From Spirochaetia bacterium (GTDB lineage Bacteria > Spirochaetota > Spirochaetia > SZUA-6 > Bin103), in contig OZ241863.1 of NCBI GenBank assembly GCA_965203055.1, positions 1,152,001-1,216,000 on the forward strand: a stretch of 64,000 bases of DNA, read 5' to 3'. The notes under the pieces were generated by a model. The model did not search any database, was not told the DNA's origin, and saw only the letters and a list, made by a program, of their open reading frames with translations. Below are positions 1 through 64,000 of the stretch, piece by piece (the first letter of the stretch is position 1; every line of letters begins with the position of its first letter). Made by a program: the position numbers and the translations under genes.

Positions 1-759
<759 letters not shown>

Positions 760-828
760 TCAGCGCGCGAATAACAAGGCAACCGCGCCGTTCGATCGAT
801 CATGCTATGCTTGGGCCGGGCACCACGC

Positions 829-1899
829 ATGCCGCGCGACCTGTACCAGCCGCATGATCGTCTGTTTCGCAAGGTGTTTTCCGAGCCGGCGGAAGCGGCC
901 GGCTTGCTGCGCGCCTATGTGCCTTCGTGGCTCGTCGATACGCTGGACTGGTCCAGCTTGACGCTGATGCCCGACAGCTACGTGGACGACGAGCTGCGGG
1001 CCAGCGAGTCCGACCTGCTGTTCGCGGTCGAGTGGCGCCCGGGCGCTGCGGAGCCGGGAGACTTGCGGCGTTCGTTGCGGCTCTACCTGCTGTTCGAGCA
1101 CCAATCGAGTCCGGACCGGTTGATGCGCTTCCGGCTGCTGAAGTACTGCTGCGGCATCTGGGACGATTTCTTGCGCTCCGCCGAAGCGAAGGAGACGCCG
1201 GACTTGCCGCCGATCGTGCCGCTGGTGTTCTATCAGGGTGAGTCGCGCTGGCACCATACGACGGAGTTCAGCGAGTTGTTTGCGGAACCGGCCAGGCGGT
1301 GGCCCTGGACGCCGCAGTTCGAGCACCTGCTGGTGGACCAGTCGCAGGCGGACGTGGGAGCGGTACCGGGCGAAACGCTGGGCCGGGCAGCGCAGCTTGC
1401 GCTGATGGCGGCGGCGCGCCGCGAGCTGCGGGAGGCGCTGGCGCGGGAGGCGCTGGCGCGGACGGTGCGGCTCATGGGAGAGTTGGACCGGGCGGGACAG
1501 GGCGAACGGTTCCGGGCGGTGGTGTTTTACGTGCTCCATACCCAGGATAAGGAGACGTTGCGGGAGTTCTTCGCGGCGCTGCGGCGCGAGGTACGAGGAC
1601 CAGGAGGGGATATGATGACGTATGCAGAGGAGCTGATCCGGGAAGGCCGTCAGGAGGGCGAGCTGAAAGGCCGGCAAGAAGGCGAGCTGAAAGGCCGGCA
1701 GGAGGGCCGGGTGGAAGGCCGGGTGGAAGGCCGAGAGGAGGGCCGAGTAGAAGGCCGGCAGGAAGGCCAAGTAGCCACGATCGAGAGTTTTCTGCGCGCC
1801 GGCGTCGGGTGGCCGATCATCGAGCAGGCGACCGGCATCGACCAGGAGGCATTCGAGTTGCTCCGCCGCCGGAACTACGCGTCAGATCGGGAGTCCTGA
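829..1899 (+). CDS. Rpn/YhgA family recombination-promoting nuclease (PD-(D/E)XK)
   Basis: PHDRLFRKVF, ESDLLF, YLLFEHQS, PIVPLVFYQG motifs and an EGRQEG-repeat tail; start taken at ATG 829 (ORF open from 802). Confidence 0.9.
   Translation: MPRDLYQPHDRLFRKVFSEPAEAAGLLRAYVPSWLVDTLDWSSLTLMPDSYVDDELRASESDLLFAVEWRPGAAEPGDLRRSLRLYLLFEHQSSPDRLMRFRLLKYCCGIWDDFLRSAEAKETPDLPPIVPLVFYQGESRWHHTTEFSELFAEPARRWPWTPQFEHLLVDQSQADVGAVPGETLGRAAQLALMAAARRELREALAREALARTVRLMGELDRAGQGERFRAVVFYVLHTQDKETLREFFAALRREVRGPGGDMMTYAEELIREGRQEGELKGRQEGELKGRQEGRVEGRVEGREEGRVEGRQEGQVATIESFLRAGVGWPIIEQATGIDQEAFELLRRRNYASDRES
1615..1899 (+). CDS. Putative in-frame intragenic small protein (RpnS-like antitoxin), MTYAEELIREG...
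   Basis: AGGAGG at 1602-1607 followed by in-frame ATGATG (1612/1615), at the position typical of Rpn C-terminal tails. Confidence 0.6.
   Translation: MTYAEELIREGRQEGELKGRQEGELKGRQEGRVEGRVEGREEGRVEGRQEGQVATIESFLRAGVGWPIIEQATGIDQEAFELLRRRNYASDRES
1642..1770 (+). repeat. Coding tandem repeat, 12/24-bp units (EGRQ/EGEL/KGRQ/EGRV)
   Basis: Repeated gaaggccgg/gagggc units in the Rpn tail. Confidence 0.85.
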
Positions 1900-2017
1900 C
1901 TCAGTTCAGCCACCCCACCGGGCGTTTCAGCACCGGCCCGTGGCCCGCGCGTAGCTACTCGGTCAGCTTCAGCGGCACGAGCCTGGCATAGGCACAAGGT
2001 GTCATTTGGCAACCGGG

Positions 2018-3868
2018 TCATTCCAGCCATACGTGGATGGTGCGGTCCGGGGTGAGGGCGGCGCCGGGCGCGGGCTCCTGGCGGGTGACGTAGCCGGAAC
2101 CGTGCAGCGCGACCTTCAGGCCGCCGTCCGCCAGCAGCGGCAGCAGGCGCCGCTTCGGCAGGCCCACCAGATTGGGCAGCTCGCCGTCCAGCGTCAGATA
2201 GGGCGTCGCCGGGACCACGACGTGGGCCGAGTGGCGGAGGCTGTCTTCGTCGCTGCGCGGCAGCCGGTAGTAGGTGGTGAGGAAGCCGGCGACCTCGCGC
2301 AGCAGCGGCGCGGCAATCTGGCCGCCGTAGCGCTGCTCTCCCTTGGGATGTTGGATCACGATGTAGGCGATGAACCGGGGGGCGCCGGCGGGCAGCACTC
2401 CGATGATCGAGGCGATCACGTGTTCGTCGGAATAGCGCCGCTCGACCGGGTCGAACACCTGCGCGGTGCCGGTCTTGGCGCCGATCCGGTAGCCCGGCAG
2501 CCGCGCCAGCCGGGCGGTGCCCTGTTCGGTGACCGTTTCCATCATCCCCAGCACCGCGGCGGCCACCTCCGGCGCCAGCACCGGGCGCAACGGCTCGCGC
2601 GCGAACGGCCTGACCACCGTTCCGTCGGCGGCGACGATCCGGCGCACCAGTTGCGGGCGCAGCAACACGCCGTCGTTGGTCAGCGCGGTGGCTGCCTGCA
2701 CGATCTGCAGCGGCGTCACCGAAATCTCCTGGCCGATGGCGACGGTGGGCTTGGTGCGGGCGGACCACTCCGCGACCGGGCGCAGCACCCCGGCGCTCTC
2801 GCCCCGCAGCGGCGCGCCGGTGGGTTGGCCGAAGCCGAAGGTGCGCAGCATGCGGTAGAAGGTGTCGGCGTCGATCCGGTCCGAGGCATGGGCGGTGCCG
2901 GCGTTGCTTGAGTAGCGCAGGATGTGCTCGGCGTTCAGGTCGCCGTACACGCCGAGGTCGCCGATGCGGATGGTGCGGCCGTTGGCGAGGGTGCGCCGGT
3001 AGTAGCCGGGACTGGGGAACGTCATGGTGGTGCTGATGGCCGCGGTCTGCAGCAGGGCCGCGATGGTGAAGATCTTGAACACCGACCCCGGTTCGTAGGG
3101 GTCGGCGGCCATCGCGTTGCGCCAGCGGGCGCTCGGAAAGGCGGTGTAGTCGTTGGGATCGAACCCGGGTTGCGCGGCGTAGCTCAGGATTTCGCCGCTG
3201 TCCGCGGTGGTCACGATGATGAAGACGGCGTCCGCGTCATGCTGCCGGTAGGCGTCCGCGGCAATGTCCTCCATCGCGTGCTGGACGTTGACGTCGATGG
3301 TCAGGAAGAGCTGGTTGCCGAAGACCTCGGTTCCGTCCGCGGTGATGGTGTCGGGCGCCAACACGTAGTTGAAGGTGTTCTCGATGCCTTCCAGCCCGAC
3401 GTTGTCCACGCCCACGAACCCCAGGAGCTGGGCGGCCAGCGCCCCCTCCGGGTAGGAGCGGGTCTGTTCCGGCTTGAGATGGATGCCCTGCAGCTCGCCG
3501 CGGTCGTGGGCGGCGCGGATCTCGGCGGACTGCTCGGGGGTGACGTGGCGGCGGAGGTAGACGAAGCGGCCGGCGTTCAGGCGCTGCAGTATCTCGCCGG
3601 CGCCGGTGTCCAGGATTGCCGCCAGCCGTTGCGCCGACTCCTGCGGCTCGGCCACGGCGGGCGTCCAGGCGGTCACCGAGTCGCGCTCGATGGTGAGGGC
3701 GAGCACGCGCCCGTTGCGGTCCAGGATGGGGCCGCGTTCCACCTCCGGCAGGCGCACGGTCGGCCCCTCCGGGGGGAAGTCCACCCCGGTCATGAACGTA
3801 GCGTAGCGAAAGAGCAGGGCCAGCACGCAGAGGCCGAGGAACGAGAGGAACAGATAGAGCCGCCGCAT
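2018..3868 (-). CDS. Penicillin-binding transpeptidase (FtsI/PBP3-like)
   Basis: N-terminal TM, RGPILDRNG, YEPGSVFK (SxxK), SSN, KTGTAQ motifs; start MRRLYLFL at 3868. Confidence 0.9.
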   Translation of the reverse strand: MRRLYLFLSFLGLCVLALLFRYATFMTGVDFPPEGPTVRLPEVERGPILDRNGRVLALTIERDSVTAWTPAVAEPQESAQRLAAILDTGAGEILQRLNAGRFVYLRRHVTPEQSAEIRAAHDRGELQGIHLKPEQTRSYPEGALAAQLLGFVGVDNVGLEGIENTFNYVLAPDTITADGTEVFGNQLFLTIDVNVQHAMEDIAADAYRQHDADAVFIIVTTADSGEILSYAAQPGFDPNDYTAFPSARWRNAMAADPYEPGSVFKIFTIAALLQTAAISTTMTFPSPGYYRRTLANGRTIRIGDLGVYGDLNAEHILRYSSNAGTAHASDRIDADTFYRMLRTFGFGQPTGAPLRGESAGVLRPVAEWSARTKPTVAIGQEISVTPLQIVQAATALTNDGVLLRPQLVRRIVAADGTVVRPFAREPLRPVLAPEVAAAVLGMMETVTEQGTARLARLPGYRIGAKTGTAQVFDPVERRYSDEHVIASIIGVLPAGAPRFIAYIVIQHPKGEQRYGGQIAAPLLREVAGFLTTYYRLPRSDEDSLRHSAHVVVPATPYLTLDGELPNLVGLPKRRLLPLLADGGLKVALHGSGYVTRQEPAPGAALTPDRTIHVWLE

Positions 3869-4141
3869 GACGGGATCACGCGCCGGCCGCCCCGGCGCGG
3901 AATCGAGGGCGGAGGCGGCATGCAGAGGTTGGCCGCGGTGGGCGCGCACATTGGTTATATCGGCGCTGCCGCGCAAATCGCTAGCGCGGAGCGGCGGAAA
4001 CGCGACGTGGCGGGGGGCGCTGTGTCGCGGGGCCGCGGCACCGGGGCCGGCGCGCCCGCTTGCGGGGCGGCGGTGGGGGCGGCGGGTAGGGCCGGGCCGC
4101 CGCCACTTCCCATTGGCAACGAACCAGACTACTCTGGCGGC

Positions 4142-5617
4142 GTGCTGAGGAAGAGGCGGCAGCGGCGCGCGCGGAGCGCGCGGAGCGCTGCACTGGTCAT
4201 CGGCGCGGCGCAGGTCCTGATCGCCGCCGCCGTGGGGGCCGCGCAGACCGCGGCGGGCGACGGGCCGAGTCTCGAGCAACTGGTGCGCGCCGCCATGGCC
4301 CGTGACGTAGAACTCCAGAAACTGCAACTGGAGCTGCGCAACAAGCAGCTCGCCGTGGCCCAGGGGGCCGCGGAGAAGGGTTTCGGGCTGTCCCTGACAT
4401 TGGGGAACGACCGTCTGGTGGGCGCCTCGCTGACGGATATCTGGACAGATGACAGCAAAACCAATGTCAGCTACGGAGTCAGGACCGGAGTGACGGCAAA
4501 TCTACCGCATCCGTTCGGCAGCATCTCGACCTCCGCCTCTTTGAGTTGTACCAGGCCACTCGTCGACGAAGGAGAATGCGAAAAGGGCGGCGAGATCCCC
4601 CGGTGGGATCTGGATGACGCCGCCAGGATCGGTCTCACTTCGACGTTGGAGCAACCGCTCAGGCCCTTGCTCGGTCTCGATGCCACTCCTGCGGCCGACC
4701 TGGAGGCCGTCCACGAAGTGGTGCAGGCTGAACGCGGCGTGCGCGCACGAGTACGCGCCATCACCCGCGATATCCTGCAGCGCATAAAAGGGATCCTGGA
4801 ACAACGGAAAACTGCGCGGAGTAGCAAGCATGATCTGGACGAGATGGAGGATGAAGTTACCCGTCGGCGCGACGTGCTCCGGGACAACCCGGAGAGCCAT
4901 GATTTCGAGACCCGGCTATTCAACCTCAAGAAGAAGCGTCGTGACCTGGACACCACGCAGCGCCGGCTGGAGCAGGATATCGATGCCTTCGAGCAGCGCA
5001 CCGGATCGCGCAGCTTCGGGCTGCTCACCGAGGCTTTGCTCGTGCTGCCTGCGGGCGAGGTCGAGCGCGCACCGGCGGTGGTGGACGCCGCCGTGGGCCT
5101 GCGCGTCAGTGAGCACCGCATCCGCGAGGACGAAAACAGCCGTTGGCCGGAAGTTACCGTCAACGCTTCTATCGATTGGCCGGACCCGGGTCGTCTCTCG
5201 GCCGGCGTCGGCTTCAATCTTACCCTGCCGATACTCGACGGCGGCCTGCAGCAGATCAAGAGCGAGCGGCAAAACAACGCGGTTGCGACCGCGAAGCTGG
5301 AGGGTGCCAGCGCCCGGCGGGACTTCGCGGAGGCGCTGGTCGCCAACGAACGCGAAATCAGCGACCTTGACCGCAGAGCCTGGGAGCACCGCGAGAGCAC
5401 TCGCTTGGCGGCGCTCAAGGTAATGGAAACGAAGGCTGCGCTGGACGCCGGCGTCGCCGTACCGTCAGCGCTGGCCCAAGCCAAGCTGGACCACGAACTG
5501 CTGGCGCTGGACGGCGACATCCTGCGGGTAGACCGCTGGCTGCTGAAACTCGACCTCGATGCCCTCACCGACGCCGACCCCCTCGACTTCACACCCGCCT
5601 CATCGGATGTACGGTAG
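4142..5617 (+). CDS. TolC-family outer membrane efflux protein
   Basis: Signal-like N-terminus, SLEQLVRAAMARD, coiled-coil helices, WPEVTVNAS...LTLPILDGG beta motif; GTG start inferred. Confidence 0.7.
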   Translation: MLRKRRQRRARSARSAALVIGAAQVLIAAAVGAAQTAAGDGPSLEQLVRAAMARDVELQKLQLELRNKQLAVAQGAAEKGFGLSLTLGNDRLVGASLTDIWTDDSKTNVSYGVRTGVTANLPHPFGSISTSASLSCTRPLVDEGECEKGGEIPRWDLDDAARIGLTSTLEQPLRPLLGLDATPAADLEAVHEVVQAERGVRARVRAITRDILQRIKGILEQRKTARSSKHDLDEMEDEVTRRRDVLRDNPESHDFETRLFNLKKKRRDLDTTQRRLEQDIDAFEQRTGSRSFGLLTEALLVLPAGEVERAPAVVDAAVGLRVSEHRIREDENSRWPEVTVNASIDWPDPGRLSAGVGFNLTLPILDGGLQQIKSERQNNAVATAKLEGASARRDFAEALVANEREISDLDRRAWEHRESTRLAALKVMETKAALDAGVAVPSALAQAKLDHELLALDGDILRVDRWLLKLDLDALTDADPLDFTPASSDVR

Positions 5618-6009
5618 ATGTCGTCAAGATGACATACTGCCCAGAATAGGCGACTTCTCGGCGCGATTGTTCTGGAATGGTAGCCGCGGATCAGATTCGA
5701 GACGGTAGGCGGCGGCGGTACTGATCCCGCGCCTTGGCGGCGGCTAGGCCCTTTGCGAGCGGGCCGGCCACGGTCACCGGCCGAGAAGGCCCACGGGGTC
5801 GCCGTCGCGCCCTCTGACTACGAGTCGGGGCTACGCTCCCTTTCCGCCGCCCCGCAGGAGGCCCCTCCACCCTCTTGTATTGCAGGCGTCCTACTCGCCT
5901 ACACCTTGAATGTCGCTTGAATCAGGCCGACCCGTGGGCGCACTCGGCTAGCATGGTGATGCAGCGTCGGAAGCCTTGCCGCGTCCTTCCGGAACGACGT
6001 TGCCATGCT

Positions 6010-6125
6010 CGCCGCCAATCGCCGTTCGGCAAGTGGGACTCGATTGTCCGAGACCTCGCCATGACCCTGGCGGCCGTCGATCGGCTGGTGCATCGCGCGA
6101 CCATCTTCCGAATCATTGTCGATTA
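6010..6125 (+). pseudogene. IS21-family IstB (ATP-binding helper) 3' fragment
   Basis: PFGKWDSIVRDLAMTLAAVDRLVHRATIF matches the IstB C-terminal motif; the rest of the gene is absent. Confidence 0.7.
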
Positions 6126-6469
6126 CTGTTGTTACCGCTGCCGATTTGAATGAAACTCCTATTGTTGATTTGCACCAAGCTCTCTTGTATGGCCTTCATG
6201 TCGGCGCGCAGTTCGGCTGTGTCGGTCTTGACCTCGGCAGTGTCGGTTTTGACATCGACGCCTAGCGCGCGAACATCGGCGCGTAAATTTCGTATGTCAG
6301 CGCTCAGTACGAGTACGGCGACAAGGATGGTCAGCAACATTGCTATAAACTGAACGGTTTGCCTGATCGGCTTAGGGCGCCTGGGCTCCGGGTGGCCGTG
6401 CGTCTTGTCTTCCAGGAGTCCTTTCCAGCCCTCGGGAGGAGCGCTCCTGCCGGCCATCAGCGTCCCCAA
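6113..6469 (-). CDS. Hypothetical small protein with single TM and heptad coiled coil (possibly 5'-frameshifted)
   Basis: Hydrophobic FIAMLLTILVAVLVL followed by a duplicated VKTDTAE heptad; an SD+ATG near 6591 is in another frame. Confidence 0.45.
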   Translation of the reverse strand: MGTLMAGRSAPPEGWKGLLEDKTHGHPEPRRPKPIRQTVQFIAMLLTILVAVLVLSADIRNLRADVRALGVDVKTDTAEVKTDTAELRADMKAIQESLVQINNRSFIQIGSGNNSNRQ

Positions 6470-6715
6470 CTCCGCCAGCGACCCGCGAAATATGCTGTGT
6501 ACCGGCAGATCATCCGCAGTACGGCACTACCGGCAGCCATTCCTCCTCCACCTGCGGCCATCGCCGCGCCTAGCTCATAGGTCTTGTTCATTACCTAACC
6601 TCCCTCCTGTGCGATGCGGCGACCTCCGGGACGACCTCACGGCGCAGTTGGTACGACAGAAGGTAAGGTAACATGTCCATCCGCCGGTGACAAACAACAC
6701 AAGGCAACGACAACG

Positions 6716-7140
6716 CTACGGCGGCGGAGCCCGAGGAACAGGCCCCGGATGGTGTTGGGCGGCGCAATTGGGATGGTCGGCAGCGCTGCGGTGGGGGGGG
6801 GGGGGGCGGAATCCGAGCGGCGCCGGAAGCACCGGCAGCCACGGGGCGGCCAGCGAGCGCAGCGCTACCAGCGCCGCGTTGCTGGCGAGCCGCTGGCGGC
6901 AGGAGGTCAGTTCGGGGCGGCAGCCGGCGAGATGCTGCGGTAGAAGCCGATCACCACCCGCAGCACCTGCCGGACTAGGTGCACGCGGCGGCGCAGCCAG
7001 CGCATGGCGCGCCGGGCAGTTCGATGCCGTCACGGCGCACTTGGTCGGCGGCCTGCATCAGACTCGCCGCCTGTTCGGCGTGCGCGTCCACCGCTTCCAG
7101 GCCCTGGAGCGTCCCCGGCAGCCGCGCCAGGCAGTCGATC
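6716..7140 (-). pseudogene. Frameshifted remnant of a mobile-element accessory gene (type found beside DDE integrase/ExeA-like ATPase genes)
   Basis: Across frames: DCLARLPGTLQGLEAV...ELPGA/MRWLRRRVHLV.../LPQHLAGC...LPAPLGF; recognised from memory, not verified. Confidence 0.4.
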
Positions 7141-7199
7141 CGTCAACGGATCAATCTGATCAGATAGGCCGGTTGGGAAACGCTAACGTGTTCTGATTC

Positions 7200-7730
7200 T
7201 GAGGTGGTCCCGGAAATTGGACAAGGAGGTTAAGGTGTATTCCAGGCCATGAGGAGGGCCGATGGGATGGCGACGAGACGGCGCCGATTCACAGCACAGT
7301 TCAAAGCCACGGCGAGCCGGAGGTCTTCAAACACCGATCAGGGCAGCCAGTTCACCAGCAGGGCGTTCACGGGGCAGTTGGAGGCGGCCGGGATACGCTG
7401 CTTGATGGACGGTCGTGGGCGCTGCCTGGACAACGTGTTCATCGAGCGGCTGTGGCGGTCGTTGAAGTATGAGGCGGTGTACCTGCACGAGTTGGCGGAC
7501 GGCTTCGCGGCGCAGCGCGTGATCGCGGAGTGGATGGAGTTCTACAACGAGGTACGCCCCCCACTCGGCGCTGGACGGGCGGACGCCAGCGGAGGCGTAC
7601 TGCGGCGTGGCGGCGCCGGCCGGGCAGGTGGCGTAGCGAGATGGGAAGGGGTGCAAACTGCAAGCACCGGGAACGGAGCGAGTGGCTGCGCACCGCGGAG
7701 CGGGAGTTGTCCACATATCCACAGGGGTTT
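7200..7730 (+). mobile_element. Internally deleted IS3-family remnant
   Basis: Left end TGAGGTGGTCCCGGAAATTGGACA; OrfA start MATRRRRFTAQFKA fused to the OrfB DDE core NTDQGSQFTS...DNVFIERLWRSLKYE; no right IR found. Confidence 0.85.
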
Positions 7731-8014
7731 CCTATGGGGAATAGTCCTACTGATAGCAGGGACACTATGATAGACATCTTACGGTCTACAAGGCAAAAGA
7801 AGCGTTCTGAGCGTGGAGTGCCAGACCGGGGATCGCTTCGCGAGCGGATCAAAGACCTGGGTCCGGGGTAGGCTGCGTGGTGTGTGCCGTGGTCGGAACG
7901 TTGGGGCAGCGCGGGCGCGCTGAGCGTATTGCTGCCTGAACGCCACTGCGTGATGAAAGTGCGCCGGGCCGGCGGTGGCGGCGGGGCGGGGAATAGGGTA
8001 TCCTGGGTGTCGTT

Positions 8015-8233
8015 ATGACGGTGATCTTGGCGGTTGGCGTGATGGTGCTGTTGGCGGCGTTCCTGGGCCTGCGGGTGTTGTTGGGCAAGGATGACGAGGT
8101 GCGCAAGCCGGGCTGCGCCAACGCCAATGCGTTCATGGACGAGCAGCAGGCGTGTCCCGTGTGCGGCGTGGCGCCCGGCCAGACCTGCGCCAACGAGGAG
8201 TACCCCTCGACCACCGCCGCCGGCGCGAAGTAG
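8015..8233 (+). CDS. Small membrane protein with 4-Cys cluster (NqrM-like)
   Basis: N-terminal TM then C..CPVC..C pattern; GC-biased codon usage. Confidence 0.6.
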   Translation: MTVILAVGVMVLLAAFLGLRVLLGKDDEVRKPGCANANAFMDEQQACPVCGVAPGQTCANEEYPSTTAAGAK

Positions 8234-8243
8234 TCCTCCCGCC

Positions 8244-8569
8244 GCGCCCCTTACCAGCCGGCCCGGCCGGGGGCGACGATTTCGGATTCCTTGAGCACCA
8301 CGTCGTGGGCGCCGGCCTCGCGCAGGCTGGTAGGGGAGACCACCGTCAGGCGCGCTTCGCGGTGCAGGGCGGTGAGGTCGGTGACCCCGCAGTTGGCACA
8401 TGGTGCTCTTGATCTTGCTCAGCGTCTAGTTGAGGTTGTCGCGCAGCTTGCCGGCGTAGGGCACGTAGCCGTCCCCCCTCCTCGAAGGCGAATCCGGCGG
8501 CCGGCGCTTGGCCGTCGTAGCGCTGCCAGTTGCGCGCCTTGATGTGCCCTCGCCCCAGTACTCCTTGAC
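8244..8569 (-). pseudogene. Degenerate duplicate of the guaB 3' end
   Basis: Near-identical to 9905-10232 with +1, -2 and -1 indels. Confidence 0.9.
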
Positions 8570-8669
8570 CGTTCTATGGGACCACCCGGCGCCTCCCGCC
8601 GCCGCGCTTCTCGTGCTTGCCAACCCACGCCGCTTGTGGCACCGGCCCCGGCCGTTGCGACACCGATTC

Positions 8670-8693
8670 TTCTCATCTTGATTGTCGCGCTAC
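8670..8693 (+). mobile_element. Possible IS21-type terminal sequence remnant
   Basis: TTCTCATCTTGATTGTCGCGCTAC resembles IS21-family right ends as recalled from memory. Confidence 0.3.
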
Positions 8694-8758
8694 CATGAGC
8701 CAAGCTGGCCAAGCCAGCCGAGCCGAGGGCCGCCGGGCCACTTCCGACGCAGGCAGCG

Positions 8759-9820
8759 TCAGGTGGATCTGCGGCCTATCAATGCCTCGAGTTCGGCCAC
8801 CCGCGCTTCGGCCGCTTGGCGAGCGGCCGCTTCCTGTTGGACGCGGGTTTCTACGGCTTGGCGAGCGGCCGCTTCCTGTTGGACGCGGGTTTCTGCGGCT
8901 TGGCGAGCGGCCGCTTCCTGTTGGACGCGGGTTTCTGCGGCCTGGCGAGCGGCTGCTTCCTGTTGGACGCGGGTTTCTGCGGCTTGGCGAGCGGCCGCTT
9001 CCTGCTCTGCGCGCTGCTGTTGCTGCTCTGCGCGCTGCTTGCCGGTGGGGATCAACTCGCCGTGCGCGTCCGTCCAGCGCAGCCACCGGCTGCGCACGCC
9101 CTCGAACTCCCCCTCCCACAGCGTCATCCCCAGCCCCAGCTCCGGGAACCAGGGCCGCCCTCCCTGGCGTTCGTATGTCCCGGCGCTCAACCGAAAGACG
9201 CGCAGCTCATCGCGCATCACCTGCCGCAACGGATCGGAGACCACGTAGTAGCCAATCCCCATCCGGGCGTACCTCTTCCGCTTATCCCCAATCTCATTGC
9301 CCTTCTGGTTGGACACGATTTCCACCACCAGGTCCGGCACTTTGCCGAACTCCCACACCAAGTAGGAGCGGTGTTCCTTGTCCCACCAGTTCTCGTGCAC
9401 CTGCACGTCCAGACTGAGGAACACGTCGGGCACGATCGCCGGATTGCGCGGTGCGGGGAACACGCCCACGTTGGCGGCGGCCAGAAACGGGCGCCCGCCG
9501 CCGGGGCCGGCCCAGGAAGTGTACAGCGGCTCGGTGAGCAGGCGTTGCTGCTTCTCGGAGGGCAGGTTGTCCACCGGCGTATCATCCTCGGTCACCAGGG
9601 ATTCGATGTCGCTGTCGAGCGCCGGCACGGACCGCGTAGCGGCGTTGCGCGCGGCCCGGACCGGGGCGGCCGGCGGCGCGTTCGCCAGCGGCCGCGCGGG
9701 CCGGGGCGCCGGAGACCGGTCGGGCCTGCGAACCACGTCCGGCGCCGGCCGCGCCGTGACGGGTTCGGCGGCGCGCGCGTCAGGCGCGGAACGACCGGTC
9801 GGGAATGACGGCGAGTCCAT
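8759..9820 (-). CDS. Uma2 family endonuclease with coiled-coil tail
   Basis: EDDTPVDNLPSEKQQRLLTEPLY, VPDVFLSLDV, FGKVPDLVVEIVSN, YYVVSDP motifs. Confidence 0.9.
   Translation of the reverse strand: MDSPSFPTGRSAPDARAAEPVTARPAPDVVRRPDRSPAPRPARPLANAPPAAPVRAARNAATRSVPALDSDIESLVTEDDTPVDNLPSEKQQRLLTEPLYTSWAGPGGGRPFLAAANVGVFPAPRNPAIVPDVFLSLDVQVHENWWDKEHRSYLVWEFGKVPDLVVEIVSNQKGNEIGDKRKRYARMGIGYYVVSDPLRQVMRDELRVFRLSAGTYERQGGRPWFPELGLGMTLWEGEFEGVRSRWLRWTDAHGELIPTGKQRAEQQQQRAEQEAAARQAAETRVQQEAAARQAAETRVQQEAAARQAAETRVQQEAAARQAVETRVQQEAAARQAAEARVAELEALIGRRST
8816..9005 (-). repeat. 42-bp coding tandem repeat (~4.5 copies; QEAAARQAAETRVQ)
   Basis: Units begin at 8816, 8858, 8900, 8942 and 8984. Confidence 0.95.
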
Positions 9821-9911
9821 AGGGCAGACTATACCGTACCGGCGCCGCGGCCGAAAGCGCTTGACGATCGGATACACGACATGCCGTTGCGCCGGACCGT
9901 GGTACGCGCCC

Positions 9912-11435
9912 CTACCAGCCGGCCCCGCCGGGGGCGACGATTTCGGATTCCTTGAGCACCACGTCGTGGGCGCCGGCCTCGCGCAGGCTGGTGGAGGAGA
10001 CCACCGTCAGGCGCGCTTCGCGGTGCAGCGCGGCGAGGTCGGTGACCCCGCAGTTGCACATCGTGCTCTTGATCTTGCTCAGCGTCTGGTTGAGGTTGTC
10101 GCGCAGCTCGCCGGCGTAGGGCACGTAGCCGTCCACCCCCTCCTCGAAGGCGAGTCCGGCGGCCGGCGCCTGGCCGTCGTAGCGCTGCCAGTTGCGCGCC
10201 TTGATGGTGCCTTCGCCCCAGTACTCCTTGACGAAGTTGGTGCCCATGCGCAGGCGCGGCGCGGGGCTCTCGTCGAAGCGCGCGAAGTAGCGGCCCATCA
10301 TCACGCAGTCCGCGCCCATGGCCAGCGCCAGGGTGATGTGATAGTCGTGGAAGATGCCGCCGTCGGCGCAGATGGGGATGTACTGGCCGCTCTCCCGGAA
10401 CAGCCGGTCACGGGCGGCGGCCACGTCCAGCACCGCGCTGGCCTGCCCGCGGCCCAGTCCCTTCTGCTCGCGGGTGATGCAGATGGAACCGGGGCCGACG
10501 CCCACCTTGACGAAGTCGGCGCCCGCCGCGGCGAGGTAGCGGAACCCCTCGCCGTCCACCACGTTGCCGGCGCCGATGCTCACCGCGTCCCCGTACCGCT
10601 CCCGCACCCACGCCAGGCAGTCGCGCTGAAACTCCGAGAAGCCGTCGGAGGAGTCGATGCACAGCACGTCCACGCCCGCTTCCAGGAGACTGGGCACGCG
10701 CTCGCGGTAGTCGTGGGTGTTGATGCCCGCGCCGACCATCAGCCGCTTCTCGTGGTCGATCAGCTCGTCCGGGTTCTCCTTGTGCTCGTCGTAGTCCTTG
10801 CGGAACACGAGGTAGCGCAGGCGGCGTTCGCCGTCGATGATCGGCAGGCAGTTGAGGCGGTGCTCCCAGATCAGGTTGTTGGCCTCGGTCAGGGAGATGC
10901 CGTCGCGGCCGTACACCAGCTCCTCGAAGGGGGTCATCATCCGCGCCACCGGTTGCTCCGGGGCGACGTGGCCGATGCGGTAGTCGCGCCCGGTCAGGAT
11001 GCCCAGCAGGCGGCCGTCCGCGGCGCCGTTGTCGGTGACCGCCATGGTGGTGTGGCCGGTGGCCCGGCTGCGGTCCAGCACGTCGCGCAGCGTGGCCTGC
11101 GGCGTGACGTTGGTGTCGCTGACCACGAATCCGGCCTTGAACTTCTTGACCCGGCGCACCATCTCCGCCTGGTCCGCGATCGGCTGCGAGGTGAAGATGA
11201 ACGCCAGGCCGCCGCTGCGGGCCAGGGCCACCGCCATGGTGTCGTCCGACACCGACTGCATCATTGCCGAGACCAGCGGTACGTTCAGGGTGAGCCCCGC
11301 GGCCGCCGGCGGCCGCCGGCGGGTCAGCGGCGAGCGCAGGCTGACGTTGGCGGGGATGCACTCCCGCCGCGTCAGGTTGGGGAGCAGCAGATACTCGCTG
11401 AAGGTGCGCGAGATCCCGGGTATTACGATGGCCAT
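9912..11435 (-). CDS. guaB: IMP dehydrogenase
   Basis: [11 protein letters not shown] pair, [14 protein letters not shown] active site, [22 protein letters not shown]. Confidence 0.95.
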
Positions 11436-11558
11436 GGCGTTCTCCTCTCGCAGGTGGCGTGGCACGGCGGCCCGCCGGCGCGCGGCGCGGCGGCGGGCGG
11501 GCGGAATCGGTGGGAGCGTGCGCGCCCCGCGGCCCGCGCGCGGCGGCGCCGGCGCTGA

Positions 11559-12632
11559 TCAGCCTGCGGCGAGCTGGCCCTGGGGCGCACGCAACGCGCC
11601 GGTGAGCATACGCTCGGTCGTGTCCCAACTGATGCACTCGTCGGTAATCGAGACGCCGTAGCGCAGTTCGCTGGGGTCCTCGGGGATGCTCTGGCGGCCT
11701 TCGAACAGGTTGCTCTCCAGCATGGCGCCGATGATCGGACTGGACGCGGCGGCGGACTGCGCCCGCTGTTCCAGCACGCTGTTCCAGGCGGTCTCCTGAT
11801 TCCGGTGCTTCTTGCCGGAGTTGTCGTGGCTGCAGTCCACCATCAGCACGGGGGACAGTCCGGCGCGTCTCAGCAAGCCGACCGCGGCGCGCACGCTGGC
11901 GGCGTCGTAGTTGGCGCCGTTGCGCCCGCCGCGCAGGATCACGTGGCCGATCCGGTTGCCGCGCGTGCTCACCACGCCGATGCGCCCGTCCTGATCGAGG
12001 CCCAGGAAGCGGTGCGGATCGCGCGCCGACACGATGGCGTCGACCGCCACCTGGAGATTGCCGTCGGTGGAGTTCTTGAAGCCGACCGGCATCGACAGGC
12101 CGCTGGCCATTTCGCGATGCGTCTGCGACTCGGTGGTGCGCGCCCCGACCGCGGCCCAGGACACCAGATCGTCGGTGTACTGGGGAACGATCGGGTCGAG
12201 CACCTCGGTCGCCGTGGGGAGCCCCAGTTCGTTGATCGCCAGCAGAATGCGGCGGGCGATGCGGAGTCCTTCGGGAATGTCCGACGAGTAGTCGAGATGG
12301 GGGTCGATGATCATCCCGCGCCAGCCCACCGTGGTGCGCGGCTTCTCGAAGTAGACCCGCATGATCACGAACAGCTCATCCTGCACGCGGGCCGCCAGCT
12401 CGGCCAGCCGGGCGGCGTACTCCAGCGCCGCGCCCTCGTCATGGATCGAACAGGGGCCGACGATCACCAGCAGGCGCGGATCGCGCCGGGCGAGGATGTC
12501 CGCCACCGTGTTCCGCGCCCGCACCACCGTCCGGTTGGCGGCGGGCCGCATCGGCAACTCCTCCTTGAGCGCCCGCGGCGAAGTAAGCGGCTCGATGGCC
12601 AGCACGTTGAGATCGAAAGTACGCTGCATCAT
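11559..12632 (-). CDS. 3-deoxy-7-phosphoheptulonate synthase, class I (AroF/G/H type)
   Basis: GPCSIHD, MRVYFEKPRTTVGW, GARTTESQTHRE, DCSHDNS, YGVSITDECI. Confidence 0.95.
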   Translation of the reverse strand: MMQRTFDLNVLAIEPLTSPRALKEELPMRPAANRTVVRARNTVADILARRDPRLLVIVGPCSIHDEGAALEYAARLAELAARVQDELFVIMRVYFEKPRTTVGWRGMIIDPHLDYSSDIPEGLRIARRILLAINELGLPTATEVLDPIVPQYTDDLVSWAAVGARTTESQTHREMASGLSMPVGFKNSTDGNLQVAVDAIVSARDPHRFLGLDQDGRIGVVSTRGNRIGHVILRGGRNGANYDAASVRAAVGLLRRAGLSPVLMVDCSHDNSGKKHRNQETAWNSVLEQRAQSAAASSPIIGAMLESNLFEGRQSIPEDPSELRYGVSITDECISWDTTERMLTGALRAPQGQLAAG

Positions 12633-12746
12633 GGGAAGACCGGCGGCCCGCCGGACCGTTGCGGCCCTATCCTAAGCTATCCCCCCACTCCTATCAACTG
12701 CCCGGCGCGCTGCGCCGCGCCGCGGGCGCGGTGATTCAGCTCCGAT

Positions 12747-13376
12747 TCACGCTCCGGCGGTCGGGGCGTCAAAGCATGCCGCCACGCCGGCGGCCAGGCC
12801 GGGGAGCAGCGGCGACCGCGCCGTTGCGCCGCGTCCGTACACCCCGTGCTCGACGTACGCGCCGTCCTGCAGCGTGAGCACGACGATCGTCGCAGCGCGC
12901 GGATCGGCGATCCAGTACTCGGCGATGCCCGCCTCCGCGTAGTCCGCCCGTTTCTCCACCAAGTCCCGAGCGGGATCGTCCGGGCTGACCACCTCCGCTA
13001 CCAGGTCCGCCCCTAGCCAGTAGGGATTCCGGCAGCGCGGATCCGTGCGACTCCGCAGTAGCAGAAGATCGGGCTCGCGGAACTTGCCCGCGCGGATGCG
13101 CATGCGCAACGGGGCGACCATCACGACCCCGCCGCGCGGCTGCAGGTAGCCGTGGAACAGGCCGTAGAGGAACAGAAGCACGGCCTGGTGCCCGAAGGTG
13201 GGCATCGGCAATTCCTGTACGTGGCCGTCGGTGAACTCGATCAGACGATTGCTGTGGTCGGTGAGCCACAGGTAGGCAGCCTCGCTCCAGGCGCCTTGCG
13301 GCGGCAGGACGTCGCGCAACAGCGCGTTCAGCGCCTCCTGGGAGGTCGGCGCTGCCGGCACAGATTCGGTGGTCAC
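12747..13376 (-). CDS. Uma2 family endonuclease
   Basis: IEFTDG, MPTFGHQ, REPDLL, ADLVAEVVSP, KRADYAEAGIAEYWIADP; GTG start inferred (ORF open to 13409). Confidence 0.9.
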   Translation of the reverse strand: MTTESVPAAPTSQEALNALLRDVLPPQGAWSEAAYLWLTDHSNRLIEFTDGHVQELPMPTFGHQAVLLFLYGLFHGYLQPRGGVVMVAPLRMRIRAGKFREPDLLLLRSRTDPRCRNPYWLGADLVAEVVSPDDPARDLVEKRADYAEAGIAEYWIADPRAATIVVLTLQDGAYVEHGVYGRGATARSPLLPGLAAGVAACFDAPTAGA

Positions 13377-13465
13377 GGTTGACGTTTCCTGCCCCCTCTC
13401 AACTGCCAACTTACCGCAAACCCCGGACCGCGTTCAAACGGCGGCCCACCGTTCGGGCGCACTTC

Positions 13466-13655
13466 GTTAGTACCGATCCCGCCCTCGAAGCCGCCGGAAG
13501 GCGTACTACGAGTACCGCGCCGCGCCGGGGCCGTGAGAAGAAACCCTGCCGCTCGACGCCGGCGACATTCTCGGCAGTAGCATCTGACGGAACGTCTATC
13601 CGCTTGGAAATGCGCCGCCTAGTCACGCCCGCAGGTGGCATCTCTCGGGCCGAAT
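13466..13655 (+). ncRNA. Candidate structured non-coding RNA/leader of the HNH element
   Basis: Conserved in both copies without a conserved ORF; several stems kept while loops vary. Confidence 0.35.
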
Positions 13656-13656
13656 A

Positions 13657-13693
13657 ACTTGACTCAAGTAGTTCCCATGATTATACTTATGTC
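13657..13693 (+). promoter_or_regulatory. Sigma70 promoter (TTGACT-17-TATACT) for leaderless mRNA, overlapped by palindrome ACTTGA-C-TCAAGT
   Basis: -35 at 13659-13664, -10 at 13682-13687, ATG 7 nt downstream with no SD; conserved in copy 2. Confidence 0.8.
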
Positions 13694-15043
13694 ATGAGCA
13701 AACATGCTTCTGACGGTGCCATCACGACTACCGTTTCCGCCCTTTCAGACGACCGCTTGCTGGCGCGGACCAAGGAACTTTCCGGCATCGAACACCATCT
13801 CGAAGTGGTCGTCATCGACCACCTGCGCGAGATTCAGAAGCGCCGCCTGTATCTGCGCCTTGGCTTTTCGAGCCTGTTCGACTACGCGGTGCGCGAACTG
13901 GGTTACAGCGACGCCGCAGCGTGGCGGCGCATCAAGGCGATGCGGCTCTGCGCGGACGTCGACGGCGTGCGCGAGCGCCTGCAGAATGGCGAGATGACGC
14001 TGAACGCGGCCGCGCAGTTGCAGCATGCGTTCGACCGGCAGGAGCGCAAGAAGGAACGCGCGGCGCGCAGCGCGCCGGGCGGGGCCGGGTTCGGGGCTGC
14101 CGCCCAGTCGCAGAACGGCTCGGCGCCGCCGCGGCCGGCGGAGCGGAAGCCGGCGGCGGTGCTGGACCCGGAGGCGCGGCGGGAGCTGGTGGAGCAGGCG
14201 TCCGGCAAGAGCAGCCGGGAGGTGACGCAGTTGCTGGCCGAGATGGACCCGGAGCTGGCGGCGCCGGCGGAGCGGGTGCGGCCGCTGGGCGGCGGGCGCT
14301 GGGAACTCAAGGCGGTGATCGACGATGAGTGCCGGCGGGGCTTGGAGCGGCTCAAGGGCCTCCTGTCTCACGTCGATCCGCACATGACGATGGGGCAGCT
14401 CATGGAGCGGCTGGTGCGGGAAGGGCTCGACCGCCACGACCCGGCCCGGCCGCCGCGCGGGCGGCGCGCCGCGCCGGCCAAAGGCGCCGAGCAAACTTCG
14501 GCGCCGAAGACGCAGGCAGCCTCGGCTCGCGGCGCTGCCTCGGCAGCGAAGCAGGAGGCCGGCGCGGACAGCGCCGCTCCTTCGGCGGCGAAGGTATCGG
14601 TTCAGGCGGCGGCCCAGCTGGAAGACGAAGCCGCTGACCGCTCGGACACTTCGGCAGCGAAGCCGGCGACCGACACCACTTCGGCGCCGAAGACGCGGCG
14701 CCTCGGCCGGCCGGCTGCGGCGTGCGCGCAGCCGGCTGCGCCGCTGCGGACCCGGACTTCGGCAGCGAAGCCGGGCGTGAGCGGCCGCGCGATCCCGGCG
14801 GCGGTCAAGCGCGAGGTGTGGCGGCGCGACCGGGGCCGCTGCCGCTACGTGGACCGCGCCAGCGGGCGCCGCTGCGGCTCGCAACACCTGCTGCAGATCG
14901 ATCACGTCGTGCCGTATGCCTGCGGCGGCGCCGCCGAGCCGAACAATCTCCGGCTGCTGTGCGCCGCCCATCACCGCTACCGCCATGCCGGCGCCGGATT
15001 CGGCCGCCCCGGCGAGGATCGTCAGGTGCCGGTAGACCGGTAA
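13694..15043 (+). CDS. HNH endonuclease with DUF222-like N-terminal domain
   Basis: LSDDRLL...HLREIQKRRLYLRLGFSSLFDYAVRELGYS N-domain; C-terminal IPAAVKREVWRRDRGRC...C...IDHVVPYACGG...NLRLLCAAHH. Confidence 0.9.
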   Translation: MSKHASDGAITTTVSALSDDRLLARTKELSGIEHHLEVVVIDHLREIQKRRLYLRLGFSSLFDYAVRELGYSDAAAWRRIKAMRLCADVDGVRERLQNGEMTLNAAAQLQHAFDRQERKKERAARSAPGGAGFGAAAQSQNGSAPPRPAERKPAAVLDPEARRELVEQASGKSSREVTQLLAEMDPELAAPAERVRPLGGGRWELKAVIDDECRRGLERLKGLLSHVDPHMTMGQLMERLVREGLDRHDPARPPRGRRAAPAKGAEQTSAPKTQAASARGAASAAKQEAGADSAAPSAAKVSVQAAAQLEDEAADRSDTSAAKPATDTTSAPKTRRLGRPAAACAQPAAPLRTRTSAAKPGVSGRAIPAAVKREVWRRDRGRCRYVDRASGRRCGSQHLLQIDHVVPYACGGAAEPNNLRLLCAAHHRYRHAGAGFGRPGEDRQVPVDR

Positions 15044-15330
15044 TCAAGATCGCCGAGAAACGTCCTCTTGTACTGGGGACTGGGGACTTGGGCTTAGCCG
15101 CCAAGCGGCCCGACGCTCACCTGCATTTTGGAAGTGCGCCCCCACCCGTCGGGCGAGCGGAGGGCGGCGGACCCGATACACCGAACCGGCGGTAGCGCCT
15201 CGGCAGGACCTCCAACCGCCGCCCGCGGCCGCTCCTGTACGTACTCGGCGCGTCTTGTGTGGTAGATCGGTCTGACGGAATACGGCATATCGCCATAGCT
15301 GCCATTGAAATCCTTGCTGCGCGCCGGAGG

Positions 15331-15615
15331 TCATAGGGTCTGCGCCTCTTGCAGCACGCGGTCTAGGAGGTCGGGATGGAGGCTCTTTTCGGTTACTACT
15401 TCCACCCGGCGGTGCAGGAGATCTTGCACGTCCATGAGCAGGCCGCCGAGAGCGAGGCCCGTTTTCTCGGGCGGAAGCGTCACCAGCAGGTCGACGTCGC
15501 TGCCATCGCCGGCATCTCCCCTTGCCATGGACCCGAACACGCGTACCTCGCGGATGCCGTGGCGCTTGGCGATGGCGAGAATCCGCGTACGGTGTCGGTC
15601 GATCACGGGGTGCAT
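15331..15615 (-). CDS. Minimal nucleotidyltransferase (MNT antitoxin-type), no HEPN partner visible
   Basis: VFGSMARGD...SDVDLLV, VEVVTEKSL. Confidence 0.9.
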   Translation of the reverse strand: MHPVIDRHRTRILAIAKRHGIREVRVFGSMARGDAGDGSDVDLLVTLPPEKTGLALGGLLMDVQDLLHRRVEVVTEKSLHPDLLDRVLQEAQTL

Positions 15616-15904
15616 TTGATCTCTGGCGAGGGTACCGGGAAGCCGGCACGCGGCTCAACCGCGACCTTGCAGGTACGTGGTCACGATCGCGGCTTCTCAG
15701 CGGGGTAGCGGGTGGTGGGTCAGCGGCCGGGGCTGGCGGCCCGGCCGCGGCCGTATTCGTTGGCGGGGTTGCGGTAGATCGAGTGGTAATGGCCGCCGGC
15801 GGCGGCGAGGGCGCCGGCCAGCGAACGAATCGAGCGCGTCATATGCCGATTGCGCACGAAACGACCGGTGCGGGACGGCTGCGGTTCGCGCTACAGTACG
15901 CGGG

Positions 15905-17518
15905 TTGAAATACGACCTCGATACCCTGCGCGGCGACCTGTTTGGCGGCATCACCTCGGCGGTGGTGGCGCTGCCGGTAGCGCTGGCCTTCGGCGTCGCC
16001 TCCGGGCTGGGCGCGGCCGCCGGGCTGTACGGCGCCATCGCGGTCGGATTCTTTGCCTCGCTGTTCGGCGGCACCCGCTCGCAGATTTCCGGTCCCACGG
16101 CGCCGATGGCGGTGGCCATGGCGGTGATCATCACCACCCACTCCACCAACCTGGCCGAGGCCCTCACCGTGGTGATGATGGGCGGCCTGCTGCAGGTGCT
16201 GCTCGGCGTGTTGGGGTTCGGCCGCTTCGTGGCCTATACGCCGCACGTGGTGGTGTCCGGCTTCATGTCCGGCATCGGCATCATCGTGATGCTGATTCAG
16301 ACCTTGCCGTTCCTCGGCGCGCCCACCGCCACCGGCGGCGCGCTGGGGGCGATTCGGGCGCTGCCGGAGGCGGTGGCCGGCATCAACTTCAGCGCCCTCG
16401 CCATCGCCGCGGCCACGCTGGCCATCGGCGTGGCGTGGCCGCGGCGGCTGCAGCGCTTCCTGCCGGGGGCGCTGGTGGCGCTGATCGCCGGCACGCTGCT
16501 CGGCGTGCTGTGGCTGCGCGGCGCGCCGGTGATCGGCCCGGTGCCCACCGGCCTGCCGCAGGTGCGGTTTGCCCTGCCGTCCGCCGGGTTCCTGCTGCGC
16601 GCCCTGCAGCCGGCGCTCATTCTCGCCCTGCTCGGTTCGGTGGACAGCCTGCTCACCTCCCTGGTAGCCGATTCGCTGACCGGCACCCGCCACAACCCGG
16701 ACCGCGAGCTGGTAGGGCAGGGCATCGGCAACCTGGTGGCCGGCCTGGTCGGCGGGGTGCCCGGCGCCGGCGCCACCATGGGTACGGTTACCAACATCCG
16801 CGCCGGCGGCAAGACGCAGGTGTCCGGCGCGCTGCGCGCAGTGGTCGTGCTCGCGCTGCTGCTGGGCCTGGGGCGCTACGTCGAGCCGATTCCGCATGCC
16901 GTGCTGGCCGGAATCCTGATGAAGGTGGGCTGGGACATCATCGACTGGCGGATGCTCACCCGCATGCACCGGATGCGCCGCGAGCACCTGTTCGTGATGC
17001 TGCTTACGCTCGCCCTTACCATATTCGTCGATCTGGTGACCGCGGTGGCGATCGGGCTGATCGCCGCCGGAGTGGCGCACGCGCGGCAGTTGGAACGGCT
17101 GGAGCTCGACAGCGTGGTCTCGGTGCCGCTGCTGGACCTGAAGTTCTTCGCGCCGGCGGCGGCCGGAACGACCGACCCCTACGCCGCGCGGGTCGGCCTG
17201 GTGGCGCTCAAGGGGAGCTTCACCGTGGCCTCGTCGCACAAGCTGGTCGGCGTGATCAGCGCCGACATAAAGGATCATGAGGTGGTGATCTTCGACTTTT
17301 CCGGCGCCACCTACCTGGATGACAGCGCCGCCATGCTGATCGATCAACTCATGGACAGCGCCGCGGGCGAGAGCACTGAGTGCATCGTCATGGGTCTGTC
17401 AGGTTCCGCCGAGGACACCCTGCGCACCCTCGACGTCCTGGCGCGGCTGCCTGCGGAGCGCGTGGTCGAAACCCTGGACCAGGCGCGGCAGGCGGCGCAG
17501 CGCATCCTTGCGCGCTGA
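15905..17518 (+). CDS. SulP family anion transporter with STAS domain
   Basis: [38 protein letters not shown]-terminal DFSGATYLD; TTG start inferred. Confidence 0.92.
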   Translation: MKYDLDTLRGDLFGGITSAVVALPVALAFGVASGLGAAAGLYGAIAVGFFASLFGGTRSQISGPTAPMAVAMAVIITTHSTNLAEALTVVMMGGLLQVLLGVLGFGRFVAYTPHVVVSGFMSGIGIIVMLIQTLPFLGAPTATGGALGAIRALPEAVAGINFSALAIAAATLAIGVAWPRRLQRFLPGALVALIAGTLLGVLWLRGAPVIGPVPTGLPQVRFALPSAGFLLRALQPALILALLGSVDSLLTSLVADSLTGTRHNPDRELVGQGIGNLVAGLVGGVPGAGATMGTVTNIRAGGKTQVSGALRAVVVLALLLGLGRYVEPIPHAVLAGILMKVGWDIIDWRMLTRMHRMRREHLFVMLLTLALTIFVDLVTAVAIGLIAAGVAHARQLERLELDSVVSVPLLDLKFFAPAAAGTTDPYAARVGLVALKGSFTVASSHKLVGVISADIKDHEVVIFDFSGATYLDDSAAMLIDQLMDSAAGESTECIVMGLSGSAEDTLRTLDVLARLPAERVVETLDQARQAAQRILAR

Positions 17519-17529
17519 GCGTGGCCGCG

Positions 17530-19182
17530 TCAGGCGTTCTCCTGCCGCGGCCCTTCTTCCTGCTCGATCTCCTGCGCCAGCAGCGCCAGGTCCAGCACGT
17601 CATGACGGGCGACGGAACCTATGAACGCGCCCGACTCCCGATCCCGGACCGCGATCACCCCGACCGATTGGGCCGCCATCCGTTCCAGGACGTCGGCGAT
17701 CAGCTCGCCGGGGAAGGCGCCCGGCAGGTTGCGCCGCAGCACGTCGCCCAGCGGCGTGGCCGCCCATGAGCGGCGGCGCAGGGCGCGCAGCCGGGCCAGC
17801 GAAACGCTCCCCGTGACCTTCCCGCCGTCGACCACCAGGTAGTCGCGCTGATTGGGCACCAGCCAGTCGGCCATGAAGCTCTGCACCGAGGTGCGCGAAT
17901 CGGGATAGGCGCGCGTCCGATCCAGCACGCTGCTGACCTTGACCCCGGCAAGCGCGTAGCGGGCGTAGGTGGGCGTGACGTCCGGCTCCGGCGCGGCGCC
18001 GCGGTCCGCCGCCTTCGACCGCCTCACCGCGAAGTCGATTACCGGCGGCATCAGCAGGATGTAGCCGAACATGATGAGCACGAACAGGGAGAAGACGTTG
18101 CGCTCGATCGTCCCGTTCTGCAACAGCACCAGCAGCAGGGCGATCTCCGCCACTCCCTTCGACATCAACCCCGCCGCCAACGTGAACGGCGCGTCCAGCC
18201 GGCTCACGTAGGTGCTCAGCAAGGAACCGGCGAACTTCCCCACCAGCGGAATCAGCACCAGCGCGGCGATCGTCACCCCCGGCAGGGCGGTGAAGGAGAG
18301 GTCGAAGTGCAGGCCGGCCGAGGCGAAGAACATCGGCACGAACAGCCCCTCCGCGGCGCTGCGCATGCCGGGCAGAATCTCGTGCCGAACCCGCTGCGGC
18401 ATGCCCGACAGGGAGATGCCGAACAGCAGCGCGCCGATCGTGCCGTGCAGGCCGATCACCTCGGCGCCGACCACCACCAGAAAGAGCCCGCCGATCATCA
18501 GCCCGAACGACAGCTCCGGCACGTTCAGCAGGCGCTGCATGAACAGAATCGCCGGCGGCAGCACGCGGGTGGACAGCAGCCACGTCACGATTACGAACGC
18601 CGCGATCTGCCCCAGCAGTATGGGTACGCGCACCAGGCTGAATTCGTAGTGCTCGCCGATGGTGAACCCCACCACCAGCAGCGCGGTCACTTCGGCGATG
18701 ATCACCACGGTGAAGATCTTGAGGCCGATCGGTTCCTTGAGATGGCCGCCGTCGGCCAGCACCTTGGCCGCCAGGCCGAGGCTGGACAGGGACAGAATGC
18801 CGGCCAGCGCCAGCGCCTCGGTAAATCCCAGGCCGAGCGCGAAATCGACGCCGAGCAGGTCGGAGGTCACCGTCAATGCCGCCAGCAGGGAGACCACCAC
18901 CGACAGCACCGCGGCCACGAAGTAGCGCCCGCGGATGGTGGCCACGAAGCCCGGCAGATCAATCTCGTCGAGGCCGATCAGAAAGAACAGGACGAAGATG
19001 CCGATGCTGAGGAACAGCTCGATTTCGTCGTTCGGGTGGACGATGCCGAGTACCGGGCCGAGCAGCAGCCCGGTCACGGTATAGGCCAGGATCGAGCTCA
19101 GGCCGAAGCGGCCGAAGATCCCCTCGACCAGCTTGGACACGACGATGAGCAAGCCGAGCGGGAGCAGGACTTCCTGCAGCAT
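17530..19182 (-). CDS. Cation:proton antiporter (CPA2) with C-terminal CBS pair
   Basis: Multi-TM protein with SKGVAEIA and FVPMFFASAG motifs, and a CBS-like tail. Confidence 0.85.
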   Translation of the reverse strand: MLQEVLLPLGLLIVVSKLVEGIFGRFGLSSILAYTVTGLLLGPVLGIVHPNDEIELFLSIGIFVLFFLIGLDEIDLPGFVATIRGRYFVAAVLSVVVSLLAALTVTSDLLGVDFALGLGFTEALALAGILSLSSLGLAAKVLADGGHLKEPIGLKIFTVVIIAEVTALLVVGFTIGEHYEFSLVRVPILLGQIAAFVIVTWLLSTRVLPPAILFMQRLLNVPELSFGLMIGGLFLVVVGAEVIGLHGTIGALLFGISLSGMPQRVRHEILPGMRSAAEGLFVPMFFASAGLHFDLSFTALPGVTIAALVLIPLVGKFAGSLLSTYVSRLDAPFTLAAGLMSKGVAEIALLLVLLQNGTIERNVFSLFVLIMFGYILLMPPVIDFAVRRSKAADRGAAPEPDVTPTYARYALAGVKVSSVLDRTRAYPDSRTSVQSFMADWLVPNQRDYLVVDGGKVTGSVSLARLRALRRRSWAATPLGDVLRRNLPGAFPGELIADVLERMAAQSVGVIAVRDRESGAFIGSVARHDVLDLALLAQEIEQEEGPRQENA

Positions 19183-19195
19183 CGGGCGTCAGTGC

Positions 19196-19846
19196 CTAGT
19201 GGATCGATAGCATGGCGTAGGCAAGGGATGACTCGATCTCCCGTACCGCGGCCGCAACCTCGCGCGCAATCAGGTCCAGCTTGCCCACTTGGCGGATGCG
19301 CGGCGTGAGCGCCTTCAGTTCTTCCGCCGACAGCAGACTGCCGAATATGCCGCAGACGTCCGCGAGCGCGGTGATCAGCGTATCGCGGGCGTCGGGGATT
19401 TCGTCGCTGCGCAGCATCGCCATGATCCGCAGCCGCACTTCCTGCACTTGCTGGTCGTCGATGACCGGATAGCGCCGGGTCCGAAACACCCACATGAAAC
19501 GACCCTGCTCCTCGCGCAGAATACCGCGCTCGATGAGCCGCGCGAGAGATCGCTCGCGGATTTCGTCGGCCTGGGAAGCCAGCTCGCGAATCCAGTGGCG
19601 CGCGTCGTAGGTGACCAGGGAGTGCGCGATTCGGTCCAGGGTGGGAGCCAGCAGGTCGTCTTCGACCGGTTCCGTATTCACCACGAACAGGCGTTGCGGA
19701 TCGGTGTCGATGCGGCCCTCCAAAGCCAGGTCCATCAGCACGGCGCCGGCGAGGGCCAACTCCAGGGAGTGCTTCGGCAGCTCGACGAAGGTACCGTCGC
19801 CGTCGTCGAGCAACAGTAACATGATCTCTTCAGCAAATCTGAGCAT
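19196..19846 (-). CDS. GPP34/GOLPH3 family protein
   Basis: AEEIMLLLLDD, LAGAVLMDLALEGRI, LIERGIL, TRRYP. Confidence 0.85.
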   Translation of the reverse strand: MLRFAEEIMLLLLDDGDGTFVELPKHSLELALAGAVLMDLALEGRIDTDPQRLFVVNTEPVEDDLLAPTLDRIAHSLVTYDARHWIRELASQADEIRERSLARLIERGILREEQGRFMWVFRTRRYPVIDDQQVQEVRLRIMAMLRSDEIPDARDTLITALADVCGIFGSLLSAEELKALTPRIRQVGKLDLIAREVAAAVREIESSLAYAMLSIH

Positions 19847-19908
19847 CTATCCCCCCGAAGTCATGGCGGCGAAGTATAGCGGCGCCGCGGGCCGCCGGTC
19901 CAGCGCGC

Positions 19909-22422
19909 TCAGGCGCCGACCCGCTTGCGCATGATGAGCCGGTTGTGTCCGCCGACGGTGGCGTAGTCCACCGCGTCCATCGGCTTCGGGCGCACGATCT
20001 GACCGCGCTCGCGGCTCACGTAGCGCTCCTCGGCGGCGGCGTCGGGGGGCGCGTCGATCAGCGCATAGGGCGGCCCCTCGTCGTCCATCGCCAGTTCCAC
20101 GACGCTGTCTTCGAGCGACGCCCGAACGTTGATTTCGTAGGTGCTGCCCGCCGGCAGCCGGTAGTCGATGGTGGTGGTGAGCACGTCGGCAAGGGAGTTC
20201 TGCAGGTCTTTCGCCGCCGCCGCGGCGATGCCGGCGCGCTTGGCGAAGTTTCCTATCTCCTTGACCGCGCGCGGAACGTCGGCAAGGTCGTTGCGCAGCG
20301 AGAAGCGGTGCACGACGATCGTATCCGGCACGCTCGCGCGGCCGAGCACCAGCATCGTGATGTCGTCGAACTGAGCCGCCTCGCCGACGAACTCCTCCAC
20401 CGTGCGCAGCATGGTCTCGATGGTGTCGCGGGGACTGCGCTCGGCGCTGGTCAGCAGGTTGGCCTCCATCCGCTCGTAGCCGAACTCCTCTTCCTCCCGG
20501 TTGGTCGCCTCCGGCACTCCGTCGGTATAGATGAACAACTTGCCGTCCGGCGGGATTTCGACCCGCCCGACCTCATAGGGCAGTCCTTCGAACATCGCCA
20601 GCGCCACGCCGCCGGTCAGCGGCAGCCGCTCGGCGCGCCCCGGTGCTACCAGGACGGGCGGGTTGTGGCCGCCGTTGGCATACACCAGGCTGCCGTCGCG
20701 TTGATCGTAGATGCCGTAGAAGACGGTCACGAACAGGTCTGAGCGCGACGCGTCGACGAGCGTTTCGTTCACCATCTCCAGGCACTTGCCGGGGCCGTCC
20801 TCGACGTAGCGGGCGGTGGCGCGGATCACGGTGCGGGTCACCGCCATGAACAGCGAGGCGGGTACGCCCTTGCCCGCCACGTCGCCGATGACGACGCCGA
20901 TGCGGTGGTCGTCGAGGGGGAAGAAGTCGTAGAAGTCGCCGCCCACCTCCTTGGCGGCGTGCATGGTCGCGTGGATGTGCGAGCTGGAGGTGTCCAGGGT
21001 CTCGCCGGGGAGAAACGAGCGCTGCACCCGGGTCGCTACCTGCAGGTCGTGCTGCAGGGCCATGTAGGCGGTCTGCGTGCGCAACGCCTCCTGCAGCTCG
21101 GCCACCAGCGTCCGCAGGCGTTCCTGCTGCCGTCCCACGCGGTCGGCCATCTTCTGGAACGCGAAGCCCATCACTTGCAGGTCGCCGGTGGTGTCCTCGT
21201 CGGCGGGCACGTCGGCGCGCGCTTCCTTGCGCGCCGCCGCGGGAGCTTCGATCTCGGCGAGATCGGTGAGTATGTCCTTGCGCTCCTCCTTGTTCAGGGT
21301 GGAGGAAAGACGCGTCATCTCGCCGCGGATGAACCGTTCCTGCTGGCGCTGGCGGCGCGCCGCCCGGCGGCGATGGCGCCGCAGCGCGATGGTCTGGGTG
21401 CGGAAGGTGTTGACCGCCTCGGCGATGCGCGCCAACTCGTCGTTGCCGCGCCCTTCGCCCACCTCGACGGCGGCCTGCGTGTCGCCGTGGGAGAGCGCGT
21501 CCAGCACGCGCACGCCGTCGGTAAGGGGCGACAGCGACCGCCGCAAGTAGTATGACAGCGCGAGCAGCGACAGCAACAGGAAGCCGCCGATCGCGGCGAA
21601 GGTAATCAAGCTTACCCGGCGCTGCTCGGCGTCGGCGGCGCTCACGTCGCGGACCGTGATCACCTGCGCCACCAGATGGCCCAGTTCCGCTTCCAGCGGA
21701 AAGGCGGCCAGCGACCACACGCGGCCGCCGTCGCGCGACTCCTGGGAGGCGCCCTCGCGGAGCCGGGCGGTGCCGCCAACCGCGTCCCACACCTGCGGGT
21801 CGGTGCCCACCAGCAGGCGCCCGCGCCGGTTCACGATCAGGGCCTCGGCGCCGGTATCGTCCTTCAACTGGGACAGCGCCTGGATGATGTCGGTGGCGTA
21901 GATGGCCACCGCGAGCGGCGCGCCGGCGTCGTCCGCCAGCGGCACGCCGAGCGAAAGGGTAACGTTGCGCTCCGCGTCGATTGCCACCCCGCTGCTGCCG
22001 CGGCGCTGGGCGATCATCGCCGCCAGGGCGTCATCGCTGGCGGCCGCCGCCGGTTCGAATGCCGGTACCGACGAGTACAGCACCTCGCGGGACAGCGACA
22101 CCAGGTCGAGACGGGTCACGTCGCCGGTGCGCTGCAACCTGCCGAGCAGGTCTCGCGCGGCGTTCGCAATGAGTCCCCGATCGTCGCTGACGAGCGCCGC
22201 GCGCAGGGCCGCGTCCTGCTCGACGACCGGCGTGAGCTCGCGCATGCGCTGGATTCCGGTCTCGACGATCTTGCTCCACAGCGCGCGGCTGCCGCCGATG
22301 GCGGTCTGGTCGAGCTGCTCGCGCAGCAGCGCTTCGCGCTGAAATCCGGCGAACACCAACCCGGCCACCATCACCGCCATGAAGCACACGACGATGATGC
22401 TGATTCGCGCCTTGATTCCCAT
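19909..22422 (-). CDS. Membrane sensor PP2C phosphatase (Cache-like/HAMP/SpoIIE/HATPase-like)
   Basis: Two TMs, HAMP, EVGGDFYDF, GDVAGKGVPA, YTDGVPEA, FDDITML, and a RsbW-like C-terminal domain. Confidence 0.9.
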   Translation of the reverse strand: MGIKARISIIVVCFMAVMVAGLVFAGFQREALLREQLDQTAIGGSRALWSKIVETGIQRMRELTPVVEQDAALRAALVSDDRGLIANAARDLLGRLQRTGDVTRLDLVSLSREVLYSSVPAFEPAAAASDDALAAMIAQRRGSSGVAIDAERNVTLSLGVPLADDAGAPLAVAIYATDIIQALSQLKDDTGAEALIVNRRGRLLVGTDPQVWDAVGGTARLREGASQESRDGGRVWSLAAFPLEAELGHLVAQVITVRDVSAADAEQRRVSLITFAAIGGFLLLSLLALSYYLRRSLSPLTDGVRVLDALSHGDTQAAVEVGEGRGNDELARIAEAVNTFRTQTIALRRHRRRAARRQRQQERFIRGEMTRLSSTLNKEERKDILTDLAEIEAPAAARKEARADVPADEDTTGDLQVMGFAFQKMADRVGRQQERLRTLVAELQEALRTQTAYMALQHDLQVATRVQRSFLPGETLDTSSSHIHATMHAAKEVGGDFYDFFPLDDHRIGVVIGDVAGKGVPASLFMAVTRTVIRATARYVEDGPGKCLEMVNETLVDASRSDLFVTVFYGIYDQRDGSLVYANGGHNPPVLVAPGRAERLPLTGGVALAMFEGLPYEVGRVEIPPDGKLFIYTDGVPEATNREEEEFGYERMEANLLTSAERSPRDTIETMLRTVEEFVGEAAQFDDITMLVLGRASVPDTIVVHRFSLRNDLADVPRAVKEIGNFAKRAGIAAAAAKDLQNSLADVLTTTIDYRLPAGSTYEINVRASLEDSVVELAMDDEGPPYALIDAPPDAAAEERYVSRERGQIVRPKPMDAVDYATVGGHNRLIMRKRVGA

Positions 22423-22428
22423 GACCGG

Positions 22429-23451
22429 TTAGTCGACCACCTGCGCGACGCGCAGCAGATCGAGCGGCGGATAGATGCCGAGCTGCAAGGCTACCGGCAT
22501 GCGGATGAGCAGCAGGAACCGCGCCAGCGAAGCCACCGGGAGGTCCTCCGGCTGCTCGCCGCCCACCAGGATCCGTTCCGCCTGGGCCCCGGCCAGCTTG
22601 CCGATCAGGTAGTAGCGGCTCACCAGCCCCAGCATTGCCTGGGAGCGCGCGAACACCGCGTCGGTGCCGGCGAACGCCGGCACGCCGTGCGCCGCCGCCA
22701 TGGTGCTGATCCGCGCGCTGTTGACGGTAACGAACGAGTCCGGCCCCATGTAGAGGAATTGCGCGCCGCTGGCGGCCAGGCCGTCTACCAGTTCGCCCAG
22801 GCGGCCGGCATCCGGTCGGCCTGCTTCGTTGAGGGGTACCGGCGCTTCCAGGAACCGGATGCCGCGCGCTTCGGCAACGGCGCGCATTTCTTCCATGTTG
22901 ATCACCGAATTGCGCTCCAGGGAGTTGTAGATCATGCCCAGCGTGTCGATCTCACGGTAGGCGAGAAGGGCCTCGAGCTGAGTGTCCGCCGGCGCCAGGA
23001 AGGCGGTGCCGGTGACCGGCCGGCCGGTGGATTCGAAACTCTCGACGATGTTGGCCTGCAGCGGATAGGCGACGATCGAGAACACGCCCGGGATGCCGTC
23101 CACGTGCGCGCCCGCCTCCGCCCCGTCGCGCGGTCCCAGGACGCCGAGCGTGGCCGAGGTGCCGAACGTATGCACCAAGTCCGGCTGGGCGGCCCGTATT
23201 TCGGCGACGATCTCGGGAATCCGGCTGCGGTCCTGCGCGATGTTGCGCAAGGTGTAGCGCACGCGGATGCCGCGCTCGCGCATGTGCGCCCGAAAGCCGT
23301 GCTCGACATCGGTCTCGCCGCGCCATACCACCAGGAACACGTGGAACGGCTCGGCCTCGGCGGAGGTCTGCGCCGCGCCGTTCCCCGCCGCGGCGGCCAG
23401 CAGCGCGAGCGCCGGGAACAGGGTGGCGAGGCGCAGGCGGCCGCGCCTCAT
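22429..23451 (-). CDS. ABC-type substrate-binding protein (ABC_sub_bind-like)
   Basis: Signal peptide, PDLVHTFGT, YNSLERNS, AERILVGG..P.DLP. Confidence 0.8.
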   Translation of the reverse strand: MRRGRLRLATLFPALALLAAAAGNGAAQTSAEAEPFHVFLVVWRGETDVEHGFRAHMRERGIRVRYTLRNIAQDRSRIPEIVAEIRAAQPDLVHTFGTSATLGVLGPRDGAEAGAHVDGIPGVFSIVAYPLQANIVESFESTGRPVTGTAFLAPADTQLEALLAYREIDTLGMIYNSLERNSVINMEEMRAVAEARGIRFLEAPVPLNEAGRPDAGRLGELVDGLAASGAQFLYMGPDSFVTVNSARISTMAAAHGVPAFAGTDAVFARSQAMLGLVSRYYLIGKLAGAQAERILVGGEQPEDLPVASLARFLLLIRMPVALQLGIYPPLDLLRVAQVVD

Positions 23452-25553
23452 GCCGCCGCCTCCGCTTGCGCCTCGGGTTCGGTGCGGCCCATGCCGAGCA
23501 GGAAGAACGCGATGGTGCAGATGACCACGAACGCCGCTACCAGCAGCATCGCTTCGCTATAGCCGACGAAGGTAACCACCGTTCCCACCACCACGGCGCC
23601 GGCCGCGGTGCCGATGCGCTCCAGGGTGCGAAACGAACCGACGATCACGCCGGGGCCGACGCCGAACTCCCGGCCGCGCTCGGCGATCTTCTGAATGGCA
23701 GCGAGCTGCGGGGTATTGACCAGCGCGTAGCCGGTGCCGATGACGGCGATTCCCGCCAGCACCCCGCCGGTAGTGGTCGACAGCGTCGGCAGCAGACCGC
23801 CGAGCCCGACGATCAATCCGCCGATGATGATGAAGGTGTGGGGCCGTTCGAGCCGGTCGGAGCGGCGCGCGGCAAGCGGGGTGATGGCGACGCAGGCAAT
23901 GCCGAACACCATCATGATGCGCCCGACGTTCGACTGCGAGTTGCCGAGGTCAGACAGGAACAGCGGGATGAGGTAGAAGAACAGTCCGCCGAGGACCAGC
24001 TTCGACGGCAGCGCCGAAAGGAAGGTCAGGACCAGAAAGTCGCGCTGGCCGAGGATTCGGCGCCAGCTCCGGTTGGCCCTGACGCCGCTGCTCAGACTGA
24101 CTGGCCGCCCGCGGCCGGTTTCCCGATCCACGATCACCAGCGCCGCCACGCCGGAGAACAGCGCGAGCCCGGCGGCCACCAGCAGCGTCTGTTGGTAGCC
24201 CAGACGATCGGCCAGGATCCCGCCGATCGCCGGACCGCAGACGAAGGCCGCGAACACCGCTCCCAGGAAGCCGGACATGCCCACCGCCCGGCTGGACGGC
24301 GCGGTATGGTGGGCGACGTAGGCCTGCGCCGAGATGAAGATGATGCCGTAGCCGACGCCGGCCACCGTCCACCACACCAGCACCTCGACGATGCTGCCCG
24401 ACAGCGCCGCGCCGACGTGGCCGATCACCGAGGGCAGGATGCCGGCCACGAACATGGCGCGTGGCGCGATCCGGTCGGTGAGCGCCCCGGCGATCGGAAT
24501 CGAGATCAGCACCATCACCATGAAGGTGGTGATCGGCAGTCCGATGATGAGTTCCTTGCTCAGGAAGCCGATCGGGGTATAGACTTGGTCGAAGAACAGC
24601 GGCAGGAACGGACGCGACAGCTCCTGCGCCAGCATGAACAGGAACAGCGGTACGCGCACGTCCATTGGCGAGCGCGGAACGACGGTCTCCTCGGAGCCGG
24701 GCGCGGTAAAGCGGAAGCGCTGGCCGAGCGCCGAAACCACGTCGCGGATGCGTTGCTGAACGGTACGGTCGAGTTGCACCGCGCGCGCATCTTCGGCTTC
24801 CTCAGTCAAGATCGAGAATTCGGTATTCACGCGATGCACCGCATCGTTGTAGGCGCCGGCGAACGCTCCGATCTCGTCCTTGTTGCGCAGCCCGAGGCGG
24901 CGCAGGAAGTCTCCCTTCGAGCTGAGGATGATGAGCCGGTCGGCGAGCTGAATCGGGCCGGAAACCCGCACTACGACGAAGGCGACCAGCAGTTCGATGC
25001 CGATCAGCAGCGTTGCCAGAAACACCGTGCCGATGTCCAGCCGCAACTCCGCCAGCTCGGAACGGATCGCTCCTTCATGCACACCTACGTGCAGGTACGC
25101 CTGCAGCACCCGCGCGCCCTCCCCGCCGCGGCTCTCGTCCGCGACCTCGATCGGCAGCAGCAGGGAGTCGGCGCCGCCGATCGCCGGCGCCGCGGCGCCG
25201 CCGGTCTCGTACAGTACTTCATGGCCGGTGCGCAACACGCCAAGGTAGGTGAAGTCGGGGTTGCGGTCCAGCACGTCCTGCAGAAACACGTCCATGTCGA
25301 CCAGTGAATCCAGCGGGATGCCCAGCGACAGGCCGTAGCCGATCTGGTCGGCGGCGAGATCTCCGGCCACCTCGGCCTTCTGGCGAATCTCGGGCAGCAG
25401 CGAGTCTTCGAACGTGGCCGCCAACAGAAAGGAGACGACGCCCTGGGAGAGCAGCAACAGCACCGCGGTCAACGCGGCCAGGCGCAGCACCACGCCGCGA
25501 AACACGTTGCGCTCCGACTGCTCGGACGAGGCCAACGGCGCGGCGGCGCTCAC
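23448..25553 (-). CDS. MFS transporter fused to N-terminal sensor/HAMP region
   Basis: N-terminal TM-periplasmic-TM-HAMP (RNKDEIGAFAGAYN), then a 12-TM MFS (GALTDRI, GPAIGGILAD); GTG start overlaps the upstream stop. Confidence 0.8.
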   Translation of the reverse strand: MSAAAPLASSEQSERNVFRGVVLRLAALTAVLLLLSQGVVSFLLAATFEDSLLPEIRQKAEVAGDLAADQIGYGLSLGIPLDSLVDMDVFLQDVLDRNPDFTYLGVLRTGHEVLYETGGAAAPAIGGADSLLLPIEVADESRGGEGARVLQAYLHVGVHEGAIRSELAELRLDIGTVFLATLLIGIELLVAFVVVRVSGPIQLADRLIILSSKGDFLRRLGLRNKDEIGAFAGAYNDAVHRVNTEFSILTEEAEDARAVQLDRTVQQRIRDVVSALGQRFRFTAPGSEETVVPRSPMDVRVPLFLFMLAQELSRPFLPLFFDQVYTPIGFLSKELIIGLPITTFMVMVLISIPIAGALTDRIAPRAMFVAGILPSVIGHVGAALSGSIVEVLVWWTVAGVGYGIIFISAQAYVAHHTAPSSRAVGMSGFLGAVFAAFVCGPAIGGILADRLGYQQTLLVAAGLALFSGVAALVIVDRETGRGRPVSLSSGVRANRSWRRILGQRDFLVLTFLSALPSKLVLGGLFFYLIPLFLSDLGNSQSNVGRIMMVFGIACVAITPLAARRSDRLERPHTFIIIGGLIVGLGGLLPTLSTTTGGVLAGIAVIGTGYALVNTPQLAAIQKIAERGREFGVGPGVIVGSFRTLERIGTAAGAVVVGTVVTFVGYSEAMLLVAAFVVICTIAFFLLGMGRTEPEAQAEAAA

Positions 25554-26344
25554 CGGTCGCCCCCGGCGCCCGCCTGCGCCGCGTGCGGTTCCGCCTCGAT
25601 CCGCCGAATCTCGTCCGCCGCGTCCGCTACCGCGCGCCGCGCCGCGGCCGCGGTCTCGGCGAAGTGGGCGGAGGTGGGATCGGGTTCGACGTCGGGGGCG
25701 GCGTCCGCCGCCGCCTCGATGGCCGCCCGCATGCCCTGCAGGCGCCGGCGCAGCTTGCGGGTAAAGAGCACGGCAAGCACGCTGCCGAACACGGCGAATC
25801 CCAACAGGACCGCGGCGCACAGGCCGACGATGCGCAGCGCCATGGCGCGCACGTCGCTTTCGAACCCGGCGCGCGAGTAGCGCAGGGCAAGCGATCCGAC
25901 CGCCCGGCCAATGCTGTCGTACACCCGCACGCCTACCACGTGAGCGTCGAATTCGGCGCGGTCCCACACCGGATCCTCGGCGTCCGCGTTCCAGGCGTCG
26001 GCCCACTCCACCGACACCAGATCGCCGCGGAGACTCTCGTCGGAACTGTAGAGCACGGTACCCTTGTCGTCGAACATCTCGATCGACAGCACGCCGCGAT
26101 GGTCCTCGACCGTTTTCTGCAGGTCCGCGACTACGCCTTGCAGAGCGTCGACCGCGAGGCCCAGCGACAGCGACGACTCAATGGTGTGGGCGATGTCCTG
26201 CAGCACCAGGGCGTGGCGGTCGCGCAGCAGGTCGGACAGAAACTTGCGGTACTTGTAATGGTTCATGAGGCCGGTAAGGGACACCGCCAGCGTCAGAATG
26301 AGAAAGATGTTCACCGCAACGCGAGCGGGCAGATTGAGATGCAC
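25550..26344 (-). CDS. Hypothetical two-TM membrane protein with periplasmic sensor-like domain
   Basis: SD AGGAGG upstream; two TMs; shares the LSLG(L/I)..D.L motif with the N-terminus of the MFS fusion. Confidence 0.75.
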   Translation of the reverse strand: MHLNLPARVAVNIFLILTLAVSLTGLMNHYKYRKFLSDLLRDRHALVLQDIAHTIESSLSLGLAVDALQGVVADLQKTVEDHRGVLSIEMFDDKGTVLYSSDESLRGDLVSVEWADAWNADAEDPVWDRAEFDAHVVGVRVYDSIGRAVGSLALRYSRAGFESDVRAMALRIVGLCAAVLLGFAVFGSVLAVLFTRKLRRRLQGMRAAIEAAADAAPDVEPDPTSAHFAETAAAARRAVADAADEIRRIEAEPHAAQAGAGGDR

Positions 26345-26407
26345 GTTCCATTACCTCCTGCTCCGGGCCTGCGACACCGGCTCTAGCGCCGGTGTCGCGC
26401 GCCCCCC

Positions 26408-27805
26408 TCAGTCGTCTTCGCCGTCATCTTCTTCCGGCATCAGCACGAACTCGGGGTAGGCTTCGATCTTCAGTTCGCTGGCGTCCTGCCCGAGGCGTTC
26501 GTGGTTCCTTGACACCCGCACCGTGAACAGCGCGTCGAGCACCCGCCACACGATCCACGAGACGATGAATACGAACGCGCCGACCGCCAGCACGCCCAGG
26601 ATCTGTACCCCGAAGTTGGCGCCGGCGGCGATGCATGCCGCCAGCGTGCCCCAGGCGCCGGCCATCAGGTGCGCCGGTACCGCGCCGACCACGTCGTCCA
26701 CCTTGAGCTTCTCCAGGAGCTTGATCCCCAGGGTGCACAACAGACCGCCGACGGCGCCGATGACCACCGCCCACAGATGCTGGGTGATGTCGGGGCCGGC
26801 GGTGATCGACACCAGTCCGGCGATGGCGCCGTTCAGCGCCGCGAACATGTCGGTGCGTCCCAGGATGAAGCGCGAGCAGGCGAGCGCGGTGATCACGCCG
26901 GCGGCGGCGCCCAGGTTGGTGTTGACCAGCACGTTGCTCATCGCCACCGCGTCCAGCGCGGACCCCAGCGCCAACTGCGATCCGCCGTTGAATCCGAACC
27001 AGCCGAACCACAGAATGAACACCCCGAGGGTCACCAGCACCACGTTGGAGGGAGGCGTGGCGCGGACCGTGCCGTCCCGCTTGAACTTGCCCAGGCGCGG
27101 CCCGACCACCAGCGCCCCGGCCAGCGCGGCCCAGCCGCCGGTGCCGTGGACGATGGTGGAGCCGGCGAAGTCCTGGAAGCCGAGGCTGCTGAGCCAGCCG
27201 CCGCCCCAGGTCCAGGCCCCGACCACCGGGTACAGGACCGCGGTCAGGATCAGCGTAAAGAGGAAGAACGGCCACATCTTGACGCGCTCGGCCAGCGCTC
27301 CCGACACGATGGAGGCGGCGGTCGCCACGAACACCATCTGGAAGAACCAGTCCGACATGACCGAATAGCCGCTCTCGATGACCGCCGCGCCCGCTTCGGC
27401 CTGGCCGCCGATCAGGGCCAGCTCGTCGGCGGACGGCCCGTAGAGCAGCTTGAACGAGCCGATGACGCTGCCCACGTCCACGTACATCAGGTTGTAGCCC
27501 ACCAGGTAGTAGGCCAACCCGGCGATGGAGTACAGGCCGATGTTCTTCAGACAGATGACGGAGGCGTTCTTGGTGCGCACCGAGCCGGCCTCGAGCATGG
27601 TGAAGCCGGCGGCCATCCACATTACCAGGGCGCCCCAGACCAGAAACGAAAAGGTGTTGAAGACGAACAGCGTCTCCTGGTCGACCGCCGCGTACGCCAG
27701 GCTGGCGCCGCCCAACAGCAGGCCGAGCACCAGCAGCGGCGTGCGCGCGGAGACGGCTTGCAGGTCCGCCATTCCGCGGCGGATTCGTCGATACAGATTA
27801 TCCAT
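26408..27805 (-). CDS. amt: Ammonium transporter
   Basis: GFTMLEAG, FFQMVF, DFAGSTIVH, WFGWFGFNGGS, DDVVGAVPAH. Confidence 0.95.
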   Translation of the reverse strand: MDNLYRRIRRGMADLQAVSARTPLLVLGLLLGGASLAYAAVDQETLFVFNTFSFLVWGALVMWMAAGFTMLEAGSVRTKNASVICLKNIGLYSIAGLAYYLVGYNLMYVDVGSVIGSFKLLYGPSADELALIGGQAEAGAAVIESGYSVMSDWFFQMVFVATAASIVSGALAERVKMWPFFLFTLILTAVLYPVVGAWTWGGGWLSSLGFQDFAGSTIVHGTGGWAALAGALVVGPRLGKFKRDGTVRATPPSNVVLVTLGVFILWFGWFGFNGGSQLALGSALDAVAMSNVLVNTNLGAAAGVITALACSRFILGRTDMFAALNGAIAGLVSITAGPDITQHLWAVVIGAVGGLLCTLGIKLLEKLKVDDVVGAVPAHLMAGAWGTLAACIAAGANFGVQILGVLAVGAFVFIVSWIVWRVLDALFTVRVSRNHERLGQDASELKIEAYPEFVLMPEEDDGEDD

Positions 27806-27962
27806 GGACCCTCGTTCTACTTATCCTCTTGTTTGCGTGGGAGACCGCCGGGCCGCGCGCCGAACCGTGGCCGCGGGGTACCTGAACCGAGCGGCACGTG
27901 ACGTATGGCAACCGGCAGTCGTCCCGATCGTGCGGCACCATACGACAGATCGGGGAATGCGT

Positions 27963-29312
27963 CTACCCGTCCGCGGCAGCGCGCCGCGGAGCCTCCCGAG
28001 CGGGATCCGCCGGGGCAATGGCGGCCACGCCGGTGTAGGGGCGCAGGACCTCGGGCACCGTCACCGCGCCGTCCGCGCGCTGATACGTTTCCAACAGCGC
28101 CGGCAGCAGCCGGCTGGTGGCCAGACCGGACGCGTTGAGGGTGTGCGCGAAGGTGGTGCCGGCCGCGCCGCGCAGCCGCGTGCGGGCGCGGCGCGCCTGG
28201 TAGTCGCGGGTGTTGGAGGCGGAACTGACCTCTTCGTAGCTCCGCATGCTCGGAATCCACACCTCGACGTCGAAGGTCTTGGCGGCGGCGGCGCTGCAAT
28301 CGCCGGCCGCGAGCTGCGACACCCGGTAGTGCAGCCCCAGATCGCGCACCAGCGACTCGGCCTGCTCCAGCATGCCGGGCAGCGCGGCGTCCGACTGCTC
28401 CGGGGCCACGAACTGGAACAGCTCCACCTTGTGGAACTGATGGCCGCGAATCGTGCCGCGGTCGTGCGCGCGGTAGCTGCCCGCCTCGCGGCGGTAGCAG
28501 GGGGAGAAGGCGCAATACTTGCGGGGCAGGGTGGCGGCGTCGAGGATCTCGTCCTTATGGAGGGCGGCAAGAGCGGTCTCCGCGGTGGGAATCAGCACCT
28601 GGCCGGCGCCGGCCGGCGCCTCCGGCTTGCCGTCGCCATCGCCGTCACCGGCGCCGGCCAGCCGGTACACGTCCTGGCCGAACTTCGGGAACTGCCCCGA
28701 GACGTAGCCGCACTCCCAGTTCACGACGTGGGGCACCAGCAGCAACTCGTAGCCGGCCGCCACGTTGCGGGCGATGCAGTAGTTGATCAGCGCCCACTCC
28801 AGCAGCGCGCCGTCGCCGCGGTAGACCCAGAAGCCGTTGCCGGCGATCTTCACGCCGCGGGCGAAGTCGATCAGCCCCAGATTGGCGGCGATGGTCAGGT
28901 GGTCCAGGGGCGGGAACTCCTGGTGCGGCGGCTCGCCCCAGACGCGCAGCACGGCGTTGCTTTCCTTGCCGCCCGCGGCCACGTCGGCGTCCGGCAGGTT
29001 GGGGAGCTGCTCCAGGAACTCCCGGATGCGGCGTTCCAGCGCGGCGCGTTCGCCGTCCAACTGCTTGATGCGTTGGCCGACCCCGCGCATCTCCTCGATC
29101 AGCGGCTGCACCGGTTCGCCGCGGCGCTTGACCTGCGGGATCAGGCCCGACACCTCGTTGCGCCGCGCGCGCAACGCGTCGCCTTCGACGACGAGGCTGC
29201 GGCGGCGCGCGTCCCACTCCAGCAGCGGCGCGAACTCCACCCGCGCGCCGCGCTTGGCCAGGGCCGCGGCCACGCCGGCGGGGTCGGAACGGATCCGGTT
29301 CAGATCGAGCAT
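27963..29312 (-). CDS. serS: Serine--tRNA ligase
   Basis: MLDLNRIR, LIPTAET, YRREAG, HQFHKVE, HTLNASGLA. Confidence 0.97.
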   Translation of the reverse strand: MLDLNRIRSDPAGVAAALAKRGARVEFAPLLEWDARRRSLVVEGDALRARRNEVSGLIPQVKRRGEPVQPLIEEMRGVGQRIKQLDGERAALERRIREFLEQLPNLPDADVAAGGKESNAVLRVWGEPPHQEFPPLDHLTIAANLGLIDFARGVKIAGNGFWVYRGDGALLEWALINYCIARNVAAGYELLLVPHVVNWECGYVSGQFPKFGQDVYRLAGAGDGDGDGKPEAPAGAGQVLIPTAETALAALHKDEILDAATLPRKYCAFSPCYRREAGSYRAHDRGTIRGHQFHKVELFQFVAPEQSDAALPGMLEQAESLVRDLGLHYRVSQLAAGDCSAAAAKTFDVEVWIPSMRSYEEVSSASNTRDYQARRARTRLRGAAGTTFAHTLNASGLATSRLLPALLETYQRADGAVTVPEVLRPYTGVAAIAPADPAREAPRRAAADG

Positions 29313-29418
29313 CGACCCGGCCAGGGTAGCACGCGCGGGCGGCGCGCGTCGCGCGCCGTTGGCGACCGGCTGCGGCCGGCGAAGGGGCGCGGGCCGTGGC
29401 TGGCGGCGGCTCCGCCGG

Positions 29419-30141
29419 CTAGGGCGGCGCCGCTCCGGGCGGGCGGCGTTCCAGCTCCCGGCGCGCGGCGGCGAGGCGCGGGCGCCACGCCGGCGGCAGG
29501 TGGACCGCGCCGGCCAGCCGGAACCCGTCCACCAGCCCGCGCAGCAGGGCGCGGCGCTCGGCCGCCGAGGCGACGCGCCGCTTGGCGAGTTCCCGTACCT
29601 CTCCCAGGCCGTCGAGGAACTGCTCCAGTTCGGCGCCCGCGGCGCCGTCCCGGAAGATCGCTTCCAGGTCGCGGCGCACCCGCCCGGCCAGGGCCGGGGA
29701 GGCGTTGCTGGTGCTGATGCTGAGGCGCAGGTGGCCGCAGGTCACCAGGGCGGCCATCGCCACCGTAGAGTACTGCGGCAGGTCGAAGGTGTTGATCGGG
29801 ATGCGCCGCCGCCGCGCCTGCGCGAACACGCGCCGGCACAGGGCGGCGTCGGAGCGCACCGTGTTCAACACCAGCGCGGCGCGGCGCAGGTCGCCGCGCC
29901 GGTAGCGGCGCCGGGAGTGCCGGATGCGGCCGGCGGCCGCCCACGCGTCCAGCTCCCGGTTCAGGTCCGGCGCCACCACCAGCACCTCGGCGCGCGCCTG
30001 CAGCAGGCGCGCGGTCTTGTCGCCGGCCTCGGCGCCGCCGCCGATCACCAGACAGCGGCGCCCGGCCACGTCCAGGCCGATCTGAAAGTGGGGGTTGAAC
30101 TCCGCGTGGTCACGGGTACTAATGGCAGCCAACGCCGCCAT
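29419..30141 (-). CDS. Precorrin-2 dehydrogenase/ferrochelatase (CysG N-terminal/SirC-like)
   Basis: CLVIGGG Rossmann motif, ISTSNASPALA. Confidence 0.85.
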   Translation of the reverse strand: MAALAAISTRDHAEFNPHFQIGLDVAGRRCLVIGGGAEAGDKTARLLQARAEVLVVAPDLNRELDAWAAAGRIRHSRRRYRRGDLRRAALVLNTVRSDAALCRRVFAQARRRRIPINTFDLPQYSTVAMAALVTCGHLRLSISTSNASPALAGRVRRDLEAIFRDGAAGAELEQFLDGLGEVRELAKRRVASAAERRALLRGLVDGFRLAGAVHLPPAWRPRLAAARRELERRPPGAAPP

Positions 30142-30172
30142 GATAGTGCGGCTTCCACGATGGGGACAGACG

Positions 30173-31321
30173 ATGCCGGATACCGTTTCCTACCACTCGA
30201 TCAAGCCCGCCGCGGCGTGCCGCTACGATCTGCTCGCACTCGGCGAGGTGATGCTGCGCATCGACCCACGCGACGTGCCCACCGCGCGCATGCGGGACAA
30301 CATCCGCGTCTCCCAGGGCGGCGGTGAGACCAACGTCGCGTGCGGCGCCGCCTACACCTTCGGCCTGCGCGCCGGCGTGCTCACCGCCCTGGTGGACGAC
30401 GCCATCGGCGAAAACATCCGCAATCAATTGCGCGAGGCCGGGGTGGACGTCAGCAACATTCTGTGGTGGAACACCGCCGGCGACGGCGGCGCGCACTCCA
30501 CCGATCAGAAGGGCACCCTGCACAATGGCATCAGCGTGACCACCGCCGGCCGCGGCGTGCTGCCGTCGGAGACGCTCTACTACCGCGCCCATACGCCGGC
30601 CGCCCGTCTGCGCCCCGGCGACTTCGACTTCGAGCGCCTGTTCGCCCACCAGGGAACCCGCATCTTCAGCACCGGCGGCATTCTGACGCTGATCGGCAGC
30701 GAGACCGCAGAGCTGGCGATCGCGGCCGCGCGCACCGCCCAGGCCAATGGCAGCTTCGTGGCCGCGGACCTCAACTACCGCTCCAAGGTGGAGCCCAACA
30801 AGGAGCGCGCGCGCGCCATCAACCGCCGCCTCGCGCCCTATCTCAGCATGCTGGTGGGCAACGACTCCGACCTCTCCGACGCCTTCGGCTACCAGACCGC
30901 GGCGCCGGCCTCCGACTCGTTCGACGACTGGCTGGCGGTCTACCGGGACACCATCGCGCAGGTGGCGCGCGACTTCCCCAACCTGAGTCTGATCGGCACG
31001 CAGTGGCGCGGCGCCCACGACGCCGACGAGATCAGTTGGGGCGCGGTGCTCTACGACTGCGCCGCCGGCGCCTGGTACCGCGCGCCGTTGCGCGAGCAGG
31101 TGCACATCACCGACCGCACCGGCGGCGGCGACTCGTTCGCCTGCGGCGTGCTGGCGGCGCTGCTGAAGGGCGAGTCGCTGCAGACCGCGGCGGAGTGGGG
31201 CGCCGCGCACGGCATCCTGGTGCAGGAGACGCCGGGCGACATCACCATGGTGAACCAGCGCGCGGTGGAGGCGGAGGTGCGGCGGGCCGCGGCCGGCGGC
31301 GGCGTCAAGGCCGCGCGCTGA
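30173..31321 (+). CDS. PfkB family sugar kinase (KdgK-like)
   Basis: LGEVMLR, GGGETNVA, DLNYR, DRTGGGDSFACG. Confidence 0.9.
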   Translation: MPDTVSYHSIKPAAACRYDLLALGEVMLRIDPRDVPTARMRDNIRVSQGGGETNVACGAAYTFGLRAGVLTALVDDAIGENIRNQLREAGVDVSNILWWNTAGDGGAHSTDQKGTLHNGISVTTAGRGVLPSETLYYRAHTPAARLRPGDFDFERLFAHQGTRIFSTGGILTLIGSETAELAIAAARTAQANGSFVAADLNYRSKVEPNKERARAINRRLAPYLSMLVGNDSDLSDAFGYQTAAPASDSFDDWLAVYRDTIAQVARDFPNLSLIGTQWRGAHDADEISWGAVLYDCAAGAWYRAPLREQVHITDRTGGGDSFACGVLAALLKGESLQTAAEWGAAHGILVQETPGDITMVNQRAVEAEVRRAAAGGGVKAAR

Positions 31322-31337
31322 AAGCCATAGCGCCCCC

Positions 31338-32381
31338 ATGAGATACCGCGCGCTGGGCCGAACCGGTCTGCAGGTGAGCGAACTCGGCATGGGCGGCGCC
31401 TGGATCACGGCGCGCGCCGCGGCGCGGTCCGCGGGCATCGCCGCGGTGCGCCGCGCCCTGGAGCTCGGCGTCAACTACGTCGATACCGCGCCCGCCTACG
31501 CTGACAGCGAGGAGGTGGTCGGGCTGGCGCTGGAGGGCGTGGCGCAGCCGGTCGTCCTGTCCACCAAGCTGGGCGGGCGGCCGCAGCCGTTCGACGCCCG
31601 GGACAAGGACGCCCTGCGGCGTTCGGTCGACACCAGCCTGCGGCTGCTGCAGCGCGATCAGATCGACATCCTGATGATCCACGAGCCGGACCGCCCCGGC
31701 CAGCACGACTGGTTCACCGACTGGGAACGGTTTCACGGCCCCGTCATCGACCTGCTGGAGGAACTGAAGCAGGCCGGCGTGGTTCGCTTCACCGGGATCG
31801 GCGGCACCACCGCGTACACCATGGCGCACCTCATCGCCACCGGCCGGTTCGACGTGGTGCTGACCGCCTTCAATTACAGCCTGCTGTGGCAGGAAGCGCT
31901 GCTCGCGGTACTGCCCGAGGCCAAGCGGCAAGGGACCGGCATCGTGGTCGGCTCGCCGCTGCAGCAGGGGGCGTTGGCGCGGGTGTACCGGGAGGAGGTG
32001 GAGCGGGGCGCGCGCTGGCTCTCGGCGCCGCGCCGGGAGCAGTACCGGGCGCTCTACGCCCTGGTGGACGAGTTGCGGATCGGCCTCCCGGAGCTGGCGC
32101 TGCGGTTCGTGCTCTCCAACCCGGACATCTCCTGCACCCTGACCGGCGCCCGGTCCGTAGCCGAAGTGGAGGCGAACGTCGCCGCCGCCGAGCGCGGGCC
32201 GCTGTCCCCGGAGATCCTGGGCCGGATCGCGCAGATCGCCGCCCTGGTGCCGTTCCGGCCCTTCGAGGAGCCGTTCGTCATGCCGTTCGGCCGGCCCTAC
32301 CGGGGGCCGGGAGCGGCGAACCGCCAGCGCCGCGCTGGCGGCGCCGCTCGCGCGGCGGCGCAACGCCGCGGCCAGGTATGA
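31338..32381 (+). CDS. Aldo/keto reductase
   Basis: LGRTGLQVSELGMG, DTAPAY, STK, IHEPD. Confidence 0.92.
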   Translation: MRYRALGRTGLQVSELGMGGAWITARAAARSAGIAAVRRALELGVNYVDTAPAYADSEEVVGLALEGVAQPVVLSTKLGGRPQPFDARDKDALRRSVDTSLRLLQRDQIDILMIHEPDRPGQHDWFTDWERFHGPVIDLLEELKQAGVVRFTGIGGTTAYTMAHLIATGRFDVVLTAFNYSLLWQEALLAVLPEAKRQGTGIVVGSPLQQGALARVYREEVERGARWLSAPRREQYRALYALVDELRIGLPELALRFVLSNPDISCTLTGARSVAEVEANVAAAERGPLSPEILGRIAQIAALVPFRPFEEPFVMPFGRPYRGPGAANRQRRAGGAARAAAQRRGQV

Positions 32382-32607
32382 TACGCTGCCGGTGGCCGGA
32401 CCGGGTTGGCCGGACCGGGCCGACCGGCGGGCTGCGCGGGCCGGCATCCGCCGCGCCGGCGGCGCGCGGCCCGACCACGTAGCAGAACCGTAGAAATGGT
32501 GCTATCTTATCGGCGCATACCACCTTTGCAGGCAGGCCGCCGGGCGGGGCCTTGGTTCCGGGACCGGCGTCTGCGATATTTCGTCAGGTGGACAGGAGAC
32601 AGTTGGA

Positions 32608-32946
32608 GTGGAAATAAGCAACGAACGTGATGGCGGCGCCTTGATCGTGCAAGCGTCCGGGCGGGTGGATGGCAGCAACTCGCAGGAGTTTCAGGATGGT
32701 CTCGAAGAGGTCATCAATGAAGGCGAGCGCGCCGTGGTCCTGGATCTGCAGGAGCTCTCGTACATCAGCAGCTCCGGTCTGCGGGTCATGCTGCTGATAG
32801 CGCGCAAGCTGCAGCGACAGCAGGCCAAGTTTGCGCTGTGCTCGCTCTCGGAATCGATTCGCGAGGTATTCGAGATCAGCGGCTTCGACCGGATCATCCC
32901 GGTACACGCCTCGCGGCCGGAAGCGGTCGCCGCGGTCGCCGGCTGA
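32608..32946 (+). CDS. STAS-domain anti-anti-sigma factor
   Basis: GRVDGS, LSYISSSGLRV, EVFEISGF. Confidence 0.92.
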   Translation: MEISNERDGGALIVQASGRVDGSNSQEFQDGLEEVINEGERAVVLDLQELSYISSSGLRVMLLIARKLQRQQAKFALCSLSESIREVFEISGFDRIIPVHASRPEAVAAVAG

Positions 32947-33077
32947 CCTTGCGGGCTGCTCGCGCCGGGCGGAGTGCGTGGCATGAAGCGCCGGCGGCGA
33001 GTCAGGCTGGTTGTCTTGCGGAACGAGTTCGATCCGGCCGGCGCCGGTACGGCGCTCCGCCGCGGTGAGGTTGGGCC

Positions 33078-33497
33078 TTGAGCGCGAAGCTGCACCTGAA
33101 GCTCGAGGCCCGGCCCGAAGCGCTGGAGCGCATCACCTCCGCGATCGAGGAGCTGGGGGAGCGGGAAGAGTGGCCGCCCAAGCTGATGTTTCGCGTGAAT
33201 CTCGTACTGGAGGAGCTGGGCCTCAACGTCATGACGCACGGCCAGCGCGCCGGGGCGCGCGAGCTGGAAGTGATCCTGACCTCGGAGCCGGACACCGTGA
33301 CCATGGAGATCGTGGACGACGGCCCGCCGTTCGACCCGCTCCGGGACGCGCCGCCCCCCGACACGGAGGCGGAGCTGAATAAGCGCCCGGTGGGCGGGCT
33401 CGGCGTTCACTTGGTGCGCGAGATGATGGACGAGGTGCGCTACCGGTATGAGGATGGAAAGAACCGCCTGACCCTGGTCACCGCCACCTCCGCCTGA
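33078..33497 (+). CDS. Anti-sigma factor/Ser kinase (RsbW-like HATPase)
   Basis: EELGLNVMTHG, DDGPPFDP, GGLGVHLV. Confidence 0.9.
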   Translation: MSAKLHLKLEARPEALERITSAIEELGEREEWPPKLMFRVNLVLEELGLNVMTHGQRAGARELEVILTSEPDTVTMEIVDDGPPFDPLRDAPPPDTEAELNKRPVGGLGVHLVREMMDEVRYRYEDGKNRLTLVTATSA

Positions 33498-33620
33498 TCC
33501 CTGCCGCGGGAAAGGAAGGTAAGTTGCCGCAAGCTCGGGAAACCACTACCGTATCAGTGGTCGCTCGTTCTCCCGAGGGAATCGCCCGGTCCGACTCCAT
33601 GAGCAGGAGGTAACTGAGCC

Positions 33621-33866
33621 ATGGCCACTTTGAGTAATGAAATCGCTGCCTACGAGCGCATGCGCAACGACCTGGAACTCGACCACCTCGGCCAGTGGGT
33701 CGTGGTGCACGACGAAAAGCTGATCGGCACGTACGAGTCATTCGAGAAGGCAGCCGAGGACGCGGTGCAGCGCTTCGGCAGGGGGCCGTATTTGATCAGA
33801 CAGATCGGTGCGCCGCCGCTGGTACTACCTGCTGTGGTGCAGTATCGGCCAGTCCATGCCGGTTGA
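33621..33866 (+). CDS. Small DUF5678-like protein
   Basis: SD AGGAGG; GQWVVVHDEKLIGTYESFEKA...PYLIRQIG. Confidence 0.7.
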   Translation: MATLSNEIAAYERMRNDLELDHLGQWVVVHDEKLIGTYESFEKAAEDAVQRFGRGPYLIRQIGAPPLVLPAVVQYRPVHAG

Positions 33867-34299
33867 TTGCGGCTTCCCTGACCGTCCGGGGCTGCCAGGA
33901 CGGGATATGTTGGCCTTGTTCGGTCCGTCGCTGCCGGTGGAGATCGGTTTCGATCCGAACTTTCGGCCCGGTGTCCGGCCCAGTCTACCGGGACGACAGT
34001 TTCCCGCGCTGGTGGATACGGGTGCGGCCGCGTGTTGCATCGACTCGGCGCTCGCCGCTGCGTTGAAGTTGCCGCTCGTCGATCGGCAGCAGGTGGCTGG
34101 AGTCCATGGAAGCGGCGAGGTCGACATGCATCTTGCACAGATCTACGTCCCGGTCTTGGGTGTTACGGTGTATGGCCCATTCGCCGGCGTTCACCTGACT
34201 GCCGGAGGACAGCTTCATTTTGCGCTCATAGGCAGAACGTTCCTGCGGAACTTCACCTTGGTCTATGAGGGCAGGACTGGCGCGGTCACGCTTTCCTGA
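33856..34299 (+). CDS. Retropepsin-like aspartyl protease
   Basis: ALVDTGA catalytic motif and LIGRTFL; start overlaps the upstream gene. Confidence 0.85.
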   Translation: MPVDCGFPDRPGLPGRDMLALFGPSLPVEIGFDPNFRPGVRPSLPGRQFPALVDTGAAACCIDSALAAALKLPLVDRQQVAGVHGSGEVDMHLAQIYVPVLGVTVYGPFAGVHLTAGGQLHFALIGRTFLRNFTLVYEGRTGAVTLS

Positions 34300-34396
34300 C
34301 ATCCGGTCGAGCCGGGGCAGTGCGGATGAGCGCCTCAATGAGCGTGCGCCCCGGTGCTTGGTCGAAGTGGGCGGCGCCCCGTTTCGGTGACCTCTA

Positions 34397-35653
34397 GTGT
34401 TCGTTCGTTCCCGGAATCGGGCGCGGAACGCATCTCCGCGCCGCCGCTGGCTGCGGTTGCCGCGCGCCTCCACCGTGCTCGCGGTGGTGGTGGGATGCTA
34501 CGGCCTCCTGCTCCTGTTCATGGGGTTCTTGCTGTTGGTGGTGCCGGGCATCGAACTTCGCACCGGCGGCGAAGCAGTTGCGTCCCGCCAGGATGCCGCG
34601 GCGGGAGACACGGCGGACAGCGGCGCCCAGGTAATCGGCATCCTGTTCAGCTTCTTCGGCGTCCTCCTGATGCTGCTCGGCCGGGGCCTGCTGCAGCGCC
34701 GGCGCCGAGCCTGGGGCGCCGCCCTGGCGCTGGCCGCGGCAACCCTGCCGTCCACGCTGTTTCGCGTAGTCCACGGAGAAAGCATCCTCACCAACGTGCC
34801 GACGTTGCTGGTGATCGTCGGGTTGCTGGCGTTCCACCGGCAGTTCTCGGTGCGCGCCGCGCGCCGTTTCAGCTACGGGCAGGTGGTGGCCGGGATCGCC
34901 ATCGCGCTGGCGCTGGTCTACGGCGTCGTCGGCACCTATCTGATGCGGGAGCAGTTCCACGGCGTCGACAACTGGGCCGATGCGGCGTACTTCGCGCTGG
35001 TAGCCTACGTTACCCTGGGCTACGACTTCGACGTCGCCGAAATCTATCCGAACACCACCAACACGCGGTGGTTCGCGGTCTCGATGTATCTGATCGGCAT
35101 GACGCTGTTCATCACCGCCCTGACGGTGGCGCTGGGCCCGATCGTCGAAGGCCGCGTCAAGGGGGTGATGTACTTGGTGAAGCGGTTCCAACAGTTGCGC
35201 AACCACGTCGTGGTGTGCGGTTACAGCGGCGTTGCCGCCAGCGTCATCGACGAGATGCGCGACCGCGGCGTGGTGGTGGTGATCGTCGACGACCGCGAAA
35301 AGGTGGTGCAGCAACTGCGCGACAAAGGGCACGAGGTTCTGGAGGGCGACCCGACGTTGCGCGAGACGCTGATCGACGCCAGCGCCGGCAACGCGCGCGC
35401 GCTGATCGCGACCTTCGACAGCGATTCCATGAACACGCTGGTGGCGGTAAATGCCAAGGATCTGCGCGACTCCCTGCCGCGCGCCCGGTTTGCGATTCTG
35501 GTGCGCATCGAGGATGAGGAGAACGTCGAAAAAGTGCACCGCCTGGGAGTGGATGAAGTGATCTCCCCGTCGACCCTCGGCGGCCGGCTGCTCGCCGAGC
35601 ACGCGGTGGCGCTGACCGAGTCTCGAAGAAGCCAGACGCCGGCGAACGCGTAA
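34397..35653 (+). CDS. Ion channel with TrkA-N/RCK domain (Kch-like)
   Basis: TM bundle, pore helix AAYFALVAYVTLGYD, HVVVCGYS, GVDEVISP. Confidence 0.85.
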   Translation: MFVRSRNRARNASPRRRWLRLPRASTVLAVVVGCYGLLLLFMGFLLLVVPGIELRTGGEAVASRQDAAAGDTADSGAQVIGILFSFFGVLLMLLGRGLLQRRRRAWGAALALAAATLPSTLFRVVHGESILTNVPTLLVIVGLLAFHRQFSVRAARRFSYGQVVAGIAIALALVYGVVGTYLMREQFHGVDNWADAAYFALVAYVTLGYDFDVAEIYPNTTNTRWFAVSMYLIGMTLFITALTVALGPIVEGRVKGVMYLVKRFQQLRNHVVVCGYSGVAASVIDEMRDRGVVVVIVDDREKVVQQLRDKGHEVLEGDPTLRETLIDASAGNARALIATFDSDSMNTLVAVNAKDLRDSLPRARFAILVRIEDEENVEKVHRLGVDEVISPSTLGGRLLAEHAVALTESRRSQTPANA

Positions 35654-35662
35654 ACCCGGAGT

Positions 35663-36193
35663 CTATCCCGGGCGCACCAGTCGCCAGAGGGCGCGGCGCG
35701 CGCTGTCGATGGCCAGGAACGGACCCGGCGGCAGCCGCCGGTCGCGCCAGCGCACCTCGAAGTGCAGATGCGGTCCGGTGGCGCGGCCGCTCTGGCCGGC
35801 GGCGCCGATGCGCGCCCACTTCACCACCGGCCGGCCGGCGCGCGTGTTCGCGGCGTCCAGATGGGCGTACAGGGTCGAAAATCCCAGCCAGTGGCGAATG
35901 ATGACGTAGGTGCCCAGGGTGGGGCTGTGCCCCACCGCATCGACGATGCCGCTCTTGGCCGCGCGCACAGGACTGCCGCGCGGCGCGCCGAAGTCGATGC
36001 CCTTGTGAACTTCCAGCGCCAGCGGATTCCCGCTCTCCGGCCGCGTGCGCAGGAAGTAGCGTGAGGTGACCGGTCCCGATACGGGCCGCACGTACGGCGG
36101 GATCACCAGATTGAACGCCAGTGCCAGCAGCGCGATGCGCAGCAGCCATCGCCGCCGTCGCGGCGCAGGCGGCGCGCGCGCAGCCCGCTTCAC
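35663..36193 (-). CDS. M23 family metallopeptidase
   Basis: HKGID, YAHL, TGPHLHFEV; GTG start overlaps the upstream stop. Confidence 0.88.
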   Translation of the reverse strand: MKRAARAPPAPRRRRWLLRIALLALAFNLVIPPYVRPVSGPVTSRYFLRTRPESGNPLALEVHKGIDFGAPRGSPVRAAKSGIVDAVGHSPTLGTYVIIRHWLGFSTLYAHLDAANTRAGRPVVKWARIGAAGQSGRATGPHLHFEVRWRDRRLPPGPFLAIDSARRALWRLVRPG

Positions 36194-36666
36194 CCGAGGC
36201 TGAGCAGGAAGCGCTCGAATCGATCCAGACTCCGCCCAAGACCGGGATGGAGCTGGCGCACCTTCTTGACCAGGAAGTCGAGCCGGTCCCAGTCGTATGC
36301 AAGCTCGAAGTAGTTGCGCCTGAAGTGGCGGAACCTGAGCAACTCGTGCAACGCCGGGACATCCGGCGATGCCACGGCGCGGGGCCGCACCCCCTCGATC
36401 TCGAGCGTCATCTTTCGCAGCAGATCGGAATGCCAACGCTCCGGCGCCAGGCGGTTCTCGAAATACTGCGAGATGCGCAGGAAGATGGTCTCAGCGCAGG
36501 TGTAGTAGTTTTCCAGCAGCCCCGCAATGATGAGCGCCGACCGTTCGGTCTTGCCAAGCTGCGCGATTTCCTGGTCGAGAGCCTCGTCGATCGAGCTCCG
36601 AATCGTCTCCAATCGTTCCCGATTCTGTCGAATCAGCGCCGTCAGTTCACTCGTCGACGCGTTCAT
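36190..36666 (-). CDS. HEPN/HepT-like ribonuclease toxin
   Basis: LENYYT..E.IF.RI, WHSDLL, ELLRFRHF; coupled to MNT. Confidence 0.85.
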   Translation of the reverse strand: MNASTSELTALIRQNRERLETIRSSIDEALDQEIAQLGKTERSALIIAGLLENYYTCAETIFLRISQYFENRLAPERWHSDLLRKMTLEIEGVRPRAVASPDVPALHELLRFRHFRRNYFELAYDWDRLDFLVKKVRQLHPGLGRSLDRFERFLLSLG

Positions 36667-37048
36667 GGACTACCTTCCCGCGCCGTCTGACGTACTCCGC
36701 TACTTCGGCCGGCAACTTCTCCATCTCTACGACGTCGACGGGGGCAGTCGCGCCGTCGAGAGCGATACCGACCGTGCGGAAGTATTCTTCCGGGCCGCGC
36801 AATCCCTCAACGGCGATATCGATGTCGGAAATCTCGCTGAACCGACCGCGGTCGAGCAGCGAACCCCACTGGTAGATGCGGCGCGGGTTGACCTCACGCG
36901 CGATCCGCGCGATGACGGCGTCGGCCTCGCGGGTGGTCCGCTCGAACAACGCGTCGATCCGTGCGCGCCGCCGGTCGGCCTTGGCCTGCAGGAAGGCTCG
37001 TACCTTGTCCAGGTCGATGGGGTGGTCGGCATGCATGACAACGGCCAT
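36647..37048 (-). CDS. Minimal nucleotidyltransferase antitoxin (MNT)
   Basis: QWGSLL...SDIDIAVEG, VDVVEME. Confidence 0.88.
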   Translation of the reverse strand: MAVVMHADHPIDLDKVRAFLQAKADRRRARIDALFERTTREADAVIARIAREVNPRRIYQWGSLLDRGRFSEISDIDIAVEGLRGPEEYFRTVGIALDGATAPVDVVEMEKLPAEVAEYVRRRGKVVHERVDE

Positions 37049-37076
37049 TGCAGTATAGCCGTAGCGCCGGCGGCGG

Positions 37077-39638
37077 TCAGCCGGCCAGCAGTTCGGTGAG
37101 GCGGCGCTGCCACTCGGCTTCGTCCACCACCTCGAAGCGCATGGTCTTGCCGCGCATCGCCGGCACGAATTCGGCCCAGTCGCGCCGGGTGGCGTGGCGC
37201 GAGCACAGGTCGAACACCGAGCGCTTGTATTCGGTGTCCGCCGCCTCCTGCAGATGGAGGCCCTTGGTCTCGATCACGAACACCTGATGAAATGCATCGG
37301 TCGCGTCCGCTTCGTCCGGCTTCAACGTGAAGATGAAGTCGGCGTAGATGCGGCCGCGCTTCCAGCCCTGCACGTAGTAGTCCTGGCGCGCCCGGTTGCG
37401 GTACCAGAAGAACAGGCGTTCCTGTCGATCCAGGAAGGTCGCCACGCGGTGCTCCAGCTCGTTCATGGGGTCGTCGCCGGCGCGGTCGAACAGATCGAGT
37501 TGGAACGGGCCGCCGTCCCGGCGGTTGGCCGGCGGCGCCGCGGCCCGGAGCTGCCGGGGCAGGCGGTTGAAGCCAAGGTCGTTGGCCGCCACGATGAAGC
37601 GCATCGCGCCGGACTCCAGCAGCCCGGTGAACACGCCGCGCGCCAGCCGGTCGCGTTCGGCCTCCAGGCGCTTGCGCAGCTCTTCCAGGATGAAGCCGTA
37701 GTTGCGCACCACCAGCGGGCGCGGATGGCGCTCCAGGAGGGCGCCGAAGACGCGCCGCGCCAGCGCGCTGCCGCGCCACGGATTGGGCATCACGTCCAGC
37801 AGGTGGCCGGCGGCGAACGCATGGTCCAGGCGGGCGTCGACCGCGGCGGCGGAGCCCGCGGCGGAGCCGGCGGAGGAGCGGGCGGCGGCTGCCGCGGCCG
37901 ACGACTCCACGCGGCCGTCCACGCCGATCCGCAGCTCGATGCCGCCTTCCGGGCGCTCGCCGAGCGGCAGGTCGAACAGCGGGCTCACGTCGACCTCATC
38001 CCACGCCGCCCGCGCCAGCAGGTCCGCCTCGTAGTGCGCGGGCCGCCACTCGCCCCGGTCGCGGATCATGAACGCCGGCAGCACCAGGTCGCGCGCGGCC
38101 CGCCGGAAGCGCGCGCGCTGGCGCCGCGCCGCGGGCCGGTCCGGCTGCACCGGGCCGTCTTCGACGGCGACCACGTTCGCTTGCAGGTCGCCCAGCCCCT
38201 CGCGCCCGAAGCCGCGGCGCACCTCCTGCAGCAGCTCGGCGCCGCGGCGCCGAAAGCAGAACACGTAGCTCTCGTCCAGCCAGCGGTCACCGGTCTTGCG
38301 CGCGTAGGGCTGGCGCAGGATGCGGCCGACGAGCTGCGTCAACGCGGTCTTCGAGCCGGGGCGGGTCAGGATCGCCAGCACGTAGGCGAACGCGCAGTCC
38401 CATCCCTCCTGCAGCGCCTGTTTGGTGATGATGAAGCGGATCGGGCAGTCGCGCGCCAGCAGACCGCCGGCGTCGTCCACCTCCTTCAGGTCGTCGCGGG
38501 CGCTGGTCTTGACGGCGACGTGCTCGGGGTTGACGGCGGGATGCTGCAGCAGGTACTCGCGGGCGTCCTCGGCGTGCACCACGCCGGGCTGCCGCTGGTC
38601 GCGGCCGGTGCGCTCCACCTGGATCAGGCAGATCGGGCGGATGCGCAGGCCGGTGGCCGCGGCGTGGCGCCGCGCGCGTTCCTCCAGCTTCGCGCGGTGC
38701 TCCACCGCGGCCAGCAGGGTGTCCTTCCAGCTCGCGCCGGAGCGGTTGCCGACGTGCAGGTCGAGCTTGATCATCTCCTCCGCGTGCAGGTCGCGGCCCA
38801 CGACCTCGATCAGCACGTTGGCCTGCGGCGCCGGGGTGGCGGACAGCTCCACGATCAGGCAGGGATTGAACCCCTCCAGCGTCGCCTTGGCGTTGCGGCT
38901 GTACGCCTTGTGCCCCTCGTCCAGCACGATCAGCGGGCGCAGCAGGCGCAGCGTGTTGCCCAGCGAGGTCTTGATCTGGCGGCCCCGGAAGCCGCCGGCG
39001 ACATCGTCGAAGGTGTCGAGGTTGGGGATGCGTTCCAGCAGCGCGCGGTGGCCGGCCGCGTCGTGGTCGGCGGGGAAGAAGCGGTCGAACCCGCCGCTGT
39101 CGCGGAACATCCGCAGTTGTTCCCTGGTCTCGCGGTTGGCCGAAGGCAGCATCAGCAGCAGGATGCAGAGGTTGTCGGCCACGTCGGCCGGGCTGAAGCC
39201 GTGGCGCTTCTCCAGCAGCAGGGTGCGGCCGGCGGAGGCCAGGTCGAGTTGGTGCCGGTAGGGGTGGCTGCGGTCCTTGAGCGCCGCCAGGGTCTGGCGG
39301 TAGATCTGGACGGTCGGGACCACCCACAGCACCAGACCGGTCGGCCGGAACAGGAACGAGCCGTTCACCAGACCGATCACGCGGGTGGCCAGCAGGGTCT
39401 TGCCGCCGCCGGTCGGGATCTTGAGGCAGAAGGCGGGCAACGGCTCGCCGCTGCCGGTGGTCCGCGCGGCGTAGGGCCGCGCCGGCCGGCTCCGCTCCCA
39501 CGCCCGGCGCGCCCAGTCGAAGCCGAATTCGGGATCGGCCGCGCGGGCGCGGGCGTCGGTCCGGCGCGCCTCGGCGAGCGCTTCGAGCAGGTTCCGCACC
39601 GCCGCCAGCACCCGCCGCTGGTACTCCTTGAGGATCAT
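37077..39638 (-). CDS. Type III restriction endonuclease Res subunit
   Basis: PTGGGKT Walker A, DEGH, SATP, LQEGWD, QLVGRILRQP, C-terminal ADF...IETKG nuclease motif. Confidence 0.92.
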   Translation of the reverse strand: MILKEYQRRVLAAVRNLLEALAEARRTDARARAADPEFGFDWARRAWERSRPARPYAARTTGSGEPLPAFCLKIPTGGGKTLLATRVIGLVNGSFLFRPTGLVLWVVPTVQIYRQTLAALKDRSHPYRHQLDLASAGRTLLLEKRHGFSPADVADNLCILLLMLPSANRETREQLRMFRDSGGFDRFFPADHDAAGHRALLERIPNLDTFDDVAGGFRGRQIKTSLGNTLRLLRPLIVLDEGHKAYSRNAKATLEGFNPCLIVELSATPAPQANVLIEVVGRDLHAEEMIKLDLHVGNRSGASWKDTLLAAVEHRAKLEERARRHAAATGLRIRPICLIQVERTGRDQRQPGVVHAEDAREYLLQHPAVNPEHVAVKTSARDDLKEVDDAGGLLARDCPIRFIITKQALQEGWDCAFAYVLAILTRPGSKTALTQLVGRILRQPYARKTGDRWLDESYVFCFRRRGAELLQEVRRGFGREGLGDLQANVVAVEDGPVQPDRPAARRQRARFRRAARDLVLPAFMIRDRGEWRPAHYEADLLARAAWDEVDVSPLFDLPLGERPEGGIELRIGVDGRVESSAAAAAARSSAGSAAGSAAAVDARLDHAFAAGHLLDVMPNPWRGSALARRVFGALLERHPRPLVVRNYGFILEELRKRLEAERDRLARGVFTGLLESGAMRFIVAANDLGFNRLPRQLRAAAPPANRRDGGPFQLDLFDRAGDDPMNELEHRVATFLDRQERLFFWYRNRARQDYYVQGWKRGRIYADFIFTLKPDEADATDAFHQVFVIETKGLHLQEAADTEYKRSVFDLCSRHATRRDWAEFVPAMRGKTMRFEVVDEAEWQRRLTELLAG

Positions 39639-41287
39639 CGCGCGGGGGGCGGGCCGTCGCGCTGCGCGCCGCGGGCGGCGGTCTGGTAGATCTGGAACGG
39701 CAACTGGCAGAAGGTGATGCGGTTTTCGTCCAGGAAGTCCTGGTCCAGGTAGCGGGCGGGCGCGAACACCAGCCGCCGCCGGTCACGGTGCGGAGGCAGC
39801 GAGCGGGCGAACTCCAGCGTCAGCGCCAACTCCTTGAGCCGCTCCGCGTCCGGTTCGTAGATCAGATACACGTCGCCGCGCGGGCTGCTGCCGATGAAGC
39901 CGGTGGCGCGGTCGACCGCGCCGGGATCGAACTGGTCGCCGGTGGCGGTGAAGAACACGTAGCCGGCCAGCGCCGCGTAGTCGGGCAGATTCGCCTCGTC
40001 CAGCAACGATTCCTGGCGCATCGGCCCGCCCAGCACGAAGTAGCTGAAGGTGCCGCCGAGCCCCTGCCGCAGCGCCGCGTCGCGGGCGGACGGCACGCCG
40101 GCGATGACGCGGCGCACGCGCTCGGCGGTGATGGAGTCGGCGTAGCCTTCGCATTCGATCAGCACGAAGCGCCGGTTGCCGCCGTCCTCCCGGTTCAGCG
40201 CCAGCACCGCGTGCGCCGTGGTCCCGGAACCGGCGAACGAATCGAGCACGATCGAATCCCGGTCCGTGGCGATGCGCAGGATGTGCTTGACGAGTGCGGT
40301 CGGCTTGACCGTGTTGAACACGTCTTCCGAGCGCTCGAAGTCCAGCACGCCGACCAGCTCCTTCTTGGCTTCCTGCGTATGGCCGACTTCGGCATGCGGC
40401 CATATCGTCTGCGGTATGACGCCCTGCCGTACTTCGGAAAGATACCGCTTCAACCGCGGCATGCCGGCGCCGTCCGGCCCCCACCAGATGCGGTTCTCCG
40501 CATTTAGCTCGGCGAACCGATCCGGCGAGACGCGAAAGTAATTGCCGACCGACGGCCGGAACGTCTTGCCGGAAGGACTGGTCACTTCATACGTGCCGAG
40601 GCGGTAGTAGTTCCGGGCGGTCAGATCGCTCGATGACCACGCGCCGCGCGGGTCGTCGTCCGGGTTCCGGTAGCGGCTCGCCGCCTGCGCGCTGCGCTGC
40701 AGCAGATGCGGCTTCCATTGGTCCGCGTCCTGCGCGTAGATGACGATGAAGTCGTGGTCTTCGGAGAAGTGTCTGGCCGTGTTCCGCGGCGAAAAGTTCT
40801 TCTGCCAGACGACGGTCGCCAGGAAGTTTTCGACGCCGAATACTTCGTCCATCAGGGCGCGCAGGTGATGGACCTCATGGTCGTCGATGGAGACGAAGAT
40901 GGCGCCGTCGGGACGGAGCAGCTCGCGCAGGAGCTTCAGCCGCGGCAGCATCATGCAGCACCACTTGTCGTGCCGGGTCAGGTCGTCGCGGTCGACCGTC
41001 TTGCCGAGCCAGGCGCGCATCATCGGCGAGTTGACGTTGTCGTTGTAGGCCCAACCCTCGTTGCCGGTGTTGTAGGGCGGATCGACGTAGATGCACTTGA
41101 CGCGGTTGTGATAGACCGGCAGCAGCGCCTTCAGCGCCGCCAGATTGTCGCCGTGCACGATCAGGTTGTCGTGCAGGCTCGCCGGCCTGCTCAGCCCCTT
41201 GTCCGCCGCCGGCCGCAGGTCATGGAACGGCACCGTCAGATGATGATTCTCGACGAACGTCCTACCCTTGAACTGCAACGACGGCAT
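39635..41287 (-). CDS. Type III R-M N6-adenine methyltransferase Mod subunit
   Basis: Start MPSLQFKG at 41287; YVDPPYNTG, LDSFAGSGTT; ATGA overlap with res. Confidence 0.93.
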   Translation of the reverse strand: MPSLQFKGRTFVENHHLTVPFHDLRPAADKGLSRPASLHDNLIVHGDNLAALKALLPVYHNRVKCIYVDPPYNTGNEGWAYNDNVNSPMMRAWLGKTVDRDDLTRHDKWCCMMLPRLKLLRELLRPDGAIFVSIDDHEVHHLRALMDEVFGVENFLATVVWQKNFSPRNTARHFSEDHDFIVIYAQDADQWKPHLLQRSAQAASRYRNPDDDPRGAWSSSDLTARNYYRLGTYEVTSPSGKTFRPSVGNYFRVSPDRFAELNAENRIWWGPDGAGMPRLKRYLSEVRQGVIPQTIWPHAEVGHTQEAKKELVGVLDFERSEDVFNTVKPTALVKHILRIATDRDSIVLDSFAGSGTTAHAVLALNREDGGNRRFVLIECEGYADSITAERVRRVIAGVPSARDAALRQGLGGTFSYFVLGGPMRQESLLDEANLPDYAALAGYVFFTATGDQFDPGAVDRATGFIGSSPRGDVYLIYEPDAERLKELALTLEFARSLPPHRDRRRLVFAPARYLDQDFLDENRITFCQLPFQIYQTAARGAQRDGPPPAR

Positions 41288-42653
41288 TGCTGGATCGGCC
41301 TGCGCAACGGCCACGCATCGGGTCCGAGGGTTCCTCGGGCGCGTCCGCTTCGGCCCGAAGTCTATTCCCAAACGAACCGACACGTCCAGGGGCCGCATTG
41401 CCTGGGCGCATTCCAAAATGTAGGTAAGCATCGGGCCGCTTGGCGGCCAAGCCCAAGTCCCAGTGATCACCGCAGCGGCGCCCGCTGGCGCGGTCCACGT
41501 AGCGGCAGCGGCCGCGGTCGCGCCGCCACACCTCGCGCTTGACCGCCGCCGGGATGGCGCGGCCGGTCACGCCCGTCTTCGCTGCCGAAGTCCGGGGCCG
41601 CGGCGCGGCAGCCGGCTGCGCGCACGCCGCAGCCGGCCGGTCGAGGCGCCGCGTCTTCGCCGCCGAAGTGGCGTCGGTCGCCGGCTTCGCTGCCGAAGTG
41701 TCCGGGCGGTCAGCGGCTTCGTCTCCCGGCTCCGCCGGCGCCTGAGCCTGAGCCGATACCTTCGCCGCCGAAGGAGCGGCGCTGTCCGCGCCGCGAGCCG
41801 AGGCCGCCTGCGTCTTCGGCGCCGAAGTTTGCTCGGCTCCTTTGGCCGGCGCGGCGCGCCGCCCGCGTGGCGGCCGGGCCGGGTCGTGGCGGTCGAGCCC
41901 TTCCCGCACCAGCCGCCCCATGAGCTGCCCCATCGTAATGTGCGGATCGACGTGGGACAGGAGGCCCTTGAGCCGCTCCAGGCCGCGCCGGCACTCATCG
42001 TCGATCACCGCCTTGAGTTCCCAGCGCCCGCCGCCCAGGGGCCGCACCCGATCCGCCGGCGCCGCCAGCTCCGGGTCCACCTCGGCCAGCAACTGCATCA
42101 CCTGCCGGCTGCTCTTGCCGGACGCCTGCTCCACCAGCTCCCGCCGCGCCTCCGCGTCCAGTACCGGCGCCGGCTCCGGCGCCGGCTTCCGCTCCGCCGG
42201 CCGCGGCGGCCGCGGCGGCGGCGGCGAGCCCTCCTGCGACTGAGCGGCTGCCCCGAACCCGGCCCCGCTCGGCGCGCTGCGCGCCGCGCGTTCCTTCTTG
42301 CGCTCCTGCCGGTCGAACGCATGCTGCAACTGCGCGGCCGCATTCAGCGTCATCGTGCCATTCCGCAGGCGCTCGCGCACGCCGTCGACGTCAGCGCAGA
42401 GGCGCATCGCCTTGATGCGCCGCCACGCTGCGGCGTCGCTGTAACCCAGTTCGCGCACCGCGTAATCGAACAGGCTCGAGAACCCGCGGCGCAGATACAG
42501 GCGGCGCTTCTGGATCTCGCGCAGGTGGTCGATGACGACCACTTCGAGATGGTGTTCGATGCGGGAAAGTTCCTTGGTCCGCTCCAGCAAGCGGTCGTCT
42601 GAGAGGGCGGATACGGTAGTGGTTACGGCCTCGTCTGAAGCATGATTGTTCAT
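41262..42653 (-). pseudogene. HNH element ORF copy 2, HNH active site deleted, reads through the right end
   Basis: Near-identical to 13694-14878, then RRCG-DHWDLG jumps to the right-end sequence. Confidence 0.85.
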
Positions 42654-42897
42654 GACATAAGTATAATCATGGAAACTACTTGAGTCAAGTTATCCGGCCC
42701 GGAATATGCCACCTGCGGGCGTGACTCGGCGGCGCATTTCCAAGCGGATAAGTTCCGTCAGATGCTACCGCCGAGAATGTCGCCGGCGTCGGGCGGCAGG
42801 GTTTCTTCTTACGGCCCCAGGCGGCCTCGTCGATCTCCTTACGCCTTTCCGGCGGCTTCGAGGGCGGGACCGGTACCAACAAATTGGAAGTGCGCCC
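41404..42897 (-). mobile_element. TIR-bounded HNH-endonuclease element, copy 2 (defective, inverted)
   Basis: GGGCGCATTCCAAAATG from 41404 and CAAATTGGAAGTGCGCCC ending 42897. Confidence 0.75.
42654..42690 (-). promoter_or_regulatory. Sigma70 promoter TTGACT-17-TATACT (leaderless), copy 2
   Basis: -35 at 42688-42683, -10 at 42665-42660, ATG at 42653. Confidence 0.8.
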
Positions 42898-42967
42898 GGC
42901 CCTCCATCTCCGTTGGCGCGGATGACCAGCTCATGCTATCGTCTGCCTGTTTGGAGGGATTGGCGCC

Positions 42968-43774
42968 ATGACCAGCTCCACGCTCGCTCCCGCCGCTATC
43001 GAGTACCCCACCGAGGACGGTGTCCCTCTGGCCGAATCCGATTACCAAGCCATCCCCCTCATGTACGCGGTCACCGGACTGCGCGACTTCTTCCGCCGCC
43101 GCCCCGACGTCTACGTGTCGGGCAACCTGCTGGTCTACTACGAGGAGGGCAACGTCGATGCGTCGGTAGCACCCGACGTGTTCGTGGTGTTCGGGGTGCC
43201 GAGCCACCGCCGGCCGATCTACAAGGTGTGGGAGGAGGGCAAGAGCCCCGACTTCGTAATGGAGATCACCTCGAATCACACCCGGGATGAGGACGAGGGG
43301 CCGAAGCGGGAGTTGTATGAGTCGCTGGGGGTGCGGGAGTACTGGCAATACGATCCGACGGGAGACTACCTGGAGCCGCCGTTGCGCTGCTTGAGTCTGG
43401 TGCGCGGGGAGTACGAGGAGTTGACGGAGACGCGGCTGGGGGACGGGTCGCTGGTGATGTACAGCGCGGTGCTGGGGCTGGAAGTGCGGGTCGAGGAAGG
43501 GGGGCTGCGCTTTCGCGACCCTGAGACGGGAGAGAGCATATCGACGTTCACCGAGCTACGACAGGGGCGGCAGCAGGCGCGGCAGCAGGCGGAGCTGGCG
43601 CGGCAGCAGGCGGAACAGGCGCAGCGCCAGGCGGAAGACGCGCGCCGGGCCGCGGAAGCGCGCCTGGAACGGGAAGTGGCGGCCCGGCAGGCCGCGGCGG
43701 CGCAGGTGGCGGAGCTGCAGGCATTGCTGGCGCGGCGGCCCGAGCCGGGCGCCGACTCCGGTCCGGGAGGGTAG
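42968..43774 (+). CDS. Uma2 family endonuclease with coiled-coil tail
   Basis: YPTEDGVPLAES, APDVFVVFGV, PDFVMEITS, LGVREYWQYDP. Confidence 0.92.
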   Translation: MTSSTLAPAAIEYPTEDGVPLAESDYQAIPLMYAVTGLRDFFRRRPDVYVSGNLLVYYEEGNVDASVAPDVFVVFGVPSHRRPIYKVWEEGKSPDFVMEITSNHTRDEDEGPKRELYESLGVREYWQYDPTGDYLEPPLRCLSLVRGEYEELTETRLGDGSLVMYSAVLGLEVRVEEGGLRFRDPETGESISTFTELRQGRQQARQQAELARQQAEQAQRQAEDARRAAEARLEREVAARQAAAAQVAELQALLARRPEPGADSGPGG

Positions 43775-43891
43775 CGCCGCCTGCGGCCCACCCGGCGCCC
43801 GGCGGCTGCCCGGAGACGCGCCGCGCGGGTGGGAGGGGGTGGGAGGTCAGGAGAAGTGACGACGGCACGGGCCGCCCGGTACATTGGGGTT

Positions 43892-46846
43892 GTGTCAATA
43901 CGTCATTGCTTCGCTCGTCGTCGTCCGGTCGCCGCGCTGGCCGCCGCGGCGTTCTCGCTGCTCCTGGGGCTTGCCGCTGCCCCCGCCGCGCCGGCCCTGC
44001 CCGAGGACCTGGCCCCCGGCGCTCCGTTGCCGTTCGACCCGGCGGTGCGGCGGGGAACGCTGAGCAACGGGCTGGTCTACTACGTGCGGCGCAACGTCGA
44101 GCCGCGCAACCGCGCCGAGCTGCGGCTGGCGGTACGCGCCGGATCGGTCCTGGAGCAGGAGCGGCAGCGCGGGTTCGCGCACTTCGTGGAGCACATGGCG
44201 TTCAACGGCACCGAGCGCTTCGCCAAGCACGAAATCATCGAATACCTGGAATCGCTCGGCAGCGGGTTCGGGCCCGACCTCAATGCCTACACCAGCTTCG
44301 ACGAAACCGTGTACCAGCTCGAACTCCCCACCGCTGACCCGGAGGCGCTGGAGACCGGGTTCCGCATTCTCGCCGACTGGGCCTACGCCATCGCCTTCGA
44401 TCCCGACGAGGTGGTGCAGGAGCGGGACGTGATCATGGAGGAGTGGCGCTCCGACCGCGGCGCTTCCGCCCGCATCTGGGACCGCCAGCTTCCGGTGCTG
44501 CTCGGCGATTCCCGCTACGCGGTGCGGCGCCCGATCGGCGAGCCGGAGGTGTTCACCGGCGCCACCGCGGAACGCCTGCGCGAGTTCGCCGACGCCTGGT
44601 ACCGCCCGGAGTTGATGGCGGTGGCCGCGGTGGGGGACTTCGACGAGGAGCGGATCGAGGCCGCCATTCGTCGCCACTTCGCCCCGCCGCCGCAGGGCGA
44701 GGCGGAGTACGCGCGGGCGCGGCGCTCCGAGCCGCCCGTCGACCGCCCGCAATTCCCGATACCCGACCACCGTGAGGCGCGGGTAAGCGTGGTGACCGAC
44801 CCGGAAGCGAGCGCCGCCTCGTTCACCCTGTACCGCAAGCTGCCCGCGGAAGCCGGCCAGGACGTGGCGGCCTACCGGCGGCTGGTGGTTGACGGTCTGT
44901 ACGGCGAAATGATCAACCAGCGCCTGTTCGAGCGCCGCCAGGTGGCGGATCCTCCCTACCTCAGCGCCAGCTCCGGGCGCGGCAACCTGGTGGGGGCCAG
45001 CGCGGTGCTGGTCGCCCGGGCGCGGGTGGACGAGGCGGGCGTGGCGCGCGGGCTGGACGTGGTGTTGGAGGAGCTGCGGCGGGCGCAGGCGCACGGTTTC
45101 ACCTCCACCGAGCTGGCGCGGGCCAAGGCCAACCAGTTGCGCAACATCGAGAGCGCCTATCAGGAGCGCGACCAGCGCCCGTCGGCGCGGCTGGCGGCCG
45201 AGTACCTGCGTCACTTCCTGGAGCAGGAGCCGGTGCCCGGCCTGGAGGTCGAGTACGAGCTGTACCAGCGGTTGCTGCCGGAGATCGATACCGCGGCGGT
45301 GGACGCGGTGGCCGACCTGTGGGCGGAGCCGGGCAACGTCGTGCTGCTGGTATCGGGACCGGCGGGTATCAGCGCCGCGGCCGCCGAAGCCGCCGGCGTC
45401 GACCCGCAGGACACCGAGGCTGCCAATGCCGCGCTGGCGGCGGCGTTGCGCGCGCAACTGGCCGCCGCGGTCACCCGCGCGGTCGAACCCTACGAGGACC
45501 TGACCGGAGACGCGCCGCTGCTGGCGCGCGCGCCGCAGCCGGGCGCCATCGTCGGGGAGCGCCGGCTGGAGGAGATCGACGCGCTGGAGTGGACCCTGTC
45601 CAACGGCGTCACGGTGATCGCCAGGCAGACCGACTTCCGCAACGACGAGGTGCTGATGGCCGCCACCAGCCCGGGCGGCGACTCGCTGGCAGCCAATGAG
45701 GACTACCTCGCGGCGTTCACCGCGGCCATGATCGCCACCGGCAGCGGCGCCGGCGCGCACGACCAGGTCGCGCTGGACAAGCTGCTCACCGGCAAGAACG
45801 TGTCGTTGTCGCCCACCATCGGCGAACTGTTCGAGGGATTGAACGGCCAGGCCTCGCCGCGCGACCTGGAGACGCTGTTCCAGCTCGTCACGCTGTACGC
45901 CACCGCGCCGCGCTTCGATCCGACCTACTTCGCGTCATTCCGGTCGCGGCTGCAAAGCCAGGTCGAAAATCGCGACGCGGCGCCGCAGGCGGTGTTCCGG
46001 GACCGGCTGCGCAGCGTCCTGGCGCAGGATCACTTCCGCGCGCGGCCTCTGACCCTGGAGATGCTGGAGGAGTTGAGTCTGGAGCGCTCGCGCTCCTTCT
46101 ACGAGGACCGCTTCGCCGACTTCGGCGACTTCACCTTCATCTTCACCGGCGCCTTCGACTGGGAGGAACTGCGGGAGCTGAGCGCGGCCTATCTCGCCGC
46201 GCTGCCGGCCGCGGGCCGGCAGGAACAGTGGCGCGACGTCGGCATCGACCCGCCGCCGGGGGTGGTGGACGAGACCGTGCGCCGCGGCCTGGAGCCGCTC
46301 AGCACTACCTACCTGATATTTGCCGGCGACATGGAGTGGAGCCGTCGCGAAGCGCTTACCCTCGTGCTGCTGGGCGACATCCTGCAGATCCGCCTGCGCG
46401 AGTCGATCCGGGAGGAGCTCGGCGGCACCTACAGCTACGGCGCCGGCGGCAGCGGGCAGGCGCTGCCCGACCAGGAATACGAGGTGTGGGTCGCCTTCGA
46501 CAGCGACCCGGCGCGCGCCGACGAGCTGTTGGCCGCGGTGTTCGCCGAAGTGGAGTGGCTGCAGGCCGGCGCCGAGCAAAGCTACCTGGACAAGGCGAAG
46601 GAACTGCTGCGTTCCGGCCGGGAGGAGCGGCTGCGCACCAACCACTTCTGGCTCAACCAGATCCGCGCCGCGGTGGAAACCGGCGAGTCGTTCGCCGTGA
46701 TCGGCCGCTTCGAGCAGCGCCTGGACGCCGTGACGCTGGACGACATTGCCGCCGCGGCGCGCCGTTACCTCCGCTCCGACCGCTACGTCCGCGTCATCCT
46801 GCTGCCGGAAGAAGAACCGCCGGAGTCGGCAACGCCGGCGCCCTGA
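43892..46846 (+). CDS. M16 family zinc peptidase (PqqL-like)
   Basis: HFVEH inverted zinc motif, NAYTSFDETVY, LRESIREELGGTY; start approximate. Confidence 0.92.
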   Translation: MSIRHCFARRRPVAALAAAAFSLLLGLAAAPAAPALPEDLAPGAPLPFDPAVRRGTLSNGLVYYVRRNVEPRNRAELRLAVRAGSVLEQERQRGFAHFVEHMAFNGTERFAKHEIIEYLESLGSGFGPDLNAYTSFDETVYQLELPTADPEALETGFRILADWAYAIAFDPDEVVQERDVIMEEWRSDRGASARIWDRQLPVLLGDSRYAVRRPIGEPEVFTGATAERLREFADAWYRPELMAVAAVGDFDEERIEAAIRRHFAPPPQGEAEYARARRSEPPVDRPQFPIPDHREARVSVVTDPEASAASFTLYRKLPAEAGQDVAAYRRLVVDGLYGEMINQRLFERRQVADPPYLSASSGRGNLVGASAVLVARARVDEAGVARGLDVVLEELRRAQAHGFTSTELARAKANQLRNIESAYQERDQRPSARLAAEYLRHFLEQEPVPGLEVEYELYQRLLPEIDTAAVDAVADLWAEPGNVVLLVSGPAGISAAAAEAAGVDPQDTEAANAALAAALRAQLAAAVTRAVEPYEDLTGDAPLLARAPQPGAIVGERRLEEIDALEWTLSNGVTVIARQTDFRNDEVLMAATSPGGDSLAANEDYLAAFTAAMIATGSGAGAHDQVALDKLLTGKNVSLSPTIGELFEGLNGQASPRDLETLFQLVTLYATAPRFDPTYFASFRSRLQSQVENRDAAPQAVFRDRLRSVLAQDHFRARPLTLEMLEELSLERSRSFYEDRFADFGDFTFIFTGAFDWEELRELSAAYLAALPAAGRQEQWRDVGIDPPPGVVDETVRRGLEPLSTTYLIFAGDMEWSRREALTLVLLGDILQIRLRESIREELGGTYSYGAGGSGQALPDQEYEVWVAFDSDPARADELLAAVFAEVEWLQAGAEQSYLDKAKELLRSGREERLRTNHFWLNQIRAAVETGESFAVIGRFEQRLDAVTLDDIAAAARRYLRSDRYVRVILLPEEEPPESATPAP

Positions 46847-46916
46847 ATGCCCTGATAGGGGCGCCGCGGGGCCGGCGGCCGGTTCCCGCGCCGGGCCCGC
46901 GGGCTGACTGACTAAC

Positions 46917-48026
46917 CTAAGCGCCGGCCGGCGCGGCCGGCAGGAAGGAGCGGAACCGCTCGAGGCGGTGGAAGGTGACGTAGTTGGCGTCGTGGGCGCG
47001 ATGGGCGCCGCCGAGGCCGTCGGCGTAGGCGGTGCGTGACAGGAACACGAGGTCGTCGCCGTCGATGATCCAGTCCACGTACTGAAACGCGTGCGCGATC
47101 GGATCCGGGTGGAACAGCACTTCGTGGACGACGGACCAGCGGCGCAGGTCGCGCGACGCCGACAGCGCGAGCCGATTGCGGTACCGGTCTGGCCGATCCT
47201 GCGGGTTGACCAGCGCCAGGTAGCAGCCGCTGACCGGGTCGCGGTTGATGGTGAACTTGGTGTTGGCGCCGGGGAACGTGATCCGGTCGGCGGCGGGAGA
47301 ATGGGTGAGCGCGGCGCCGTCCGCGGCAACGCGCGCCACCACCGCCTGCTCGGGGGCGCGGCGGGCGAAGCGGCCGGCGTCCTGATCCTGGCGCAGCACG
47401 TTCCACAGTTCGCCGTCCGGCGCCACCACCACGTTGCCCTCGATCCACTGGCAGCGCGACCAGCGGTGCGCGAGGCGTTCGCCGAAGGTCCAGTTGGCGC
47501 GCTGCAGCAGGTCGGCGTCCGCCGGCGCCGAGATCACGAACGCCTCCCAGGTCTTGCGGTCGGGAGACGGAGCGTATTCCATCGCCTTCCAGATCCGGCC
47601 GCGATGCTCCACGACCGCTACGGCCGCGGTGTGGTAGCCGTCTTCATCGCTGAGCAGGCCGCCGGCGGCGTCGCGCGCCTCGCTCCAGGTGGCGCCGCCG
47701 TCGGTCGAGCGCCGAATCACCATCCGTCCGTTGAGCCGGCCGCCGTAGCGGTCGCAGTGATCGGTGCCAATCAGGTAGAGCGCGCCGCGGTGGAGAAACA
47801 GCTTGGACCAGATCTGCCCGCGCACCACGGCGATGCGATGCCACGAGCGCCCCTGATCGGTCGAGCGGTAGAGGAAGCTGTCGGTGTTGGCGGCGGCCGG
47901 CCCGAACAACGAGTGGCTCGCCACGTAGTGGCCGTTTGGCAGGCGGGCCAGTGACGGGCAGCCATTGTACTGGCGGAGGGCGGCCGGAGTGTGGTTCACC
48001 ACCACGCCCGGCACGGTAAGCGGCAT
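46917..48026 (-). CDS. Sialidase-family/BNR-repeat glycoside hydrolase
   Basis: Asp-boxes STDQGRSW and STDGGATW, FQYVDW, HDANY. Confidence 0.8.
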   Translation of the reverse strand: MPLTVPGVVVNHTPAALRQYNGCPSLARLPNGHYVASHSLFGPAAANTDSFLYRSTDQGRSWHRIAVVRGQIWSKLFLHRGALYLIGTDHCDRYGGRLNGRMVIRRSTDGGATWSEARDAAGGLLSDEDGYHTAAVAVVEHRGRIWKAMEYAPSPDRKTWEAFVISAPADADLLQRANWTFGERLAHRWSRCQWIEGNVVVAPDGELWNVLRQDQDAGRFARRAPEQAVVARVAADGAALTHSPAADRITFPGANTKFTINRDPVSGCYLALVNPQDRPDRYRNRLALSASRDLRRWSVVHEVLFHPDPIAHAFQYVDWIIDGDDLVFLSRTAYADGLGGAHRAHDANYVTFHRLERFRSFLPAAPAGA

Positions 48027-48140
48027 CACGGCTCCCAGTGTAGCATCGCGCGGCGCGCCCGCGCCACGCCGTCGGCGCGCCATCGCCGGTCCCAACGGCG
48101 GGCGGTGGCGGCCGGCGCCGCGGCCGGTTACATTGGCGCC

Positions 48141-49499
48141 GTGAACGTTGACCTGCGACAACTGGCGCAACGGTGGGCGGCGCGCGACCTGGACAGTGTA
48201 CTGGCACGGCGGGTGCGGGCGCTGAACGCCGGGTCGGCCACCGACTGGGGCCTCTCCGCGCGCCAACCCGACCCCGCGCTGCCGCCAATCTCCCTGGCCG
48301 GCGGCATTCCCGACGACGCCACCCTGCCGCGCGCCGGGCTGCTGGCGGCAATGGCGCGCGCGCTGGGCCTGAGCCAAGCCTCCTGCTGCGGCCCCGAGAC
48401 CGCGCCCGGCGCGGCCGCGGCGGCCGACTGCTGCGCTCCGGGCGCGGCCCCCGGGCCGGACCGCGGTGCGCAGCAGGGAGCTGCCGCGCTCTCCTACGGC
48501 GGCGCGCAAGGCTATGAACCGCTCCGCGAACAGGCGGCGCGGTACTTCGCCCGCGACCAGAGCCCGGCGATCGACGCCGAGCACTTCGTGCTTACCAACG
48601 GCGCGGCCGGCGCGATCGACCTGGCCTGCTCGGCGCTGCTCGACCCGGGCGACGTGGTCGTCACCGAGGTGCCGGCCTTCTCCGGCTCGCTGCGGACCAT
48701 TCGCGGCCACGGCGCGCGGTTGGTCGGGGTGACCATGGACGCCGGCGGCATGCGCGTCGACCAGCTCGACGCCACCCTGCAGCGGCTTGCCGCCGCCGGC
48801 ACGCCGGCCAAGCTGATCTACGTATCGCCTACCTTCCACAACCCCACCGGGATCACCATGCCGCTCGCGCGCCGCCATGAGCTGCTGCAGGTGGCGGCGC
48901 GGCGCGGGGTCCTGATCCTGGAGGACACCGCCTACAACGAGCTCTACTTCGGCACCCAGTTGGTTCCCACCCTGGCGGCGCTGGCGCAGGGCCACTTCGT
49001 GTTGACTGCCGGCACTTTCTCCAAGGTGATCGCGCCCGGCCTGCGGGTCGGCTGGCTGCAGGCGCGGCCGGAATTGCTGCGCCGCTTGCTGCCGGCGCGC
49101 TTCGACATGGGCAACAGCCCGCTGCAGCACCGCATGCTGCACGAGTTCATGGTCTCCGGTGAGCTGGCCGGGCACCTGGCGGGCATGCGCGTGCTCTACC
49201 GGAGCAAGATGCAGGCGCTGGCCGGCGCGCTGCGCGACGCGTGCGGCGACGCGCTGCAGTTCACCGAACCGGAAGGCGGATTCTTTCTCTGGCTGCGGTT
49301 GGCGGCCCCGCTGCGGGCGCAGGAGGTGCAGGAACGGGCGCTGGCGCGCGGCGTGGTATTTCCCGTCGGGCGCGGATTCTTCCCCGCGGAGGGACCGCGC
49401 CCGCCCGGCGAGTACCTGCGGCTGGCGTACTCGCGGGCCGGGGCGGCCGACTTGCGCGCCGCCGCCGAACGGCTCGCGGACTGCTTGCAGGGCGGCTGA
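48141..49499 (+). CDS. PLP-dependent aminotransferase class I/II
   Basis: PTFHNPTG, EDTAY, GTFSKVIAPGLRVGW. Confidence 0.9.
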   Translation: MNVDLRQLAQRWAARDLDSVLARRVRALNAGSATDWGLSARQPDPALPPISLAGGIPDDATLPRAGLLAAMARALGLSQASCCGPETAPGAAAAADCCAPGAAPGPDRGAQQGAAALSYGGAQGYEPLREQAARYFARDQSPAIDAEHFVLTNGAAGAIDLACSALLDPGDVVVTEVPAFSGSLRTIRGHGARLVGVTMDAGGMRVDQLDATLQRLAAAGTPAKLIYVSPTFHNPTGITMPLARRHELLQVAARRGVLILEDTAYNELYFGTQLVPTLAALAQGHFVLTAGTFSKVIAPGLRVGWLQARPELLRRLLPARFDMGNSPLQHRMLHEFMVSGELAGHLAGMRVLYRSKMQALAGALRDACGDALQFTEPEGGFFLWLRLAAPLRAQEVQERALARGVVFPVGRGFFPAEGPRPPGEYLRLAYSRAGAADLRAAAERLADCLQGG

Positions 49500-49572
49500 A
49501 CTGCGGCGGGTTGCCGGCGCCTGCGGCTGGTGAGTCGCCTGCCGCGGCGCTCGCGCGCGGACTCCGGGCGCG

Positions 49573-50994
49573 TCAATCCAACGGCGGGCGGCGCTCGGCC
49601 CACGGACAGGCCGCCTCGAACGCCGCCGCGGCCGCCAGCACCGCGAGGTCAGCGCGGCGGCGGCCGACGATCTGCAGGCCCACCGGGAGGCCGGCGGCGG
49701 TGAACCCGCATGGCACGGTGGCCGCCGGCTGGCCGGTCACGTTGAACGGGTAGGTAAACGGCGTCCAACTGAGGCCGGCGTCCAACGGCGCGGCGCCGAT
49801 CCGCGGCGGGCGGTCGAGGCCGGCAGGGAACGCCGGCAGCGGCATGGCCGGCGTGAGCAGCAGCTCGTAGCGCTCCATGAAGACGCGCATGCGGTGGTAG
49901 TAGTCGAGGCGCGCGCGCACCGCCGCGGCAAGCTGCAGGCCGCTCACGGCGCGCGCGCGGTCGATCATCTGCGCCAGACCCGGATCAAGTTGTTCGCGCA
50001 CCGCGGAGAACCGGTCGCCGACCGCGGCGCCCATGCCGGCGCCCCAGATGACGTTGATCGACTCCCACGGGTCAGCGCCCGGCGGCGGCGCGGCTTCCTC
50101 CACCTCGTAGCCCAGCTCCGCGAAGCGCCGCGCCGCGGCGGCGGTCAGCTCCGCCACCTCCGGATCGACCACCGCGGATCCCAGGTCCGGCGACCACGCC
50201 ACCCGGGTCCCGGCGCCGCCGCCCTCCGGCAGCGTCCGCAGCTCGGCCAGATAGTCGCGCCGCGGCGACCAGGAGTGGGGGTCGCGCTCGTCGCGGCCGG
50301 CCATCACGCCGAGCATCAGCGCGGCGTCGCGCACGGTGCGGGTCATCGGCCCGGCGTGCGACAACAGCTCCACCCCGCTGGCCGGGTACTGCGGCACCAG
50401 CCCGAACGACGGCTTGAGTCCGAACACGCCGCAGAAGCAGCAGGGGATGCGGATCGAACCGGCGCCGTCGCTGCCCTGGGCCAGCGGGCCGAGGCCGGCC
50501 GCCACCGCGGCCGCGCCGCCGCCGGAGGAGCCGCCCGGGGTGAGGCCGCGGCGCCACGGGTTGTGGCTGGTCCCGGCCACGCGGTTGCTGGTTTCGCCCT
50601 TCCAGCCGAACTCCGGGGTGTTGCTCTTGCCGAGCAGTACCGCGCCCGCGGCCAGCAGCCGCTCCACCAGCGGGGCGTCGTAGTCGGGCACCCAGTCGCG
50701 CGTCAACAGCGACCCCATGGTGGTGCGGATCCCCTTGGTGGGCACCAGGTCCTTGATGGACAGCGGGATGCCGGCCAACGGCCCGGCACTGCCGTCGCGG
50801 TAGGCGGCCTCCGCGGCGCGCGCCTGCTCCTCGGCCTGCGCGCGGGTGACCGTGACGAATGCGTTCAGGCGCGGCTGCAGCCGCTCGGCGCGCTCCAGCG
50901 CCGCGGCCGTCACCTCGCGCGGCGACAGTTCGCGGCGCCGGTAGCGGGCGCGCAACTCCACCGCGGACAGGTAGCAGAGATCGGCGGCGCTCAC
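49573..50994 (-). CDS. Amidase signature family protein
   Basis: KDL, GGSSGG, GSDGAGSIRIP. Confidence 0.93.
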   Translation of the reverse strand: MSAADLCYLSAVELRARYRRRELSPREVTAAALERAERLQPRLNAFVTVTRAQAEEQARAAEAAYRDGSAGPLAGIPLSIKDLVPTKGIRTTMGSLLTRDWVPDYDAPLVERLLAAGAVLLGKSNTPEFGWKGETSNRVAGTSHNPWRRGLTPGGSSGGGAAAVAAGLGPLAQGSDGAGSIRIPCCFCGVFGLKPSFGLVPQYPASGVELLSHAGPMTRTVRDAALMLGVMAGRDERDPHSWSPRRDYLAELRTLPEGGGAGTRVAWSPDLGSAVVDPEVAELTAAAARRFAELGYEVEEAAPPPGADPWESINVIWGAGMGAAVGDRFSAVREQLDPGLAQMIDRARAVSGLQLAAAVRARLDYYHRMRVFMERYELLLTPAMPLPAFPAGLDRPPRIGAAPLDAGLSWTPFTYPFNVTGQPAATVPCGFTAAGLPVGLQIVGRRRADLAVLAAAAAFEAACPWAERRPPLD

Positions 50995-51383
50995 GAGCCG
51001 TCGACCGAGTCGTCGACCAGGGTGATGCAGTCCTCGCGATTGGGGACGATGCACAGAAACTCGAACGGCGCCTCGGTCACCTCGTAGGAGTGCGGCGCCT
51101 CGGCGGGGATGTACAACGCGCTGCCGGCCTGCACTTCGTGCACGGTCGTCCCGATGGTGACGCGGGCCGCGCCGGCGAGCACGAACTGCTCGTGCTCCAC
51201 GGCGTTGGTGTGGCGCGGCATGCCGCCGCCCGCGCCCATCACGAAGCGGCGCAGCGCGAAGTTGGGCGCGCCGTCGCCGGGACCGATCAGGACCTGCGTC
51301 TCGGTGGCGGTGCCCGCGGCCACCGGCTGAAGGGGAACGGCGCCGGCGCGCTTGCTGACGCCGGCCTGCTCAGTGCTCTGCAT
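50991..51383 (-). CDS. Cupin domain protein
   Basis: PNFALRRF, HTNAVEHEQ, PHSY. Confidence 0.9.
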   Translation of the reverse strand: MQSTEQAGVSKRAGAVPLQPVAAGTATETQVLIGPGDGAPNFALRRFVMGAGGGMPRHTNAVEHEQFVLAGAARVTIGTTVHEVQAGSALYIPAEAPHSYEVTEAPFEFLCIVPNREDCITLVDDSVDGS

Positions 51384-51428
51384 GATGCCCGCCAGAGTAG
51401 CACACGCCGCGCCGCCCGGGCCGGGCGG

Positions 51429-52424
51429 TCAGGGTGCGGGGCGGGGGACGGAGAGGGCCTGGGGATTGAGCAGGTTGGGAGGGCGTTCGCCGTCCAGGCA
51501 GGCGATGATGTTGGCCACGCACACCTCCACCGCGCGGCGCATCGCCACGGTGGTGCTGCTGCCGACGTGCGGCGCGAGGATGACGTTCTCCAGGGTCAGC
51601 AGCGGGCTGTCCGGCGCCAGCGGTTCTTCTTCGAACACGTCGAGGGCGGCGCCGGCCAGATGGCCGCGGCGCAGCGCTTCGATCAACGCGGCTTCATCCA
51701 CTACCGGTCCGCGGCTGGTATTGACCAGGTAGCTGCCGCGCCGCATGCGCGCCAGTTGCGGCGCGCCGATCAGACCGCGCGTCCGTTCCGTCAGGGGAAC
51801 GTGCAGGCTCACCACGTCGCCGGCGCCGAGAATCTGTTCGACCGGGGCCAGCGTGACGCCGTCGCGCCGCGCCTGGGCGGGGCTCAGCGAGCGGCTGAAG
51901 GCCAGCACCTTCATGCCGTGGGCCAGGGCGCGTTGCGCCACGCCGCGGCCGATGTTGCCGTAGCCGATGATGCCCAGCGTCATGGCGTCCAACCCCGGCG
52001 CCAGGAACAGCTCGCGGCGGGTCCAGTTGCCGGCGCGCACCGCGCGGTCGGCCACCACGATGCGGCGTACCAGCGCGGTGATCAGGCCCATGGCGAAGTT
52101 GGCGGTGGCGACGTGCATCACCGGCGCATTGGTCACCAGCACGCCGCGCGCGCTGGCCGCGGCCAGATCGACCGAGTTGTAGCCCATCCCGTCGCGCGTC
52201 ACCAGGCGCAGCTCCGGCAGAGCGGCGAACACCGCCGCGTCGTAGGTCTCGCTGCTGGCGATCACCGCGTTGGCGCCGGCGGCCGCGGCGAGCAATTCGG
52301 CGTCCGTCACGCAACGGCCCACGATTGGCCCGAACGTGACGCGGGCGCGCCCGCGCAGCGGCTCCAACGCCGGCGTGATCAGCTCACGGTCATATTCGGT
52401 GGTGACGCAAACGGTAAACGGCAC
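51429..52424 (-). CDS. D-2-hydroxyacid dehydrogenase (SerA-like)
   Basis: GYGNIG, LVNTSRG, DVFEEEP, PHVG. Confidence 0.92.
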   Translation of the reverse strand: MPFTVCVTTEYDRELITPALEPLRGRARVTFGPIVGRCVTDAELLAAAAGANAVIASSETYDAAVFAALPELRLVTRDGMGYNSVDLAAASARGVLVTNAPVMHVATANFAMGLITALVRRIVVADRAVRAGNWTRRELFLAPGLDAMTLGIIGYGNIGRGVAQRALAHGMKVLAFSRSLSPAQARRDGVTLAPVEQILGAGDVVSLHVPLTERTRGLIGAPQLARMRRGSYLVNTSRGPVVDEAALIEALRRGHLAGAALDVFEEEPLAPDSPLLTLENVILAPHVGSSTTVAMRRAVEVCVANIIACLDGERPPNLLNPQALSVPRPAP

Positions 52425-52446
52425 GGGGCGCTTCTCGCCGGGTCTG

Positions 52447-52914
52447 CTACTGCGCGCTCGTTGGCACGACCCGAATGCGAATCTTGAAGCCGTTGAAGAC
52501 CCTGAGGGCGCCTGCCATTTCGGCGCCGGTCAGGTCGGCTGTTGCAATGAGCCTCACGTATCCCTCCCGTACCTCATAGGTCAACGTCAAGGAAGCGGAA
52601 CGTTTTGGCTCGCTGTCGGGAATAGAGCCGTGGCCCGTGTAAGGGAATGGTCCCCAGGTGTCTGATGTTCGGTCCTGCAGTTGGGCCGTTATCACGGCGT
52701 CCTTCACGTCGGCTGCCGTAATGGCGACCTTGTGGTCGGCAATTGCAAATGTCGTCTCTGGGCGTTCGAAGACGTCGAAGTCCTCGGCGTCCAGCGTAAT
52801 CAGGTAGGTCTTGCTCGCCGGCGCCCCCCCTCTCAGTTGGCAAGCGCCCAACAGGAGCATTGAAGCGACGAACAGGCCCACGATGGTGGTTCCAACTATG
52901 CGATGATGAATCAC
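52447..52914 (-). CDS. Hypothetical lipoprotein
   Basis: SD GGGAGG, hydrophobic core and LGA-C lipobox; lower GC than neighbours. Confidence 0.6.
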   Translation of the reverse strand: MIHHRIVGTTIVGLFVASMLLLGACQLRGGAPASKTYLITLDAEDFDVFERPETTFAIADHKVAITAADVKDAVITAQLQDRTSDTWGPFPYTGHGSIPDSEPKRSASLTLTYEVREGYVRLIATADLTGAEMAGALRVFNGFKIRIRVVPTSAQ

Positions 52915-52963
52915 GCAGTTCCTCCCGTGCCCGGTAGTGTAGCACCGTATCGGCCGTGCTACC

Positions 52964-54313
52964 ATGGCCCGCACCGATGAACGGGTTCGACCAATGGCCG
53001 CGGCCGGCGCCGCGCCGGACGGGGAGCTGGCGATGCCTCCCGTAGCCCGCGTCAAGGGGACGCAGGATTTCTATCCCGAGGCCTGGGCGCAGCAGGTGGC
53101 GTTGCGCGAGATCATGTTGGCCGCCGGGCGCGCCTACGGCTACCGGGAGTATGAAGGTCCGGTCCTCGAATACCTGGATCTCTACCTGGGCAAGAGCAGC
53201 GACGAGATCATCGCCCGCCAGACGTTCCGCATCCGGGACCGCGACGGCAAGGCGCTGTTGCTGCGGCCCGAGCTCACGCCCACCCTGGCGCGGATGATCG
53301 CCGCGCGCGAACGCGAGGTGACGCTGCCGGCGCGCTGGCAGTCGTTCGGCCAGTTCTTCCGCTACGAGCGCCCCCAGCGCGGGCGCGGGCGCTCCTTCTA
53401 CCAATGGAACGTCGATCTGCTCGGCAGCGAGAGTCCGGTGGCCGACGCCGAGGTGATTCTGGTGGCCTGCGAGCTGTTGCGCGCGCTCGGCCTGACACCC
53501 GCTGACGTGCGGGTCCGCGTCAACGACCGCGCCGACCTGGAGCAGGCCCTCACCGGGGCCCTGGGGGTTGCCGCGGAGCAGGTGCGCGGCGTGCTGCAGG
53601 TGATCGACCGGCTGGACAAGGTGGGCGCCGAGCGCGCCCGCGGCCAGCTTGCCGAGCTGGGGCTCGGGGCAGGGCAGGCGCAGGAGGTGGTGGCGTACGT
53701 CGGCGCGCCAAGCCAGGCGCCGCCGGCGCGCCTGGCGGCGGTAATGGAGCAGGTGGCAATTGCCGGCCAGGAGGCCTGGGTCGAGGTGGACCGCTCCATC
53801 GCGCGCGGCTTCGACTACTACACCGGCACCGTGTTCGAGGCGTGGGCGACCGGCGCGCTGCGGCGGGCGATCTTCGGCGGCGGGCGCTACGACGACCTTA
53901 CCCGTCAGGTGGGCGGCAAGCAGCGCGTTCCCGGGGTGGGCATGGCGGTGGGCGACCTGGCGCTGCTGGAGCTGCTGCGGGCGCTGGAGCGGCTGCCGGC
54001 GCCGGCGGGCGGCGGCCCGGCGGCGGTGGTGACGGTGTTCGGGCCGGAGCAGCAACCGGCCTCGGCGCGCTTGGCGGACGGCCTGCGCCGGCGCGGCGTG
54101 GCGGTGGAACTGTGGCTGGACGCCGGCCAGCGGCTGGAACGCCAGTTGAAGCATGCCGACCGCGTGGGCGCCCGCTTCGCATTGATCGTGGGGCCCGACG
54201 AGGCGGCCGCGGGGACGGTGGTAGTCAAGGATCTGCAGCAGCGCGCGCAGGAGCGCCGCCCGGCCGGCGACCTGGACGCGCTGGCGGCGCAGCTTCGCGC
54301 CGCGCCCGGCTGA
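52964..54313 (+). CDS. hisS: Histidine--tRNA ligase
   Basis: KGTQDF, LRPELTP, RYERPQRGR, RGFDYYTG, GGGRYD. Confidence 0.97.
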   Translation: MARTDERVRPMAAAGAAPDGELAMPPVARVKGTQDFYPEAWAQQVALREIMLAAGRAYGYREYEGPVLEYLDLYLGKSSDEIIARQTFRIRDRDGKALLLRPELTPTLARMIAAREREVTLPARWQSFGQFFRYERPQRGRGRSFYQWNVDLLGSESPVADAEVILVACELLRALGLTPADVRVRVNDRADLEQALTGALGVAAEQVRGVLQVIDRLDKVGAERARGQLAELGLGAGQAQEVVAYVGAPSQAPPARLAAVMEQVAIAGQEAWVEVDRSIARGFDYYTGTVFEAWATGALRRAIFGGGRYDDLTRQVGGKQRVPGVGMAVGDLALLELLRALERLPAPAGGGPAAVVTVFGPEQQPASARLADGLRRRGVAVELWLDAGQRLERQLKHADRVGARFALIVGPDEAAAGTVVVKDLQQRAQERRPAGDLDALAAQLRAAPG

Positions 54314-54328
54314 CCGCGGCAGCGCAGT

Positions 54329-54970
54329 GAGTGGCGGCCGGCCTTCAACACCGAGGCGGGGCTCGCCGCCATGCAGTTCTACGTCGACCTGCTCAATACC
54401 GACATGGTAGCCGATCCCGCCTCCACCACCTGGGACGTGGGCGACAAGCTCGGCCCGGTGCTGGAAGGCCGCACCGCGGTGGTGTGGGACTGGACCCACG
54501 TAGCCATGCTGTCGTTGCGCGAGGATCAGTCCAAGGTGGTCGGCAAGTTGGGCTGGACCACCATGCCGGTGGCGGAAGAGGGAATGACGCCCTACACCAT
54601 GGACGACTACTGGGTGTGGTCGATCGGTTCGGCGAGCCGCCACAAGCAGGCCGTGTACGACTTCATTCGCTGGCAGGTGAGCCGGGAGAATGACGCGCTG
54701 ACCTACACCAAGGGCAGCGGCGTCGGCGTGCGCTACGACAACTACCGCGATTCCGAGATGATCGAGCAGTTCCCGTTCGTGACCGGCATCGAAGAGGCGT
54801 TGTCGGTGAACTACTTCACCCCGCCGAAGATTCCGGAATATGCCCAGGTGAACGACGTGATCGGCTTGGCCATGTCGGAGGTGATCGCGGGTCGGAAGGA
54901 CGCGCGGACGGCGTTGAACGAAGCCGAGGAGAAGGTCGATCAGATCATGCGCAAGGCCGGCTACTATTAG
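54329..54970 (+). pseudogene. C-terminal half of a sugar ABC substrate-binding protein (N-terminus missing)
   Basis: EWRPAFNTEAGLAAMQFY...PKIPEYAQV...KAGYY; the frame begins directly after the hisS stop with no signal peptide. Confidence 0.7.
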
Positions 54971-55006
54971 ACTGAGGCGCCACGCGGCTTACGCGGCTGA
55001 CGCGAC

Positions 55007-55945
55007 GTGAACCGCAGCGCAGCGTCCCGTTCCCCGCCGGCCGCGCCGCCGGCGCCGGCCGCGCGCCGGCGGCCGCTGTTCTCCATCCATCCCGCGAAGC
55101 GCGTGCCGCTGCTGATGATGCTGCCGGCGTTGATCGTGCTGGTCGGGGTCGGCGTGTTCCCGCTCGGCAACTCGCTGCGGCTGGCGATGTCGCGCTGGAC
55201 GCTGACCAAGGATCCGGCGCCGGTGTTCGCCGGGGCCGAGAACATCCGCGAGATGCTCGCCGACCCCCGCTTCGGCCGCTCGCTGCAGGCGACCACCGTG
55301 TTCACGGTGGGGGCGGTGAGCAGCGAATTGGTGGTGGGGCTGGCGCTGGCGCTGCTGCTGGCGCCGCGGCGCCGCTTCACCGGGGTGGCCCGCACCATCC
55401 TGCTGATCCCGATGATGATGACGCCGGTAGTGGTGAGCATGTACTGGCGCTACATGCTGAACGGGGAGTTCGGCGTGGTGAAGTACCTGCTGTCCCTGGC
55501 CGGCATCGACGCGCCAATCTGGACCGGCAAAGTGGCGTGGGCGATGCCCACCATCATCGCCATCGACGCCTGGCAGTGGACCCCGTTCGTATACCTCATC
55601 CTGCTCGCCGGGCTGCAGAGTCTGCCGCTGGACGTGATGGAGGCGGCGCGGATCGACGGCGCCTCCAACTGGCAGCGGTTCTGGCGCATCACCCTGCCGT
55701 TGCTGACGCCGTTCATCTACATCGCCGCGCTGTTGCGCTTCATGGACGCGTTCCGCTCCTTCGACATCGTCTTCGTGCTGACCGGCGGCGGCCCGGCCGA
55801 CAGCACGCTGCTGGCGAGCATGTACGTCTACATGCAGGGGTTGCGCTTCTTCAACATGGGCTACGCCGCGGCGCTGTCGTACGTGATCGTGCTGATCGTG
55901 CTGGCCGCCGCGTACGTCTTCATCCGCCTGGAGCGGGAGCCCTAG
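55007..55945 (+). CDS. Carbohydrate ABC transporter permease
   Basis: EAARIDGAS motif, LTGGGP. Confidence 0.92.
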   Translation: MNRSAASRSPPAAPPAPAARRRPLFSIHPAKRVPLLMMLPALIVLVGVGVFPLGNSLRLAMSRWTLTKDPAPVFAGAENIREMLADPRFGRSLQATTVFTVGAVSSELVVGLALALLLAPRRRFTGVARTILLIPMMMTPVVVSMYWRYMLNGEFGVVKYLLSLAGIDAPIWTGKVAWAMPTIIAIDAWQWTPFVYLILLAGLQSLPLDVMEAARIDGASNWQRFWRITLPLLTPFIYIAALLRFMDAFRSFDIVFVLTGGGPADSTLLASMYVYMQGLRFFNMGYAAALSYVIVLIVLAAAYVFIRLEREP

Positions 55946-55948
55946 ACG

Positions 55949-56764
55949 ATGCGCAAACGGCTCGCCGTCGGGCTGCAGAACGCGGCCATCTTCCTGGTGC
56001 TGATCGTGGTGACGTTTCCCTTCCTGTGGGTATTTCTCGCCTCCTTCAAGCCGAAGCAGGAGGTGTACGCCTATCCGCCGAAGTTCATCTTCCGGCCCAC
56101 CTTCGAGAACTACACCCAGGCGCTGATCAGGGAGCGGTTCTACACCCACTTCATCGACTCCGCGGTGGTCACGGTGGCGAGTACTTCGGTGGCGCTGGTG
56201 GCCGGCTCGCTGGTTGCCTACGGCATCGCCCGCCACCGCCTCGGCGGCACGCCGTTTCGCTTCTTCCTGCTCGCCATGCGCACCCTGCCGGCCATTGCGA
56301 TCGTGATTCCGATCTATACGATGTTTCGCGAGCTCCGGCTGCTCGACACCTACTGGGCGCTGATCCTGGTCTATCCGGTATACATGACGCCGCTGGTGGC
56401 GTGGATCATGGTCGGCTTCTTCCGCGAGATTCCGCGCGAGATGGAGGAAGCGGCGTTGATAGACGGCTGCTCGCAATGGGGATTGTTCTGGCGCGTGGTG
56501 GTGCCGGTTGCCGCCCCCGGTCTGGTGGCGGTGGCGATTCTCAACTTCATCGGCGGCTGGAACGAGTTCCTGTTCTCGCTGATCCTCACCAGCCGCAACA
56601 TCCAGACCACGCCGGTGGCGGCGGCCGGATTCTCCACCAACAAGGGCATTCTGTGGGGCGAAATGGCCGCCGTGGGCGTCACCGCTTCGATACCGGTAAT
56701 CGTCTTCGCCCTGATCGTGCAGAAGCGGCTGGTACGCGGGCTGACCCTCGGCGCCGTGCAGTAA
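55949..56764 (+). CDS. Carbohydrate ABC transporter permease
   Basis: EEAALIDGC, WNEFLFSL. Confidence 0.92.
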   Translation: MRKRLAVGLQNAAIFLVLIVVTFPFLWVFLASFKPKQEVYAYPPKFIFRPTFENYTQALIRERFYTHFIDSAVVTVASTSVALVAGSLVAYGIARHRLGGTPFRFFLLAMRTLPAIAIVIPIYTMFRELRLLDTYWALILVYPVYMTPLVAWIMVGFFREIPREMEEAALIDGCSQWGLFWRVVVPVAAPGLVAVAILNFIGGWNEFLFSLILTSRNIQTTPVAAAGFSTNKGILWGEMAAVGVTASIPVIVFALIVQKRLVRGLTLGAVQ

Positions 56765-56876
56765 CTCCGGCGCCATACGCGGCGGGCCGCGCGCCGGCCG
56801 CGCCTTCGCGCAGTTCGGCCGCGCCGTCCGAGTTGATTTGACTCTGGCGGGCGCAAACGGTATATTCGCCCGCGCT

Positions 56877-58151
56877 ATGCAATCATGTCATTACCGCAGG
56901 AAGCCCCTGCGGACCGTTCTGCAAGTGCTGCTGGTGTTCGCGGTGGCGCTGGGCGCCGGCGTGTCGCTCTACGCCAACGGAGAGGGAGAGGACTCGCGCC
57001 GGCTGGTCATCAATTCCAACCTGTCCGACCCGGCTCCCAAGGCCGACTTGGCGGAAGCGGTGGAGATGTTCCGGGCGGAGTACCCGGACATCGAGGTGGA
57101 GTTGAATACGTTCGATCACGAGGCGTACAAGACCGCCATTCGCAACTTCCTGGCTACCGAGCCGCCCGACGTGGCGCTCTGGTTTGCCGGCAACCGGATG
57201 AAGTTCTTCGTCGATCAAGGCATGTTCGAGGACGTGAGCGACGTGTGGGCGGACAACGGCCTGTACGATTCCATGGCCTCTTCGGTGGCCTCGATGACGG
57301 TGGACGGCAAGCAGTACGGCGTGCCCTATTCCTATTACCAGTGGGGCGTCTATTACCGTACCGACCTGTTCGAACAGGTCGGCGCCGAGGTGCCGGAAGA
57401 CTGGGACCAGTTCCTGGACGTGGCGGCGAAGCTGAAGGCGGCCGGGATCACCCCGGTTACCATCGGGACCAAGTTTCTGTGGACGGCGGCCGGCTGGTTC
57501 GATTACCTCAACCTGCGGATCAACGGCCTCGACTACCACATCTCGCTGACCGACGGTGAGGCTTCCTACCTCGACCCGGAGCTGGACGCAGTGTTCGCCG
57601 CGTGGCGCGAGCTGCTGGATCGGGGATACTTCCTGCAGAATCACGCGACCTATTCCTGGCAGGAGGCGCAGGCGCCGTTGATCAACGGCAGCGCCGCGAT
57701 GTACCTCATCGGCAACTTCATAGTCCCCGACCTGGAGAACGCGGGCGTGGTGGACAACGTCGGCTACTTCCAGTTCCCGATCATCAATCCTGACGCCGGC
57801 GTGTACGAAGACGCGCCCACCGACACGTTCCACATCCCGGCGGGCGCCGAAAACAAGGATACGGCGCGCCTGTTTCTGGCATTCATCGCCCGTCCCGACG
57901 TCCAGGTGGTGCTGACCTCCGGCTCGCTGCCGCCCAACAACCAGTCGCCGGCGCCCACCGACCGCTTCAAGCGCACCGGCTTCCAGGTGCTGAGCGACGC
58001 CGACGGTCTGGCGCAGTTCTACGACCGGGACACCCATCCCGAGATGGCCGCCACCGGCATGGAGGGGTTCCAGGAATTCATGGTGAACCCCGACCGCCTG
58101 CCGGAGATCCGCGCCCGGCTCGAAGAAAAGCGGCTGCAGGTGTTCGGCTGA
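56877..58151 (+). CDS. Carbohydrate ABC transporter substrate-binding protein
   Basis: Signal peptide then ANGEGE, HEAYKTAIRNFL, LAQFYDRD; start approximate. Confidence 0.9.
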   Translation: MQSCHYRRKPLRTVLQVLLVFAVALGAGVSLYANGEGEDSRRLVINSNLSDPAPKADLAEAVEMFRAEYPDIEVELNTFDHEAYKTAIRNFLATEPPDVALWFAGNRMKFFVDQGMFEDVSDVWADNGLYDSMASSVASMTVDGKQYGVPYSYYQWGVYYRTDLFEQVGAEVPEDWDQFLDVAAKLKAAGITPVTIGTKFLWTAAGWFDYLNLRINGLDYHISLTDGEASYLDPELDAVFAAWRELLDRGYFLQNHATYSWQEAQAPLINGSAAMYLIGNFIVPDLENAGVVDNVGYFQFPIINPDAGVYEDAPTDTFHIPAGAENKDTARLFLAFIARPDVQVVLTSGSLPPNNQSPAPTDRFKRTGFQVLSDADGLAQFYDRDTHPEMAATGMEGFQEFMVNPDRLPEIRARLEEKRLQVFG

Positions 58152-58177
58152 GCCGACGCCGCCGCACCGGGACGGCT

Positions 58178-59083
58178 GTGGCACGGGAGACTGACACCGG
58201 AGCGTACCGCGCGTACCGCTGGCTGCGCTGGCAGTATCGGTACGCTCCGGTGTACTTTCTCGCCCCGGCCGTGATCCTGTTCTCCCTCTTCGTACTGTGG
58301 CCGATTGCCCAGAGCCTGTGGCTCAGCCTGTTCGAATGGGGCGGCTTCGGGCCCAGGCAGTGGGTGGGGTTCGACAACTACCGCAACCTGGTCGCTGATC
58401 CGCGCTTTGCGGTGTCGTTGCGCAACAACGTTACCTGGCTGGTGCTGATGCTGCTCGCCCCGCTCGGCGGGTTGGCGGTGGCGCTGTTTCTCAACCAGCA
58501 GATCCCCGGTATCCGAATCTACAAATCGTTGTTCTTCTTTCCCTTCGTCGTCAACCTGGTGGTCGTAGGTCTGATATTCTCCTGGTTCTACAATCCCGAT
58601 CTCGGGTTGCTGGCCGAGCTCTTCCAGGTATTGGGGTTGACTCCGATTCCGATTCTCGCGGACGAGCGCCTGGCTACCTTGGGAATCATCTTCGCCGCTC
58701 TCTGGCCGCAGACTTCCTACTGCATGATTCTCTACCTTACCGGTCTCACCAGCATGGGGCCGAGTATCGTCGAGGCGGCGCGCATCGATGGCGCCGCCGG
58801 ATTCTTCATGCTGCGCCGCGTCATCCTGCCGCAGTTGCGCCCGGCGACCTTCATCGCCGTAGTCGTCACCATCGTCGGCGCGCTGCGCAGCTTCGACCTG
58901 GTCGCGATCATGACCGACGGCGGACCGTGGGGCAGCTCCTACGTGCTCGCCTTCCACATGTACAAAGAGGCGCTGTTCAACTTCAAGGTAGGCTACGGCG
59001 CCTCCATCGCCGTGGTTCTGTTCCTGGTGATGGTGGGCTTCATCGCCTGGTTTCTCTACCGCGTCGTCAAGGCGGAGCGTTAG
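58178..59083 (+). CDS. Carbohydrate ABC transporter permease
   Basis: EAARIDGA, MTDGGP. Confidence 0.92.
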   Translation: MARETDTGAYRAYRWLRWQYRYAPVYFLAPAVILFSLFVLWPIAQSLWLSLFEWGGFGPRQWVGFDNYRNLVADPRFAVSLRNNVTWLVLMLLAPLGGLAVALFLNQQIPGIRIYKSLFFFPFVVNLVVVGLIFSWFYNPDLGLLAELFQVLGLTPIPILADERLATLGIIFAALWPQTSYCMILYLTGLTSMGPSIVEAARIDGAAGFFMLRRVILPQLRPATFIAVVVTIVGALRSFDLVAIMTDGGPWGSSYVLAFHMYKEALFNFKVGYGASIAVVLFLVMVGFIAWFLYRVVKAER

Positions 59084-59085
59084 CG

Positions 59086-59943
59086 CTGTTCCCCACGCCA
59101 ATCATCGAAACCTCCCCGGCAACGCGCGTCATCTATCGCGTGGCGGTGCCGGTCGCGCTGCTGTTGTGGCTGCTGCCGATGTTGGCGGTGCTGCTCACTT
59201 CGATTCGCTCGGGGGCCGACATCACCTCGGGCAACTACTGGGGCTGGCCCCGCGAGGTGCGGCTGCTGGAAAACTACGGCGAGGTGTTCAATCCGGCGCG
59301 CAGCCCCATGCTCCGCTACTTCCTGAACAGCGTGGTGATCACCTTGCCATCGATCGCGCTGGCGATCTTCATCAGCGCGATGGCCGGCTACTCGCTGGCG
59401 ATTCATCGCTTCCGCGGCCGAATTGCGCTGTTCGCGATGTTCATCGCCGGCAACTTCGTGCCATTTCAGATCCTGATGATTCCGGTGCGCAGCCTGTTCG
59501 CACGCCTCGATCTGCTCGACACGGTGTGGGCGTTGATCATCTTTCACACCGCGTTCCAGACCGGATTCGCGACCTTCTTCCTGCGCAACTTCATTGCCGA
59601 GCTGCCGTTCTCACTGGTGGAGTCGGCGCGCATCGAGGGAGCCACCGAACTCGGCATCTTCATCCGCATCATCATGCCGCTGATCCGGCCCGCGCTCGCC
59701 TCGCTGTCAGTGCTGCTGTTCACCTTCATATGGAACGACTTCTTCTGGGCGCTGACGCTCGTACAGAGCGATCAGGCGCGCCCGATCACGTTCGGCCTGC
59801 AAGCGCTGCGCGGCCAGTGGTCGATCGCCTGGAATCTGATCGCCGCCGGTTCGGTGGTGGCGGCCCTGCCGTCGGTGCTGGTGTTCTTCCTCATGCAACG
59901 GCAGTTCGTCGCCGGCCTCACGTTCGGCGGCGTCAAGGAGTGA
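59086..59943 (+). CDS. Carbohydrate ABC transporter permease (possible CTG start)
   Basis: ESARIEGA, WNDFFWA; GGAG 8 nt before CTG-TTC-CCC. Confidence 0.85.
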   Translation: MFPTPIIETSPATRVIYRVAVPVALLLWLLPMLAVLLTSIRSGADITSGNYWGWPREVRLLENYGEVFNPARSPMLRYFLNSVVITLPSIALAIFISAMAGYSLAIHRFRGRIALFAMFIAGNFVPFQILMIPVRSLFARLDLLDTVWALIIFHTAFQTGFATFFLRNFIAELPFSLVESARIEGATELGIFIRIIMPLIRPALASLSVLLFTFIWNDFFWALTLVQSDQARPITFGLQALRGQWSIAWNLIAAGSVVAALPSVLVFFLMQRQFVAGLTFGGVKE

Positions 59944-61717
59944 CCTGGGCGGTCGGGACCTCGGCGCCGCGCACCTCTGCGCCGTGAACCAGTTCCCAGC
60001 CGCGGAACACCAGCGCCAGCCCCTTGAACACCGCCTCCGGGTGCCGGCGCGCCAGCCGGCGGTCCGTCAGGTAGCGGCGCGCCTGCGCCTCCGCGGCGGC
60101 GGCCTGCGCCGCTGCCTGCGCCTGCGTTGCGCTGCGGGGCAGGTACTTCAGCTCAACCACGTAGCCGTAGCGCATGCCCGGATAGCGCGCCGGGCGCGGT
60201 TCCAGCACGAGGTCGGCGTAGCCCTTGGCCAACTCCATCTCGGTATGCAAGACGAAGTAGGGGGAGATGCTCAGGTAGGCGGCCACGAAGCCCTGCAGCA
60301 TCTTCTCGCCCTGCAGGTAGTCGCGCACGCCGGTCTGCTCCGCGATCGCCGCGCTCAGCCGCTCCAGCGCCGGCCGCCACTCCCCCTGCAGCGCCATGCG
60401 CCGCGCCAGCCGGTCGAACGTCACCAGATCGAGCGAGAACACGCCCACGTCCCGGTAGGCGTCGCGCAGGTAGCCGTACATCAGCCGCCGCACCGTCTGG
60501 TTGGGGATGCCGAGCCGCGGCGTTTCGACCGTCGCGCCGCGGATGCTCAACAGGCCGAAGTAGTGCAGCAGCGACAGGAAGTTCTCCCGCTCGGCGAGGC
60601 GTTCCAGCGGGAAGCTGTCTACGATCTCGCAGTCGGCGCGCCCTTCGGAGATCACCTCGCGCAGCAGGTCGAAGTTGCCGTTCAACTGACGGCCGACGGT
60701 GAGCAGGTGGCGCAGCTTGCCGTAGTCGATGCGCACGTTGGCGTCGATCAGGTTGTCGGGACCCGGCTTGTTGGGCAGCGACCAGGAGAGGTAGTAGAGC
60801 ACCATGTCGGTGTTGTAGACGACGTTGGGGGCGGCGGGGGCGAAGCGGTAGCCGTCGTACCACTCGCGCATCGTGTCGAGGGCGGCGTCGGGGTCCTGGT
60901 CGAAGACTCCGAGGCCGCGGTAGGTATGCAGCATGTCCCGCACTTCGGGTTCGGTGAAGCCGAGCATCTCGTTGAATTCGGGACGCAGGCTGAGGTTGGC
61001 GCCGATGTTGAAGCCGCTGGTGACGTCGTCCATGGTGACCGGGGAGACGCCGGTGACGAACAGGCGTTCGATGCAGCCGGACTCGGCGGTGCCGGCCTTG
61101 AGCATGGCGAAGAAGTTGCGGTAGAAGCCGCCGCCGTGGGTGAAGGAGTGGTAGGCTTCGGCGCCCTGCTCGGCCAGGATGGTATTGGCGAAGTTGTCGT
61201 ACTCATCGATCAGCACGTAGAGCGGGATGCCGCGGGCGTCCGCATACAGGAACAACGCGTCGAGTTTGCCGTCGATCGACGGCGCGGCGAGGATTCGCTC
61301 CGCGCTCTTCTCGTCGAACAGATCGGGATTGCGCAGCAGCGCGTCCTCAACGTGGCGGGCGCAGTAACCCTCGAAGTGTTCCTCCAACGTGGGCAGTGCC
61401 TGCTTGAACGCCGAGAAGTCGAAGTAGATTACGACGTAGCGGCTCCGGTTGGCGGTCGGCTGGCGGCCGATGTCGGTGCCGGCGAAGACAGCTTCATAGT
61501 CCTTGGCCCGGGCGCGGTTGTAGTAGGCGTTCAGCATGGTCAGCCACAGCGTCTTGCCAAAGCGCCGCGGGCGGATGAAGAACGCATAGCGCTCCTGCTC
61601 CAGGGCGCGGATGAAGCGGGTCTTGTCCACGTAGAGGCAGCGGTCGAGGCGGATGCTGCGGAAGTTGCCGCGCCCGTAGGGGATCGCCGGGAACGGCGTG
61701 GGATCAGGAGCGGTCAT
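59933..61717 (-). CDS. AAA-ATPase-like + PD-(D/E)XK nuclease protein, copy A
   Basis: YVDKT, RPRRFGKT, LIDEYD, GYADL...VELKY. Confidence 0.92.
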   Translation of the reverse strand: MTAPDPTPFPAIPYGRGNFRSIRLDRCLYVDKTRFIRALEQERYAFFIRPRRFGKTLWLTMLNAYYNRARAKDYEAVFAGTDIGRQPTANRSRYVVIYFDFSAFKQALPTLEEHFEGYCARHVEDALLRNPDLFDEKSAERILAAPSIDGKLDALFLYADARGIPLYVLIDEYDNFANTILAEQGAEAYHSFTHGGGFYRNFFAMLKAGTAESGCIERLFVTGVSPVTMDDVTSGFNIGANLSLRPEFNEMLGFTEPEVRDMLHTYRGLGVFDQDPDAALDTMREWYDGYRFAPAAPNVVYNTDMVLYYLSWSLPNKPGPDNLIDANVRIDYGKLRHLLTVGRQLNGNFDLLREVISEGRADCEIVDSFPLERLAERENFLSLLHYFGLLSIRGATVETPRLGIPNQTVRRLMYGYLRDAYRDVGVFSLDLVTFDRLARRMALQGEWRPALERLSAAIAEQTGVRDYLQGEKMLQGFVAAYLSISPYFVLHTEMELAKGYADLVLEPRPARYPGMRYGYVVELKYLPRSATQAQAAAQAAAAEAQARRYLTDRRLARRHPEAVFKGLALVFRGWELVHGAEVRGAEVPTAQVTP

Positions 61718-61742
61718 CGATGCGGACGCACGAGCCATGCGG

Positions 61743-63554
61743 TCACCAGCGCCGCGCCGGACCGTCGTCGGCCGGGACCTCTGCGCCGGCCGGGACCTCT
61801 GCGCCACGCACCTCTGAGTCGTGCACCAGCTCCCAGCCGCGGAACACCAGCGCCAGCCCCTTGAACGCCGCCTCCGGGTGCCGGCGCGCCAGCCGGCGGT
61901 CCGTCAGGTAGCGGCGCGCCTGCGCCTCCGCCGCGGCGGCCTGCGCCGCTACCTGCGCCTGCGCCGCGCTGCGGGGCAGGTACTTCAGCTCGATCACGTA
62001 GCCGTAGCGCATGCCCGGATAGGGCAGCGCGCGCGGTTCCAGCACCAGGTCGGCGTAGCCCTTGGCCAACTCCAGCTCGGTGTGCAGCACGAAGTAGGGG
62101 GAGATGCTCAGGTAGGCGGCCACGAAGCCCTGCAGCATCTTCTCGCCCTGCAGGTAGTCGCGCACGCCGGTCTGCTCGGCTACCGCCGCGCTCAGCCGCT
62201 CCAGTGCCGGGCGCCACTCGCCCTGCAGCGCCATGCGCCGCGTCAGCCGGTCGAACGTCACCAGATCGAGCGAGAACACGCCCACGTCGCGGTAGGCGTC
62301 GCGCAGGTAGCCGTACAGCAGCCGCCGCACCGTCTGGTTGGGGATGCCGAGCCGCGGCGTTTCGACCGTCGCGCCGCGGATGCTCAGCAGGCCGAAGTAG
62401 TGGAGCAGCGACAGGAAGTTCTCCCGCTCGGCGAGGCGCTCCAGCGGGAAGCTGTCTACGATCTCGCAGTCGGCGCGCCCTTCGGCGATCACCTCGCGCA
62501 GCAGGTCGAAGTTGCCGTTGAGCCGGCGGCCGACGGTGAGCAGGTGGCGCAGCTTGCCGTAGTCGATGCGCACGTTGGCGTCGATCAGGTTGTCGGGACC
62601 GGGCTTGTTGGGAAGTGAGTACGACAGGTAGTAGAGCACCATGTCGGTGTTGTAGACGACGTTGGGTGCGGTCTTGGCGAAGCGGTAGCCGTCGTACCAC
62701 TCGCGCATCGTGTCGAGGGCGGCGTCGGGGTCCTGGTCGAAGACGCCGAGGTCGCGGTAGGTCGAGAGCATGTCCCGCACTTCCGCTTCGGTAAAGCCGA
62801 GCAGTTCGTTGAACTCGGGGCGGAGGCTGAGGTTGGCGCCGATGTTGAAGCCGCTGGTGACGTCGTCCATGACGATCGGGGAGACGCCGGTGACGAACAG
62901 CCGCGCAACGCTGCCGTTCTCGGTGCCGGCCTTGAGCGCGGCGAAGAAGTTGCGGTAGAAGCCGCCGCCGTGGGTGAGGGCGTGATAGGCGTCCGCCCCC
63001 TGATGCGCCAGGATGGTATTGGCGAAGTTGTCGTACTCGTCGATCAGCACGTAGAGCGGGATGCCGCGGTCGCTGGCGTACTGGAACAGCTCGTCCAACT
63101 GGCCGGTGATCGATCGCCGGCCGAGGATGACGCGGGCCGTCTCCTCGTCGATCAGATCGCAGTTGCGGCGCAGCGCGTGTCGCAGATGGCTGGTGCAGTA
63201 CTCCTCGAACTCGCGCTCCAGCGTCTCCGGGGCGTCGTTGAAGGCGGAGAAGTTGAACCGCAGCACGACGTAGCGGCTGCGGTTGGGAGTGGGATCGCGG
63301 CCGATGTCGGTGCCGGCGAACACCGCCGCGAAGTCGTCGGCCTCGGTGCGGGAATAGTAGCTTTCCAGCAGCGACAGCCAGCAGGTCTTGCCGAAGCGCC
63401 GCGGGCGGATGAAGAACATGAACCGCTCCTGTTCCAGGGCGTGCAGGAAGCGTGTCTTGTCGACATACAGGCAACCCTCCCGGCGGATACCCTTGAAGTA
63501 GGCCAGCCCGTAGGGGATCGCCGGGAACGGCGCGGGATCACGGGGAGTGGTCAT
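61743..63554 (-). CDS. AAA-ATPase-like + PD-(D/E)XK nuclease protein, copy B
   Basis: Same motifs; ATG overlaps the stop of copy C (TGATG). Confidence 0.92.
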   Translation of the reverse strand: MTTPRDPAPFPAIPYGLAYFKGIRREGCLYVDKTRFLHALEQERFMFFIRPRRFGKTCWLSLLESYYSRTEADDFAAVFAGTDIGRDPTPNRSRYVVLRFNFSAFNDAPETLEREFEEYCTSHLRHALRRNCDLIDEETARVILGRRSITGQLDELFQYASDRGIPLYVLIDEYDNFANTILAHQGADAYHALTHGGGFYRNFFAALKAGTENGSVARLFVTGVSPIVMDDVTSGFNIGANLSLRPEFNELLGFTEAEVRDMLSTYRDLGVFDQDPDAALDTMREWYDGYRFAKTAPNVVYNTDMVLYYLSYSLPNKPGPDNLIDANVRIDYGKLRHLLTVGRRLNGNFDLLREVIAEGRADCEIVDSFPLERLAERENFLSLLHYFGLLSIRGATVETPRLGIPNQTVRRLLYGYLRDAYRDVGVFSLDLVTFDRLTRRMALQGEWRPALERLSAAVAEQTGVRDYLQGEKMLQGFVAAYLSISPYFVLHTELELAKGYADLVLEPRALPYPGMRYGYVIELKYLPRSAAQAQVAAQAAAAEAQARRYLTDRRLARRHPEAAFKGLALVFRGWELVHDSEVRGAEVPAGAEVPADDGPARRW

Positions 63555-64000
63555 CACACGCGCCGCGCCGGACCGTCGTCGGCCGGGACCTCTGCGCCGG
63601 CCGGGACCTCTGCGCCACGCACCTCTGAGTCGTGCACCAGCTCCCAGCCGCGGAACACCAGCGCCAGCCCCTTGAACGCCGCCTCCGGGTGCCGGCGCGC
63701 CAGCCGGCGGTCCGTCAGGTAGCGGCGCGCCTGCGCCTCCGCCGCGGCGGCCTGCGCCGCTACCTGCGCCTGCGCCGCGCTGCGGGGCAGGTACTTCAGC
63801 TCGATCACGTAGCCGTAGCGCATGCCCGGATAGGGCAGCGCGCGCGGTTCCAGCACCAGGTCGGCGTAGCCCTTGGCCAACTCCAGCTCGGTGTGCAGCA
63901 CGAAGTAGGGGGAGATGCTCAGGTAGGCGGCCACGAAGCCCTGCAGCATCTTCTCGCCCTGCAGGTAGTCGCGCACGCCGGTCTGCTCGGCTACCGCCGC
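63554..64000 (-). CDS. AAA-ATPase-like + PD-(D/E)XK nuclease protein, copy C (5' part outside window)
   Basis: 63560-64000 matches 61749-62189. Confidence 0.9.
   Translation of the reverse strand, partial: AAVAEQTGVRDYLQGEKMLQGFVAAYLSISPYFVLHTELELAKGYADLVLEPRALPYPGMRYGYVIELKYLPRSAAQAQVAAQAAAAEAQARRYLTDRRLARRHPEAAFKGLALVFRGWELVHDSEVRGAEVPAGAEVPADDGPARRV

Follow-up and report, generated by a model that had tools for sequence, protein, structure and literature searches.

Two related units lie in the window, the 64-kb stretch of DNA analysed as a whole here. The first (copy 1, W1) reads on the forward strand and the second (copy 2, W2) on the reverse strand; they are about 94% identical (94.5% in the core), and their flanks are unrelated. 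A repeat finder aligned them in three arms, the longest 604 nt at 90% identity and the other two 412 and 279 nt, both at 94%. Together with alignment of the ends, this confirmed what a sequence-only reading of this DNA had proposed, namely two inverted copies whose homology stops abruptly at shared inverted termini. The left limit of homology, GGGCGCAC..., lies at 13455 in copy 1 and at 42897 (minus strand) in copy 2; the right limit, ...TGCGCCC, lies at 15141 and 41404, respectively. The four end sequences first given were correct, including a 6-nt loss at the left of copy 1, but the 18-bp terminal inverted repeat (TIR) named there is longer, about 24 nt (GGGCGCAYTTCCAAWWTGTWGGTA), and stands at both ends of both copies. 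Between the termini the order is MmeI-family 3' remnant, HNH unit, 23-nt hsdS scrap and 83 nt that end in the other repeat. The features are as follows.

13455..15141, + strand: copy 1, whole TIR-bounded unit; limits of homology to copy 2 and to sister-genome copies
13455..13465, + strand: left TIR of copy 1, shortened by the 6-nt loss (end alignment); full form GGGCGCACTTCCAATTTGTTGGTA as in copy 2
13472..13587, + strand: decayed 3' end of an MmeI-family type IIG restriction-modification gene; stop TGA at 13585-13587
13604..13617, - strand: inner third copy of the end motif, CGGCGCATTTCCAA; counterpart in copy 2 at 42730-42743
13659..13687, + strand: sigma-70-like promoter TTGACT-17-TATACT; 10/12 matches, 1 site vs 0.1 expected
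13694..15043, + strand: ORF of 449 aa (P0001); helical N-domain, linker, HNH
14496..14770, + strand: six 14-nt palindromes CTTCGGC[R][GC]CGAAG in one shared reading frame, starting at 14496, 14538, 14580, 14649, 14679 and 14757
15036..15058, + strand: scrap of hsdS (type I specificity gene; codons ..PVIKIAE..) overlapping the HNH stop codon; 95.7% identity over 23 nt to locus L011
15059..15141, + strand: right module, 83 nt, ending in the right TIR (15118-15141; outermost bases ...GGAAGTGCGCCC)
41404..42897, - strand: copy 2, inverted TIR-bounded unit, HNH core deleted, pseudogene
41404..41426, - strand: right TIR of copy 2, 1-nt loss (end alignment)
42764..42874, - strand: MmeI-family remnant of copy 2, with deletions unlike those of copy 1; TGPALEAAGKA / IDEAAWGRKKKPCR / PPDAGDILGGS
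42874..42897, - strand: left TIR of copy 2, full form (end alignment)

Both copies contain the ORF sequence, as first described, but only in copy 1 is the gene intact. Copy 2 is a pseudogene because it has lost its HNH core in a deletion of about 195 nt, equivalent to about 14878 to about 15072 of copy 1; its reading frame of 463 aa extends into the flank and has no Pfam match. A Uma2 gene adjoins the left end of both window copies, at distances that in the sister genome range from adjacent to several kb, and type III Res/Mod adjoins copy 2. The 26 kb between the copies carry genes for seryl-tRNA synthetase, an ammonium transporter and other transporters. Because these are housekeeping genes and the G+C content is unremarkable, we reject a composite transposon made of the two inverted copies.

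The HNH gene and its dispersed copies

P0001 has three parts: an N-domain at residues about 15-250, a linker of low complexity at about 251-362, and an HNH domain, the only Pfam match (PF01844, residues 393-431, nt 14870-14986, E 2.5e-6). The first description of this protein, "DUF222-like/HNH", holds for HNH; support for DUF222 is remote. P0001 has no match to PF02720, not even when its first 258 residues were searched with E allowed up to 10, and a single one of 30 relatives (P0264, 27.2 bits vs 24.4) passed the Pfam cut-off for that family, although the look-alike cluster in the ESM Atlas is named DUF222 (score 0.95) and 12% of its members carry PF02720. The C-terminal HNH domain was found in 28 of the 30 relatives. 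Structure models have a mean pLDDT of 76.6 over the whole protein and 87.5 over residues 1-255. A PDB structure search with these models gave no matches at E <= 0.001; the top neighbours, which are non-significant (E 0.27-4), are ParB/Noc/SopB DNA-binding domains. A profile search of PDB sequences matched HNH domains only, and PHROGs matches cover the HNH region only. The family is very large: 17,085 cluster representatives were matched at E <= 0.001. Membership in a defence system was rejected, since PADLOC gave weak matches confined to the HNH region (E 0.001 and 0.0073). The earlier statement that the element encodes no recombinase was upheld by Pfam and NCBIfam, HNH being the sole match: neither in the element nor among the scanned window ORFs beside it was a DDE, HUH, tyrosine or serine recombinase found.

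The -10 hexamer of the promoter ends 6 nt before the ATG, so a leaderless mRNA is predicted. This layout is kept in 17 of 17 copies, that is, 15 full-length copies from a sister genome (OZ241907.1) plus the two in the window, and also in loci L016 and L019 of another species. Purifying selection on the HNH protein is evident from dN/dS, which is 0.17 in the N-domain and 0.38 in HNH; the linker stands at 0.79. Every copy also carries four to six of the 14-nt palindromes per ORF, constant at the nucleotide level within a linker that otherwise evolves freely. All 93 palindrome instances in 24 loci (about 488 kb) fall in HNH copies or their fragments, as do all those in the window, and 5'-truncated HNH fragments start at internal palindromes in four of six cases. 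The palindrome is unlike the terminal repeat.

The sister genome has at least 18 HNH loci, and the contig from which the window is taken (4,557,819 bp) has at least 12 HNH paralogues (12 among 120 matches listed). What the 17 copies share is limited to a short diverged leader, the promoter, the leaderless ATG, the ORF and a short tail. The closest pair is about 95% identical, every pair being at least 5% diverged, and many HNH copies are truncated or frameshifted. Copies lacking the shared ends, which the sequence-only reading had named as evidence against itself, are the rule: among the 15 full-length sister-genome copies none has both termini, two have the left only, two the right only and 11, which are 87-89% identical at the DNA level, have neither. 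Most HNH copies therefore lack the termini, and the HNH unit exists independently of the shell that these form in the window. What is repeated and under selection is a gene unit complete in itself, made of leader, near-consensus promoter, leaderless ATG and a protein of 440-500 aa, and its broad family is the same as that of the mycobacterial REP13E12 proteins.

Left extents of the copies are subfamily-specific, and one locus, L014, is a mosaic with an A-type left end (the type of both window copies) and a B-type tail. A separate inverted-repeat shell around the B-type copies was rejected: the 11 of them have no inverted or direct flanking repeat above background (about -265/+330 nt), their +-3 kb flanks share no terminal 13-mer, and the only 13-mers present in at least three loci within +-3 kb belong to the A-type module, hsdS scraps and HNH fragments. 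BLAST comparisons of the window with the loci, and of the loci with each other, gave no clean case of an empty site; the syntenic pair L010/L016 differs by a 3.3-kb mixed insert. Between genomes, A-type copies have a dS of about 0.12, vs 0.49 for the ammonium transporter in this single comparison. Restriction-modification genes lie beside several copies, including an Eco57I-like gene in L005, methylases in L011 and L012, and hsdS in L011.

Terminal repeats and the debris between them

The same outermost bases recur at five left and five right junctions in two genomes, each beside unrelated outer DNA. The junctions start with GGGCGCA(C/T)TTCCAA; a solo end of about 30 nt in L015 (GAGCGCA...) is off by one base. 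The right module is common to copy 1, copy 2, L001 and L012, and its last 30 nt or so make up the L015 solo end. Solo ends are the kind of scar that IS elements leave. Among the 10 junctions, the only units with both ends are the two window copies. The 14-mer GGGCGCACTTCCAA occurs four times in the window with at most two mismatches, vs 0.82 expected, and 1 of 100 shuffles reached four. The inner third copy has the same orientation as the right end and the opposite orientation to the left end, and L001 and L012 start about 10 nt upstream of it. The termini observed are precise and recur next to unrelated flanks. The inverted termini first reported are genuine; that they are the HNH gene's own ends, as was implied, is not supported, since 11 of 15 sister copies do without either.

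No target-site duplication was found by eye at W1 or W2, the two complete copies, either directly or allowing for inversion between the copies, and a left-versus-right comparison of the flanks of 16 copies (W2 left out) gave a signal in L001 only, an imperfect direct repeat of about 58 nt. The outer flanks of the 10 junctions have no consensus. Homologous DNA borders the right end of copy 1 and the left end of L014, but runs in opposite directions at the two. Nor did the autonomous partner and the empty-site alleles envisaged at the outset turn up: nothing that combines these repeats with a transposase occurs in the 552 kb made up of the 64-kb window and 24 loci, which amount to about 10% of the sister genome, and no fetched locus is a clean empty site. 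Structured RNA or single-stranded DNA ends were rejected, as no Rfam family matched at gathering score in the window and the DNA folding of the right module and of two stretches within the 239 nt upstream did not stand out from shuffled sequence (z = +0.57, +0.94 and -0.64). A tRNA target was likewise rejected, the window having no tRNA genes. A full-text literature search for the repeat sequence returned no paper on mobile elements.

The HNH gene had been taken as the only cargo. It is the only intact gene, but the MmeI-family remnant and the hsdS scrap also lie inside, and the 239 nt upstream of the ORF, first described merely as shared, hold a pseudogene fragment and the promoter. In copy 1 the remnant consists of three collinear blocks in different frames (TDPALEAAG / KAYYEYRAA / GREKKPCR ... 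LPLDAGDILGSS). The fuller version in the left module of L014 is 85-90% identical to the C-termini of proteins of 1070-1477 aa with Pfam domains PF02384/PF07669/PF20466/PF20473, Eco57I/MmeI domains being present in 11 of 13 matches; NCBIfam gave no match to the L014 pseudogene peptides, and the identification came from a word-based protein search. In W1, W2 and L014 alike, the remnant starts immediately behind the repeat and at an identical codon, about residue 1178 of P0273. A deletion of about residues 1271-1312 is common to W1, W2, L002 and L014, and further deletions vary by copy. The shared start and shared deletion, followed by copy-specific deletions, point to a single ancestral shell that decayed after being copied.

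On the other side of the HNH gene, L011 has a complete hsdS (Methylase_S match, E 3e-15). Downstream of the HNH stop, W1 and 10 copies at nine sister-genome loci (L002, L003 twice, L005, L006, L007, L008, L010, L011 and L014) retain hsdS remnants of differing length, which end at eight different points. The interior of the units is a patchwork of gene fragments, that is, passenger DNA.

A nuclease gene within a probable decayed transposon, and its known relatives

The restriction-gene scraps inside the shell suggest that the inverted ends are probably those of a decayed, transposase-less transposon carrying the nuclease gene. Our leading explanation, to which we give a probability of about one half, is a nested one: a non-autonomous, internally deleted TIR shell, resembling a mobile insertion cassette (MIC), carries a REP13E12-like gene that also spreads or persists by other means. 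In the A-type lineage the HNH unit lies inside a shell with TIRs of about 24 nt, which would itself be an internally deleted derivative of a larger TIR transposon. The ancestral shell may have picked up, or been built around, a segment with the order MmeI-family gene, HNH gene, hsdS, and would have been moved in trans by a repeat-recognising transposase encoded elsewhere or now lost. The copies without TIRs could descend from older shells through loss of the ends, or have arisen by a second route that depends on HNH. Since every pair of copies differs by at least 5%, the element appears to be largely inactive now. As the sister genome has no complete shell, the two window copies are the basis for thinking that the shell moved as a unit. 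Several findings fit this nested explanation poorly: no partner element in 552 kb, no target-site duplication at the complete copies, and the oppositely oriented homologous flanks of copy 1 and L014, which simple cut-and-paste does not predict. The co-occurrence of A-type HNH proteins and repeats means that the HNH protein could itself recognise the repeats, and flanking remnants of variable length fit equally well a copying mechanism with imprecise ends. Of the "distinct selfish element" proposed earlier there remain real termini, an HNH gene as the only intact gene and the absence of a recombinase; that the ends are the gene's own, or that the gene is the sole cargo, is not supported. The alternative raised with that proposal, a MITE that captured a passenger gene, comes close to what was found, with passenger DNA inside.

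A possible alternative, which we hold to be clearly the less probable, is a self-spreading HNH gene to which the TIRs are incidental. The nuclease would make breaks, perhaps at its own 14-nt palindromes or at sites like them, and repair would copy the gene with variable lengths of flank; the flank dragged along would be restriction-modification debris and, in one lineage, a stretch that ends in inverted repeats. Several findings are consistent with this: an ORF with its own promoter and under purifying selection in every copy, ragged 3' extents with eight end points for hsdS beside left extents that follow subfamily, the mosaic L014, palindromes found, across the 24 loci and the window, only in HNH copies and fragments, and truncated fragments that start at them in four of six cases. 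REP13E12 loci are gene-conversion hotspots in M. tuberculosis according to the accessible text of PMC13061034, and the low A-type dS between genomes, a single comparison, points the same way. Against self-spreading, 10 junctions that end at the same base of a 24-nt inverted repeat are left unexplained, neither an empty site nor a target consensus was found among the loci compared, all copies are at least 5% diverged, and no reported activity was found for any member of the family. In its full form, a DUF222-like/HNH unit that is an autonomous transposase-free selfish gene, whose N-domain recognises the linker palindromes while HNH nicks or cuts there or at similar sites and repair copies the gene with ragged flank to new places and between copies, the idea is doubtful; the best structural neighbours of the N-domain are ParB/Noc-type DNA-binding domains, at non-significant scores. 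If true, it would explain the restriction-modification debris, the mosaic ends and the fragments that start at palindromes.

It is unlikely that the units are simply an old paralogous family, immobile today, that serves the host (perhaps in connection with restriction-modification or defence loci) and was spread by ancient segmental duplications, with gene conversion keeping the copies similar and the inverted repeats a relic. The distance between even the closest copies (about 95%), purifying selection across many paralogues, the very large family and the restriction-modification genes beside copy 2, L005, L011 and L012 would suit such a history. However, PADLOC matches are weak and limited to HNH, flanks are unrelated up to sharp borders, the many truncated and frameshifted copies resemble the decay of selfish elements, and similarity between genomes exceeds that of a chromosomal gene. 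The original model, in which a new TIR-bounded element has the HNH protein as its transposase, working on the 24-nt ends, is improbable: although A-type proteins and repeats co-occur, no other enzyme is encoded between the ends and the inner end motif, 42 nt upstream of the promoter, could be a site of self-regulation, 11 of 15 full-length relatives have no such ends, the shell holds unrelated pseudogene debris, no target duplication was seen, the conserved palindrome is unlike the repeat, single-strand folds of the ends are unremarkable, and copy 2 keeps both ends without the HNH core, a finding that action in trans would allow but that shows the ends outliving the enzyme. Neat inverted ends on two copies do not suffice to name a new class of transposon, and the wider family should be aligned first.

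Among known systems, IscB/TnpB (OMEGA) of IS200/IS605 elements are similar in that a nuclease rides a mobile element without being its transposase. P0001, however, has no RuvC and matches NCBIfam IscB (NF040563) at 22.6 bits vs a cut-off of 175, in the HNH region only; no HEARO/omega RNA or other Rfam family is found at gathering score in the window, where the upstream 239 nt are pseudogene fragment plus promoter; and the ends are inverted repeats that fold no better than shuffled sequence, not subterminal hairpins. The window units resemble a classical TIR transposon in having TIRs at both ends and recurring termini, but have neither a transposase gene nor a target-site duplication. Free-standing HNH homing endonuclease genes of phages are lone genes with their own promoters between or beside conserved genes, and co-convert flanking tracts. 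L011 and the inferred progenitor similarly place the HNH gene between a restriction-modification gene and hsdS, and the variable flanks that travel with the HNH unit resemble co-conversion tracts; in contrast to phage homing genes, copies lie at many unrelated chromosomal sites in one genome, and the loci compared yielded neither an intact cognate target nor an empty allele.

The accessible text of PMC3129680 describes how a cognate transposase moves non-autonomous MITEs and MICs. With MICs, cargo-bearing MITEs and "transporter" IS derivatives the shell shares IS-like TIRs of about 24 nt, passenger genes and no internal transposase, as well as solo ends and several copies with identical termini beside unrelated flanks. 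It differs in having no target-site duplication and no cognate autonomous IS in 552 kb, and in that its passenger, the HNH gene, is itself a dispersed repeat found mostly without the shell.

The REP13E12 loci of mycobacteria, as the accessible parts of PMC10589994 and PMC13061034 describe them, are dispersed, about 1.4-1.7 kb long and prone to recombination between copies, and encode a helical N-domain and a C-terminal HNH with no recognised transposase. The Spirochaetia units match these loci in being dispersed and multi-copy, in having a helical N-domain and a C-terminal HNH and in the lack of a recognised transposase, and differ in that P0001 has no DUF222 match and the host is a high-G+C Spirochaetia MAG. 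Those same parts do not describe a leaderless consensus promoter, constrained palindromes, restriction-modification debris or an inverted-repeat shell. Recognised as early as the M. tuberculosis genome, dispersed DUF222-HNH repeats still lack a defined function according to the accessible text of PMC13061034. To these the present locus adds a testable anatomy: a leaderless promoter, purifying selection in many paralogues and nucleotide-constrained palindromes in a freely evolving linker, with flanking debris that records a donor restriction-modification locus and one lineage packaged in a TIR shell. Should the unit prove to be an autonomous selfish gene, it would provide a mechanism for REP13E12-type repeats in general.

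The window copies and their inverted ends

The sequence-only reading described two inverted copies of a recombinase-free element, bounded by terminal inverted repeats (TIRs) and carrying an HNH endonuclease gene as its only cargo. The two copies do end abruptly at the same bases on both sides, with unrelated DNA outside, and the end sequences then reported read identically on re-inspection. The cores of the copies are 94.5% identical, and the inverted repeat, read across all ends collected, is about 24 nt long (GGGCGCAYTTCCAAWWTGTWGGTA). The window contains four matches to its 14-nt core at up to 2 mismatches, against 0.82 expected, and 1 of 100 shuffles gave as many as four.

Features of the two window copies
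13455-15141, +, copy 1, inverted repeat of copy 2
41404-42897, -, copy 2, inverted repeat of copy 1
13604-13617 (copy 1) and 42730-42743 (copy 2), inner, third copy of the end motif, two of the four window occurrences of the 14-nt core
13659-13687, promoter TTGACT-17-TATACT, 10 of 12 consensus positions, 1 site against 0.1 expected
13694-15043, ORF of copy 1, 449 aa, with Pfam HNH at residues 393-431 as its sole Pfam match
14496, 14538, 14580, 14649, 14679 and 14757, starts of the palindromes in copy 1 (span 14496-14770), all in one frame, x-Ser-Ala-Ala/Pro-Lys
15036-15058, hsdS scrap of copy 1, 23 nt

A deletion of about 195 nt has taken the HNH core from copy 2, whose reading frame continues into the flank; copy 2 is thus a pseudogene. 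The absence of an encoded recombinase was borne out. No tRNA genes were found in the window, nor any Rfam match at the gathering score.

Divergent Uma2-family ("putative restriction endonuclease") genes, at 12747-13409 (-) and 42968-43774 (+), sit beside the left ends of the two copies, and others lie near several copies in the sister genome (OZ241907.1) at varying distances and beside a solo end at locus L015. A type III restriction-modification pair (37077-41400, -) directly adjoins the right end of copy 2:

37077-39638, -, ResIII helicase/nuclease ORF
39635-41470, -, N6_N4 methylase ORF, its listed start inside the element

A further Uma2-family gene (8759-9877, -), with a 42-nt tandem repeat at 8799-9013, lies between direct repeats of about 297 nt (window 8248-10206; repeats at 8248-8544 and 9909-10206, 95-97% identical) that correspond to the 3' end of an IMP dehydrogenase gene; the arrangement resembles an insertion that produced a very long duplication of its target. 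At 802-1899 and 5875-6153 are, respectively, an Rpn/YhgA-like "Transposase_31" gene and a short fragment of IstB, the IS21 helper, neither associated with the inverted repeats. The end of the window (59950-64000) is a tandem array of three units, each about 1.83 kb long and 74-93% identical to one another; the single ORF of the array that was scanned (61743-63557) encodes an AAA-ATPase_like + PDDEXK_9 protein.

A genome scan yielded 24 loci with relatives of the HNH gene (designated L001 and so on), of which 18 lie on the single chromosome OZ241907.1, a MAG labelled Spirochaetia in its record, and the remainder in two further Spirochaetia-labelled MAGs and one labelled Eisenbacteria. These loci, with 10 kb per side, and the window make up a data set of 552 kb. 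The alignment comprised both window copies and the 15 full-length ones of OZ241907.1. The window copies, L001, L002, L012 and L014 form an A-type clade (93-95% mutual identity) and the other 11 copies a B-type clade (90-94%), with 87-89% identity between the two; no pair exceeds about 95%. A 1.46-kb repeat shared by two sister-genome loci (L001:15237-16694 and L009:8056-9508, 98% identical; window 7316-7639 is 82% similar) is far younger than any pair of HNH copies.

The inverted ends are confined to the A-type lineage and are unpaired throughout the sister-genome copies. The left end was found in both window copies, in L014 and L002, and at the extreme edge of L006, where it is part of a further copy outside the fetched sequence; the right end was found in both window copies, L001 and L012, and in L015 as a solo scar of about 30 nt. 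None of the 15 full-length sister-genome copies has both ends, two have the left only, two the right only, and 11 have neither. When the left flanks of B-type copies were compared with the right ones, no repeat, inverted or direct, scored above the background seen between copies (mean 9.0). In a 13-mer census of the flanks (3 kb on either side), nothing recurred in three or more loci except the A-type module, scraps of hsdS and fragments of HNH copies. Where ends are present, the ten end-bearing junctions are base-exact and adjoin unrelated DNA, matching the appearance of genuine element termini.

A probable shell around restriction-modification debris

The HNH gene is not the only cargo. The module at the left end is longest in L014, where its sequence can be read as protein: a 56-aa peptide translated from it has 13 matches at E <= 0.01. 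Eleven of the 13 are proteins of 712-1477 aa with Eco57I/MmeI methylase, target-recognition and C-terminal Pfam domains, and identity reaches 72-90% across the 70% of the query that aligns. Mapped on P0273, an intact MmeI-family type IIG restriction-modification protein, the fragment begins directly after the inverted repeat at about residue 1178 and ends with the stop codon of the enzyme gene itself (13585-13587 in copy 1). All copies with a mappable remnant (the window copies, L002 and L014) lack residues 1271-1312 or thereabouts, and each has additional deletions that differ between copies. The common start, common deletion and copy-specific deletions together argue that one ancestral shell was copied and then decayed independently.

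On the other side of the gene, L011:9968-12577 retains a complete orphan hsdS (11273-12577, 434 aa; Methylase_S E 3e-15) about 60 nt 3' of the HNH gene. Other copies have hsdS remnants of varied length, several with a common internal deletion; on a ruler based on L011 they end at query positions 132, 177, 297, 306, 308, 326, 331 and 369-371. The last 83 nt of copy 1, which finish with the right terminus, had no identifiable match. The hsdS gene of L011 and the scraps elsewhere suggest a progenitor locus "restriction-modification gene - HNH - hsdS", in which an MmeI-family gene preceded the HNH gene and hsdS followed it; the window copies would be a heavily deleted version of this segment between two inverted repeats.

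Inverted termini without a recombinase stand from the earlier model. A new, HNH-driven class of TIR transposon is the less likely reading: most family members do without these termini, which are probably not the gene's own ends, and MmeI-family and hsdS debris is enclosed as well. The simplest reading is a non-autonomous, internally deleted TIR-bounded shell with the HNH gene as passenger, and the unit is best read as a decayed carrier shell enclosing a member of a known but unexplained repeat family. Several observations weigh against this carrier-shell reading. No partner element was found in the 552 kb, no target-site duplication was found at either window copy, even allowing for inversion between them, and the complete shell is missing from the sister-genome copies. 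In addition, the right repeat and flank of copy 1 are homologous to the left repeat and flank of L014 in opposite orientation (window 15124-15815 and L014:8944-9676); the homology takes in about 690 nt of flank, including the beginning of a sulfate permease gene. Two explanations are use of a single site in both orientations and inversion of the element in place; the arrangement is compatible with no simple history. A full-text literature search with the repeat sequence returned no relevant paper.

The HNH gene and its palindromes

Beyond the promoter, ATG and ORF, the 17 copies have little in common, only a diverged leader (about 40-70 nt) and a short tail. The ATG begins 7 nt past the last base of the -10 hexamer, from which a leaderless mRNA is predicted, and this layout is kept in L016 and L019, from another species with 54-60% protein identity. 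A long ORF with the HNH motif is present in 10 of the 15 sister-genome copies; three are shortened by frameshifts, and in two the scripted translation continues without a stop. Among ten intact copies dN/dS is 0.17 in the N-domain, 0.39 in the second helical part, 0.38 in the HNH domain and 0.79 in the linker, so the protein is maintained in many paralogues.

The family is abundant. Of 8000 candidates scored in a word-based search with the copy 1 protein (P0001), 1787 matched at E <= 0.001. The best 120 of these are 68-100% identical to the query, and among them at least 12 members, query included, lie on one contig of 4,557,819 bp (82-91% identity). When the representatives of clusters at 50% identity were searched exhaustively, 17,085 matched with E <= 0.001, and 911 with E <= 1e-30.

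Modelled whole (mean pLDDT 76.6), the protein shows a helical N-domain and an HNH domain, both predicted with confidence and joined by a disordered linker (residues 271-360, pLDDT < 50); modelled alone, the N-domain reaches 87.5. Fold searches of the PDB gave no match at E <= 0.001. The N-domain list is headed mainly by DNA-binding domains of ParB, Noc and SopB (E 0.27-4), a likeness that may serve as a lead only, and a profile search of PDB sequences found HNH domains only. Matches to PHROGs (15 families) and PADLOC (2, weak) are likewise limited to the HNH region. The label "DUF222-like" survives as a remote link but not as a direct match: P0001 has no Pfam match to DUF222, one of 30 relatives passes the Pfam threshold, and the look-alike ESM Atlas cluster is named DUF222 because of 12% of its members.

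The linker of each HNH ORF contains four to six 14-nt palindromes, CTTCGGC[R][GC]CGAAG. In 68 instances from 13 ORFs, the preceding codon is NCT in 66 (ACT 48, CCT 12, GCT 6); in the background, seven genes of the window, NCT accounts for about 1.8% of the codons for Thr, Pro and Ala. The Ser codon is TCG in 67 of 68 (31% in the background), and the following Ala is GCG or GCA, never GCC, which makes up 49% of background Ala codons. This bias shows that it is the nucleotides of the palindromes that are constrained, not the amino acids. L016 (54% protein identity) has five perfect palindromes in an otherwise unalignable linker (L016:10902-11227). HNH copies or fragments contain every instance, both the 93 found across the 24 fetched loci (about 488 kb) and those of the window, with none elsewhere in the 552 kb. 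The palindromes may serve as binding sites for a protein, as RNA hairpins, or as points of breakage or recombination.

Copies without inverted ends, and known systems

The TIR-less copies may be old shells that lost their ends by deletion, clearly a frequent event at these loci, or the HNH gene may spread by a route of its own. The latter is favored by the ragged 3' extents, by mosaic ends such as those of L014 (A-type left end, B-type tail), and by fragments of the middle or 3' part of the gene next to or near full copies (L004:10014-10197, L010:10018-10218, L003:12770-13274, L005:3627-3766, L016:17465-17690). Several of these start exactly at an internal palindrome; among the 5'-truncated fragments, this holds for four of six. 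The L001 copy also lies between imperfect direct repeats about 58 nt long (L001:9833-9895 and 11388-11450), the sole case among 16 copies examined (copy 2 left out). Finally, synonymous divergence among A-type copies amounts to about 0.12 from one genome to the other and to 0.09 inside the sister genome, against 0.49 for an ammonium transporter, a contrast that carries little weight since this is the sole chromosomal gene aligned. Of greatest promise is the question whether the HNH gene, together with the palindromes inside it, constitutes a self-propagating system.

Among known systems, IscB differs: its NCBIfam model covers only the HNH region of P0001, at 22.6 bits against a cut-off of 175. 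The REP13E12 loci of M. tuberculosis are reported to be gene-conversion hotspots without defined function (PMC13061034; PMC10589994). The window shell, non-autonomous between terminal inverted repeats, would be what ISfinder's curators term a MIC or MITE with cargo, which is movable in trans by a cognate transposase (PMC3129680).
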